From: a virus
Length of the DNA: 64,000 nucleotides
Strand: one strand, 5' to 3'
IMG/VR virus record: IMGVR_UViG_3300045988_124250
In this document: positions 1-64,000 of the stretch, piece by piece
Layout: every line of letters begins with the position of its first letter
How positions within the stretch are numbered: the first letter of the stretch is position 1
Notes under the pieces: generated by a model
The model's input: the letters and a program-made list of their open reading frames with translations, nothing else
Database searches by the model: none
What the model was told of the DNA's origin: nothing
Translations under genes and position numbers: made by a program

Positions 1-3000
1 AATGGGATTTTATGAAAGAAAATCTCGAAACTGCTCGTAATGCTACTGGAACATTAACTGAACAATAGAAAATTTATGAAGAATCTTGGGAAGCCGCTAA
101 TAAGCGTTTACAAGCTTCATTCCAAGCTTTATACACCGATTTAATTGATGATAAATTTTTTATTAAATTTACAGATTTTTTATCTGATATGGTTGATGGC
201 GTTGATTCTTTTATTGATAAAATTGGTGGAATTAAACCTTTATTATTAGGATTTTTATCATTAATTGGTTAGACATTAAGCTCTAAAATTTAGCCGGCTT
301 TAGATAATGCAATAAATAATATTCAAATTTTAGTAGGTGGAGCAGATAAAGTTTATGCTAAAATATCTAAAGAAACTTCTGATAATATCAAATTATAGTT
401 AGAAGCAAGAACTAATTTTACTCCAGCTCAAGAGCAGGAATTAAAAAATTCTTAGGAATTATTAGGAGTAAAAAATAAATTAGCAACAGTGTCTGAAAAT
501 TTATCTGTTAGTGAAAAAAGATATTATGAAAATGAAATTCAATTTATTGAAAAACAATAGTAGGAAACAGTAAAATTAATTAAATTACGAGAACAATTAA
601 ATAAAGATACTAATCCTATTGATTTAAATGCTCCTAATCAAATCTATGATTATGGTACTAGTTATTTACAAAAATTAAAAGCTAATAAAGATAAAGCTTA
701 GTAGTCATATCGTAATAATCCATCTGAAAGTAATTAGGCAGATTTAGTCGCTGCTAGAAATGATTTAGCTTTTTTCTAGAATGATAAATTAGATATTCAG
801 GAATAGGCAGCGTCTCAATTAGCACAAACAGTTGAAAAATTAACAAATGCTTATAAAACTTTTATTGAAATTGGGCATGAAACAAATGAAACTTTATTAT
901 CAGGAAATGATTTATACTCTTTAACAATTGAAGGACTTAAAAAATTAGGGACTTAGTATACTAAATTAAATGGTGAAATTGATTTTGAAACGGTTCGAAC
1001 TTCTATTGATATGCTTATTGGTCCAGTAGATGAAGTCACAAAATCTTCAAAAGATTTTCAAAATGCTTTAGAAGCTATTGAAAGTGCATTAGATGGAGGA
1101 AAGCCAAAAGAAGTAAGTTAGGCTTTTAAACAATTAGCAGAAGTTCTAAAAAATACTACTGTTGAAGGAAAAAATGCGGCTAATGCTTTAGAACAAATGG
1201 GTCGTTCAACAAGTAAATCAATGAAATAGGCTAAAGGTGATATTTAGGCGCATGGTAAAGCATTAAAATAGTGGGGATAGGCTACTAAAGAAGCAAAAGA
1301 AGCACAAGAAGGACTCAATCAAGCAGTTATTAATTTTAAACCAATTCATAAAATACCTTTCACTTAGAGTATAATATCATTGGCCTCTGCTTGTGGTTCT
1401 GCCGCAATGGCATTACAATCATTTAATTCTATGATGCAAACATTATCTGATCCTGATATTTCTGGATGGGAAAAATTTACATCTGTTTTATTTAGTATTT
1501 CTATGATTGTTCCTGGGGTGTCTAGTGTTTTACGAGGATTAGGTACTGCTAATGCTTTTTTACAACAATAGTCCTAGAAACAATTTCTTACACTTTCTTT
1601 AGAAAATGTAGCAATAGGAGCTAATACAATAGTATTAACCCAGAATCAAAAAAAGAAAATAGATAATATATTAGCTAGTAAAAAATTAAATGATGCTTTT
1701 AAAAAGAATGCTATCCAAGCAGTTTTAGCAGCGGGAGGAGTAGTTACTGAAACTACAGCATTGCAAGCTGAAGCTATTGTAGCAGGAAAGGCGACGGTAA
1801 CAACTAATGCTTTTTCTACTGCTCTAAAAGGTCTATGGTTAAATATTGTTCCAGTTTTAGCTACTATTTGGCCTTTAATTGTAGCTTTAGGGGCTTTGGT
1901 AGCGGCTTGGGCGATATATGATAATGCTACTGGAGCCGCTGCGGAAAATGCTGAATAGAATAATAAAAATTTAGAAGAAACTAAAACAGCGTTAGATGAT
2001 GTAAATAGTAGATTAAATACATTAAATAGTACTTTATCTGGCTTAAATGATAAGCGTAAAAATATTGACAATCTTACTTATGGAACTATAGAATGGCGAG
2101 ATGCTGTTAATGAATTAAATGATGAAGTTGATGATTTAATTGAAAAATATGGTTTAATAAAGGGATAGGATTGGGATATTGATGCTCAGGGGCGTAAATA
2201 TATTACAGATACTGGCGCTGAGACTATGCGGACTTCAATGGATGAAGAACGTTCTAATTTATTATCAGCAAAAGCTGCTCAATAGAAATTTAAAGACAAA
2301 TATGAATATGATTAGAATAAAAAAGAAATTGTTTCTGATTATACTAAACGTGGATAGACTCATTATGACAATGATGTAGAATAGATTACATCTAAAGATT
2401 TGGATACTATTGTTAATGCTAAATTACGTAATCCAAGTTTAGAAATTAATCCTAATACATTAAAAGATTTAGGATTAGATCAAAGCGTTATTGATTTAAT
2501 TGATAATAATAGTGCTTTACAAGATGCTATTGAAGCATTAACTATATAGGCACAACGAATTGCTGATATAGAAACTAATGATATGTATAATAAAATGGTT
2601 TCTGAAGGCATTTTAGAAGATTTAAAAGAAGCCGGAGTTAGTGATGAATATGCTTCTGATATTGCTTATAAAATGGCTGAAGATGCAGTCCGTAATTCTA
2701 ATACTACAGATTATACCGACTAGTCTGCTACCGCTTTTAATGTTTTAAATAATTCAAATGAAAATATTCAAGAGTTTTTAAAAGAGAGAGGATATACTTA
2801 TAAAGATAATAATTTTTGGGGTAATTTATCTAAATTATAGAATGATAAAACTATTGAAGTATATATAGATGAAGATTAGAAAGAGACTAAAAATATTTCT
2901 GTTTCAGAGTTACGAGCTTGGCTGGAAAATAAATTAGCATCTGAAGATACTATAGCTAATGTTGATGATTATGTAGGGATTGAAGCTGATAGTAAAACAA

Positions 3001-6000
3001 CTTGGGAAAGCGCTTCTAAAGCGAAAGAAACTTGGGATAAAAATCAATCTACCGTTAATGAATTTTCAAAGTTAAGAGATTCTGGGGTCCCTCAAATTGA
3101 AGGATATGATGAAGAAACATTAAATAATTCTTATCAAGCTGCTTTAGAATCTAAAGCATCAGAAGTAGGAGAAGTTTTAAAGTAGAACTCTGAAGAATAT
3201 GCTAAGATGTTTGATATGACAAAAGAGGGCTTTGAAGATTGGATTAGCGATAGTGATAATATTATAGAAAATTTTGATTTAATATAGAAAGCTATTAATG
3301 GAGACGCTGAAGCAGTTAATGAATTACGAAAAAAAACTGGTTTAAATATTGGAACTATTGAAGATATTTAGGAAGCGTGGAATGATAATAGTAAAGCTTT
3401 AGATAAATATGCTGAGAAATTATCTAAAGGAGTAGAATTAACAGAATCAGAATATGATGCATTTGGAGATTTTTTAAATGCTAATTCAGATAGTTTTTCA
3501 TAGTTGGCAGGAGTAAGTGAAGAAACATTTGATAAAATTTTAGCGAAAGATAAAGATTTTATCAAAAAAGCAGGCCCATTAATTCCTAAAATGATGCAAG
3601 GAAATAAAGAAGCTTATGCTAAATTTAGAATTGAAGCTTAGAAAAAAATTATGATTGACGCTGATACTTCTCCTTATATAGCTAAATTAAGAGAGTGTGG
3701 AGAATACAATCAAGATCAAATTGATACAATGGTAGAACAATTATCTTCAGCTTTTGATACGTTAGCTAATCTTGCCGATTCTAAATAGATCGGTGTTAGG
3801 GTTGATGACAGTGAAGCTATTGCTGCCTGCCAACGCATAGTTGATGCTTTTGGATGGACAGCAGATGAAGCTGTTAAAGAAATGGGTAAAATGGGTTATA
3901 ATTTAGAGGTAGAACCTAGTGAACCTGTAGAGGAGACTACAACTGTATAGAATCCTATTTATGAGCATTATGGACCTGATGGATGTGTTTTACCTGTGCC
4001 TATTATTACTGGTTATGAAGATAAAGAAATAACTACTATGGTAGAGCCTCCTCCTACGGTACAAGCTATTACATATGATGGAGCTAAATTTGGAGGAAAA
4101 ACTGTAGGTGGTAATAAAAACAGTCCAACAAATAATAATACGAATGATAATAATCCTAGTGGAGGCGGTGGTAATTACACTCCTCCTCCTCCAAAAGAGT
4201 ATAAAGATGAAATTGAGCGCTATCATGTAATTAAACAAAAAATTGAAGATTTACAAGAGGTAATGGATCATTTAGCTAAAGCTAAAGAAAGAGCATTCGG
4301 TACTTCTAAATTAGAATTAATGGATCAAGAAATTGAGAAATATGATGAAATGATTGATTTATAGAATCAATATCTTGATGAAATTAATAAATACTGGGAA
4401 GAAGATAAGTCTTTAATCGCATCTTATGGGGCTGAGTTTGATGAAACTGGTGTTATTATTAATTATGATGAAATTATGAAGCGCCAGATTGACAAATATA
4501 ATTCATCTATTGGTAAAAATGAAGATGCTGATAAAGCGGCAGAAGAGGCTTATGATGATTTTATTGAAGCTTTAGAACAATATGAAGAAACTAATAATCT
4601 GCGCCAAGACGAATTAGAAAAATTATATGATTTACAAACTGAATTAGCTGATGTAATTTTTGAAAAAACTCAATACAAGATTGAAATTAAAATTGCCGTT
4701 AAAGATGATGAGTTGGAATATCTTGATTATTTACTTAGTAAAATTGAAGATGACGCCTATTCAGCGGCTGAAGCTATTGCATTAATTGGTGAAAAAGCAG
4801 AAAACGCTTTAGAAAAAACCAAAACTTATTCTGATGGTTTGCTGGAGTTATTAAATAATCATGGTATTAATTCTATTGAAGAATTGGATAAATTAACTGT
4901 TGATGATTTAAAAGCTAAGAATTTCACTGAAGATGAAATTGATCAAATTCGAGAATGGCGTTCTAGTATTTTAGAAGCTAATCAAGAATTGCTTGAAATG
5001 AGAGCAACTATTCAAGAAAAAGTTCTTGATAGTTTTAATCAATTTAGTGAGGATATTCAAGACCAAATTGATTTATTTGAACACTATCAAAATATTCTTG
5101 AAGGTGTTAAAGATATTACTTCCCTGTTAGGTGCTCAATTAAATGAACAATCAAAATTAGTATTGCGTAATTTAAATCGTTCATTAATGAATAATAGCAT
5201 TAATAATCTTGCAGGAGCTAAATAGCAAGTAGAGGCATTAAAACAAATGCGTGCTGACGCTCAAGAATAGTATGATAAAGCTGTTGCTAATGAAGATTCA
5301 ATTGGAATTAAACGATGGAGTGACACTTTAAAAGAAATTGATAAGCAAGTTCATGATGCTGAAGAAAATTTCTTAGATACTTGGCAAGAGACATTAGAGA
5401 GAGCTCATGATATCTTTGAAGAAGAAATGGATAATATCGTCAAAGAGTTTGAAGATGGCATATCTCCTATTTATGGTTCTATTGAGGCTTTGCAAGATGC
5501 TATTACTAGAGCTAATGAATTAAATGATTAGTATTTAAGTGATGCTGACAAGACTTATGAATTAAATAAACTAAGACGCCAAATTGAAGGCTCTATTGAT
5601 GATACTGACATTATTCCTCATAAACAAGCATTAAATAAATTACAAGATGAGTTAAATAAAAAATTAAAAGATGGCTCTAAAATTAGTGAATATGATTTAA
5701 AGATTTTACAATCTAAATATGAATTAGAGCTAGCTAGATAGAAATTGGAAGACGCCCAAAACTCTAATGAAACTGTTCGTTTAACTCGTGACAATAATGG
5801 GAATTGGGGATATGTATATAGTGCTAATGAAGATAAAATAGCTGAAGCTGAACAAGAATATGAAGATAAATTAAATGCTTATCAAAAAGCTAATGAAGAA
5901 TATTTGAAAACCTTAGAAAATAATATTATTCAATTACAATCTGATTATCAAGAAAAATTAACAGCAATAAAGTTGTCATTCACTCAAGGTGAAATTTCTC

Positions 6001-7028
6001 AAGCTGAATATGAAAAGTAGGCGGCTGATTTAGAAAAATATTATGATGAACGTATGCAGCAAATTCATTAGTAGTATGAAGAAGTATTTAAAAACAGTAA
6101 AGATGCTAATGAAAAATTTGTAGCATATTATAAAGATAGTTCTGGCGCATTAGTTGAAAATTTCAATTAGACTACTTTAGCATTAAAAACAGGATATTCT
6201 ACATTAGATGAAATGTTTAACGCATTCTGGAAAAGCCATGATAATTATGTAGCTGATTCTAATAAATTACTTGATGATTATTTAAATAAAATTAAAGAAA
6301 TTAATAGTACAGCAGGTATTGAAGGAAGTTTTGCTGATGAAGCTTCTGGATGGTCAATCAAAATTACTGGTGAATCAAATAAAGCCGTTGCAGATATGGA
6401 AAAAATTGTTAAAAATGCAACAGATTCATTTAATGATGTTATTAAAGCAGCCAGTGATTGGGAATCTATTTATGTTTCTAAAATTGATAGTGCGATTAAG
6501 CGTAATGAAGCTTTAGTAAAAACTATGAATGAAATGGTGGCTGCTTTGTCTGGAATGTAGAGTATTGATTATAGTAAATATGAAAATGCTATTGATTCTC
6601 GTTCAACAGCGACTGCCAATAATATAATTAGTACTCAACATAATTCTGAGAGTTTTAATAAATCAGCTGGAATTCCTGATTATATTTCTCAATTCTCTTA
6701 TTTAGATATGTTAGATCAATTAGATATAAATAAACAAATTGAAGGTTGGATGAATAATAATGAATTAAATATTGATACTGCTTTAATGGATAGTTTAGAT
6801 ATTTCTACTATATTACAAAATATAGGATTAAATGTTTAGACTATTGTAAGCTATTTATCTAATCTTATTCCTTCTTCTCTTGGTGTTGATAGAATTGCAC
6901 AAGAATTTATGCAACAAGTTTCTATTAATGCTGATTTCCCGAATGTGACTGATAGTAATGAAATTATGGAAGCATTTGAAATGATGGAAAATGAAGCAAG
7001 TCAATATGCTAGTCGAAAGACTATTTAA
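1..7028 (+). CDS. Tape measure protein (5' partial, more than 2340 codons) containing about 45 in-frame TAG codons, which are read as sense
   Basis: Frame-3 ORF pieces 1380, 1761, 3996, 4476, 5745 and 6213 share one frame and are joined only by TAG. No TAA or TGA occurs until the TAA at 7026-7028. The protein is coiled-coil rich and has two hydrophobic Ala/Gly-rich membrane-like segments (about 1380-1560 and 1700-1930) typical of tape measure proteins. A hairpin terminator follows. Confidence 0.75.
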
Positions 7029-7032
7029 TTTA

Positions 7033-7066
7033 AATGGCGAGGTAATTAAACCTCGCCATTTTTTTA
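7033..7066 (+). terminator. Rho-independent terminator (aatggcgagg / cctcgccatt stem plus T-run)
   Basis: Perfect 10-bp inverted repeat followed by TTTTTTATT, directly after the tape-measure stop. Confidence 0.65.
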
Positions 7067-7140
7067 TTGGCCAAATATAAATAATAAAATAAGATTTTTT
7101 CTCAAAATTTATTAGAATATGAGAAAAAGGAGAGCGAATT

Positions 7141-10032
7141 ATGTCTAATGAATTAAATGAAAAAATATTCCGATCAGTAGACACAATTGTATCTGCTCGA
7201 TTATAGAATTTACCATTTGACTAGACAATAGTTGGAGTAGTAGAAAGTGTTCCTGAAAGTATTGAAGGAGCATAGAAATATATTGTAAATTATAAAGGAG
7301 CTAAATTAACAGTTTTTGTTAATGAAAAAGATAAATCTTATGCTCTTAATGAAGAAGTTTATGTATTAATTCCACAAGGCGATTTTTCTGGTAAGAAATT
7401 GATTACTGGACGTGTAATTAGTGATTATGAAGTAATTGGTAAAGATGATTCTAAAACTTTTTATGCAGCTAATTAGCTTTTTAATTAGAGTAAAGAGATT
7501 GTGTTAATTCCTAGTTCTGAAGGTCGAGAGTCTAGTAAAACTATTATGGGTCCTCAGAGTTATATAAGTAATAATGAATTAGTAGGATATACGACTTTAC
7601 GTATTTCTTATAATTTAATGGCTGATTTATATAATGGCGCAAAAACTTTAAATAAAGGTACTTATGGTATCCGTATTATATTAAGTGGAAAAGATTAGAC
7701 AACAAAAGAATTAAAAACATTTACTCGACAGACCACAACAATATCCTCTAATAAAGATATGTTATTTTTAAGTGCATATAAAACAGGAGGTTATACTTCT
7801 CAATATTTTGATATAGATGTTACTAATTTAATTATTAATGATATCCAAATTGAATTATGGGAAAATGGCAATTTTTACGATAGTGATAATAATAAAATTG
7901 ATAGTTCAGATTCTTTTTCAATTGTTTTTAAAAATATAAATTTATATTTAGGATATTATAAAAGTAATTTTTCAGATATTACAACTGATAGTAATATTGG
8001 CGTTTATTTATATCCAAGAGGTAGCAATAGATATTAGTTCACTCCCTCTCAAGATGAAGAAAAACGTAAGGTTACAATGGGGTTTAGAGTTATAGATATG
8101 ACTTCAGGGACTTTGGCTACATTTACTGGGGCAGAAATATGGTTATATTCTTATGATAAAGATGTAACTGAAAATAGTTCAGTATTTGGTCAAGGTTGGT
8201 GGCGTTTAGGTGCAAGAGCAGATGGCAGCTATGATGAGATTCCTATTCTTGCGGGTAATACAATTTCTATCTCTCTCCGTTTAGGAGATTAGATTTTTAC
8301 TCAATCATATAGGATTTATTTTAAAGGTAAAATAGGAACAAGAGAAGTTTTAGGATATTCTTAGTCATGTTCTTATACAAATACATTATATAATCCAGAT
8401 ATTGGTTTATTAGCTGGTTTAAATTTATTTACGAATAATAATAATAATACATTTTATATATATGGACAAGATAACCAATTATTAGCTCGTTCTGATGGAG
8501 AAAAAATCCATTATATTGCGGTAGAATTTAATAGCAAAGATACTAGTAAGACTACAACATTGACAAATGGTGTTCGATTACGATATATGCTACCTTCTAA
8601 AAAAACAATGATTATTCCAGTGGAAAATGGAAAGATAAATAAGCATGATGAGTATGAGTTTGAGCATATATTAAATACTGATAAAAATACTGCTCCTATG
8701 TATGATTATTTAAATCCTACAACTAAAATATATTATATACCTTTTAGAATTAACTCTTTATACAATCCACTTTTTAGAAATAATACAATTAAATGTGAAA
8801 TTGAAATTAATAATTAGATATATACCAGTTCAATTGAATTATTATTTGGTAATAGCGGCTCTTCTGGGGCTAATTGTGTACTTCAATTATCACTACAAGA
8901 AAAAATTAAAGATTAGTATAAGGATTGTAAAGTTATTTGTCCTATTTCTCAAGATAAGGAGTATCGAATAGTTGCTAATTTATATGATTATACTTGGCAA
9001 GGACGTTCTGATATTGAATTAACTTATGAATGGTATTATAATTCTTTAAATTCTGATAAGATTTCATTAGTGGATAATATTATTAAAATTCATGAAGCAT
9101 TAACAGAATCTGATATTAATCTTTTATCAAAATTAGTGGTTAAAGTAAAAGGAACTTATAATAATAATAATTTAGAGGGATATATTAGTATTCCTACTAC
9201 ATTTAATCCAGAATATGTTTGTGCTGATGGATGCTCTATAATAACTTATGATATTACTGGTAAAAAACCGGTATATGAAAAAACTAATTATCAAATTTTT
9301 AAATATACAACTGAAATGGATGGGTTTGAAACTGTATCTGAAAATTTAAATTGGAGCTTGCAGAATAATATTAAAAATGATGAGAACAAAATTTTAGCAT
9401 AGTGGAAATTTGAAAATAATATAATTATTCCGCCTACTGTATTTTCCTCTCAAGATAATAATTCAACTTGTCTCTATGTATAGGCATAGAATAAAACAGA
9501 CAAAATAGTATGGATATAGCCTATTGTAGTGATTAAAAATAATTATCCTATTGCAATGTGGAATGATTTACAAGGGGCAGCTATTAATTTTAATGACGAA
9601 ACTTTACAATTAATTTCTACTACAGTAGGACAATTAAATAGTAATTAGACTAAAGGTGTACTAATGGGTACATTTAAAAATAATAATAATTTAGAAGAAT
9701 ATGGTTTATACGCTTTTGATAATAAAAAAAATATATTTAAAATAAACGATTAGGGAGAAGCTTGGATAAAAACTGCTACTTCAGCATAGAATTTAGCAAG
9801 TGCTGATTATAAAAGTTTATTAAATATTGGAAGCTCTGGGAACCCAGTATATTTCTTAAATGGAGTACCCGTCCAATGTAATTTATCTTCAAATTCTACT
9901 ATTAAGACTTTAATTGATAGGTGCGATAAATTAGAACAACGTATCCAAATTTTGGAAAGTAATTTCAATACATTATAGCAAACAACAATTCCAAATTTAG
10001 TAAAACGCATTCAAGCATTGGAAAATAAATAA
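7141..10032 (+). CDS. Virion tail/baseplate protein (about 963 codons, roughly 25 in-frame TAGs) in the distal-tail-protein position after the tape measure
   Basis: RBS AAAAAGGAGAG then ATG at 7141. ORF pieces 7501, 7759, 8077, 8560 and 9070 are all in the same frame and linked only by TAG. The gene ends at TAA 10030-10032. The C-terminus is a coiled coil. Confidence 0.6.
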
Positions 10033-10052
10033 TAATTATGTGGTAAAGGAGA

Positions 10053-13000
10053 ATGACTATGCCTGAAAGATTATATCCTCCTGTAATAGCAGGTACTTTA
10101 CCTGCTTTTTGTAAGAGTTATATTGAAACAGGCGACACGAAAGTATTAAAGGATGTTCAGATTACAATTCCTTTTACTGCGAGTGCCGCGGTCAATGATA
10201 AAGAATTTGTTGGATTTGTTTTACGATTAAAAACTGCTTCAACAAATACTTATTTATTTAATCCAATCGAATCAATGGATTTTAATACTGCTAATTCTAC
10301 TGTTACATTTACGATACCTCCTTCTTAGGGAGCCTTATTAAATGAAGGTTAGTATTACAAGGTACAATTAGCCTATATTTCACAATATACATAGACTGAA
10401 ACAAAAGAAGATCCTGACACGAAAGAAACTATTACAGTTAATGTTGTTAAAAAATTAACAGGATACTATTCTACTATTGGTATTATTAAATGTATTTAGG
10501 AACCTAAAATTTCAGTTAAAGGGTATTCAATTGATAGTATTAATTTATTTAATAATAATTTATTTGGTTTGTATGAATTATCTTCTGATTTTGATTAGAG
10601 TGAAAAAGTATATTCTTATAATTTTTCATTTTATACAGAAGAAGGGGAATTATATTATACCACTGGTGAATTATTACATAATAATTCTAATGATATTGAA
10701 TATGGAATATCTACTGATTCAGTTGTTTTAAGTAGTTTCATTAAAACTAGTGAAGTTTATAAATTAGTTTATACTGTTACAACTTTAAATGGATATGTGG
10801 CATCAAGCCCAATGTATAGAGTAACAGCAGAAACTTTATTAGCTCCTAGTAAAAGTATTTCAATCACAACAGACCCTCATCCAAATAGTGGATGTATTAA
10901 TGTTAATTTTCATGGTATTGAACGAGTAGTCCGTCAAGAAAATGTTATTAAGGAAATGACTCGTATTAATACTTATTATAATTATTCTAAAAATTTAATG
11001 ATAAAATTAAAACGATTCTATCAAGGGGCAAATAGTCCAGATAATCCGCAAATTAAAGAGTGGGTTGATCGAATTTAGGAATCAGGATTTGTTGTTAATA
11101 TTTTAGAAAAGTATAGAATATATTTACGAGATAATGTTTCATTATTAAATGATATGTGTGGTATTTCTACTGGTATTTTAGAGTCTTTAATTATGGAATC
11201 AAAAGAATTTGATTTATATTTAGGAGAATATTTAGGTTCTGTTATAGAAAATATCGGTAAAGAAAAAGAAGAAATAAATTATTATAATTTATTTAGTAAA
11301 TTTTTATGGAATACTACAGTATATATTGCTACTTCATTTGAAGGATATAAAAATTTAAATATTATTTTATAGAATAGAGTAAATTCTTATTTAAATTATT
11401 TATAGGATTCTATAAATGCTGATGAAACAGAGTTAGATTAGATTGTTACAGATTAGAGTTTAATTAATTTATGCCAAAATATTATTACTACGGCTAATTT
11501 ATCTACTGAATTAGCTAAAGAATATTTACATATTTTAGGATATGATTCTAATATTGAATACCAAGTAGATAAACAAGAAGATACTTATTTTGGTCAATAC
11601 ATTTTAGTAAGGGCCAGCGAAGAGGATGAATATCGTTCTTGGTTAGAATTAAAACGATTTAAACTTGAAAATATGAAACCATCATTAGTGGATTATAATG
11701 ATTATACTGTTAAACAAGGTGTTAAATATATTTATGGTATAATTCAATATAATTTGTTTGGTATTTACTCTTCTCGTATTGAAAGTGAACCCGTTTCAGT
11801 TGATTTTGAAGATATCTTTTTATATGATGGAGATAGAGTTTTAAAAGTAAAATTCAATCCTAAAGTATCTTCATTTAAAACTACAATATTAGAACAAAAA
11901 ACAAATACAATTGGCAATAAATTTCCCTTTATTTTCAGAAATGGAAAAGTTGCTTATAAAGAATTTCCTATTAGTGGATTAATTTCTTACCAAATGGATG
12001 ATGAAATTTTATTTTATGATAGAGAAATTCAAGATTATATTAGAACTTGTACTGACCATGCCGATATTAAAAATAGTACAGAATTTTTTGATCGTATGGA
12101 AAAAGTATTAGAAAATCCTTGTGATTTAATTGAAAATAATATTCATAAAGAGCGCAATTTTAAAATGGAAGTCTTAGATTGGTTAAATAATGGATAGCCT
12201 AAATTATTCCGGTCTGGACCAGAAGGGAATTTTATCGTTCGTATTATGAATATTTCTATGTCGCCAGTAGATACACTAGGACGTATGCTTCATTCTTTTA
12301 CCGGACAATGTGTTGAAATTGCGGATTTAACTTATGAAAATTTATTAAAATATGGATTTATAAAATCTGATATTGTTAGTAAATATATTTCATTATGGCG
12401 TAGTTATTATTTAAATGAATATGAGCCAGGTATGGATATTACTATAGATTTTGAATCAAATAATATTAGTCAATTTTCTGTTCAAGATTTATTACCTGGG
12501 TCTAGTATTTTCTTAACTTATGGTGATGTGTCAGAAAAAACAGAAGATGAAATTTTAATTGGAATTACTGGTTCATATACTTATAATAATTCAAGTCGAA
12601 AAATAAGTCGTATTAGAATACCTAATGATGAATATACTCATCCAGTAGGCATTTTAGAATGCCAGTATCAAGGAGTTCGATATGGAGACTTTGATGCAAT
12701 CACTGAAGTAAAATTAAAAACAATTTTAAGTCATTAGTTTGTAGGAGTTAATCCAGTATTAACTGAATTAGACACTTTAGTTACTAAATAGAAAGATTAG
12801 TCTTTAACTGAATCAGATGTTAATAAATTTAGAAATGCATTAAGCTCTTTAAATGAAAGAATTGTATTAAATAAATTAGATGCAAATTCTGCATTTGAAA
12901 AAATTTATGATACTTTAGCGGCTAAAGGATTTGAACCTGGCAATATTATGTCTTATATTAATACTCAATTCTATAACTATACTAGAGATAAATTAAAAGT

Positions 13001-16000
13001 TTTAAATTTAGAACAATTACACATAAAAGTGCGCGAATTAATACCTATTTATGCTGTACCTTATGAATATGTCACTCCTGAAGGATGGGCAAAGATAACT
13101 GCGGAAAATCCATCTGGAGTACCTTGGGCGATTAGTGATGGAAAAGCAACTCATGTATGTTTGCCTCAAGCTGATGGTAGTTATTCTAAATATGATTATG
13201 AAGAAAATTTCGGAAGTCAATATTTATTATATTCTGTTTCTCCTTTTGGAGAGCCCTATCCAATAGATGAATTAACTCCAAAAGTAAGAGAATATTTTAA
13301 TGTAAATGATGAATTTTGTGTATTTTAGATGTATGAGTATTTTCCTCATTTTGACTCTTGGATGCCAACATAGCGTACTAATATTTTTGGAGTAAAGACT
13401 GGTCAATATTATGATTGTTATTGGAAATCAGTGATTGATGATTTTGACACTTCATTTTATATCAATGAAAAATATCGTTATGAAAAATTACATGACATTC
13501 AATATGACGAAGAAGTTGGATTATATTATGTTTTAATTAAAAATAAAAAGACATATTTAAATGATGAATTAGAGTTGTATGTTGAAAAAGATGGAAAATA
13601 TAAATTAGTTAAGGATGTTTATATTATTCCTAAAGGAGCTACAGATAAATATCAAGATTATATTAATAATCAAATTAAAGCATTAAATGATTTAAGAGAA
13701 AAAAAATTACAAACTGCTATTATGTTTGACCATAAAGCTATTAATGATTTTTATGATGCTTAGATAAAATCTTTAGAAGATTTATTAAAAAACGCTACAT
13801 TCTATAAAACTATAAAAAATAATAATGAATTAATTCATGAAAAAGATTATTTATCAACAGCTATTCGTTGGTTGAATAAAGAAGATTATAATCCAGTTCC
13901 TGAGTTTTATCATACTGATTGGACTGTTGATGAAAATAGTATTGCTAAGTCAATTGTATAGCAAGATTAGATTAAAGATTTTTATATTCGTTTTGATAAT
14001 TCTGTAGAGTTAGAGTATGATGATAATAGATATTTTTCTAATTTAAGCTCTCCTGATATAATTAAGATTGGTACGGGGCTAATAGCGGAAGCAACGTTTT
14101 AGTTAGAAATTTTAGATTATTATACTGAAGTAAATGATAGTGAAACAAAACGAGCTAAAGATAATTATATATAGCAATCAGAATTTTTAAGAGCTTTATA
14201 TCGTAATTATGAACTAATAGCAGAAGCTGATAATAATTTTTAGAGATATTTAACTTTAACTCGCAGTTATAATACTTTATTAAATGGTTTATCAGAATCA
14301 AATAATATTCCTTATGAAGATTTAAATGATCATCAATCTCGTTTAGAAAGAATAATTAATTGGCAGGATCGTAATATTATTAATGAAATTTTAAATACTA
14401 TGAAACCAGCAGCATTAAAGAATTTTGATATTGTTGATTTATGGTCAAATGATATTACTGAAGAGAAGAAAGCTGAAATAAAAAAAGAAGTATTAAAAAC
14501 AATTAAGCGAATGTAGATAAATAAAGGTATGTATACTGAATTAAAATTATAGGATGAAGAAGAATAGGATTTATTAGATTTAATTTAGCAACCAACTAAA
14601 GAAGGTATTAATTCTAAATTAAATAAATTAGATTCTTTATTACAATCTCTTTATAATAATTAGAATTCTGCTATTGAAAATGCTAATTCTATTGCGAATG
14701 ATTATAGTGGTTTATTAAATCAAATTTATGAAATCGCTGATAAAAATGGTCAAACGCTTACTGATGATGGTTATAATGCAACTGTTTATAGATATAAAGC
14801 GGCATTATGGTTATATTGTTTAATTTATTAGAGTATAGCTAATCAATTAACAAATGTTACTTCTTCTAATTACAACTCAATAAAAGATAATCTTGAGCAA
14901 ATTGAGTCTTCAATTAATATTACTGAGATTTTAACTAATATAAAAAATCATTATAATAGAGTTTTAGCAGGGCTGGGCAGTACCAATACTTCTGAAGCTG
15001 AGGCTCGTCGGAATCAAATGAATTATTATATTGATGCTTGGACTTCTATTCAAGGATTATATGATACTATAATAGGGTATTTAGCTATTATAAAAGATCA
15101 AGATGACGATGATGCTTTAGATAAATTATTATATCAAAAAGTTTTGGGTGGCATACATGAAATTTTATGGTATTATGGACGTTTAAAACAATCTCGTAGA
15201 AATTTAAATAAATTATTAGGATAGACTGATAATTTAGATTCTGACACTAAAGCGTTTATTAATTTTATTGGTACTGATGATAATGATAATTTTTTATATC
15301 CTTTTAATGCTTGCGTTGATTTAATTGAGAAATTAAAAAATACTAAAATTGATTTAGATAATATGGATACTCTAAAGGATTTATTTTAGGTATCTAGTTT
15401 AATTGATATAGGAAATACTATTGCTTCTGATTATACTGCTTTAAATTTAAAATTACAAGGCGGTACTGAATAGAATGGCTTGGAAGATGAAGACAGTTCT
15501 TCTATTATTAAATTTATTTTAGCGGCAGATAAATTAGATTATGTTTGTTAGTCAGCAAAAGAATTAAATTGGCCTAATTCAATTATAAATGATAGTACTA
15601 GTTTATCATCTAAGTTAAATTATTATTTATAGAAATCTATTACATTCTCAGGGTGGTGGAGCGATAGGAAAAGAGATCTTTTATATTGTTTAGCTTTTAG
15701 AGATCGATTATTATATTCATTCTATTATTACGAGAAGAATAATCGTAAATATTCAGATTCTTATATAACTAAATTAGGTTCTTCTATACAAAGTACTATT
15801 CGATCTAGTTCTAATCGTAATATTATTTTAGACATTGAAGGAAATAATTCAGATGAAGGAGATAATTCAATTTTTAATAGTATTGAATTTGATTAGAATA
15901 CTTATGGTCTTGAAGCTACTAATATTCGTATAGTTAAAATTAATAAACTATTGTATATTATTGATAATACTTGTTTACCAGTAAAAGAGAATGGATATAA

Positions 16001-17327
16001 ATATGTTTTAGATGCTATTATTAGTTTAATCACTCCAAATACTACAAATAATTATATGAATACTGGATTCTCGCGTTTGTTAGATGCCAATACTATAATA
16101 GCTAATTATAATTCTACTATTACAAATTATCAATAGCTATTGGTTAGTAATGGTATAAATACTTCAACTTATAAATTAGTAGGAAAAATTGAAAAAAATG
16201 ATATTTTCTTAGAGTTAGGAAAATATTATTATTTAGAAAATAATTTTTATAAACAAGCTACTTTAAGTAATTATGATTCAAATGTAGACTATTATTTAAA
16301 TGAAAAAGATTATTTAATAAAAAGTTTTATTGATTATTTTAGTCAATTAGCGGTATCTGCTAACGATTAGAAGAATAATAATTATAATTTTATTGAATCT
16401 TATTTAACAGCAACTAAACTTGCTAATTTGCGATAGGGAACATTTAATTTATATTCTAATAATAAATTTGTTTCTACTATTTTAAGTGAAGAAAATCAAA
16501 GCGATAGTGAAGATATTAAAAAACATCCTGAACGTAATATTATTGATAATATTATTAATTATACTTATAAAACACGCTCTAATTTTATTTCTAATAATGT
16601 CGGTGGAGATAATGCGCTATCTGAATATGGTACATTAAAATCCATATTAGAATTATATAATTCTAATTTAGATGGATTATATACTACTTTATTAAAAACC
16701 TATAAATCTTTAGGTAATAAAATTTTCATTTAGGATAAAATAAAATCTTTAAATAATTTGTCAGGGTATAAAGTAAATATTACAAAAACAAATCCTACTG
16801 TTAATGAAGTAAGATATCAGCATTTATTAATGTTAAAAGGATTAGCAAAAATTTCAGAATTGTGTTATTGGTGTAATACTCAATTATTTAATGAATATAG
16901 AATTGATCCATTGTTAATTGAATTATTTACTAATTTACCTAAATTATCTAAACCTAATGAGAATTATTCTTCAATTACAAGTATGGGAATTTTTTATTGG
17001 TATATTGAAAATGTTTTAAATAAAGATATAAATGCTTATAAAGACGCGATTGAATAGGCAGAATTTTTAATTACTATTTATACTAATAAGCAAGAAAATT
17101 ATAAAACAAAAGCTGAATATTATTAGACTGAATATGAAAAATATCTTACTATTTTTAGAGGATTCTTATCAACGCGATTTTATGACTATTATGATGCCGA
17201 TGATACTGCATCAAAAGATAAATAGATGCGTGAATTAATTGAAGCAGTAAAAGATGCTTGGAATAAATTTATATTAACTCTTGATAGAGGGTTTACTAAA
17301 GAGATAGAGGCGGGTATGTATCAATGA
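10053..17327 (+). CDS. Giant tail/baseplate protein (about 2425 codons) in a single 7.3-kb frame interrupted only by TAG
   Basis: RBS AAAGGAGA. ORF pieces 10053, 10797, 11154, 11673, 12246, 12948, 13431, 15018, 15951, 16140 and 16758 are all in frame 3 (positions congruent to 0 mod 3). I read every codon: only TAG stops occur until TGA 17325-17327, which overlaps the next gene's start as ATGA. The start could instead be the second ATG at 10059. Confidence 0.6.
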
Positions 17328-20134
17328 AAAATAATCCTTTGTTAGATACTCATTTTTTGAAATAGTTAGATTTAGACAACCAGAAAGAAGTTTTTATTAA
17401 AATTGTAAGTTTAAATAAAGATGAAGAACCTGTCGAATCGATTGAAGGTAAAGCTTCTGGAGGATCCATCAATATTGATGGGTCCTCCGCTGTTCGTCGT
17501 TCTTGTTCAGTACAACTAGTATCTGAAGGAGTAAATATTACTGATGTATATTGGGGATTAACAACTAAATTTAATCTTTATATTGGCCTGACTAATAATA
17601 TTGATTCTGATTATGATGATTTAATTTGGTTCCCGCAAGGTATGTTTTTAATTACTGCTTTTAATACAACACTTACTTCTACTGGATGTAAAATTGCTAT
17701 TTCAGGAAAAGATAAAATGTGTTTATTAAATGGTGATATTGGAGGAAATTTTCCTAATCCAATTGATTTTGCAATAGAATTGGTTGAATATGATGAAAAA
17801 AATTTAAATATATCTGAACTAATTATAAAATATAATTTAATAAAAAATTTGCATTGGCGAATTAATAAAGACACCGAAATTCAATATTTAACTGATGAAG
17901 GTATAGCATATTTAACCGAATAGCAAAATAATGAATCAATGTTAGGTATTATTGAAGTTAAAGATAGTATTAGTGGAGAAATTAAAAAATATAAAAAAAT
18001 AAGACGTCCTATTACATATATTATTCGTGAAATGATTCATTTTTATGGAAATGAGCCTTTTCATAATATTTTAATTAAAGATGTTGATGATAAAGGTTTA
18101 GAATTATTACGATATACTGATGGTGATTTTTATGCTTTTTTAGATGATAATGGCATTTATGTTAATATTACTTTTGATACAACTTTAACAAAATATACTA
18201 CTACTGGAAAGAAAGTCCAATTAAATCAATTAACAGATAGTGAATTAACTGAAATTGGTTCAAATAATTTTAAAACTAAAATAAAAGATAATCCTAATGA
18301 TAAAATAGGATATTATGTTTCTAAAATTAGCGGTACAGGTACAGCTGGATATCGAGCAGTAGATTTATATTGGCCTGATGAAGATGGCTTGGTAGTTAAT
18401 GTAGGAGATACAATCACTTCAGTGCTTGATAAAATTTGTTCTACTTTTGGAGATTATGAATATTTTTATAATCTTAATGGACAATTTGTTTTTTAGAAAA
18501 AGCGGACTTATGTAAATTAGTCTTGGACTAGTATGATAAAAACTACAGATTCAGCTAATCCTGAAGAAGATGAAAAATTAAATTCTATTTATGAAAAGCA
18601 TGATAATTAGTATACTTATAATCAGATTTATGCAGAAGCTGCAATGTTAGCTTCAAAAAGTTCTTATAATTTTTCAGATAATGTTTTAATTTCTTCATTT
18701 TAGCATACTCCTGATTTTTCTAAAATAAAAAATAATTTTATGATTTGGGGTAAAAAGAATCCAACTACTGCAAATAGTGAAGGCGTACCCATTCATTTAC
18801 GATATGCTATTGATGAAAAACCTAAAAAATATACTACAATTGATGGAAGAGTTTATCGTTCCTATGATCCATTAAAAACTGGAGAATTTGTAAAGACACC
18901 TAATCCAAAAGATACTTTATAGGGAACTGCTCTTGATGAACAATGGTGGGATGTTAAAGACTGGGCTGAACTTTATAAATTATATTTAGGGTAGTATCCT
19001 GATAGAGAGTTAGGAGATTATTATGATGGAGAAAATGGAGGAGTAAATATAGATATTGCTTCTCTTTATGGCGAATGTCATAATGATGAATTAATGAAAA
19101 AGTTTTATGGGACTTCCTGTAGTTCAAGTTATGGTTAGTGGAATGATTGGGAAAACAGAAAATTATATGTTTTTGATTTACTGTCAGATGGTAGTATAGG
19201 ATATACTGGACATGGTTCTATGTGTACGCATCCTTGGGCAAGTTGGTTTGACCCTTTATATCAAAAAGGTGGTAAGGCTTATGTGTATTAGCCAGTAATG
19301 CCAGGTCAAGATAAAAATACATAGTATTATGTAAAATAGAATTGGCGTGAATTAATTTATCAAATGGCATTAGATTATGAGAAATATGGACATAATGATG
19401 ATTATGCAGTAAAATTAGCTCAAAATAATCCAGAATTTAAAAATGGATGTACTGGTTATGAAAGTTATTACGCTGATTTATTAGCCTATTGGAGAAAAAT
19501 ATATAATCCTACAACAATTGATTATAAAAATTATTTTGTTGGTATGCCGAATCCACAAAAACCTGAGGAGTAGATGCCATTACCAGATAATGAAAAAGAG
19601 TATTATGGATGGAATAGAAAATATATTACTGACCCTTCTACATTAGAATTTTGGATGGATTTTATAGAAGATTCAGAATGTACGATAGGTAAGTACTCTG
19701 TGAAAGCTATTGGAGATAGGCCGAAAATTGTTAATAATGATGCTATTAAATCTATTATTTATAGGGATACTCCTAATATAATTTATATTAGTCCTGAAAA
19801 ATATAGTTTATATTAGAAACAAAATTTATTATAGGATGGATATGCTTATATACCAGTACCTAAAATGTATGAAAATAAATTTGTTATTTCATCTTAGGGT
19901 AAAACAACATATGATGAATTGAATAATTTATTATATCAATATGCTTATTTGAATGAAAAAATAAATTTAAAATCTGTCCCTGTTTATTATTTAGAACCAA
20001 ATACAATTATTACAGTTGATGATAATAAAAGTGATATACATGGAGAATATATTTTAAATAAAATTACCATTTAGTTAAATCATAATGGTATGATGACTGT
20101 AGTGGCTACAAAAGCCCCTCCAAGATTGCTATAA
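17324..20134 (+). CDS. Tail/baseplate structural protein (about 936 codons) with in-frame TAGs
   Basis: ATGA overlap with the upstream stop. ORF pieces 17642, 17939, 18740, 19364 and 19574 share one frame and are linked only by TAG. Ends at TAA 20132-20134. Confidence 0.6.
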
Positions 20135-20150
20135 GAGAGGAGACGGAGTA

Positions 20151-20492
20151 ATGGCTAAAAGTGTTGTTTAGTTTCGATATTTTGGTGAATTAAATGAAAA
20201 AAATTATCCAGTAACAATAACTAAAGCTAAATTAATGTCAGGAGTAATTTTTGATGATTATACTCCTATTATAAAATTAGGAATCCAGAGTTTACCAGGT
20301 ACTAAATTTAGACTTAATGCCAATCAAGATTATATAATGATTGGCGGAGTTGGTTTGTATGAATTAGATATGACTTAGGGTTCTGGTGTAGTAACATCTA
20401 TTAATTTTGATGAAATGTCATTAACTAATATAGATGAAAATCAAGATGCTTATTTATTAATAGATATTTTATATGAAAAGGAGGGGAGTTAA
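20151..20492 (+). CDS. Small structural-module protein (113 codons, 2 TAGs)
   Basis: RBS GGAGACGGAG plus ATG at 20151. Ends at TAA 20490-20492. Confidence 0.5.
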
Positions 20493-23400
20493 TTGAGTTC
20501 ATTTTATGGTAATTTAAAAGTTAATCCACGGATTGCTTTGACATTTGATAAAACTTATACTAATCGTTATGAAATGGAACAAGCCATAGCTAAACGCGCT
20601 CCAGATGGCTCCTCTACTGGAAATATTAATGGTGATGGAGTATATAATACTCGTTATGTATTTATTAATTATGGCGAACGCCGATATAGCCCCTATATAT
20701 CTACAGAAATAAAAGCTTAGTGGCATCAAACAGCTAATGATGAAAAAGGTAATGAAGTTGAAAAATTTACGGCTAATTGTCCAGTATTATGGGTTTATAA
20801 AATTCAAGGCAGTATTTAGACTATTGGTGATATGGATCCAGAACTTACCCCATAGCGTCCTTATGGGAAGTATTTTCAAGTAAATCCTGAAACTGATTTT
20901 TATAATTCCAATTAGAGATATTATTTATTAAAAGATAGTATTACTCAAGACCCATTAAATAATTTAACGCCTGATGGAATTGATGAAAACTGTGAATATT
21001 CTATAAATAAAGAAATAGATAAAAAACATTATCAAGCTAATTATGACCATACTGTATGGCAAAAAATTTGGTGTTCAGTTAGTAGCAATACTACAATTAC
21101 TGAAAAGTATATTATGGTTGCGAGTTTAGATTCTAAAGCTCCTAAATTTGAAGCTATAGTAGACGCTCCTGATGATAATGATGAATATGAAAAAGTTAGT
21201 TTTTTATATGAAGATAATAGCCGTGTTTAGTTGTCTCCATTAAATAGTTATTATCAATTAGATGGCGAAATAATTATAGGAGAAGGAGAAACCGCTCTTA
21301 CTATTCCTAAATATAAAGAATTAGATATTAGTTATATTGTTGATAAATGGAACGCCAGCACTCCTAATGTAAAAAAATTAGAAGAATCAGTAAAAGAAAA
21401 TTTAAAAGAAATTATTGATTATGAAGAAAAAATTAATAATTCTGAAGAATATAAAGGTTTATTTACATTTGATACTAATCATGAGGCGAATGCTGATAAA
21501 ATTGGTGGATATAATGAATATAGAGCAAATTTAGTCCGTGAAAAAGCTCTTGCTCATTATGCAGGAGATGAAGTCTCTGAACAATATTATGACACTAAAA
21601 TTACAAATTTAGATGATATGTTATCTCAATATGCGTCTAAAGTTCAAGCTTGGAAACAGGCCATTGCTAATTTAAAAGAAGCTCGTAAAAAAGAATATGA
21701 GGCATTACCTATAAAAGATATTTATCGTGGTCCTTTATTTGAATATAAAAAAATTACTAGTGATATAATTATTTATGAACCATTAGAGAAAGATGTAAAT
21801 GGTAAAAAACTTGAAATTATTACAAGTCAAGAAATTCTTGATATGTATTTAGAAACTCTTGGTAATATTTATTATAGTTCAGATTATATTGTAAACAATC
21901 CGCCTCATTATGTTTCTTTATCTGTTGGGTCAAAATACTCTATTACTGATAATAATGGTATTACATTAAAATATTATCATAAAAAATTAGAAGAACCTGG
22001 ATATATTTCATTTGAATTATTTAAACGATTAGTAAAAATCCCTTAGCAATTATATTATTTTGATAATAATAAATTAATAGAAGCTACTATTGATGAATAT
22101 ATTATTACAGATGATGCTGGTAATATTTCTTATAATGAGAAAAAATACAATCAATAGAGAAGATAGTATGCCCAAAAAGTTAGAGTCCATCATAATCATG
22201 GGCCTCATATAGATACTTTTAGAAGTACTGATTTAGATTATAAATTACATTTACCTCGTAATTGGAAATTTAATACAAATACAGATTTCCATTATAATAT
22301 TGAAGGATTTAATAAACGTAGATAGCATTATATCCCTGATAGAGTAAATGAAATTTATTTAAAGAAAACTAGTTCTGGTGAATTGTATCCAGTTCATATG
22401 GATACTAAAGGATATAAATTAATTAATAATAAACTTGATGAGGGAACATTATCAAATATTAAAGAGCCATTTTCTCTTCAATTATCTGATTCAGGATTCT
22501 ATGTTAATAATGAATTAAAATATGCTAAACAAATTGACTAGCGTACATTTGATATTAATCTTCCAGAATTGGGTAATATGGCTTCATTAATGTGGGATTT
22601 AGTATATCCTCGTGGTACTTGGGTTATATATAATCCTCAAGATTATGGTGAAACTAATACTTATGTTGATTATAGTGATAAAAAGTATTTAAATGGTGAA
22701 TTATATTATCCTGACCCTAATGGTACTTATGTAAAAATTGAATTAAAAAATTAGCACGCTTTTGATGAAATTGATGAAATTTTATATATTAAAAAAAATA
22801 ATAAATATATACCTAATTAGAATAATTTTGATTCAAATTAGACATATTATATTATGGATCCAGAATAGTATATTCAAGTCGGTAAAGGAGACCAATTATA
22901 TCGTCAAGCTTATTGTATTTTTATCCCAGCAGATAAAAATACTATAGATAAAAAACGTTATTTGTTTATAGGTAATGATAGAGACCCTAATAACTCAGCA
23001 CTATATCCTAAAACTATTTCTGAATTAATCCGTTATTTATATAAATTATTGGGATTAGAAACAGATAATGATTATTATGATATGCCTTCACAAGAAACTA
23101 TTTGGGGTATGTATAATGCATTATTAAATTTATTAGGTAAATATACTGATTCATATAGTATTAATAATTTTATTCCAGTAAAAAGTGAATATGTTTGGGC
23201 AGACTTATACGATCAAAATGGCAATCCAATAGTAGACTCAAGTGGTAACATTTTAAAAGATGAACCAGCCAAAGAAATAGTATATTATGGTAAACGTGGT
23301 GAAGTTGATTTTGGTTTAAGAAATCCTAACAATCAATGGGATATTAAAACTGAAGAAACATTTTCAACTCTACATACTGGCGCTTTTGGACCATTGTATA

Positions 23401-24128
23401 TTGTTCAAGATAATTATCCGATTTGGAAAAAAGTTGAAGATTTGACTGTTAAGCCTAGTCCTGATACTGCATATTATATTGAAAATGATAATGGTGATAA
23501 AGTATATGCTGGAGACATTACTAAATTTAATGATAAAAAAATATATTACACAGCATATTTACTATATGAAAAAGCCTCTGGCTTAAAAGAAGGGGTCCAA
23601 TATTACCGTGATATAAATTCTCTGTGGGGATTATTAAGAGAATTCCAACAATGTAGAGATAAATACCAAGCGAATTGGGCTCAAGACCATCCCGGTTCAC
23701 CTTCTCATATTTAGAATCGTCCTAGTGTAATTTATAGCACTGAAAAAGCTGTTGAAATTGAATATAATAAAGAAGATTTCTATGGCGATAATAATTATGT
23801 TTTAGAAACTTCTATTAAAGATACTGCAACATTAAAATCAGTCTTTAATTCATTAACTTCTAATTAGAAATTAATGGTTTATTATTTAGATGAAACTGAA
23901 TCTCCATAGTATGTTGTTGTTCAAGCTAATGATGAATATATTCCAAATGCTGAATATTATAAATTAGACAAAAGCGGTTATTTATTAGATACCCATAATG
24001 TTGATGGATTATGGAAAAAAATTTTAATTAACCCTAGTGACAAAGAAAATTATTATGAAGATAGTGAATAGGTAATTAATATTTCTTACTATACAATGGA
24101 TGAAATTCTTTCAATTTTTTAGGAATAA
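20493..24128 (+). CDS. Large tail/baseplate protein (about 1211 codons, about 20 TAGs)
   Basis: RBS AAAGGAGGGGAG, with a TTG start immediately after the upstream TAA and in the same frame. ORF pieces 20493, 21231, 22569 and 22962 share the frame. Ends at TAA 24126-24128 and is followed by a terminator. Confidence 0.55.
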
Positions 24129-24132
24129 ATAA

Positions 24133-24173
24133 AGTTGGCCCATAAGGATTAATTATGGGCCAACTTTTTTTAT
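24133..24173 (+). terminator. Rho-independent terminator (agttggcccataa / ttatgggccaact plus T7)
   Basis: 13-bp inverted repeat followed by TTTTTTT. Confidence 0.65.
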
Positions 24174-24239
24174 ATATCAATAGTAAGGGAAAAGATTTCT
24201 TTTATAATTATAAATGATTCTAAAGGAAAGGAGATTAAT

Positions 24240-25178
24240 ATGCCAAATAATGTTAATTATGTAAAGTTTTAGCGCGGTACAATAACTGCTTATAATTCAT
24301 TAAAGGCGCGAAAACTAATAGATCCTAATACTTTATATTTTATCTATGAATCTGCGGATAAGAAAAATGGATATTTATATTTAGGAGATAAATTAATTAG
24401 TGGCTCTGGCTCGGGGACTAATATTACTAAGTTATCTGATATTAGTGATGTTTTAGAAACTGTAACTGATGCTGGTGCGTTTTTAGTTAAAAATGACAGC
24501 GGTAAATGGGAAAGTAAATCATTAGCTGATGTTGCTAGTTTAATAGCTAGTCAATTAGAGATTAATATTAATGCTAATACGTTTGAATTCAAAACTGTTG
24601 AAGGCACGAATCCTGAATTAAATCTCATTGGATTTGATACTGCAGAAAGTGGTTCTTATTTGAGAAAAGGAGCTGCTGGTAAGTTAGAATGGGAAAAGCC
24701 CGAAGAAGATTTTCATACTATTAGTACTAAAATTATTAATCTACAAAATCAAGTTGATAATTTTAATACTGTTATTAAAAATGAAATCGCAAATGCGAAT
24801 CATTTAACCTATAAACCCGTTGGCAGCTTAGAAGATATTACTTCAGCGGAAAACAATAAAGAAAATGTTGTTTACTTAGTGCCTAATAGTAGTGGAGATG
24901 ATAACAATTCTTATGATGAATATATGCTTATCAACTCAAAGCCAGAAAGATTAGGTACATTTGGTAATGCTGATTTAACTGGATATGCGAAAACTTCAGA
25001 ATTACAAGCTGTTAAAAAGAAACTTGTTGAAGAATATACTTCGCTTGAGGTATTCAATTCTACTGTTGGCTCATTAAATGATCTCGGTAAAGCATACGTA
25101 GCTGGAGATACTACTAATATTGTCAACGAAATTAATAAAGTTTATGAGAGTATTATTTGGGGTGAACTCTCAGAGTAA
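24240..25178 (+). CDS. Fibre/receptor-binding-family protein (312 codons, 1 TAG at codon 11)
   Basis: RBS AAAGGAAAGGAG plus ATG. The N-terminal motif VKF-x-RGT...YF...D.K is shared with the genes at 25207, 26995 and 39174. Ends at TAA 25176-25178. Confidence 0.6.
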
Positions 25179-25206
25179 TTTTTAAAAACAAAAAGGAGAT
25201 TTTATT

Positions 25207-26853
25207 ATGGCTGATTATACTGGTAATGCTGTAAAATTTAAACTTGGTACTCAAGCGAGTTTAAATACATTAAAAGATTCTCAAAAAGGTTGGGAAGTAG
25301 GTACATTTTATTTAACTTCTGATAGTAGCCGTTTGTATATTGGTCAAGCTGATGAACTGGCTCTTCTGAATAAGAGTGTTGAAATTTATGACGATCTAAG
25401 CGCATTAAAGGCAAAAAAGACAGTATCTACTAAAGGCGATATTGCCTATTGTGCAAAAGAAAATGTTTTAGCATATTATAATGGTACTACTTGGAATCAA
25501 ATCAATCCTGATGACGATACTATTTTGACTGCTCTAACTCAAGTTGTTTCTTCAGTTGACAAGGGGGTTAAGATTACTACTGGTGGTATTAATAGTGATG
25601 CTGGTAAAACTATTACCGCGGCTGATGTAACTATTACTGGAGCTAAGGGTGCTCAAGTAGCCATGGCTAATAATAAAGCACTCACAATTACTGGTGATAC
25701 CTATGCTCTTAATGTTCAAGAGCATGCTGATGCGACTAATGATATTGATTTAGTATTAGATAGCGCGCTACAAGATGCTAGTACCGTTCATATCAAGGGT
25801 GGTGACAATGTAACTATTACTAAAGTTGCTGATAGTAATAGTATCCAAATCGTAGCTAAAGATACTAAATTAAATGACATTAGTTTAGGATTAGGCGCTA
25901 ATGGTGAATTACAAGTAGGTGCTAGCGATACTGGTACTACAAACGTTCTAAAGAAACAAAAGTTAGGATATTTTATTGATGGTAGTTATTATGGTATCGG
26001 TAGTGATAATGAGGCTAAGCGAGTAGACCTTCCTGTTTATTCTAAAGATCAAGTCGATGCGTTAATTAAGAAACTTGATGGTATGACTTATCGTGGTACT
26101 ATTGGTACTAGTGGCACGACCTTTACCATGGATGCAAGTTTCAATGTATTAAAGGGTGGAACGGCTACTGATATTCATATTGGAGATATGTTCCTAGTCC
26201 AAGGCAGTAAATTAACTTATGCCACTGGTAAAACTGCTGGTATCGGCGATTTATTGATTGCAACTGCTAAGGATGGTAAGTCAGAGACTAATGGCGTTTT
26301 AGCTATTGGTGATGTTGAGTGGACTTATGTACCTTCTGGCGATGATGCATAGATTGATACTACTTATATCTTTAAGGCTGAGGGCGCTACTGATAGTATG
26401 ACCATTACTTCTAGTAATGGTGGCGGAGTAGTTGGTAAAATTGCCTTTGCCGAAGGTGATGGCATTGTTATTGATTCTACTGATAATGGCGGTAAGGCAC
26501 CAAATCAGTTATCTGTTACTATCAAGCATGACACTTATGATACTACACCAACTACTGATGGTAAATCATTAACTAATGGTGGTACTTTCGATGTTATCGA
26601 TTCTATTACTTATGATAATGGTCATATCATTGGTATTAATACTAAAACTATTCAGACTTTAGAATATAAGCCCGGTCCAGATAGTGCTACTCGTGATGAT
26701 GCTACTAACACTGTTACTGTAGCACATACTTTACAAGCTGGAACTAGTTTAGTATCTGATAAAAATGCAAAGATGGTATTAAAATCTGATACTTTAAAAC
26801 TAACTGCATCTGGCAGTACTGTTACTGCTGATTTAGTTTGGGGTTCATTCTAA
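25207..26853 (+). CDS. Fibre/receptor-binding-family protein (548 codons), Ala/Gly/Thr-rich, with a single in-frame TAG at 26350
   Basis: RBS AAAAAGGAGA. The 381-aa ORF continues in the same frame through TAG into ORF 26398-26853 and ends at TAA. GC content and codon usage are atypical for the window. Under the standard code this would be two genes (25207-26352 and 26398-26853). Confidence 0.55.
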
Positions 26854-26913
26854 TTTGAGGACAGTTTATAATAATTATATTCGTGGTTTTTTTAAAAATC
26901 AACGAAGGAATTT

Positions 26914-26945
26914 GGGAGAGGAAAATTCCTCTCCCATTTTTTTTA
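26914..26945 (+). terminator. Rho-independent terminator (gggagagg / cctctccc plus T-run)
   Basis: 8-bp GC-rich stem, 6-nt loop and a TTTTTTTT tail. Confidence 0.65.
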
Positions 26946-26994
26946 TATATAATTTTGTTTTATATAAAATTTAAGATAGAAAGGAGATACTTGC

Positions 26995-29900
26995 ATGAGC
27001 AATAAACGATTCATCCCTGTTCGTGGTACTGAAGCTAAATTAGATTTAATGGGTTTTAATGATGGATATGTTTATTTTGCAGTTGATACTGGTAAAATTT
27101 TCATAGACTATACTCAAGCTGATGGTACAATGGTATCACGAAAGCTTTTAGGAAGCGGTAGTGGTGGTGGCTCAGGAAGTAATTCTGGTATTTATTATGC
27201 CAATTATACTCCGACCGATGCTGAAAAACTAGAAGATGAAATCAATATTCCAATCGGAGCTATTGAAGGCGGAGAGTATCCCGAAGAAGATGATTTAATT
27301 ATCAACTTAGGTGATAATTGTTTTTATCGTGTAATAAAAGTTCAGCGAGCATTTCAAAATGTACTATGTCGTCGTTTAACTGTTGCTGGTGGAGGCGGTG
27401 GAGATGACCCTGGTTCATTAGCTTCTGATATCGAATTAGCTGTAGATTCATTACCTACTGTTAATTTAATTAATGGACGTTCTCAAGAGGTAACATTTGT
27501 TGCTACATCAGCTAAAAATAAGAAGGGTAATTCTTATGACTCTATTCTTACAATCAATTGGAAATTAGAGTATACTGATGATGGTACTAACTATAATCAG
27601 TATAATTCAGGAACATTCCAAGTACCTGATGGTGAGAAATATGCTTTTGAATTTGGTAAATTAGCTAAGGATGATGCTTCTTCAAGATTAGTGTTAGTAG
27701 CTAGCCAAACCAATCATCCAAGCACAGTTACTCGTTTGATAACATTTAAAACTTCTAAGTTAGAACTACAAGAATCAAGCAGCTTTTCTAATTTAAGTTA
27801 TTTTGAACCTAATAAATTAGTACTGCAATGTAATGTTAATGGTGCGATGGATAAAATTGTTGAATATTATTTTGACAATGAAGATGAGCCATTTTTAAGC
27901 GTACCTTTAGCTGCTAATTCGGCTACATTATAGAGTGTTAATGTTTCACAATATATATCTGTAGTTAATGGTTATCATAAAGTTTGGATTCGTTTATTCC
28001 AATCTATTAATGGTAAAAAAGGAATTGAAGTTGAGCCTTTAATTTTTGAAGTAGCTGTTTATGATGGTTTAGACCCTCAAGCTCCTCCAATTATTTGGCT
28101 GGGAGATTATAAAGACGAATATTATAGTTATGACACTATTCAAATTCCTTTCCGTGTTTTTGACCCATAGGCTGAAAACCCAATAGTGCATTTTAAACGT
28201 AATAATATTGAACTTTCTTATTCTCCTCAAACAATTACTGATTCTAAAAATTATGCAATTTTTGAAATTGCTAATCCTGAATTAGATGTAATTAATCACT
28301 ACACTATTACTTGTGGCGATGGAGCACGTGAGACTACCCGTAAGATTGAAATTCGTGTAGTAAAAGACCCAACAAGAACAGATTTTGGTATTTAGAAACA
28401 AGGTTTCTTAACTTATTTGTTAAATACAGTTGGTAGTGGTCGTTCTAATTCTGAGACATTAGCTAAACGTACTACTTTAGTAAATTCTTCTACTGCTCTA
28501 GGTGCTGAGCCTTGTGCGGCGACGTTTACTAATTTTAATTGGTATAATAATGGTTGGACTACTGACGAAGACAATAAAACTTGTTTACGTATTAGTAATG
28601 GTGCTAAATTATCTATCCCTATTGGTCGTACTGTATTTTCAAACCCCAATGGTTCTCAAGCGACTGAACAATCTCATAGTATTGAATTGATGTTTAAAGT
28701 TCGTAATGTTCAGGATTATTCAAATTTAATTCGTACTATTACTCGTTATAAAAATGATGAAAATTTATATAAAGCATTTTATAATGAAGAGACGGGTGAA
28801 TTTAATTATAAAAATTATACTAACTATGATGCATTTTTAGCTTGGTATTTAAAAACTTATGAAGTTGATTTTGTTGATAAAAATGGCGTTAAACGCAGAA
28901 TGGAATATGATGATTTAGAATTTAGTCATATTGCTAAACAAATTAATTTAAATAATGTTATAGGCAGTTATTATTCTGGTAATACTAAAGCTGTTACTGG
29001 CTTATGTCTAGGCCCACAAGATGCATTTTTCTCTAATGGTACTAATACAGTAAACGTGTCTTACGTTGAAAATAAAATTATTACTTTATCTGTTGTTTGT
29101 AAATATAGTAAAGAAAAAATCCAAAACTTAATTTACATTTATTTAAATGGTGTATTGACTAGTGTTGTTAGAAATACTCAAGAAAATGGATTTACTGTAG
29201 AAAATGATAAAATTGAATTTAACAGTGATTATTGCGATATTGATTTGTATAAAGTTCGTGTATACCGCACTGATTTAAATGTTAATGATATTGTCATGAA
29301 TTATGCTGCTGATTTTGAGAATGTAAATATTTATGATCAAAATAAATTAGCAGAAGAAAATACTGCTATTGATGAATTCCAGTTTAGTTATACTAATATG
29401 ATAAAGTATAATAATGAACATCCTGATGCTCCATTAATGCCTTATATTATTTTTGATACTACTAAATTAGAAGATAGTGAAAATAAACTTCCTTATTCTA
29501 AAAAAGTTAAATTAAATGTTGGAGTTGAATTTGTTAATACTCCACTTGAAATGTATTATAATAAAGGTAAATTGGAAGAGTTAGCCAAAGCTGATAAATT
29601 ATTTGGTGATGGTGCTACGGCGGCTGAAAAACAAAAGGCTGTTGAAACTTATTATAAATATCATTGTCCTTCATTTATTAGCGATAGCGCATCAATGAGT
29701 GTTCAAGGAACTTCATCTGAATTTTATCCTCGTCGAAATTATAAAGTTAAAACTAAAAATAATGACGCGGTTGACGGCGAAAAACGAGTTAATATTTTCT
29801 TAAATCGTGGTCCATTTAGAGAGTAGTATAATGCTGATATGTTAGGCTCTACTTAGAAGCCTTATATTTTAAGCACAACATTAGGGCCTTTAGTTGATTC

Positions 29901-32900
29901 TGCTACTGGTCAATTAAAAATTAAATATTATGAAGATGAAAAAGGTGAAAAGGAAGTTGTCTTTAGTGAAACTAATCCTTATAAACCGAATACTTTCTAT
30001 ATTAAAAATACTAATTATGTAAAACGAGGAGAAGAAAAAACTCGTCAAAAATATTGGTATTTTAATAACTATACTTGTGGAACCCATAAATTTACCATGA
30101 AGATTGACTATATGGAATCTTCTGGAACTTATAATATGGGATTTGCGAACATGGTTAAAAATGCTTATTCTAAACATCCATTAGATGATTATAATAATGC
30201 AAAAGCGTTTTAGGTAGAAGACCCTGAATAGACCAATTATATTTTAGCAACGAAATATAAAGATGGTAAGGTTTATTGGTATAAAAACCATAAAGGTAAT
30301 TGGAAATCTACTGATGGCGTAGAAGATAATTTAAATGTTACTAATGCTGAAGATTTTGCTAAAGGACCTGTTGCTCTATATCCTGAGCAATATCCAACAG
30401 CAGAAAAAAATAAGGTATTAAGTGATACTGCTAGCGAATATTATAATAAATTCTATGAAATAGAATTTGGATATAAAGATTTCAAAGTTGATAATACTGA
30501 TGATTATCGCACTTCTGTGCGTGGTTTCCGCGTACTTGCATTTCATAAAAAGAAACCTTCAGATGGTAGTTCAGAGCCTATTTATCAATTTATTGGTATA
30601 TACAATATGCTTTTAGATAAAGGTTCTGATGAAGTATATGGATTCGCACTTGACAGCACTACTGGTAAAGATCCAAAAGCTAAATTTATAGGCGATGGTA
30701 CTAAGAGTATGCCTAAAGTAGCAGAATGTTGGGAGTTTGAAAACAATAGCCGCACCTTCTGCTCATATCGTGACCCACAAGACCGCAAAGATTTGAAATT
30801 TGATGTATTTAATACTGATGGTTCTCGTGTATTAAATGCAGTTCAATCTGCCCCTGTGGTAGCCGACTCATTTGAATATCGTTATCATGATGATGCTGAT
30901 ATACTTGATTATATTATGGCTCCTGATGGAGAATGTAAGAAAGACCCAACATTAACATTCTCTAAGGATGATATTACATTAAATCAAGAAAATCGCGCTC
31001 AGCATTTATTGAAAGATTATTCTAATTGGGAACGCGCTGTAGCTTGGGTTTGGAGTACTTGTACTGAAAAGGTAGTGTCTAATGGTACTTATAAAGTTTG
31101 TGATGTTGGTGAAGAGTTATTTGATAATAGTAAACACTATATCATGACAACTAATCCATTAACTTCTGAATAGATCTATACTTTGGCTAAAGAGTATGTA
31201 GAAGGTACTACTTACTATAAAAAGAATCCTGATTATAACCCAAATCAAGAAAATAGTAGTGAATATATTGTTGCTTATATTGGAACAGTGTTATTTAGTT
31301 CTAATAAAACTAAATTATATACTGGTGAAATTGATAAAAATAATAATATTACCTATGTTCCTTGCTATAGTACTGATACATTCAATCCTGATAAACAATA
31401 TTATACTTTGGAATCTTATAGCGATGAAGAGCTAGATACAAAGGCTGATAGATTAGTTGTTTTATGTAAAGATGAAGCATTTGATGCAAGTAAAACATAT
31501 TATAATTATGATGGAAATGCTAAATGTGGTAAAGCAGTAACTAAGGCTAATGTGACTGCTGAAACTTATGAACCAAATAAATATTATATTGGAACCATTA
31601 TTACTTATGGTGATCGCTCTTATAAATATGACACGCAAGAGTATCGTGGTGATAAATTTACTTATGAATTAAGTGACCACTTCGATAAAGAATATATGGC
31701 TACATATTTTGTTATGACAGAAATTTTTGAGTGTTATGATTCTCGTGGTAAAAACTGTATGATGGCTTCTTGGGGTCCTCAAGAGAAAGGCGGAGACTAT
31801 ATTTGGTATCCAATTTTCTATGATATTGATACTCAATTAGGTATTAATAATACTGGTATTCCATCATTTGAATATAACGTTGACGCCACTGAAGATGGTA
31901 ACTATTCTACTTCTGACAGTGTTTTATGGAATAACTTCTATAAATATTTTAAAACTGGTTTAATTATTCCTAAATATAGACATTTACGTGGTATTACTAC
32001 TAGTGTATTTGGTTCTAATTTAAAACAACCTCCTTTAAAAACTGTAGATCGTATTGAGTCATATTATTTGACTGATTATAATACAACAAATAACTTGGCT
32101 GATTTAGGTACTCGCCCATTAGTAGCAGTCAATTTAGATGAATATTATAAATATATCACTATTACAAATGATGCCTCTTATTTAGATGGTACTACTGGAC
32201 ATATTAGTAGTGATACAACTGGTGTATATACTGTTGATACTAATGGTACTTATTTCTACGCCTTACAAGGAAATAGAAGTCTATCTCGTCAACAGTTCTT
32301 ATCTAACCGCTTAGAGTATATTGACTCTTGGTTAAATGAAGGTAATTATCAACGTGGTGGTGCAAACCGCATTCGTGGTCGTGTAGCTGCCAATAATAAA
32401 AACAAAACTTCAGATAAATGGATTGAAACCGCCAGTGATCCTTATTTCAAGGATGAGAGCACTTTAACCAAAAACCATTTATTTGATGCTGAATATTGGA
32501 TGACATTAACTCCGGCTCACTCTTCTTATGTTACTCTTGGTGATGATAATGAAGCCTATCCTTCTCGTAAATACGATGGTGTTCATGCGCTAAGATTTAA
32601 TATTGATTCTATTGAAAATGGTGTCCGCAAGAGTGAAAATTATCCTGAGCAATTACTATATGTTTATGGTATTAACCAAATGAAAGATCTTGGTGATATG
32701 AGTAATCTATATTGGCAAGAATTTGAAATTTCTGGTGACGCTACTAAATTGACTAGTTTGAAATTAGGATATGATGGTCTGGATGAAAATGGAGAGCGTT
32801 GGTATAATGATAATGTTAACCAATTCAGTATTCCTGCCAGCTCTTCTGATAGTAAAGGTATGCCTTTATTAAAAGAAGTAAATATGAGTAATATTCAATT

Positions 32901-35145
32901 TAATGCTGCTTCTCCTGTATTAGATTTAACTAGTTGTGAAAAATTAGAGAATTTCCGTGCTACTGGATCTAATTTAATTAACGTTCAGTTTGCTAAGGGC
33001 GTAGCATTAAATACTGTATATTTACCTACTAGTATTACAAATCTTGAATTGGTTGAAGCCAACCTATTAAAGAATATAATTACTGAAGATGAATATAAAA
33101 ATCCTACTCGTGATGATGAAGGTAATTTACAAGCTAATCCTGGTTTATATCTCCAAGGTTTCTTTGATAAGATTTCAACTGGAGATAAAGGAGATACAAT
33201 GATTGCTTCTCTAAATATCGCTGGTGGTGGTTTAGGTTATGATAGTTATAAGCTATTAAAGCAATATTATACTATTCGTAGCCAATAGACTAACACTTCT
33301 TAGATTTCTATGACTAATGTTAATTGGTGTCCATATATTTAGATGACAGTCGACGATGAGCGCAATCCATCTACTACTTATTATGTGGATAATGGACATT
33401 ACGGACTAGAACCTTATACTTATACTAATTTTGATGCATGGACTGTTAAAGTTGAAAATGGTGAAATTTATCGTAAAGATGAAACAATTCCAGAAGATAA
33501 AATAAATCAAATCACTGATTTAGTTATGTTCAAAGAATTTATTAGTGATAAGAAATGGATTAAAAACTCTAGTAAAAATATTCCTGATATTTCTGGCATT
33601 ATTTATATTAATAATACAGAAACTATTAAAGAATCTGAATTACGTAACACCATTCAAGTGGCTTATCCTAATTTAACAATTTTCTGTGCGAATGTTGAAT
33701 AGGGATATACTGCTAGATTTGTAATTATGGATGAAGATGAGGGTAACGATGGTCGCTATCAATTAATTGGTTCTATGACCTTAAAAGATGGTGAAACTTG
33801 GTTTGCAGACCCTATTGATGCATTCGGCGATATTAGTGAGAAGAAACCAAATCATGATTTCTATGGTTGGGCGTTAACTAATTCTAAAAATGCAGATATT
33901 CTTATTAATATTGATAAAAGTATTAATAAATGGAACGAGCAAACTATTGATTCTAATATTCATACTTATATATTCTATGCTATTTGTCCTATTCATGAAT
34001 GGAGCGTTAAATATTATTATAAAGATAATACATTAATTGAAGAAAAGAAAATTCCTCATGGTAATTACGCTGTAATGTCTACTATTATTCCTTGGAAAGA
34101 TGATAGTGATTTACCATTAGACCAAACTTATAAATTCTTAGGATATAGTCGTTCTATAACTGCTTCCTCTGCTATGAAATTAGAAGAGTATATGATTACT
34201 GAGGATACTACATTTTATGCAGTATTTGATAATAATCCTATTAATGTATATGAAGATATCCATCCTGAGTATTTTGCAGTTTCTGAATAGACATCTGGCC
34301 TCACTCCAGCAGATACTTATTATACCGACTGGGCGGGAGAAACAAAATGGAATATCCCAGATGGTGTAACTTTAGCCTTGACTAAAAAAGTTAAAGGTAA
34401 AATTACAGTACCCGCCTTCTTTGATGTAAATGGAGTATCTAAAAAAGTTATTGCTATTGATGCAACATTCGGTTCCCCTGGAGATATTTATGATACAGAT
34501 ATTGATGCTCCTCGTAATCCAGGATTCGAGGGAAAATCTGCTACATTAAATTCTATTACTTACGTTCCAGTTTGCTATGGTGAGAATCTAACTCATGTAT
34601 TCTTTGAAAAATATAAAGAAAATGATATTGAAAAATGCAATATTAGATTTTTCTGTGGTGCTACTTTTTCTCATTCAATGAATTTAGTATGGGTAGAATT
34701 CCCTGAAGGTTTGAGATTAATTGGAGACTATGCATTTAAAATGCCTGGTTGTCAATCTCGTGTAGTATATCCAAAATTCTCTAATGTAAGTATTGGTGGT
34801 ACAATTGCAGTCATCAATCAAAGTGCATTCCAAAATACATTTTCTGGAGATAATGATACATTAACCATTGGTTCTAATGTTTAGAAGATTGATAATGGCG
34901 GTTTCACCTTCTCTAGTTATAGTGATTTAAATAGTGATAGAACATTAGGTATTAAAAAGATTATTATTGGTACACCAGAAGAAAAATCTAAATTGCGTAT
35001 CGTATCTGGTGACCCAGCCTTTATTAACTATGCCTCTTGGTCGGCAATTACTATAGAATCAGTCGATTGGTATACTACTTTGAAACAAGATGCTGCTAAT
35101 TCACTATTCTCAGGATTTAATAAAATTAATTATATTAATTCATGA
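26995..35145 (+). CDS. Giant multi-domain receptor-binding/tail protein (about 2716 codons, about 16 TAGs) with a C-terminal BspA-like leucine-rich-repeat domain
   Basis: RBS GAAAGGAGAT. ORF pieces 26995, 28186, 28417, 30517, 31183, 33343, 33727 and 34378 are all in one frame (positions congruent to 1 mod 3). Read codon by codon, no TAA or TGA occurs for 8.1 kb, until TGA 35143-35145. There are Gly/Ser linkers near 27160 and an LRR-like stretch near 32880-33060. A BspA-type LRR (IGDYAFKMPGC...INQSAFQN) lies at about 34380-35140. Confidence 0.55.
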
Positions 35146-35159
35146 AAGGAGAAAAGAAA

Positions 35160-35357
35160 ATGACTAAAATTGTGATGTATGAGTATTTAGGTACTAATGG
35201 AACAATTCTTTCTCCCATTCATCTTGAAGATATATATTATGTTAGAAAACTTCAATTACTTGCTGATAATAATAAACGTCTTACTAAAAATGGAAAAGAC
35301 TTTGTTTAGAACGTAGTTATTCCAGAAGATGAATTAGATTAGTGGAAAGAAGTTTGA
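35160..35357 (+). CDS. Small hypothetical protein (65 codons, 2 TAGs)
   Basis: RBS AAAGGAGAAAAG plus ATG. Ends at TGA 35355-35357. Confidence 0.4.
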
Positions 35358-35469
35358 TTGGGTAGTTCCAATTATCTAATATATAACTTTTTTGAAAAAT
35401 AGAGAGAAGAGATTAATTCTCTTCTCTCTATAAGGGAAAATTATTTTAGAAAGGAAGGTTTTCTAGTCT

Positions 35470-37404
35470 ATGATTACAAAGTATAAAGACTCTGTTAAAT
35501 TAGCTTATCAAAAACTGTATGAAGATATTGACAAAGCTAGTAATGGTAAAATTCAAATTGATAACCTTGAGAGCTTTTTCGGATATATACAAGAAATTGG
35601 TGAGTTAGATAAAAAGTTTTTAAGACTTCCTTTGGATGAGCCTTTATTTGAAATTGATGCTAATAGCCGTAAAATTACAATTCCTTCTGATTTTACTGCT
35701 AATGGTTTATCAGTTCAAGGAGATCATTTAGCTGAAACTGTTTTCTTTAGTATTGATAGATATTTTGATTATATGGATTTAAACAATTGTAATATTCGTA
35801 TCAATTGGAAAATTGGTGATGCTTCTGGTCAATCTGTTAATTTCTCTAAAAGCGTTGATGCTGAACCTGGAAAAATTATTTTTGGTTGGCCTGTAGCTAA
35901 AGATTTAACTGGTAAAAGTGGTACTTTAAGTTTCGCGGTTGAATTTTATACTGAACGTGATAATGTTACTAGTTATAGTTTAAATACTTTAATTTCAACT
36001 ATTAATATTAAAGAAGGATTGGTTTTAATTAATCCTACAGTTATTAATGTTAATGATGATATTTTGAATATGCTTCAAAATAGTAGTTTTGGTGAAGGCG
36101 AAGCCAAAGTTGAAGATTTAAAATGGCTTACTAATGGTTTGGTCACTGATCCCGGAGCTACAGTAGCTTTAGAGTTTATAAATTTAGCCGGTAATGCAGT
36201 AGATGAAGGAGATTCTCAAAAATTATCTTCTGTACCTGTAACTTTATATGCTCGGGCTCAAGCAGGCGCGGCAGATATTAAATATTCTACTCCTGCTGGA
36301 AAAGATGACCCAGTAGATAAATATGTTCTAGTGAGTAAAAAGGATGATGATGATAATCGTATTCCTTTAGACCCTACTGGCACTTATTATATTAAAGAGG
36401 GTAGCGTTTATAATATTGCTTCAAGCGATGATATTAAAACTTGGAATGACCCAGAAGTTGCTATTCCAAACAAAAGTGAATTATATGCTCGTTATGCCAC
36501 TATTGAAGTAAGTGGTGTTGGTGAATATTATATCCAAGCTCAAGGAATTATTTTTGACAAAGAAAATAAGAAAATAGGTCAAGGTGTTCTTGAACATACT
36601 CCAGTGGTTATTTGTCCTGAACCAGATGCACCAGCTGAGATTACTATTATTTCTAATAATAGCGATTTAAAAGATGAAGGTTATGATATTGATTTATCTG
36701 TAGCTGATTCTGTTGCATTTTTAACTGGTAATGAAGTCACTTTAACTGCTACTGCTTCTGGATATGACAATAAAGATGCTTATGAAGCTCCCGCAGAAGG
36801 TATTGAGCCTAAAGCTTTAGTTCAATATACTTGGTATAAAGATGGAAATGAAACTCCTGTTAATACTTCAAAATGGATTCGTTCTACTAAAAACAATAGT
36901 TTTATTGTTAATGAAGAAGGTAAATATACTGTTGGAGTTAAAACATTTTTAAATAATCAAACCACTTTAGATGAAACTAAATCTAAAGAATATATTGTTT
37001 CTCCTTTAGCTTCTAAAATTGAAGAAAACAGTATTATTTTAGGTTTAAGTAAACAAGGTGGACAGTATTGGATTAATTTAAATGCATCTACTGATGGAGT
37101 TACAGATAAATATACTCAGAAATCATTTGATGTTAAATATGTTTTAACCGCTGTTAATGAAAAAATATATAGTGATAAAGTAATTTGTACTCTATATCAA
37201 TTACCTAGTGAAGAAAGTGATGATACTAATCCTATGTTTGTTTGTGAGTTAACCTCTTCTGATATTGAAGGCGGAAAACATACTACAATTACTTCTTCAA
37301 TGATTAAGAATCAAGAAGGTAATTATTTTATTCGTGTGACTAATAAATATAATGGAAGTGCTTATTCACTAAATAGTGATGCATTCTATATTAATATTAA
37401 GTGA
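35470..37404 (+). CDS. Structural protein (644 aa) with no TAG at all; its N-terminal domain is paralogous to the gene at 37434
   Basis: Intact ORF with RBS GAAAGGAAGG. The N-terminal roughly 100 aa (MIT-Y-D...IP..F...QGDH-AET-YF--DRYFD-MDL-N) matches 37434-38042. Confidence 0.7.
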   Translation: MITKYKDSVKLAYQKLYEDIDKASNGKIQIDNLESFFGYIQEIGELDKKFLRLPLDEPLFEIDANSRKITIPSDFTANGLSVQGDHLAETVFFSIDRYFDYMDLNNCNIRINWKIGDASGQSVNFSKSVDAEPGKIIFGWPVAKDLTGKSGTLSFAVEFYTERDNVTSYSLNTLISTINIKEGLVLINPTVINVNDDILNMLQNSSFGEGEAKVEDLKWLTNGLVTDPGATVALEFINLAGNAVDEGDSQKLSSVPVTLYARAQAGAADIKYSTPAGKDDPVDKYVLVSKKDDDDNRIPLDPTGTYYIKEGSVYNIASSDDIKTWNDPEVAIPNKSELYARYATIEVSGVGEYYIQAQGIIFDKENKKIGQGVLEHTPVVICPEPDAPAEITIISNNSDLKDEGYDIDLSVADSVAFLTGNEVTLTATASGYDNKDAYEAPAEGIEPKALVQYTWYKDGNETPVNTSKWIRSTKNNSFIVNEEGKYTVGVKTFLNNQTTLDETKSKEYIVSPLASKIEENSIILGLSKQGGQYWINLNASTDGVTDKYTQKSFDVKYVLTAVNEKIYSDKVICTLYQLPSEESDDTNPMFVCELTSSDIEGGKHTTITSSMIKNQEGNYFIRVTNKYNGSAYSLNSDAFYINIK

Positions 37405-37433
37405 TAAATTAGGAGAAAGGAGAATGAATAATC

Positions 37434-38042
37434 ATGATTACTAATTATCAAGATTATGAGAATAAGCTTTGGTCAATTGACAAACAGATGCGAACTTCCA
37501 AAGCCATTCTCCTTCCAACTCCACCTAAAGAAGAGTTAATCCCTATCGATTTAAATGAACGTAAAATAAAAGTGCCTAAGTCCTTCATTATCGTCTCTCA
37601 GGACCATTCGGCTGAGACTTTATACTTTACATTTGATCGATATTTTGATGGCATGGATTTATCAAATACCTGTTGTATTATTCAATTTCAAAATGCAAAA
37701 GGTGAAGCCTATTATTATGTAGTGCCTTATATGGATATTACTACTGATAATGTAAATCAAAAAATTATTATGCCATGGGTAATTCAAAATGCGGCCACTA
37801 AATATGCTGGTATTGTAAAATTTGCTATTAAATTCTTTAGTCTTAATGCTGCGGGACATTTAATGTATGAATTAAATACATTAGTTGCTGAAGCAATTGT
37901 AGAACAAGGTCAGAATTGGGATTTAGATAATATTTCTCAAGAAGAATTCGTTTTTGATAAAGCATTTATTTAGGCAATTCATGATTTAGAACAAGCACAT
38001 TAGAAAGGTACATTTGCTTTAGAGTGGATTGATAATTTTTAA
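37434..38042 (+). CDS. Paralogue of the N-terminal domain of gene 35470 (202 codons, 2 TAGs)
   Basis: RBS AGGAGAAAGGAG. ORF 37434-37973 continues through two TAGs to TAA 38040-38042. A terminator follows. Confidence 0.55.
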
Positions 38043-38054
38043 TAAAATAAAAAT

Positions 38055-38093
38055 AAAGGGAAGACTTTAAATTAGTCTTCCCTTTATTTTTTT
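38055..38093 (+). terminator. Rho-independent terminator (aaagggaagact / agtcttcccttt plus T-run)
   Basis: 12-bp inverted repeat followed by TTTTTTTT. Confidence 0.65.
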
Positions 38094-38172
38094 GGGTAAA
38101 TATAAATAATGATTTATTATAATTTTCTATAATAAATAGATATAAAATTATGAGAAAAAGGAGAATAGAAAA

Positions 38173-39039
38173 ATGAGTAATTCACCTTATGAATCTACAG
38201 TAATTTTACAAGATGATGCATTAAATAAAATGCTTGCTAACATAAAAACTTATCCAGTTGCAGGTAAAAAAACTGGTATTTTATTACGACCAAATAAAGA
38301 TGGTACAAGATTATAGATTTAGAATGCTCGAAAAGTTCGTATTGTAAAAAAAGGTAATTTAACATATTTAATTATAGAAGATTCAACTGATGATGAGAAT
38401 CCATCACAATCTTATACTATTACTGGGAAACTAAATTTCACCCCAGAAACAACAATTACTAAAGATGCTAATTTAACTCCTGGTATGTTTAATATAAAAG
38501 AAAATGATGTTTTAAAACAAACCATATTAATAAAAGGATTTGACCGGTCTCAAAATTTAGTATTAGGAAATAGGGCTACAACAAAAGGCGGAGATAATGG
38601 AGTTTTAGTTGCTAATAAAGTACGTGGAGCTGTTTGGAATGATTACGCTGAATATCGTGAATCATTAATTAAAGAAGCGGGTCGTTGTGTAGTTGAAACT
38701 GGATATGGAGATTTAGAATTATCAACTAAACGTCTTCAATTAGGCGGGAATATTATCTCAGATACATTTGGTTTTTCTATTGGTGAAACTGATAAAGCTG
38801 AAACTCCTATTGCAGTATGCGGACGAGTATTAGCCTATCCCTATGAAGATAGATATAAATTTACTGCTGGAGCAGCAGTTTGTTCTGGCCCCGATGGAAC
38901 TATATCATTAATGACTCGTAAAGAAGTTAAAGAATGGCCTGATGCTATAGTTGGTTATGTTAGTGAAATTCCTGAATATAAGGAATGGGGGCCTGATAAA
39001 ATTCAAGTTAATAATCGAATTTGGATTAAAGTAAAATAA
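38173..39039 (+). CDS. Fibre-family protein (288 codons, 2 TAGs) whose C-terminal roughly 140 aa are shared with the C-terminus of the long fibre gene 39174-44183
   Basis: Upstream leader ATGAGAAAAAGGAGA. The C-terminal motif block AVWNDYAEYRE...SDTFGFSIGETD...PIAVCGRVLAYPYE...WIKV recurs at 43760-44180. Confidence 0.6.
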
Positions 39040-39044
39040 TAATA

Positions 39045-39077
39045 TGGCAGATAGTTTTTACTATCTGCCATTTTTTT
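39045..39077 (+). terminator. Rho-independent terminator (tggcagatag / ctatctgcca plus T7)
   Basis: 10-bp inverted repeat plus T-run. The sequence after it (TTTTTTTATTGGCC...) duplicates the post-terminator sequence at 7060. Confidence 0.65.
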
Positions 39078-39173
39078 ATTGGCCTAATTAAAATAATAAT
39101 ATAATTCAAATTTTTACAAATTAATAGAAATATTTTTATAAACTTTTTTTCAGAGAAGGGAGTTTACAAATTA

Positions 39174-42100
39174 ATGGCATTGTTTAAAATAAGCAAGGGC
39201 TTGTCAAAAAATTTAATGACAAATGTGCCATATGCAAAAGAAGGTTTTGCATATTTTACATCAGATGATGGTAAATTTTACATTGATATTGATGGTGATG
39301 GCACTAATGCATCTCCAGCTGTAATTGGAGATAATCGTATTCCTCTTAGTGCTTTAAGCACTGATTGGATTAAAGCTACTAAAATTGAAGATACAGAAAC
39401 TTATCCTATTTTAGCATTCAAAGTAGCGGACAATACTAAAAATTTAATTGAATTAAAATATGGTAGTATTGGTTATAAAGATGGAACATTAGTAATTCCT
39501 AATGTTGAAACAGGAAGTAAAGATGAAGTTTTAATTGAAAATAATGATGAAGGCTCAGCTCTAATTATTGATAATAAAGGCGCCGGCATTGGCATTAAAA
39601 TTATAAACACTGGTAAAGATTCATTAGTAAATAATTAGGGTATTAATATCAATGATAATATCCGCTTAAATATGAATGGCAGCGCATCATTTGAGGGAGA
39701 TGTCGTAATAGGTGGTACTTATATTTTTAAAGGTGGAACTGCTAATATTCTTGGCGCTAATAAAACAAATACTATAATTTCTAATTAGCTTACATTATAG
39801 GAAGGAGCTGTATTTGGCGGGGATGCTCAAAATGCTGGTTTAATGACTTGTGGTATTTGTGGTGTATCAGTACCAACAGATGATGGAGCTTGCGAAAAAG
39901 ATAATTTATATATTAATTATGATGGAGATAATTCTTATAAAGCTAGCCGTCAAGTAATCTTACAAGCTGGCGACGCAGGAAAAGATTATGGAAATCATTT
40001 GTATCAATATGCCGCAGCGCGTGGTGACGCAGTACATGATTGGTCATTAAATAATTTTTATATAAAGTCAGATATTGATAATAAATTAAATAATTTATTA
40101 GCCACTAATGACGCTATGGTATTTAAAGGTACTATTGGTGGAGACGCAGCTGCTACTATTCATGAATTACCAGCTAAACATAGTGCAGGTGAAACTTATC
40201 GCGTTTATGATATTAAAGGCGGTAATGATGGTAAATATCTTGGCAATGGTGAAGTTTGTGAAATCGGCGATTTAATTATTTGTATTAAAGATGGAACTAC
40301 TCATAGTGCTGGAGATTGGACTATTGTTCAAACTAATATTGATGGAGCAGTAATTAATACAGATGGCTCTTCTACTGATGGACATATTGCTATTTTTAGC
40401 GGAAATAAAGGTAGAACTATTAAAGATAGTGGTAAATCATTTAATGATTTGGCTATAGCAAATCACACTCATACTAAATTAGTTAATGATAAATATGCAG
40501 TAGATTTTAATGGAACATCACTATCACCGATTAATAATCCTCAAAATACAATAGATTTAGGTAATACATCAAATCCATGGCAAAATTTATATTTAACATC
40601 TGATATTAAATTTAAAGATAGCTCTGGAAATTGGAAAACATTAACAGAGAAATTGACTGGTAAATCAAATGTTGGACATAAACATACAATTGCAGATACT
40701 GATGGATTACAAACTGCATTAGACAATAAATCTAACACTGGTCACACTCATACTATTTCTAATATTACAGACTTACAAGATGTATTAGATAATAAAGCTG
40801 CTAAATCTCATAAGCATGAAATTTCTGATATTACAAATTTACAAAAAACATTAGAAGGTAAATCTGATACAGGACATAAACATGGAATTGCTGATATTAA
40901 TGGGCTACAAACTGCATTAGATGGTAAATCTGATACTGGTCATACTCATTAGATTGCGGCTAATGTTGATACTTCTAATTCAGAAGAAGGCGCTGTAATT
41001 AAATTAGAAGGTACTGGTGGCCTAAATGCAGTTAGCTATAAAGCCACTCACGCCGATAAAGGCCCTTCTATGGCGGCTGACGTTTCTTCCATTACTACTG
41101 CAAGTAACGTAAAAAAATCATTAGATGGCGAATTTGGTAAAACATTAGAATTTACCATCCCTCGTATTACTGTTGATAAATAGGGGCATGTTAATAAAAC
41201 CGTTGATGATAAAGTTTCAATTGTCTTACCTTCAGCTCCTACTATTGGAGATGGTGAATTAACGATTAAAGTTGGTAATGGAACCATAAAAGCTTCTGGA
41301 GATAAAACATTTACTGCAAATTAGGCGGCGAATACAGATATTACCCTACCAGTATATACTATTACTGAAACAAATACATTATTAAGCGGTAAAGCAAATA
41401 GTAGTCATACTCATAATTATGCAGGCTCTTCTTCTGCTGGAGGCCCTGCAACAAGCGCTGATAAATTAAATACTGATAATATTGGTAGTGAAAAAGCTCC
41501 AGTCTATTTTAAAGATGGAATACCAGTTGTCACTGGACAAACATTAGATAGAGATATTAGTGGTAATGCAGAGACTGCTACTATTGCAGGAAAAGTTGAG
41601 CATGCCCTAAGTATTAGTGTAGGTGGTACTCCAAAAGGTAGTTATGATGGTTCCGCAGCTAGAACAATCGATGTTAACGCGGCGGATTTAAAAATTTCTG
41701 GCGCATTAGTATATATTGGACGTGTAGCTACAAAGCCAACCAGTTCTCAAGTGACTCTTATTGACGGAACTACTATTACTGCTGAAGCTGGTAATGTTGT
41801 TATTTGCACTGGAGATAATAAAGAATATTTATATGATACAGATGGAAATTGGGTTGATTTAGGAAGTTCTACTTCATATGCATTAAAACCTCATATTCAT
41901 GGTAATATTAGTAGTGATGGTTATTTAACAAATGAAACTGGTGTAGTACAAACTAATTCTATAGTGTACTCAGATGCAGATGGAAAAATTAGTAAAGGCC
42001 CAACATTTGATACTACTAATACAACTAAAAGATTCCTCGCTGAAAATGGTAATTGGGAGTAGAGTAGTCATCATACTTCTGGGACGTGGAATGGATTAAC

Positions 42101-44183
42101 ATATACAGCTAAACCAGTTAATGGTGCAGGAGAGTTGAAATTTACTATACCCACTGGCACTGGAGCTACTTCAGTTGCTCTTGGTAATCATAATCATGAT
42201 AAGGTATATAAAAAGATTCAAACAGCAGTATCTAGTCCTGCAGCATCCAACACAGATATTTCATTTATTGATACAGTGTCATAGGATACTTAGGGTAAAA
42301 TTACTGCAACTAAAAAGACGGTAAGAGATGCTTCAGCTAGTCAATCTGGTATTGTATCTACTAAGACTCAAACATTTGCTGGAGAAAAAACCTTAAATGA
42401 TAAAACTCATTTCTCTAAAGGTTTTGATTTAAAAACTAGTAGTGGAAGTGCTTAGTTTAACGCAAGTACTGTAAGCGTTAGTAATGGTACTGATTATGTT
42501 GATTTATATGTTTCTACTGTTGGTGGCGGAAATGGTGATAAAACTAAGCCATTAGTATTAAATGCTAATGCAAATGGCTCTGGTAATGTAGGTATTGGAA
42601 TTACTTAGCCAACAGAGAAATTAGAAGTAAATGGTAATGTTAAAGCTACTCAGTTTAAAGGTAATGCTGACACAGCTGATAAATGGAAAACACCAAGAAC
42701 ATTTACTATTGGAACAGCTAAAAAAACTGTAGATGGTAGTTCTAATGTAAGTTGGACTCTAGATGAATTAGGAATAGCAACCTCTGGCCATAATCATGAT
42801 ACTGTTTATGTAAAAAAATCTGGTGATACAATGACTGGATTATTAAAAACAAATGGTAGTATTGAAAATCAAGGAGAAGCTAAATTTACTCATCCTGATT
42901 ATTGCCCAGACATTGAAGACACAGCGGAGAATATTGGCTGTGCATTTAAAGCTAGCCGTGGTCATTTTAATCAAATGAATGTAAATGAAATTTATTTACC
43001 TGCTACTACAACTACAAATTATGAAGGAAATAAAATTTCATTTAAAACCTATTCAGGTGGGAATAATGGCGCTTATGCTAATGTATCTGAAGTTGCTCAA
43101 ATTAATACAACTGGGTTAATAGTAGGCTCTTCTAGTATTGGTACTAATGGTTATATTGAAGGCACTTGGTTAAAAACTACCAATGCTGGAAATAAAGCAG
43201 GAGATTTTGCTACTATTGATAGTTCTGGATGGATTTATAAACGTACAGCAGCACAAGTTTTATCAGACATTGGAGCCGCATCAAGTTCACATAATCATGA
43301 CACTAATTATGTGAAAAAAACCGGTGACACAATGACTGGCCAATTAGCCATTGATAAAGCTGGATATGGATTCCGAGTAAATAATGGATCAACTGGTTAT
43401 ATTGAGCTATCTCGTGATAACGGTGGTGCATAGTTATATGGATTATGGGATTGTATTGCACAAAATTGGGTTATTTAGTGTGATGGAAATATTGGTATAC
43501 TAAATGGAAAAGTTCGAGTACCTGGCTTTTCAACTAGTTGGGTAGCCGGCCGTGATTCAGCTGTGGTTAAAATTTTTAGTTATAGTGGATATAATGCTAT
43601 AACATCAATGAAAACAACTAACGGCAGTTGGGAAAATGGAGTATATACTAATGATAGAATGTACTTTAATTATGTTCCAGACTCTAATTATAACGCTGGT
43701 ACAAACCAAGCGGCTCAAATATGGTTAGGGCCAGATGCTAGTTTACATGCTTCAGCAGTTTGGGGCGCAGTATGGAATGACTATGCTGAATGCCGTGAAG
43801 CAGATACTATTGAGCCAGGTAAATGCGTAATTGAAGTTGGTGATGATACTCTTATTACATCAACTGAACGCTTAATGCCGGGTGCGAATATTACATCTGA
43901 TACATTTGGTTTTTCTATTGGTGAAACTGAATAGGCAAAGACTCCAATAGCGGTAAGTGGACGTGTTCTTGCTTATCCCTATGAATCTCGTGAAGAATTT
44001 AAAAAGAATATTGGATGTCCAGTATGTTCTGGTCCTAATGGAACAGTTTCTATTATGACTGATGAAGAATATAGAAATAAAGGTTATTGCGCGATTGGTA
44101 CTATTTCAGCAGTTCCTGATTATGAAGAATGGGGAACGGGAAAAGTTAAAGTTAATGGGCGTGTATGGATTAAAGTATTTTAA
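39174..44183 (+). CDS. Long tail fibre protein (about 1669 codons, about 14 TAGs) with a tandem 22-aa His-x-His fibre repeat and a C-terminal domain shared with gene 38173
   Basis: ORF pieces 39174, 39843, 41751, 42831 and 43563 are all in frame 3 and linked only by TAG. Ends at TAA 44181-44183. The N-terminus carries the family anchor motif. Confidence 0.65.
40660..40949 (+). repeat. About 4.4 tandem copies of a 66-nt coding repeat (KS-x-TGH-x-H-x-I-x-DI-x-x-LQ-x-x-LD-x), a phage tail-fibre repeat
   Basis: Peptide repeats KSNVGHKHTIADTDGLQTALDN, KSNTGHTHTISNITDLQDVLDN, KAAKSHKHEISDITNLQKTLEG, KSDTGHKHGIADINGLQTALDG, KSDTGHTH. Confidence 0.8.
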
Positions 44184-44198
44184 TCTATAAATAAAAAA

Positions 44199-44245
44199 AT
44201 GGCGATTAAGAAAAACATTACAAGTTTTCTTAATCGCCATTTTTT
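44199..44245. terminator. Bidirectional rho-independent terminator between convergent genes
   Basis: 16-bp perfect inverted repeat atggcgattaagaaaa / ttttcttaatcgccat, flanked by an A-run and a T-run. Confidence 0.7.
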
Positions 44246-44271
44246 GTTTGCTCCATTGCATTATTTACATA

Positions 44272-44604
44272 CTATTGAATAACTTTATAACCATATTCAT
44301 CAATTTTTTTATTAGAAAAATAAGTAATTGGTTTACCCAATTTTCTAGCATAACAAATTTCTTGATAACCAGTTTGTCCAATATATTCATTTTCACCGGT
44401 AATAAAATAAACGGCATCAGCCATGTTAATTTTATTTTTACTAGAGTTTAATAATCTGGTTTCTGTGTCTGATGGTAATACAATATTATCTGCATGAGCA
44501 AATACTTTAGGAGATAAAACAATATGTCCTTCGAGAGACAGGATTGCTCCTAATTTCTCGAAGGACTCTTTAAACCTAGTGCTTCCGCACAAACAAATAA
44601 TCAA
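44272..44604 (-). CDS. Hypothetical Rossmann-like protein (110 aa, TAG-free), possibly nucleoside-2-deoxyribosyltransferase-like
   Basis: Intact ORF with a TTG start and RBS GAGGG. The N-terminal motif MIICLCGSTRF is the only basis for the functional guess. Confidence 0.4.
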   Translation of the reverse strand: MIICLCGSTRFKESFEKLGAILSLEGHIVLSPKVFAHADNIVLPSDTETRLLNSSKNKINMADAVYFITGENEYIGQTGYQEICYARKLGKPITYFSNKKIDEYGYKVIQ

Positions 44605-45018
44605 TTAACCCTCAGTCTTTTTAGGTTGAGCTTTATTTATATTGACCTCAGATTCAATTTTAGTAGTAATATATCCACTTAAATCACCGAGTGCTTCATT
44701 AAGATACTCTTTGGCATCTTCAGTTAAAATGCCCATTACAGCATCATAAGTTTTCTTGAATGCTTCCAATTGAGCATTTTTATCGAATGCATTTTGACCT
44801 TTCAAACTTTCAACATATGTTTGATTTGTTGCTAATACACAATCAGTAATTGTTTTATTGAGCATGTCCATATATTTTTGAAGAGTTTCATCATTAGTTT
44901 TAGCCTTTAACTCATTAGTTTTAGATTGAATAAAACGAACCAAGAATAGAGAAACAGCTGTTAATACTGGGACAATAAGAATATTGAAAATTTGTTGTAG
45001 CATTTCTAGCCAATCCAT
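44605..45018 (-). CDS. Membrane-anchored protein (137 aa, TAG-free) with an N-terminal TM helix and a charged/coiled C-terminus; possibly holin-like or superinfection-related
   Basis: Start MDWLEMLQQIF with RBS GGAGGAAAAC. Preceded by a near-consensus TTGACT-17-TATAAT promoter. Confidence 0.5.
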   Translation of the reverse strand: MDWLEMLQQIFNILIVPVLTAVSLFLVRFIQSKTNELKAKTNDETLQKYMDMLNKTITDCVLATNQTYVESLKGQNAFDKNAQLEAFKKTYDAVMGILTEDAKEYLNEALGDLSGYITTKIESEVNINKAQPKKTEG

Positions 45019-45043
45019 AAGTTTTCCTCCTCTTCCATTTTTC

Positions 45044-45076
45044 TGTATTATAAAATAAATTTTTGGAAAAGTCAAT
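45044..45076 (-). promoter_or_regulatory. Sigma-A-type promoter for the minus-strand gene 44605-45018 (TTGACT, 17-bp spacer, TATAAT)
   Basis: Reverse complement reads TTGACTtttccaaaaatttatttTATAAT. The -35 is at 45070-45075 and the -10 at 45047-45052. Confidence 0.55.
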
Positions 45077-45150
45077 AAATAACAATTCCTATTTAATATA
45101 AAAAATATTTTAGATAGATTTACTGAAAATAACCAGGCAAAAATCGTTAG

Positions 45151-45243
45151 TTGGTCCATCTCAATTTACATTATATAATGGAGGAGCCCAGTAAAATTTT
45201 TTACACCACTGTAAAATTTTTTACTTCGCTGTAAAAAATTTGG
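45151..45243 (+). promoter_or_regulatory. Plus-strand promoter (TTGGTC, 16-bp spacer, TATAAT) followed by two identical palindromic operators GTAAAA-TT-TTTTAC 20 bp apart, plus a third degenerate copy
   Basis: -35 at 45151-45156 and -10 at 45173-45178. Operator copies at 45191-45204 and 45211-45224, with a third copy gtaaaaaattt at 45231. Confidence 0.5.
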
Positions 45244-45265
45244 AAAGCGAGGTATTTTCTAGAAA

Positions 45266-45706
45266 ATGTATCCAAACAGTTATAACTATTATCCTCAATC
45301 TCAAAATCCCTACCTGAATCGTTATATGCCTACTAACCAATATACTCAACAACTTCAAGGATTAAAAGGTCGGCCGGTCTCTAGTCTTGAAGAAGTTCGA
45401 GCAACAGGTATTGATTTTGACGGGTCGGTTTTCTATTTTCCAGACTTAGCAAACCGACGTATCTACACAAAACAAATTAATTTAGATGGAACAGCTTCAT
45501 TAAATATGTATGAATTAAAAGCTACTCCTCCTCCAACAGCATAGCCAGAAGCAACACCATCTGACGCTTCTTATGTAAGCAAAGAAGAATTTGAAAAAAC
45601 AGTCACAATTCTAGTTAATGAAATTAATAAACTGAAAGGAGCTAACGCAGATGAATCCAAACCAAATGATGAATCCAATGGCGATGCTACAGAATTTAAA
45701 TTCTAA
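45266..45706 (+). CDS. Hypothetical Tyr/Gln/Pro-rich protein (146 codons, 1 TAG)
   Basis: ORF 45266-45544 continues in frame through TAG to TAA at about 45704-45706. Confidence 0.4.
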
Positions 45707-45855
45707 TCCCTTATTCCAATAGGCACAAAGAATGGCTCAAGGAAAATCCGAAGCAGAGATTATTCAAATCGCACGCAATATCTGCAAGGAAAAGGGAATC
45801 AATTTTGATGAAGCTTATTCTATCTTCCAATCTCAATATAATTAGAAAGGAATGT
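45651..45855 (+). CDS. Small hypothetical protein (about 67 codons, 2 TAGs) overlapping the 3' end of gene 45266 in another frame
   Basis: RBS AAAGGAG with a 9-nt spacer and ATG at 45651. Protein MNPNQMMNPMAMLQNL...KEKGINFDEAYSIF. Ends at TAA 45853-45855 just before the next gene's RBS. Confidence 0.35.
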
Positions 45856-45862
45856 AAAAATT

Positions 45863-46543
45863 ATGGCTTTAACTGAAAACGGATTATCTCCTGCTGATAT
45901 CATGGCAATGACTCAGGGCGACCGCAACGATAATGGTTTTGGCGGCACTTGGACTTGGGTATTCTTCTTATTCTTCCTCCTGGCTTGGGGCGGTGGTGGA
46001 CTATTTGGTGGCGGTTCTGCTACTCAGGGCGCTTTAACTCGCGCTGAATTAGCCGATGGTCTAGGCCGTCAAGATATGTTCCGCAACCAAGATATGATTC
46101 TCACCGAAGTGAGTGCATTTGAGCGTGATGCAGCTAATCGCTGGGGTAATATTCAATATGAAGTAATGAAAGGGTTAAACGATAATCGTTTCGCCCAGCA
46201 AGAATGTTGTTGCACAACTAATCGCAATATTGACGCTGTGAGATATGAGAATGCTAAAAATACTTGTGATATTGTAAATACCAACAACTTAAATACTCGT
46301 GATATTTTAACTAATCAAAATGCTGGTGTTCAGCGCATTCTTGATTATTTAACTGCCGATAAAATTGAGAGTCTACGTACTGAATTACAGTCTGCCAACT
46401 TAACAATTCAGAATATGAATCAGACTACTGATTTACTAAACACTTTACGTCCTTATCCTACTCCTGCATATATTACTTGCAGTCCTTACACCGCAAATAG
46501 TATGTATAATGCATTTAGTGGATGCAGCGCCTGCGGTAATTAA
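45863..46543 (+). CDS. Membrane/Cys-rich hypothetical protein (226 aa, TAG-free, higher GC)
   Basis: RBS GAAAGGAATG. Has a Gly-rich TM segment (TWTWVFFLFFLLAWGGGG), a CCC motif and a C-terminal CSAC. Ends at TAA. Confidence 0.6.
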   Translation: MALTENGLSPADIMAMTQGDRNDNGFGGTWTWVFFLFFLLAWGGGGLFGGGSATQGALTRAELADGLGRQDMFRNQDMILTEVSAFERDAANRWGNIQYEVMKGLNDNRFAQQECCCTTNRNIDAVRYENAKNTCDIVNTNNLNTRDILTNQNAGVQRILDYLTADKIESLRTELQSANLTIQNMNQTTDLLNTLRPYPTPAYITCSPYTANSMYNAFSGCSACGN

Positions 46544-46600
46544 TCTATTGAGGGAGGAAATATCCTCCCTCTATTCTAACTAAGAAAGGAGTTCATACGA

Positions 46601-47023
46601 ATGAGTACTTGTTCAAATTGCTCTAATCCAATTTTAAAGACTACCTCTACAACTAGCTAGACTCTTGCTACGGGTAATCCTATTCCACTCCAGAATAATA
46701 TATTCCAAAGTGGTTGTGGTATTTCTCATATTGCAGGTAGTACTGCGATTAGTTTAACTCGAACCGGCACCTATTTAGTTGCGGTGACTGCAACTGGTAA
46801 TGCCGGCTCTGGCAACACATTTTCAGTCCAGGCTTATAACAATGGAACTGCCATTCCTGCTGCTATAGCCAGTTTAGTGGACCAAGGCACAGTTCATTTT
46901 ACTACATTAGTAAAAGTATTACCATCTTGCCGTTCTATAAATAACAATGCCAATTTGACATTTGTTAACACTGGTGCGATAACCTATTCAACTGTTGAAG
47001 TCGATATTGTAAAGGTTGGGTGA
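46601..47023 (+). CDS. Small Gly/Thr/Ala-rich protein (140 codons, 1 TAG); C-terminal domain reminiscent of BclA/C1q-like exosporium proteins
   Basis: RBS AAAGGAG. Sequence ...GTYLVAVTATGNAGSGNTFSVQAYNNGTAIP... Ends at TGA 47021-47023. Confidence 0.5.
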
Positions 47024-47028
47024 GTTGA

Positions 47029-47550
47029 ATGGATTGTCAAGAATATATGATTTCTATAATTAAACGTCAAACAGAGGGAGTAGTTTATCATGAAAATATG
47101 ACTGATTACTATCGTTTTTTATGTTTAGACAGTTTAAAAGAAATCCATTGTCATCAATCTTAGGAAGAATTAGAAACTCTTCAATGTACTAAAGATTGTT
47201 ATGCGAAAATATATTTTTCAATTCCACAGTTTGAAATGGAAAACACAACATTAATCCCAGCAGAATGGTATAGTAAAACATCTATGGATGTCACCAAAGG
47301 AGCTATTAAATCATTAAGTAAAGAGAGTCTCTACCACTGGCTCGATTGGGAGAAGGAGACATTGAGCATCTATAAGGAAGCTGCAATGCACTTCAAAGAA
47401 AATATGGCGTTTCATCAATTAAAAATAGCTAAGAAATTAATTAAATGTATTTCCGCAGAAATTTGTGAAATTGAAGGATTGATTACAGAAGGGTTAGCCT
47501 ACGATTTTAGCCCTGAATTTTTAAAATACTATTATAAAATAGACGAATAA
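47029..47550 (+). CDS. Hypothetical protein (173 codons, 1 TAG)
   Basis: ATG at 47029. ORF 47236-47550 is the C-terminal part of the same frame. Ends at TAA. A terminator follows. Confidence 0.45.
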
Positions 47551-47560
47551 ATTATTATAA

Positions 47561-47600
47561 GCCGAGAATTAAGTTTTATTTAATTCTCGGCTATTTTTTA
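47561..47600. terminator. Bidirectional rho-independent terminator (gccgagaattaa / ttaattctcggc)
   Basis: 12-bp inverted repeat flanked by T/A runs, placed between convergent transcription units. Confidence 0.7.
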
Positions 47601-48092
47601 TTCTTTATAATTAGATAAGCTATTTCTAAATTTCTATTCTACCATTTGGAATAGTTTATCTCCAGTGTGGTTCCCACCCATTTTATTATAGGTTTCATGG
47701 TCACTCTCAATTTCTTCAAACTCATCGAGAGTAATTTCATGGTCTGGTTTTAATAATTTACGACAATCATCTTTAAATTGTTTACCCTAAATAGATAAAA
47801 CGCCACCACTCACAACATCTATTTTACCATTTATATTATAAATTTCTTGTTTTAAACTATCGGTTTCTTGTTTAGATAAATCTCGCTCGGTTTGCAATAA
47901 ACTAGCTGTGGTTTTATGCTCATCACTAATTTTGCTTTTTAATTCTTTAATAATTTTTTCATGAGCTTCATCTTCTAAACGCTATTTTTCTTTTTTATAT
48001 AAATTATAAAAATATTTAGCTAAACCCGTAAGTCCTAATGCGATTATACCAAATAAAAACTCAAGCCAATATTTGGCGATAAAATCAAGCAT
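47598..48092 (-). CDS. Membrane-anchored coiled-coil protein (164 codons, 3 TAGs)
   Basis: RBS AAAGGAG plus ATG at 48092. N-terminal TM helix MLDFIAKYWLEFLFGIIALGL, then a coiled coil. All in-frame stops are TAG until TAA at 47598-47600. Confidence 0.5.
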
Positions 48093-48170
48093 TTAAAAAA
48101 CTCCTTTCCGTAAGAATCTCTATCCATTTGTTCTTACAAATAAGGAGTTATTTTTTTTTGTATTTTGGCC

Positions 48171-48680
48171 TCATTCCCAATTATACTCTTCTTGAGGTTT
48201 AGTGAAATATGCAGTATACAAACATATAGCATCGCATACATCATCATTAGCCACTATACCATATTTATTTTTTACAAACTCAATATCTGCTTGTTTAAGA
48301 GCAACTCGTTTTACTTTTGGGCCGAGCTTCATTCCAAGTAATTTTCGCCATGATGATGAATTCATAAATTCAATAAAATCATAATCAATGTTAGTATCAA
48401 CACTATGAGCACCTAGGGCCACAGACCCTTGAAGCCACATCAAAACACGTTCAGTATGAGACTTGTTTCCATATGCTTCTGGATGCACATCTTCTGCAAC
48501 TATTTTACCAATATTATTTTCTTTTATTAAATCTACAATTTTATCAGTCATTTGTTTAATACGTTCAAGAGTATTATCTCCTGAAATAGGAATTAATCCC
48601 CATTTGAGCATTTCCCCTTTTTCAGAAGATAAACACCATCCAGTAGATTTAGATGATAAATCTAAAAATAATATATTCAT
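48171..48680 (-). CDS. RuvC-like Holliday junction resolvase (169 aa, TAG-free)
   Basis: RuvC-fold motifs ILFLDLSSKSTGW and DDVCDAICL. Confidence 0.7.
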   Translation of the reverse strand: MNILFLDLSSKSTGWCLSSEKGEMLKWGLIPISGDNTLERIKQMTDKIVDLIKENNIGKIVAEDVHPEAYGNKSHTERVLMWLQGSVALGAHSVDTNIDYDFIEFMNSSSWRKLLGMKLGPKVKRVALKQADIEFVKNKYGIVANDDVCDAICLYTAYFTKPQEEYNWE

Positions 48681-49237
48681 TAAGTTAGACTAGCTTGATT
48701 AGCTTCTGGACTACTTGTAGTAGAACCAAACCCACCAAGCCGCTGACCAAAAGCATTATCATCATCTGTTGTTAGATAAGGTTTAATAATGCCTTGGCCA
48801 ATCTTATCTCCCTTTTTAAGTTGAATATCAAATGTAGTAAGATTAATTACTTGAAAATAAATATGTCCTTCATTATCAGGATTATTATAATAATCAGCAT
48901 CAATAATTCCTACTCCATTAGCAAGAATAATCCAATGCTTTAGTGGGGTGGAGCTACGCACTGATAATTCAAGATATGTATCAGCATCAAGACAGCATTT
49001 AATTCCAGTGGGAACAAGAGTAGGTTTTATTTTTAATTCTTTAGTAAAACTAGCCATTTCGGTTAGAGTATAAATATGGCCTGTTCTACCCCATCGAACC
49101 ATTTCACTCATTTGGTTAGAATAAGATGGAATTATAATATCTTCAACCACAGTAAAATCATATCCTGCGGAATTAACTGTACTACGAGTGGGAATTACTG
49201 CATCAGGGTATTTAGAAACTCTTTCAAATTTAATCAT
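48680..49237 (-). CDS. dut: dUTP diphosphatase (185 aa, TAG-free)
   Basis: dUTPase motifs AGYDF, GIIDADYYN and RLGGFGSTT. Confidence 0.85.
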   Translation of the reverse strand: MIKFERVSKYPDAVIPTRSTVNSAGYDFTVVEDIIIPSYSNQMSEMVRWGRTGHIYTLTEMASFTKELKIKPTLVPTGIKCCLDADTYLELSVRSSTPLKHWIILANGVGIIDADYYNNPDNEGHIYFQVINLTTFDIQLKKGDKIGQGIIKPYLTTDDDNAFGQRLGGFGSTTSSPEANQASLT

Positions 49238-49488
49238 TAGAAATCAATTTGCTCCCCATATTTAATATTAACAACAGAAATAGGGTCTTTTTCATCATTA
49301 AATTTCTTAGTTAATGAAACTTGATACCATTCATCAATGATTTCGCCCTTCTGTTTCTTTTCCTTTTTTACAGAACTATACTTAGCCAGTTCATACATAT
49401 TATCATGCTTAGCTTTCTCAATTAAAGAAGTGGCACTGGCTTCATTATCAACTCTATATACTTCAGTTGTACTTACTAGGTATTCCAT
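49237..49488 (-). CDS. Hypothetical protein (83 aa, TAG-free)
   Basis: The start MEYLVST with RBS GGAGAAG is preferred over the upstream ATG of ORF 49237-49506. Confidence 0.4.
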   Translation of the reverse strand: MEYLVSTTEVYRVDNEASATSLIEKAKHDNMYELAKYSSVKKEKKQKGEIIDEWYQVSLTKKFNDEKDPISVVNIKYGEQIDF

Positions 49489-49766
49489 TATTTTTCTTCT
49501 CCACAATCAATAGTTAGATTTAAATTTTCATATGCATAATTAGTTTTACAAAATTCCATCATTCTTTGTTTCATTTCAAATGTGTAATCAGTAATACCTA
49601 ACAAATGAATTACATTAATATTATTATTTTTGCAATAGGATGGAATGGCTTCAACCATATCATCGAAGGTACAACTAAATGTATCTACGATATTGCCATT
49701 ATTATCTACTGCATAAATTTGTTGAACCATATCAAATGGCTGTAAACTACAAAACAAACGATTCAC
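49488..49766 (-). CDS. Hypothetical protein (92 aa, TAG-free)
   Basis: Intact ORF with a GTG start and RBS GGTGG. Confidence 0.4.
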   Translation of the reverse strand: MNRLFCSLQPFDMVQQIYAVDNNGNIVDTFSCTFDDMVEAIPSYCKNNNINVIHLLGITDYTFEMKQRMMEFCKTNYAYENLNLTIDCGEEK

Positions 49767-50308
49767 GAAAAATCCACCACCCCTGCATCATATCCAAATA
49801 AATAGAACATATAAATATTATCACTGATAGACATCCAAATTTCAATGGCGCCCTGTTCTTCATTCCAGTCTAATGTTTTAATCTTACCAACATCAGCTAG
49901 GCAATCTAATATAGATTTACCAAATGAATCAGCAATAATTGTTGGTTCATAATGAAATACAGTATAATAATTATAATCTCTACATAACATAAGATAATAA
50001 TTATTATTCATCTTTCGATGATAACTATTAATTTTTTGTTGATAATCTCCTAATGTATCTGTATCGGGGTCTGGTAATGAACGTACTAGAGATTTATTCA
50101 AATCATATAAATTTAAGTTTAAGTTAGCTTTAGTATCATCAACTTTATCAATAGTACCATAATTTGATACTTCTTCCCATTTACCATCCATATAACAATA
50201 TACTTTTTTATCTTCAGTATATGCTACTGCACCATTTTCAAATACTTGAGGAGAATATTTTAATTCATCAATGGTTTTTACACCAATACATTTTAATCCA
50301 TTAGTCAT
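49763..50308 (-). CDS. Hypothetical protein (181 aa, TAG-free)
   Basis: Intact ORF with RBS GGAGGG and a TGA stop. Confidence 0.5.
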   Translation of the reverse strand: MTNGLKCIGVKTIDELKYSPQVFENGAVAYTEDKKVYCYMDGKWEEVSNYGTIDKVDDTKANLNLNLYDLNKSLVRSLPDPDTDTLGDYQQKINSYHRKMNNNYYLMLCRDYNYYTVFHYEPTIIADSFGKSILDCLADVGKIKTLDWNEEQGAIEIWMSISDNIYMFYLFGYDAGVVDFS

Positions 50309-50335
50309 TTATTACCCTCCATTTTCTATATTATA

Positions 50336-50830
50336 TCACATTTTTTCCCATAAGTCAAATGGAGCGTAATAAACTTTTTGATTGTGTGAGCCACGCATAG
50401 GTAAGGTAATATCTCGTTGTTCAATCTTAAATGGACCGTCAATAATACAATCAATATTATCAACAATATTTTTTAGATGTGGCTCTCTGCACATAGCCAA
50501 TTCATCCATTGTATATCCAGTCCATAAAAAAATTTTTGTTTTAGGAAGAGCTTCTTTAATATGTTCAATAATTAAATCTACAAGGAATAGATTTTCTGGC
50601 GCAAGGGGCTCTCCTCCCATAATACAAAAATCACGATGTATACCATTAGCAGTAAGAGCATTTACTATATCATCTAATGTATTAGTAGTAAATTCTTTTC
50701 CGCCATTAAAATCCCAAGTTTCTGGATTCTAACAACCCTCGCAATGTCTGGCGCATCCTTGAGTGAAAAATGAGACACACACTCCAGGAGCTCCAGCAAT
50801 ATCATTTTTAATTATACCAGCGTATCTCAT
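50336..50830 (-). CDS. nrdG: Anaerobic ribonucleotide reductase activating protein (164 codons, 1 in-frame TAG directly after the radical-SAM Cys motif)
   Basis: Motif GCARHCEGC-TAG-NPETW, with the TAG codon at 50729-50731. ORF 50336-50620 is the C-terminal part. The start overlaps the nrdD stop as ATGA. Confidence 0.75.
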
Positions 50831-53097
50831 TCCATCACTCCTACATGTTTGACTCGATGTTCAACTTCATCTTGCTTTCCTAAATTAAATGCAGTTTTAT
50901 AATTACCAGTTAAATAACCAGTTACACGACGAAGTTGCTGGATTTCTTTACTACCGCATTCTGGACATTTATCATTAAATTCGCCAGTATATCCGCACTT
51001 TAGACAAGTATCATTAGGAACATTTACAGCAAAATAAGGAATATCTTTATCCATAGCATAATTTACAATTTGCTCAAGAGCAGTTAAGTTATTAGATACA
51101 GTAGAATCTAACTCAACATAAGTAATACAACCGGCATTACTATATCCAGTTAATTGACTCTCAATATCAATTTTATCAAATGGGCTCATTTCTTTCCATA
51201 CAGGAACATGAATTGAATTAGTAAAAAATTCTTTATCACTTACATTAGGAATTTCGCCGTATTTAGCTTTAAATTTCTTCATTGCGGTATAACAGAGATT
51301 TTCCGCGGGAGTATAATAAACACCAAAGTTTAATTTATACTGTTCTTTAAATTCCGCACAACGCTGTTTAAATAAGGATTCAATTTTTTTTGCTAATTCC
51401 ATTCCTTCTGGAGTTGTATGGTCAGTACCAATAAGAATTTGTAGAGTTTCTGCCAGTCCTAACTAACCTAAAGCTAATGTTCCATGTTTAAGGGCACTTC
51501 TAATTCCTTCTTCTGGAATATAACCAGCCATTAGGCTATTTTCATACATAAACTTAGCAGAAGCAGGGCTTTGAGAACAAATCCAGTCAAAACGTTCAAT
51601 TAATTGATCCTTAGCCTCAGCAATTTTTTCATCAAGCAAATTCATAAATACTCTAATGCATTCATTAATTTTTACTTCATTATCTTCATCCAATACCTTA
51701 AAACTAAGAAGATTATTTACTCTAGTTTTTGCAATCATCGCCAAGGTAGGCATAATGATGGTTACTGGGCAAATATTTCCACGGCCATCTTTCAACTAAC
51801 CGAAACCGTTAATATCGTATCCATTGGCAGTTCGGCATCCCATTGTACTAAAATAGGTACGTGGGTCATTGATATCATATCCAGCATTCCCGGACCAATC
51901 AACATTCGCGTAGTTGGGGTATAATCTTTTGGCGGTGGATTGTAATGCGAGTTTAAACAAATCATAATTTGGGTCACCTGGTTCACGATTGACACCTTTC
52001 ATACATTGGAAAATCCCGCAAGGGAAAATAGAAGTTTTATGTAGCTTACCCAATCCCTCAAGAGATACTTCTAATAGAGCTTTTGTAATCATTCTTCCTT
52101 CTGGGAGAGTACAAGTTCCATAGTTAATAGAAGTAAATGGAAGTTGATTACCACTACGACTTTGAAGAGTATTTAAATTATGATACATACCTTCAACTGC
52201 TTGATGAATTTCTTTTTCTGTCTATTTTAGAGCATAATTATAAGCATTTTGATGACCAAATTGACTTTGTAATTCTTTATTAGAAATTTCAATAGGTTCA
52301 CAATCCTTCATAATTTGTAGAGCCATACCTTCACTGTAATCATCAACATCAGTTAAATATGCTTTAAAATGTTTTCTAAAACTCTTTTTAACATAAGGAA
52401 CCATAGTCCAATCAAGATGAGTAGCACTTACTCCACCAAACTATTGAAGAGATTGTAATTGGAAAATAACAGCAACCAATTGGAATGCTGTATTTACTGA
52501 ACCTGCTGGACGCACATCTGTTTGACGAGTATTAAATCCATTAGCAAGCAAATCATCAAATGGAATTGATAAACAGTTATGGTCGCCCACAGCATAATGG
52601 TCAAGGTCATGAGTATAAATCATATTCTCTTCATGATTACGCTTTGTCCGAGGGGAAACAATATAATCAAGAGCATATTGCTTCATTAAGAGACTATTGG
52701 CCTCGCCCATGCGTCCACCAAATGATGCTTCATCAACATTAGCATTTTGATTCTAAATATTAGCACCACGAATTTTTTCACCAATTGCCGTAATAAATTC
52801 AGTTGAATGAGTACGAGCGACTTCTTTTTTATATCTGTAACGAATATAAGCACGAGCAATATCAGGACGCTCTGATGTCATTAATACTTCTTCAATCCAA
52901 TTTTGAATATCTTCAACATTAACACTTCCATCAGGGAAATGGCTAGCTCTATATTCTACTTCATCAGCGATGCTATTAATACTATCTGATTCAAAAATAT
53001 TTTCATCGACAGCGATAAATGCTTTAGTAATAGCATCAATAATCTTTTGTTTGTTAAATGGCATTACATCGCCATTACGTTTAATTATATAAAACAT
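50827..53097 (-). CDS. nrdD: Anaerobic ribonucleoside-triphosphate reductase (about 756 codons, 5 in-frame TAGs)
   Basis: N-terminal ATP-cone and a C-terminal glycyl-radical motif RRVTGYLTG. ORF pieces 52753, 52441, 52222, 51796, 51463 and 50827 share one frame. Every junction stop is TAG: cta at 52753, 52441, 52222, 51796 and 51463. Confidence 0.8.
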
Positions 53098-53108
53098 TTA
53101 TAACCTCC

Positions 53109-53155
53109 GCACTAAATATAGTGGAAAAAATTAGGATATCCACTATATTTAGTGT
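53109..53155 (-). promoter_or_regulatory. Two tandem NrdR-box-like 16-bp palindromes 31 bp apart (centre to centre) in the nrdDG leader
   Basis: gCACTAaATATAGTGg at 53109-53124 and cCACTATATtTAGTGt at 53140-53155. Each matches the NrdR consensus acaCwAtATaTwGtgt at 13-14 of 16 positions. Together they form a hairpin directly upstream of the nrdD RBS. Confidence 0.6.
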
Positions 53156-53169
53156 TTGTTGTAAATAGA

Positions 53170-53766
53170 TTAATAAGTTGTGTCCAGATGCTCCGGCCAC
53201 CGAGACAGGAACAATGCTAAATCTTTATATATATATTCTAATTCCGCAGGAGTATTATTTACATATAACCAATTACATAAATCATCAGCATCTTCAAAAT
53301 CGAGTTTATCTGTTTTATATCGACGAATAATTTCATCAATATCCGGGTTAGCCTCTCGATTTAACTATCTAATTAATCGAATCTTATCATCTGCGTGGAT
53401 ATAAACGATAATTAAATTTACTCGTTTATCATGTAATAGAATCTCTGCGCCTTCTGGATTAAATACTCCTACATTGATAGCGCCCTCTTTGACTGATTCA
53501 ATTCCTGTGCCATAGCACCATTCATTAAAAACAGTAGCTTCAAACATTTGATTCTATAAAATCATTTCAGCAAATTTTTCTGCTGAAATAAAATGGTAGT
53601 TAATACCATCCACTTCTTTTTCTCTTGGAGGTCTTGAAGTATAACTTATAATTTCATGTAGAGGTAATTTACCATTATAATAATGCTTTGTATCATCAAT
53701 TAGTTTACGGAGAATGGTATCCTTACCACTCCCCGCTTCACCAATTAATGCTAATATATTATACAT
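53170..53766 (-). CDS. Guanylate-kinase-like nucleoside monophosphate kinase (about 198 codons, 2 TAGs)
   Basis: P-loop GEAGSGKDT and a GMP-kinase-like FISAEKFAEMI...YGT block. Junction stops at 53554 and 53365 are both TAG. Ends at TAA 53170-53172. Confidence 0.65.
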
Positions 53767-56700
53767 TAATTAGCTCCTCCATTATATCTCTCATCTTTTA
53801 ATTCAATATCGCCATTATCTAAAATTTTATCAATTTTATATAATTGATGACCGCCAGAGCTGGCATATTTCTTCGCTATAAAATTATCACCTTGACGAAT
53901 ACCTTGAACAGCAATCATATTACCACGATTAAACCAGCTTTTTTCCATTACTTTTTTAGTACCATCAGCTTGTTTTTCTGAAATTTGTTTATCAAATAAT
54001 GAGAAATATTCTTTTCTAAATTTAACTTCAACAACTCCAGAAGTAGTGAGTAATGTAACTGTTGACTTAGTTTTATTTTTAGCAATACAAGTCCCACAAA
54101 TCTTGTGTAATTTATACATAGTAATCGTTTTATTACCCTTAGAAAAAACTTTATCAACAATTGGTTCTTCTGGTAGATGGAAGAAATCGACAAATCCATA
54201 TTTACTATTATTTACATGGGCTAACTCATGCTCATGATAATAGAAACACAAGACTTCCATCTCCCACGCAGAAATAGATTTAGATGCATATTTATCCCAA
54301 TCATCTTTAAATATTTTATTATTTAATTTATTTAAAATAACATCTTTATTTTCTGTAATCCAAGCCCGGAATGTATCCATATATTTTTGATATACTTTAT
54401 CCCAAGCTTTAGAGTCTAAGAGACAACAACTACCAATTAAATCATCACAACCAATTTCAGTTAGGAAATTAATTGCTCGTTCATCAACTTTATACACATT
54501 ACCATCTTTACAAACGGCTTTTAAATATCTATTAAATTCATAAACTCGTCTTGCCATCACATATTCATCTTTATCTTCTGGCAATAAATTATAACGAATT
54601 AGAGTTGCTAAATTTTGTAATGTTAAACGAGATTTTTTATCGCAAGTTTCCCAAATATACCAAATCATTAAATCTTTGCGGTCCATCATTTCATCAAATG
54701 CGCCACTTTTAATTAATGAAATCATTGCTTGTTTACTAGGTTTAATACGATAATAAAAATCTTTTACTGATATATATGGACGATTTGCAATAATATTATT
54801 AATCAAATCATCCCCAACATTCAATAATCCTTTTAAACCAAATAGAATTTGATTATTTTCAACATCAGGCGCAAACCCAAATTTAGCTTTATTAATATCA
54901 GCTAAACTGACTTTAATACCAGCAGACTGAATATCTCCAATCGCTTTTGCAATTTTACCATAATCAGTACTAGCCACTTTTTTATTTTTTGGTTTATTCT
55001 CCATTACATCTTCTGGAGAAACACCACAATATTCTTCGCCAGAATAATCATAATCTTCATCGCTCATTTCTTCTGGCTCATTTTCTAATGCTCCACTATT
55101 TACAATCAAACAAGCACAATTCCAATAAATAGGATTGAAATTAATTGCCAAATAAATCATTTGAATTGCAACAAATGAGTAAGGAAGAGAATGATTTAAA
55201 CTAAATGCATATCCCAATTGAGGAGCGATTGCATTTTCCCAAAAATATTCAGCATTATGTTCATTAGTAAACTTGCTAAATACTTGTTCTTTTAGTTGAG
55301 GAATTTTTGCCATTTGTTTTTTGGCAACGACTTTACGTGCGCTATTTGCTTCGCCTAATGTAAATCCAGCGACATCCATAAGAATTTCCATCATTTGCTC
55401 TTGAAGCGGACAGCATCCATAATATCTATCACAATGCTTGTGCATTTTTTCAATCATTTCTTCTGGTAAATGATTATCTTTCATCTCTTTATCAAAAACT
55501 TCAATGCCTGCTTTTTGAATTCGATAATATCTATCTTGCTGACTTTCTTTGCCCTTTTCACTCATTAGACGCATCATAGCATTTGCCGCTGTCATTTCCA
55601 TAGGGTCTTTTGGCTTCAATTTTTTAGCAATAGCTAAACCTACACCAGTAGAAAACTGGAATACATCAAGAATGTCTCCGGCTGCCAGATGTTCCCAAAT
55701 GCGCTTGTCAGAAGTATCTATTACTTCTGGATGAAGATATTTATTATAAAAATCACGTAGACCAATATCAGGAATTTGATTATCCTCTTTTAATAAATTA
55801 TAACATTGAATAATCTTATCGCAAGCTTCTGTTACCAAGAAGTCATATTTAGTATCTCCAGCGGCTTCAGCTTTATGCAAATCCCAACAAGTAATTAAAT
55901 CACCACTGGGGGTTTTCATAAATGATGCAGTTTCAAATGGGTCTTCTCCATATAGAATAACGCCAGAAGCATGAGAAGAACGTTTATTAACGATACCCTC
56001 AATGTATACAATAATATCCAATAGACCAGGATACTGATTTACTTTTTGAATAAATGTGGTAACTGGTTTTCTGTCTTTATCAGGATTACCATTTACTACA
56101 TCTTTCATCGGCCATAGAAATCCACGTTCTTGCGGGATTAATGAAGACATAAATTGCGCTTCATCTACATCAATGCCATTTGGATAATCATCACTTCTAT
56201 AACCACGACAAGCAGTTAAAATCGCTTGCTTTGTTCCTTCAGTTCCAAACGTTGCAACTTGAATTAAACCTAATGTTCCGCGCTCTTTACGAATAGCACT
56301 AAAAATTGCAGGGCGTTTACTTGGTGCTAGGTCAATATCAATATCAGGTAATTCAGCGCGCTCTAAGTTCAAGAAACGCCAATATGGTAATCCCCAACGA
56401 ATTGGATCTAGCTGAGTAATTCCCAGTAAATAATTAGATAAGAAACCAGTTGCTGAGCCTCGACCGGGGCCAACAATACTTCCGCACTCCCAGAACAAAT
56501 CAATATAATGTTTAAATGTATTAAAATAAGCAAACAAACAATCTTCAAGTTTTTCGCCAATATTTTTAATTACATTAGCTTCAGTTTCAAGCCGAGCAAT
56601 ATATGTTTCATTTTCATATAATTGTTTTTCTTGTAATGCTTTAATACATTCATTTATCCAATATCGTTCTTGAATATCATCACTATTAATCAGTGAACAA

Positions 56701-57737
56701 ATAACAGGATATTTTTCATACCAATCTTTTGGAATAAATCCCTTTTTATAGTCTAATACTTCTACTCTTGGAATTTGTTGTTTGCGCTCAAGAGAATAGA
56801 ATTTTATTTTCTTTTGAATTTCTAATGTATTATCAAAAATCCAATTCATAATTTCTTGAGGAGTTTTATTTTTATCCCAAGTATCCATATATGGTAGCAT
56901 TAATTCTTCTACTTCATCGCTATTCATTACATAAGCAAATTCATAGAATGAATCAACTTCACGCTCGCCATCTTTAGAATTTAAATAGGCTTTATGAATT
57001 GGTCTATCTTTCTTTGTTAAATAATGAGCGTCAGTTCCAACTACCATTTTTAAATCATATGCTTTTGCTACTTGATAAATTTTTTGATTTACTACAAGTT
57101 GGTCTTTCATGGTAGACGGAGCGCACTCTAAATAAAAATCATCTTTACCAAAAACATTTATACAAAATTCAATAAATTTAACAATATTATTATAATAAAT
57201 GCTTTTAGTTTGTGTATCGCCTACAACTTCGGCTTCATACATTGGATACAAATTAGAACCTAATTCACCACCAATACAAGCTGTTGTTGCGATTACATGC
57301 CCTTTATATTGTACCATTACATTTTTCAATTCAGATTTTAATGTTGGCACTCGTTCCATTTTTCTATCAATATAAGAATTAATCCAAGCAATTGAACTTA
57401 ATTCTTTTAATGCTTTATATCCAATTTCATCTTTTGCCAATAAAATAAAATGATAATACTTTTGACCGCAATCTCTTGTATCAGTCAAATAAATTTCATT
57501 GCCTAATGCGATAGTAAAATCAGGATGCTCTTTTAAAAAATCTTTTGCAAATTGATTAACTTCCATATGAGCAGATAAACATTCGTGATCAGTAATTGCT
57601 ATACCACTTAATCCTAATTTTTCTGCTGTTTTAATCAACTCTTCTGGTCTATTAATAGAATCTAATAAACGCAGATTTGAATAGTGAGTATGGTTGTGTA
57701 CGCCAAAATATGGTCGCATAATCCACCTCTTTCTCAT
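53766..57737 (-). CDS. dnaE: DNA polymerase III alpha subunit, DnaE-type with N-terminal PHP domain (1323 aa, no TAG)
   Basis: Uninterrupted 1323-aa ORF. PHP motif GVHNHTHYS...ITDHE, a polymerase core and a C-terminal OB fold. RBS AGAGGTGGA. Confidence 0.85.
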   Translation of the reverse strand: MRKRWIMRPYFGVHNHTHYSNLRLLDSINRPEELIKTAEKLGLSGIAITDHECLSAHMEVNQFAKDFLKEHPDFTIALGNEIYLTDTRDCGQKYYHFILLAKDEIGYKALKELSSIAWINSYIDRKMERVPTLKSELKNVMVQYKGHVIATTACIGGELGSNLYPMYEAEVVGDTQTKSIYYNNIVKFIEFCINVFGKDDFYLECAPSTMKDQLVVNQKIYQVAKAYDLKMVVGTDAHYLTKKDRPIHKAYLNSKDGEREVDSFYEFAYVMNSDEVEELMLPYMDTWDKNKTPQEIMNWIFDNTLEIQKKIKFYSLERKQQIPRVEVLDYKKGFIPKDWYEKYPVICSLINSDDIQERYWINECIKALQEKQLYENETYIARLETEANVIKNIGEKLEDCLFAYFNTFKHYIDLFWECGSIVGPGRGSATGFLSNYLLGITQLDPIRWGLPYWRFLNLERAELPDIDIDLAPSKRPAIFSAIRKERGTLGLIQVATFGTEGTKQAILTACRGYRSDDYPNGIDVDEAQFMSSLIPQERGFLWPMKDVVNGNPDKDRKPVTTFIQKVNQYPGLLDIIVYIEGIVNKRSSHASGVILYGEDPFETASFMKTPSGDLITCWDLHKAEAAGDTKYDFLVTEACDKIIQCYNLLKEDNQIPDIGLRDFYNKYLHPEVIDTSDKRIWEHLAAGDILDVFQFSTGVGLAIAKKLKPKDPMEMTAANAMMRLMSEKGKESQQDRYYRIQKAGIEVFDKEMKDNHLPEEMIEKMHKHCDRYYGCCPLQEQMMEILMDVAGFTLGEANSARKVVAKKQMAKIPQLKEQVFSKFTNEHNAEYFWENAIAPQLGYAFSLNHSLPYSFVAIQMIYLAINFNPIYWNCACLIVNSGALENEPEEMSDEDYDYSGEEYCGVSPEDVMENKPKNKKVASTDYGKIAKAIGDIQSAGIKVSLADINKAKFGFAPDVENNQILFGLKGLLNVGDDLINNIIANRPYISVKDFYYRIKPSKQAMISLIKSGAFDEMMDRKDLMIWYIWETCDKKSRLTLQNLATLIRYNLLPEDKDEYVMARRVYEFNRYLKAVCKDGNVYKVDERAINFLTEIGCDDLIGSCCLLDSKAWDKVYQKYMDTFRAWITENKDVILNKLNNKIFKDDWDKYASKSISAWEMEVLCFYYHEHELAHVNNSKYGFVDFFHLPEEPIVDKVFSKGNKTITMYKLHKICGTCIAKNKTKSTVTLLTTSGVVEVKFRKEYFSLFDKQISEKQADGTKKVMEKSWFNRGNMIAVQGIRQGDNFIAKKYASSGGHQLYKIDKILDNGDIELKDERYNGGAN

Positions 57738-57781
57738 TTATTTTATTTATAATAATATTATATCAAATAATTTATTATAAA

Positions 57782-58387
57782 TCAATCATCTACGGTAAAT
57801 GTTGTATTATAAATCCGATTTAACATATCAATCCAACAATTATATAAAGGTCTATACCGAGGCGGCACCCACGGCGGAGAGAGACAAATAATTATAATAT
57901 CATAATCTTCCATTGTTAAATCAAAATTTTCAATGCTATCTTGTCTGGTTAAATAATTATTTTTATCCAGATGACACTAAATAGAATTATCATTATGAAT
58001 CCAATTATATTGACTAACCGCATAACCATGTTCATAAGCATATTTTACCCAATTACCACAATTCAATTCATCTTCTGGTTCAACTTCATTATATTGAATA
58101 TCATGATGATGGTCTATATTAGTTATTTCAATAAGATCATTTAATGGGAGATATTTAATTACTCGATGATGTGAAGTTATAAAATGCACATTTTCTTTTT
58201 TAATATGTTTTGTTTGTCGAAGAATCATTTGAGTCAAACGATTATATAATTCCCCATCAAATTGTGTATAATTTAGTAAATCAAAATTAGCTATTAGAGT
58301 TTTCCAATCCTATTGTACTAAATTATTATATAACGGTAATGATTCCCACATTAATATATCAAAATCAATAGTTAATACTTTTGTCAT
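57782..58387 (-). CDS. Hypothetical protein (about 201 codons, 2 TAGs)
   Basis: ATGA overlap with the upstream helicase stop. ORF 57977-58237 is internal to it. Ends at TGA 57782-57784. Confidence 0.45.
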
Positions 58388-59580
58388 TTTCTAATTAATA
58401 CCAACCTCTCTTTAGCTCTTGTGGCTAAGGTATAGAGATATTTTTTATGAGTTTCTCTATCATAAGGCGGAGCCTCTTCAAACCCTAATACTTTATTATA
58501 TTCACTACCTTGAGCTTTCCAGCAAGTAATGGCATAGGCATATGAAAAATCAAATGGAGGGTCAGGGCAATTTTTATTCTTTTTAATTTGATAAATTTGT
58601 TTTCCTTCAAATGTTTTTTTACCAGTTAACAGTTGGTTATAATCAATAGGAACTCCACAAAATGTATCATCATCGTCAAGTCTTAATTGAGCATACATAA
58701 ATGGTACAGGGTTTTTATAAATCCAATAGGGAAACCGTATATCTTCAACGTAGAAATCTTCTAATGTCCCAATGGTCCCATTAGTTAATGCCCATGTATG
58801 ACTAGAAGACATAAACTCCCATTGATTATGTAGTCCGATTAATTTATCTCCAAGGCAAGGTCTATCAGGATCATATCCTTTTTGAGTTCGAACTATACGA
58901 TTAATATCATTTCGTTTTTCATTTGTTGAGCAAATAATTTGGTCTGCCCAATTATACATCTAAGGCAGCATTTCATCCCATTTAAACCGAATTAAAACTT
59001 GTTCTTCAGTACCTTTATAGGAAGAAATTGGTTTGTTATCACGAATCCACATTGAGAATCTAATAATTTCACTATCTTGCGCTTGACGCATAATTTCATC
59101 AAGGAAAACGTGGGGATTGTCGAGAACATGATTATTATCTTCATCGACTATTGGTGGTAATTGGCCGGGGTCGCCGGTTGCCAAAATATAAATACCATGA
59201 GATAGAAGTAATTCCCACATGGCTTTAGGAAGCATTGAAACTTCATCTACTACAATTACTTTGTATTGTACTATTTCCTCTCTTGGTCTTGGAAAAAATT
59301 TATATGTTCCATTAGGTGTAATCCGCGCTTTATATAATAACTAATGAGCAGTAGTCGCATTCGGACAACCTTTAGTCTAGAGAACTGTAGCCGCTTTACC
59401 AGTAAATGCTACATAACAAACTTCTTCTTCTGGATTTACTCCCAAGGCAGAAATAATAAATTTAATTAAAGTTGATTTACCACTTCCAGCATAACCTGCT
59501 ATTACTGTATATCGTTCTTTATTTTTATATCGTTCTACTGCTATTTTTAATCCTTGTTCTTGTTTATTTGTTAAAATCAT
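58384..59580 (-). CDS. Dda/RecD-like SF1 DNA helicase (about 398 codons, 3 TAGs)
   Basis: Walker A AGYAGSGKST, Walker B VIVVDEVSML, ILATGDPGQLPPI and ITCWKAQGSEY. ORF pieces 59377, 58960 and 58384 share one frame and are joined by TAG at 59377, 59341 and 58960. Confidence 0.75.
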
Positions 59581-59608
59581 TTATATCACCATTTTGGTAT
59601 AAAAATTT

Positions 59609-59812
59609 TTAAATCACTTTTTCATTTTGGATTTCGGTTCTCAGAGCCATAAACGACTGAGCGAAATCTTCTGGCGTTGTAAGGAATGTCTCTGCGAAAA
59701 TTTTACTAATTTCAAATACTTCATTGTATATCTCATTATCAGATTTTTCTGTATTATATAGTAAATTATGTAAGTCTTGAGCAATATCCCAAGCTGATTT
59801 AAATTCTGTCAT
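59609..59812 (-). CDS. Small hypothetical protein (67 aa, TAG-free)
   Basis: Start MTEFKSAWD with RBS GGAGATAAT, internal to ORF 59609-59896. Confidence 0.4.
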   Translation of the reverse strand: MTEFKSAWDIAQDLHNLLYNTEKSDNEIYNEVFEISKIFAETFLTTPEDFAQSFMALRTEIQNEKVI

Positions 59813-59876
59813 ATTATCTCCATAAATGAAAATAAGGGTTATATGGAGAAATACCTCTCCATATAACCATATATAA

Positions 59877-60707
59877 TTAAGATGCAAAATATTCAAAAGC
59901 GATTAAAGCATTTGATTGTCTCACATCATAAGAACCTGATCCACAGCGCTCATAACATTTAGCAAATGCTAATGCAATTTCTTCAATATCAGTCATTTCA
60001 ATAAAATCATCATAATCAAATCCTGATTTATATTCACTACCAAATGAATTAAATTCATTTTCAATAGTTTCAACTAAATATTGACATTGTTCAGATAAAT
60101 CCATACCTTTAGTATTACTATATTTTAAGCTCCATTGGCATATGCCATAATATCCTGGATGGGTATTGGTAGTATGCTCAATATCTAAAGTATGCCCACC
60201 AACCTCAGCCATTATATTACCAAGGATACCGGCACATATTTCATCGCTATATCCTTGATCGCTTAAATATAACCAAATACTAGAAGCAGTTGGGTATTTC
60301 TCAATTCGAATTTCCCAACGTTTTTGTTCTAACCGATTTTCATAAATTGTAATCAATTTATTTAATTGTTCAATTTCAGCAGTCGTTGTTTTAACTACTG
60401 GATGTTTATCGGTATATCCTAAATTATCAGCCAATACTAGCATTTGTTCAGCGGATTCTTTTAATGTTTTACACTCTTGGATTAGTGTTCTTAATTCTTG
60501 TGTATCTTCTGTTTTAGATATATTTCTAATTTGTTTATACTCAATCGTAGTAGTAAGATCTACCACAGAAGACATTTCAGAAGGGATGTAAGCTTCCGAA
60601 AGTGCATTTCGAGTAATAACTGATGCTTCAACAGTTTTAATGCTGCATCCAATAATTAGTACACAGCTTAATGCAATCAGCCATTTATTCAAAATAGTAT
60701 TTTTCAT
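59877..60707 (-). CDS. Lipoprotein (276 aa, TAG-free) with a lysozyme/transglycosylase-like C-terminal domain
   Basis: Signal peptide with lipobox LIIGC|S and RBS AGGAGG. C-terminal motif GILGNIMAEVGG...GYYGICQWS. Confidence 0.6.
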   Translation of the reverse strand: MKNTILNKWLIALSCVLIIGCSIKTVEASVITRNALSEAYIPSEMSSVVDLTTTIEYKQIRNISKTEDTQELRTLIQECKTLKESAEQMLVLADNLGYTDKHPVVKTTTAEIEQLNKLITIYENRLEQKRWEIRIEKYPTASSIWLYLSDQGYSDEICAGILGNIMAEVGGHTLDIEHTTNTHPGYYGICQWSLKYSNTKGMDLSEQCQYLVETIENEFNSFGSEYKSGFDYDDFIEMTDIEEIALAFAKCYERCGSGSYDVRQSNALIAFEYFAS

Positions 60708-60760
60708 AATTGTAATTCCTCCTAATAGGTTTTTGGTCTATTAGTCGTAAGTGTCAATTA

Positions 60761-62506
60761 TTAAAAATAATAATTTGCCCTATCTACAATTTCGTAATCT
60801 TTAATCATAACTTGAGGACTAATTTTATTATTCCAAATATTTCGTTCGCATTCACCAACGATATTAATTGTCACATAACCTAATTCAGAATATAGTTTAT
60901 CATATTCCTCTTCAGACGACCTAAACTTCATAAAATTGATGCCGTTAGGCAACATTATCTTTAGAGTAGGATTTTTATCTGGCGATAGAATACGTATATT
61001 GTCTTTATGGACTTTAATACCTTCTACTGCAATTTCAGCTTCTTCTACTCCTTGGCCCCATAAGCTTTTCATTCCTGCGATATCAATAACTTCATCAGGA
61101 GTCAGCTCATCTGATTTGTAGATAAAATCTACATTATAGATTGGGGTGAAATCAAAACCGTCTAGAGCAGAATTTGTAGATGCAATAAATGCGCTAATAT
61201 CTTCATCTTTAATACCAACACCAAATGCATTTGCATGGCCTTCGGCGTACATAACATATTTATTATTTTCTAAAAATCCTCTAAAATCTTTCAATCGAGA
61301 TTTGTCGTATCCTCTACCAGACCCTTCCCAAGTTATTGTACCATCTTCATTTTCAATTCTATTTAAGATTAAAACAGGTCTTTGATATTCACTCATTAAT
61401 TGATTTGCTATTAATCCAGTTAGGTTGCGGTCAGTAATCAAATCATCTAATTGAACGATTAAGATTTTATTACTCAATAAGTTTTGATTTACGATTATCT
61501 ATTCAATTTTTTCCAAGCTATTGTCTCGAATTTTGGTTTGCCTACTTTTAATATTGGTACAATTTCGACAAGCTTGTTCTACTCTCGTCTCTGCTTGACC
61601 TTTACATCCACGTTTCGTTGATGGGACAAGTTCGTATCCCCGAAAATCAAGCATTGATTCGAATAGCATGAGCTTTTCTTCTTGCGTTCCGACGCGAGTT
61701 GTCGCGTTAATTAATGGAGCAATATAAAAAGCTACTCCAATAGGTGTAATCTCATTTGTAAAATGAAATTGGTCTTTATCAATCGCACCTCTGAAGTAAG
61801 GATTGCGGATTTGTTGAAGTCCTTTATCTATTAATCTTCTTGTTTCAAAATCTCGCACATCCATCATGTCGGCCACCAATCCAAGAGCTACTAAATCTAA
61901 AAACTTCTACGCATGGTTAGTTTTTAATAACATATCAATGTAGCAACAAAATTTCCAGACCATCGCTACACCAGATAATGATTTAGTAGGATAATCACAT
62001 AACTAATTATTAATTACACAAGCATATTTAGAAATGTGATCAGCTTCATGGTGGTCTATTACCAGCACGTCAACTCCACTTAGATTTAAATATTCATGAG
62101 CTTCATAATCATTTGAACTTGAATCTGGAGCGATTACTAATTTAACATCTTCTGGAATTGTATCTGGAATGATACCGTGCTGTTTTCCCATATGGACACG
62201 ATAAGAAATGTTATTATTCACAAAACTGGGAAATAGACAATATAGATAATTCATAAGTAATGCGGCAGAAGTATATCCATCACAATCACTATCTACCTAT
62301 ATCAGAACTTTGTCATTTTGTGAAATATGTTTAATAAGCATTTTAGCACCTTCATCCAAGTGCGGTATTAACCGAGGGTCTAAAATGTCATTATCAGTAG
62401 TGTTTAAATAATGATTAATCTAATCGTAGGGTATTCCACGATTTACTAGCACTTGTTCTACCGGTGTATATATCGGGAACTCGGGTGCTCTTAGGCGGTA
62501 TTCCAT
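60761..62506 (-). CDS. RecJ-like DHH/DHHA1 single-strand DNA exonuclease (about 581 codons, 4 TAGs)
   Basis: DHH motif I VDSDCDGYTSAALL, motif III VLVIDHHEA, and DHHA1 AEGHANAFG. ORF pieces 62003, 61499 and 60761 share one frame and are linked by TAG. RBS AAAGGAGGG plus ATG at 62506. Confidence 0.7.
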
Positions 62507-62577
62507 AGAATAGTCACCCTCCTTTCATTAAACCACTACCCATATATTTTAATTTTTTTATTAAATTTATTATTTAT

Positions 62578-62890
62578 ATCAGTCCTTCTCTGGATAATAA
62601 TATTCAAACCCATGATATGGAAAACAAGTAGTACAAGGTTTAATAATAGTATCGACAATATCATCAGCAATTTCACGGTCAATATAAGAAATATTACACC
62701 TGTATCCTCGGCTATTAGTATTACCTCGTAGAGCTCGCCAATTATCTCCATTTTCATAAGTAATTGTATATTCAGTTTTAGTTTTAACTATTTGGACAGG
62801 ATTAATATGAAGCTATTCATATTTTGTCGCTATTCGATCTAATTGTTTTACTGCTGAAATCCAACGATTACCCCAAACGATACCATTCAT
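62578..62890 (-). CDS. Hypothetical protein (about 104 codons, 1 TAG)
   Basis: Protein-like composition (MNGIVWGNRWISAVKQLDRIATKYE...CTTCFPYHGFEYYYPEKD) in a frame different from the Ile/Leu-only ORF 62536-62757. Confidence 0.35.
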
Positions 62891-63045
62891 ATTGTGTTCC
62901 TTTCTTTATTATTTTTCCACAATTGGGACACTTATCATATTCTTCTTTAAAACTTTTATAACATAATGGACATTGATATCTTATATCTGGGAATGGGTCT
63001 AAATCTGCGGCTGCATTATATTTATTCCAATGTAATTCGCTCATT
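62868..63045 (-). CDS. Small zinc-ribbon protein (58 aa; CPLC...CPNC)
   Basis: MSELHWNKYNAAADLDPFPDIRYQCPLCYKSFKEEYDKCPNCGK. The start overlaps the primase stop. Confidence 0.45.
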
Positions 63046-64000
63046 ATATTATAATCCTTTCTTTAAATAATTTCAAGAAAATATCTTTTCCATCATCAAT
63101 TGGTGAATCTTTATATCCAAGTAATCCGGTTTTATCAAACATAAATGATATTGTGGCATAATTTTTAAATTTACTTCTTGCTTTTAATAAATTTAATTTA
63201 AGATGTTTAAATTCATCATCACCAAGCTCTTTAAATTGTCTATCAAATGCAATAATAATTTCTTCAACTCCACAATCTAATAATAACTGAACTTGATGGC
63301 TGGATAAATTACTGCCACAACACGCAACAGATATATCATTATTAAGACCAAAATAAGTTTTATATTTTAAAACAGATTTTTCTCCTTCAAATACTATTGC
63401 TTTTTTAAATGTTTTTATAGCATTTTTACTTAAATTTAAATTATATAAATTCATACCAAGAGGATGGCTATACCATTGATTATTTAAATGAATGGGTCGA
63501 TATTTCCCATATAATTCACATTCTTCTTTACATAATGACCGCCCACGTAAACCAATAAATCGCCCATCAATATCATAATGTGGAATTGTTATTTGGTCGC
63601 CTCCTGGATAAAAACCAATTTTAGCAGCATTTAATGCTTCTTGTGAGATACCTTCATCTAACCAAGGTGTTAATTGAACTTTATAATTAAATCTTGTTAA
63701 AATTTTTTCATCATAAGTTTTTAGTGTTATTTGATTAGTTTTCTTCTCAATACTTTGAATACGACTATATTCATTAAAAATTTTCCAATCTTCAAGAGTT
63801 TTGGCTTCATCTAATTCTTGAATTGTTCCGCCTAAACCAAAACGATGAGCTACCCATAAAACTGCTGAGTTTAAATCAAATTCTCGCTCATGTTGAATAC
63901 GCATTACTTTCGTGCATAATTCAAATATATCAAACGTAGCATCGCATCCGGTATAACATTTAAACAATCCAGTATTTTCATAATAGTAGAGTTTTTTACT
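63044..64000 (-). CDS. dnaG: DnaG-like DNA primase (5' partial at the window edge, TAG-free)
   Basis: TOPRIM motifs VFEGEKSVL and DCGVEEIIIAFDRQ. Part of the zinc-binding N-terminus lies beyond position 64000. Confidence 0.65.
   Translation of the reverse strand, partial: SKKLYYYENTGLFKCYTGCDATFDIFELCTKVMRIQHEREFDLNSAVLWVAHRFGLGGTIQELDEAKTLEDWKIFNEYSRIQSIEKKTNQITLKTYDEKILTRFNYKVQLTPWLDEGISQEALNAAKIGFYPGGDQITIPHYDIDGRFIGLRGRSLCKEECELYGKYRPIHLNNQWYSHPLGMNLYNLNLSKNAIKTFKKAIVFEGEKSVLKYKTYFGLNNDISVACCGSNLSSHQVQLLLDCGVEEIIIAFDRQFKELGDDEFKHLKLNLLKARSKFKNYATISFMFDKTGLLGYKDSPIDDGKDIFLKLFKERIII

What the first reader, a model, noticed from the sequence alone, without database searches (positions are those of the whole stretch)
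53098..53172. Tandem NrdR boxes directly upstream of the phage nrdD-nrdG operon
Two 16-bp near-palindromes, gCACTAaATATAGTGg at 53109-53124 and cCACTATATtTAGTGt at 53140-53155, match the bacterial NrdR operator consensus acaCwAtATaTwGtgt. They sit 31 bp centre to centre, the canonical spacing of paired NrdR boxes, and lie between the upstream kinase gene stop and the nrdD RBS. The phage nrd operon therefore appears wired into the host's dATP/ATP-sensing NrdR repressor. The two boxes can also form an RNA hairpin sequestering the region just 5' of the RBS.
Basis: partly seen in the sequence, partly recalled or inferred. Interest (0 to 1): 0.7.

Follow-up and report, generated by a model that had tools for sequence, protein, structure and literature searches.

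The report
NrdR operator before phage nrdDG
A gut phage carries, just in front of its own anaerobic ribonucleotide reductase genes, a textbook binding site for the bacterial repressor NrdR, so the phage probably lets the host's dATP/ATP sensor decide when its DNA-precursor enzyme is made.

Summary
Two 16-bp near-palindromes lie at 53140-53155 and 53109-53124. They are 31 bp apart centre to centre and fill most of the 72-bp gap between a guanylate-kinase-like gene and nrdD-nrdG, all on the minus strand.

I scored them with a matrix built from 17 experimentally validated NrdR boxes. They are the two best sites in the 64-kb window. As a pair they score 32.1 bits, against a maximum of 21.6 in 200 random sequences.

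Every sequence-level feature that defines an NrdR operator is met: C4/G13, a 15-bp spacer, and a position at an RNR operon. The layout closely resembles the Listeria monocytogenes nrdDG operator.

Related phages with 74-76% NrdD identity keep both boxes and the 15-bp spacing even though the spacer sequence differs. Other relatives keep one box or none. Two cultured Firmicute phages also have box pairs at nrdD.

The predicted RNA hairpin is real in silico. It follows from operator symmetry and is lost in relatives.

Two things are unproven: the host, inferred to be Bacillota, and actual NrdR binding. I rate this a new member of a known kind, of moderate interest.

In passing: NrdR-type box pairs are common in phage contigs, mostly at terminase/portal genes.

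The parts
53140..53155 (-). Distal NrdR box (box 1). It reads ACACTAAATATAGTGG on the coding (minus) strand.
   Evidence: PWM score 16.6 bits, the best site in the window. C4 and G13 are present. The core CTAAATATAG is identical to the cores of the validated L. monocytogenes nrdAB distal box 1 and the S. pneumoniae nrdHEF box 2.
53125..53139 (-). 15-bp spacer between the boxes (ATATCCTAATTTTTT on the minus strand).
   Evidence: The length lies in the optimal 14-17 bp range for NrdR. A 15-bp length is conserved in L006, L070 and L105 although their spacer sequences differ.
53109..53124 (-). Proximal NrdR box (box 2). It reads CCACTATATTTAGTGC on the minus strand.
   Evidence: PWM score 15.4 bits, the second-best site in the window. 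C4 and G13 are present. It ends 11 bp before the nrdD ATG.
53115..53142 (-). Candidate sigma-70-type promoter inside the operator: -35 TGGATA at 53142-53137, a 16-nt spacer, and -10 TATATT at 53120-53115.
   Evidence: The consensus scan gives 9 of 12 matches. This is weak evidence on its own, because the scan found 5 such sites in the region against 3.8 expected in shuffles. The promoter is inferred, not shown.
53104..53108 (-). Shine-Dalgarno GGAGG of nrdD.
   Evidence: Read directly from the sequence. Strong SD motifs precede 24 of the 31 main ORFs in the window.
50827..53097 (-). nrdD, the class III (anaerobic) ribonucleotide reductase. It is 756 aa, carries an N-terminal ATP-cone, and has 5 in-frame TAG codons.
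   Evidence: Pfam matches: NRDD 1.8e-145, ATP-cone 2.6e-21, Gly_radical. The TAG positions align mostly with Gln in homologues.
50336..50830 (-). nrdG, the radical-SAM activase. It overlaps the end of nrdD by 4 bp.
   Evidence: Pfam matches: Fer4_12 1.2e-35 and Radical_SAM.
53170..53766 (-). Upstream guanylate-kinase-like gene, 198 aa with 2 in-frame TAG codons. Its TAA stop at 53170-53172 bounds the intergenic region.
   Evidence: Pfam match: Guanylate_kin 2.7e-20.
53110..53154 (-). Potential RNA or DNA hairpin formed by the two boxes. The arms are 53139-53154 and 53110-53125, with a 13-nt loop.
   Evidence: The MFE of the 91-nt leader is -25 kcal/mol, with z = -6.6 against 200 shuffles. There is no T-run after it and no Rfam family matches. 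I interpret it as a by-product of operator symmetry.

Best explanation
The 47-bp element at 53109-53155 is a canonical two-box NrdR operator controlling the phage's own nrdD-nrdG genes.

Proposed mechanism. When host NrdR carries both dATP and ATP, which happens when dNTPs are plentiful relative to demand, it forms a tetramer. The tetramer's two Zn-ribbon pairs grip the two boxes three helical turns apart and kink the DNA sharply. The operator fills the 72-bp gap and ends 11 bp before the ATG. A bound tetramer would therefore cover any promoter in the gap. It would also stand in the path of read-through transcription from the upstream polymerase and kinase genes. When phage replication drains dATP, ATP-only NrdR lets go and nrdDG is transcribed.

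What is shown: the sequence match, the spacing, the position, the statistical excess, and the conservation in relatives.

What is inferred: that the host is a Bacillota bacterium with NrdR, that NrdR binds this site, where the promoter lies, and the direction of regulation. The direction is taken from published NrdR biochemistry.
For: 1. Both boxes score 16.6 and 15.4 bits on a PWM built from 17 experimentally validated boxes, whose own scores range from 9.9 to 20.0. They are the two best sites in 64 kb. The pair scores 32.1 bits, against a maximum of 21.6 in 200 random sequences.
2. Both boxes keep C4 and G13. Mutating these cuts NrdR binding by at least 50- to 350-fold.
3. [quoted passage not shown]
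4. The site matches the published search expression for NrdR box pairs, in the 'short spacer' class.
5. The architecture resembles L. monocytogenes nrdDG, where the pair overlaps the RNAP site and the ATG lies 13 bp after box 2. Here the distance is 11 bp.
6. The phage family shares the order pol, kinase, nrdD, nrdG. Within it, L006, L070 and L105 (74-76% NrdD identity) keep two boxes, the C4/G13 pairs, the cores and exactly 15 bp of spacing, while the spacer sequence diverged. In L105 it is unrelated and GC-rich.
7. Cultured Firmicute phages show the same feature. Enterocloster phage CB457P2 has a 25.0-bit pair with a 15-bp spacer 57 bp upstream of nrdD, with TATAAT in the spacer. Enterococcus phage PEf771 has a 26.4-bit pair with a 26-bp spacer.
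8. Negative controls: 50 kb of SPbeta reaches a maximum pair score of 14.3, and six Gram-negative phage nrdD loci reach at most 11.2.
9. No NrdR homologue is encoded in the window, which points to a host protein.
Against: - The host is unknown, so presence of nrdR in it is inferred only.
- No binding or expression data exist.
- The predicted promoter inside the operator is weak (9 of 12 matches) and not statistically distinctive.
- The operator is not universally kept. L069, the L007 group and L055 retain one strong box, and L082 and most of the more distant nrdD phages have none. Control by NrdR is therefore dispensable in this gene family.
- Only 64 kb of a roughly 197-kb genome was examined for a phage-encoded NrdR. 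The pattern-based scan of viral contigs could miss a divergent one.
- The PWM rests on 17 boxes read from a machine-read (OCR) supplementary table.
Confidence: 0.72

Rival explanations
1. The element works mainly as an RNA (or cruciform DNA) hairpin in the nrdD leader. A 16-bp stem ending 1 nt before the Shine-Dalgarno sequence would modulate translation, mRNA stability or processing. On this reading the resemblance to NrdR boxes is secondary.
For: The 91-nt leader folds at -25 kcal/mol, with z = -6.6 and 0 of 200 shuffles as stable. Outer weak helices also touch the SD and the AUG. The two boxes are complementary at 15 of 16 positions. In L006 the changes at box positions 2 and 15 preserve box-to-box complementarity while breaking palindromy within each box. 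In L105 the spacer adds a GTGCGG/CCGCAC complement.
Against: Any two copies of one palindromic consensus are complementary to each other. Validated bacterial operators show the same or higher inverted symmetry: S. pneumoniae nrdDG 16/16 and S. thermophilus nrdDG 14/16. So do 11 of 73 phage-borne pairs. A two-fold symmetric NrdR tetramer predicts exactly this symmetry. Relatives L069, L007-L021 and L055 keep a high-scoring single box and no partner arm, so no hairpin can form. There is no T-run and no Rfam family. If the promoter lies inside the operator, the hairpin is not even transcribed from it.
Confidence: 0.08
2. The boxes are a relic. The nrdDG cassette was captured from a bacterium together with its operator. 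The site persists by descent but no longer regulates anything in the phage.
For: The operator decays in several relatives of the same syntenic family: one box in L069, the L007 group and L055, and none in L082. Phage nrdD genes are clearly mobile, with HNH or intron insertions and 61-68% identity to bacterial NrdD of several phyla.
Against: Lineages at 74-76% NrdD identity have largely or completely different spacer and flank sequences. They still keep both 10-bp cores nearly intact, all four C4/G13 positions, and exactly 15 bp of spacing. That is the pattern expected under selection for binding geometry, not neutral decay. The scores (16.6 and 15.4 bits) lie in the upper half of the range for functional bacterial boxes. 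Independent cultured Firmicute phages also carry pairs at nrdD.
Confidence: 0.12
3. The site is bound by a phage-encoded protein with NrdR-like specificity rather than by host NrdR. One candidate would be a Zn-ribbon protein lacking the ATP-cone, encoded elsewhere in the ~197-kb genome.
For: Phage contigs do encode short proteins of 74-135 aa that consist of the NrdR Zn-ribbon (CxxC...RRRR.C..C..RFTT[YF]E) without room for an ATP-cone. Phage genes annotated as NrdR appear in the literature. Only about one third of this phage's genome is in the window.
Against: No NrdR-like sequence was found in the window or in the fetched flanks of relatives. None of the 31 viral contigs with NrdR-like ribbons belongs to this phage's clade. 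The close relative's 197,697-bp contig has only this one strict box pair (locus L112), which would be a poor return for a dedicated phage regulator.
Confidence: 0.08

Closest known systems
Listeria monocytogenes nrdDG NrdR operator (Shahid et al. 2025, PMC12051234)
   Same: Two 16-bp boxes with C4/G13 sit upstream of nrdDG in a low-GC Firmicute setting, with a short spacer (16 bp there, 15 bp here). The pair overlaps the RNAP-binding region. The start codon lies 13 bp after box 2 there and 11 bp here.
   Different: This site is on a phage genome, inside a long co-directional replication module and with only 72 bp of intergenic DNA. Binding has been measured for Listeria but not here.
Streptococcus pneumoniae and S. 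thermophilus nrdDG NrdR operators
   Same: The two boxes are near-perfect reverse complements of each other (16/16 and 14/16, against 15/16 here). They use the same GTGG...CCAC inner flanks as S. thermophilus nrdDG.
   Different: S. pneumoniae uses the long 25-bp spacer. The window uses the short 15-bp class.
Box pair upstream of nrdD in the cultured Enterocloster phage CB457P2 (OP172754.1). It is not among the annotated features of that record.
   Same: It is phage-borne, lies upstream of nrdD, has a 15-bp spacer and scores 25.0 bits as a pair. It sits in an intergenic region whose spacer contains a promoter -10 element, TATAAT.
   Different: That NrdD is only about 25% identical to this one. 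That phage does not recode TAG. Its pair lies 57 bp from the ATG rather than 11 bp.
Phage co-option of a host global repressor, as in Bacillus phage GIL01 and host LexA (PMC6182141)
   Same: The concept is shared: a phage places operators for a host repressor that senses cell state in front of its own genes (abstract).
   Different: The repressor, the signal (SOS response versus dATP/ATP ratio) and the target genes all differ. This is an analogy only, not homology.

Membership tests
NrdR operator (paired NrdR boxes) | 16-bp palindromic boxes matching acaCwAtATaTwGtgt, with the critical C at position 4 and G at position 13 | tested here: met
   Both boxes have C4 and G13. They score 16.6 and 15.4 bits on a PWM of 17 validated boxes, whose own range is 9.9-20.0.
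NrdR operator (paired NrdR boxes) | Two boxes separated by 14-17 bp (or 24-27 bp), giving an integer number of helical turns centre to centre | tested here: met
   The spacer is 15 bp and the centres are 31 bp apart. The requirement is documented.
NrdR operator (paired NrdR boxes) | Located upstream of a ribonucleotide reductase operon | tested here: met
   The operator spans -11 to -58 relative to the nrdD ATG, and nrdG follows nrdD.
NrdR operator (paired NrdR boxes) | Overlaps the promoter or transcription start site | tested here: inconclusive
   A weak TGGATA-16-TATATT match lies inside the operator, but such matches are not enriched over shuffles. No TSS data exist.
NrdR operator (paired NrdR boxes) | Occurrence beyond chance in its genomic background | tested here: met
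   The pair scores 32.1 bits. Random 64-kb sequences gave a mean of 12.5 and a maximum of 21.6, so 0 of 200 reached it. SPbeta, used as a 50-kb control, reached 14.3.
NrdR operator (paired NrdR boxes) | Conservation of boxes and spacing in orthologous regions | tested here: met
   L006, L070 and L105 keep two boxes and a 15-bp spacer with diverged spacer sequence. L019 keeps a weak box plus a strong box with a 16-bp spacer. The operator is reduced or lost in L069, the L007 group, L055 and L082.
NrdR operator (paired NrdR boxes) | A cognate NrdR protein (Zn-ribbon plus ATP-cone) is present in the cell | not testable with these tools
   The host is unidentified. A Bacillota host is inferred. [quoted passage not shown] None is encoded in the window.
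NrdR operator (paired NrdR boxes) | dATP+ATP-dependent binding of NrdR and repression of the downstream genes | not testable with these tools
   This needs EMSA or MST and reporter or RNA-seq experiments.
Regulatory RNA hairpin or intrinsic terminator in a 5' leader | A stable stem-loop significantly better than shuffled sequence | tested here: met
   -25 kcal/mol, z = -6.6.
Regulatory RNA hairpin or intrinsic terminator in a 5' leader | A U-tract after the stem (terminator), or membership of a curated RNA family | tested here: not met
   The stem is followed by CGGAGG with no T-run, and no terminator was called there. The only Rfam hit is a chance mir-1264 match at E = 0.16, far below the gathering score.
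Regulatory RNA hairpin or intrinsic terminator in a 5' leader | Structure conserved in relatives beyond what the DNA operator symmetry predicts | tested here: not met
   Single-box relatives cannot form the hairpin. The level of inverted symmetry equals that of validated bacterial operators.

The most novel reading that the evidence does not exclude
NrdR may be a sensor that phages exploit generally, so that this operator is one instance of a wider strategy rather than an isolated case. Three observations point that way.

1. Strict NrdR-type box pairs occur in well over 100 viral contigs, where fewer than one is expected by chance.
2. Their spacers show NrdR's own helical-phase signature: 68 of 116 distinct pairs have 14-17 bp and 18 have 24-27 bp.
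3. Most sit not at RNR genes but at the start of head and packaging modules. These include TerL-portal junctions in at least three unrelated terminase/portal families, and HNH-TerS junctions.

In addition, some phage contigs encode NrdR Zn-ribbons without the ATP-cone.

Phages may thus read the dATP/ATP state through NrdR to time both dNTP supply (as in this window) and late or packaging genes. Replicating phage DNA might also titrate NrdR away from host RNR promoters.
Probability: 0.3. Interest if true: 0.8.

Novelty: new member of a known kind. Interest (0 to 1): 0.55.

Why it matters
Phage-encoded ribonucleotide reductases are usually regarded as a way for a phage to escape host control of dNTP supply. 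A fully canonical NrdR operator in front of a phage nrdDG operon suggests the opposite for this lineage. The phage keeps its RNR under the host's dATP/ATP-sensing repressor, so the enzyme is made only when replication drains the dNTP pool.

The same gene carries two further layers of control. NrdD has its own ATP-cone, which gives allosteric control. It also contains five in-frame recoded TAG codons.

I found no paper in the searchable library that describes NrdR boxes on phage genomes. The idea is cheap to test, because purified NrdR proteins and binding assays already exist.

The operator also constrains the host. The host should be a bacterium with NrdR that recognises short-spacer boxes.

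Tried and rejected
- Rfam scan of the region: only a chance miRNA hit.
- tblastn of three NrdR proteins against the window and all fetched loci: nothing.
- Exact-sequence look-ups of the NrdD N-terminal fragment and of the polymerase, intended to find the source sample or host: not on record.
- Bacterial nrdD loci from the genome collection, intended to recover a host-type operator. The pattern-based search returned mostly Prevotella loci at about 61% identity with no boxes, plus contigs binned into genome bins labelled Bacilli or Clostridia (L082 and L105 examined). By synteny and in-frame TAG codons these are related phages, so no host operator was obtained.
- Thomasclavelia phage TR-TP1, the closest cultured relative by nrdD: its nrdD overlaps the upstream gene and has no boxes.
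- SPbeta bnrdIEF: no boxes.
- The published regular expression for box pairs matches the site, but it is too permissive in 30% GC DNA to be a test on its own. It gave 395 single matches and 55 pairs in the window.
- BLAST of two portal- or TerS-associated box-pair families against cultured phages: no match.
- Rodionov and Gelfand 2005 could not be read, so I cannot exclude that it mentions phage or prophage boxes.
- Other regulators considered from memory of their consensus sites (LexA/Cheo box, Rex, Fur/PerR, CcpA, FNR): none resembles the boxes. These were not tested with matrices.

Full report
**Observation.** Read on the coding (minus) strand, the gap between the kinase and nrdD is:

TAA-ttaatctatttacaacaa-ACACTAAATATAGTGG-atatcctaatttttt-CCACTATATTTAGTGC-GGAGGttataa-ATG.

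The distal box is 53155-53140 and the proximal box is 53124-53109. The spacer is 15 bp and the centres are 31 bp apart. The proximal box touches the GGAGG Shine-Dalgarno sequence and ends 11 bp before the ATG at 53097. The 14-mer CACTAWATWTAGTG has only these two perfect matches in 64 kb.

**Gene context.** The window is 30% GC phage DNA in which TAG is a sense codon. Treating TAG as sense doubles the summed length of long ORFs and yields ORFs of 2,300-2,700 aa containing 14-49 in-frame TAGs. In NrdD the five TAG positions align mostly with Gln in homologues, 16 of 35 aligned residues.

The genes around the finding are all on the minus strand. They form a replication and nucleotide-metabolism module in this order:
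- primase
- RecJ-like exonuclease
- Dda-like helicase
- DnaE-type polymerase (53766-57737)
- guanylate-kinase-like protein (53170-53766)
- NrdD (50827-53097, with ATP-cone, NRDD and glycyl-radical domains)
- NrdG (50336-50830)
- dUTPase
- RuvC-like resolvase

The polymerase is 40% identical over its full length to SPbeta YorL, and the module order resembles that of SPbeta.

**Is it an NrdR operator?** I took 17 NrdR boxes from oligonucleotides whose binding to NrdR was measured (Shahid et al. 2025, supplementary table 3) and built a symmetrised PWM from them.
- The two boxes are the best and second-best sites in the window, at 16.6 and 15.4 bits. The third-best site scores 11.4 and the training boxes range from 9.9 to 20.0.
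- Singly, sites this good turn up in 2.5% and 13% of random 64-kb sequences.
- As a pair at 30-33 bp offset they score 32.1 bits. Two hundred random sequences gave a mean of 12.5 and a maximum of 21.6.
- Both boxes carry C4 and G13, the base pairs whose mutation lowers NrdR affinity by 50- to more than 350-fold.
- The 15-bp spacer is in the optimal 14-17 bp window, and two boxes are needed for tight binding.
- The site matches the published search expression in its 'short spacer' class. That expression is permissive in AT-rich DNA, so I give it little weight.
- The closest described architecture is L. monocytogenes nrdDG. There the pair overlaps the RNAP site and the ATG lies 13 bp after box 2.

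**Relatives.** I fetched 80 viral loci encoding NrdD relatives. Several of them share the order pol, kinase, nrdD, nrdG. The kinase-nrdD gap varies as follows:
- Relatives at 95-99% NrdD identity have identical boxes, which is uninformative.
- L006 and L070 (74%) and L105 (76%, a contig binned into a genome bin labelled Bacilli that has the same gene order and in-frame TAG codons) keep two boxes scoring 12-15 bits. They keep all C4/G13 positions, nearly identical 10-bp cores, and exactly 15 bp of spacing. The spacer sequence itself changes, and in L105 it is unrelated and GC-rich.
- L019 has a weak box plus a strong box with a 16-bp spacer.
- L069, the 15-locus L007 group and L055 keep one strong box of 12-15 bits.
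- L082 and most of the more distant phage nrdD loci have none.

The operator is therefore ancestral to a sub-family, is maintained with its geometry in several lineages, and is dispensable in others.

**Cultured phages and controls.** Enterocloster phage CB457P2 has AATCTATATCTAGTGG-15 bp-TGCCTATATCTTGTGT 57 bp upstream of nrdD. The pair scores 25.0 bits and a perfect TATAAT lies in the spacer. Enterococcus phage PEf771 has a 26.4-bit pair with the long 26-bp spacer at its nrdD start. Six Gram-negative phage nrdD loci, Thomasclavelia phage TR-TP1, and 50 kb of SPbeta including bnrdIEF show nothing comparable, with pair scores of 14.3 or less.

**The hairpin.** The boxes are complementary to each other at 15 of 16 positions. 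The leader folds into a 16-bp stem at -25 kcal/mol with z = -6.6. Four points argue against a separate role for it:
- Two copies of one palindromic consensus must pair with each other.
- A two-fold symmetric tetramer predicts inverted symmetry between the boxes.
- Validated bacterial operators are as symmetric or more so: S. pneumoniae nrdDG 16/16 and S. thermophilus nrdDG 14/16.
- Single-box relatives cannot form the stem. There is no U-tract and no Rfam family.

The changes in L006 that look compensatory, and the extra GTGCGG/CCGCAC complement in L105, leave a small residual case for selection on structure. I keep the hairpin as a minor, non-exclusive rival.

**Host.** No tRNA gene is present in the window and no exact protein look-up succeeded. 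The evidence for a Bacillota host is indirect:
- AGGAG- or GGAGG-type Shine-Dalgarno motifs precede 24 of the 31 main ORFs.
- The nearest cultured relatives are phages of Thomasclavelia, Enterocloster, Enterococcus and Bacillus.
- Related contigs sit in genome bins labelled Bacilli and Clostridia.

[quoted passage not shown] The window encodes no NrdR.

**Mechanism.** This part is inferred from published NrdR biochemistry. NrdR loaded with dATP and ATP forms a tetramer that binds both boxes and bends the DNA sharply. ATP-only NrdR does not bind. In this window a bound tetramer would occupy positions -11 to -58. It would cover the only candidate promoter in the gap, TGGATA-16-TATATT, which is a weak match. 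It would also obstruct read-through transcription from the polymerase and kinase genes. Expression of nrdDG would then follow the fall in dATP as phage replication begins.

- When I allowed spacers of 3-33 bp, 68 of 116 distinct pairs had 14-17 bp (peak at 16) and 18 had 24-27 bp (peak at 26). This is NrdR's known helical-phase preference.
- Only this phage's clade had the pair next to an RNR gene.
- The recurrent neighbours were packaging genes. These were TerL-pair-portal in three unrelated terminase/portal families, further portal families, HNH-pair-TerS (18 loci), and TerL. An NAD-dependent ligase, XRE-type regulators and an antirepressor also occurred.
- Separately, 31 viral contigs gave NrdR-like matches confined to the N-terminal Zn-ribbon. 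The 10 ORFs I extracted are 74-135 aa, with too little sequence after the ribbon to hold an ATP-cone.

**Novelty and limits.** The operator is a canonical member of a well-described class. What is new is that it sits on a phage genome in front of the phage's own RNR. Six full-text searches found no description of NrdR boxes in phages.

The limits are these:
- The host is unknown.
- There are no binding, TSS or expression data.
- The PWM comes from 17 boxes read by OCR.
- The random model was first-order Markov.
- Only a third of the phage genome was in view.

Noticed in passing
whole window, e.g. 12-7028(+), 10053-17327(+), 26995-35145(+), 50827-53097(-): TAG is used as a sense codon, most likely Gln. 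Giant ORFs of 2,300-2,700 aa carry 14-49 in-frame TAGs. The use is uneven in the replication module. The polymerase, the primase fragment, dUTPase and RuvC have none, while nrdD has 5, RecJ 5, the helicase 3, the kinase 2 and nrdG 1. nrdDG would therefore be gated by both the operator and TAG suppression. No tRNA gene lies in the window.
   Followed up: partly
viral loci L109-L226 and L267 onward, e.g. L118:2853-2899, L121:2938-2984, L195:3318-3362, L215:6274-6320: Strict NrdR-type box pairs occur in more than 118 viral contigs, where fewer than one is expected by chance. Their spacers cluster at 14-17 and 24-27 bp. They mostly sit at the start of head and packaging modules: between TerL and portal in three unrelated terminase/portal families, between HNH and TerS, and before TerL. 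They are rarely at RNR genes. I found no literature on this.
   Followed up: partly
viral loci L227-L257, match at about 3001 in each: 31 phage contigs gave NrdR-like matches confined to the N-terminal Zn-ribbon. The 10 ORFs extracted are 74-135 aa and consist of the NrdR Zn-ribbon DNA-binding motif (CxxC...RRRR.C..C..RFTT[YF]E), with too little sequence after it to hold an ATP-cone. They could be effector-blind repressors or competitors at NrdR boxes.
   Followed up: partly
L259:671-717 (Enterocloster phage CB457P2, OP172754.1) and L258:726-783 (Enterococcus phage PEf771, MN241318.1): Two cultured Firmicute phages carry NrdR box pairs at their nrdD genes that are not among the records' annotated features. 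One has a 15-bp spacer containing TATAAT. The other has the long 26-bp spacer and overlaps the annotated GTG start.
   Followed up: yes
upstream of nrdD in L029, L030, L032-L034, L042, L051, L053, L063, L066, L077, L082 (about -45 to -8 from the start): A different conserved leader motif, roughly CCTTAAAATATTTAAATAnTTAGGAGG, often preceded by GGTTAAATCC, recurs before nrdD in phage lineages that lack NrdR boxes. It may be a phage-specific promoter or leader element.
   Followed up: no
L035-L054, L076 and others, the 60-150 bp before nrdD: In many more distant relatives nrdD is immediately preceded by, and overlaps, a small ORF. That ORF ends in a Zn-ribbon-like motif of the form C-P-H...C-P-Y-C-G-K-K-F.
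   Followed up: no
L001 (Thomasclavelia phage TR-TP1), L056, L067, L069, L072, L073, L077, L080, L105, L108: nrdD is interrupted in several relatives, where the match spans about 3 kb instead of 2.2 kb. In TR-TP1 an HNH endonuclease gene splits nrdD into two annotated CDS. These look like mobile intron or intein insertions.
   Followed up: no
L082 and L104-L106 (genome-contig hits): L082 and L105, contigs binned into genome bins labelled Clostridia and Bacilli, share the phage's pol-kinase-nrdD-nrdG order and have in-frame TAG codons in nrdD. They are probably related recoded phages rather than bacterial chromosome. The short, high-identity contigs L104 (labelled Gemmiger) and L106 (labelled Bacilli) may be the same. 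The Prevotella nrdD loci (about 61% identity) have no NrdR boxes.
   Followed up: partly
window 44605-45159(-), with a + strand block at 45863-47550 inside the minus-strand module: A holin-like gene (phrog_13712) lies at the downstream end of the minus-strand module. The window switches from the + strand block of giant ORFs to the minus-strand module at about 44.2 kb.
   Followed up: no
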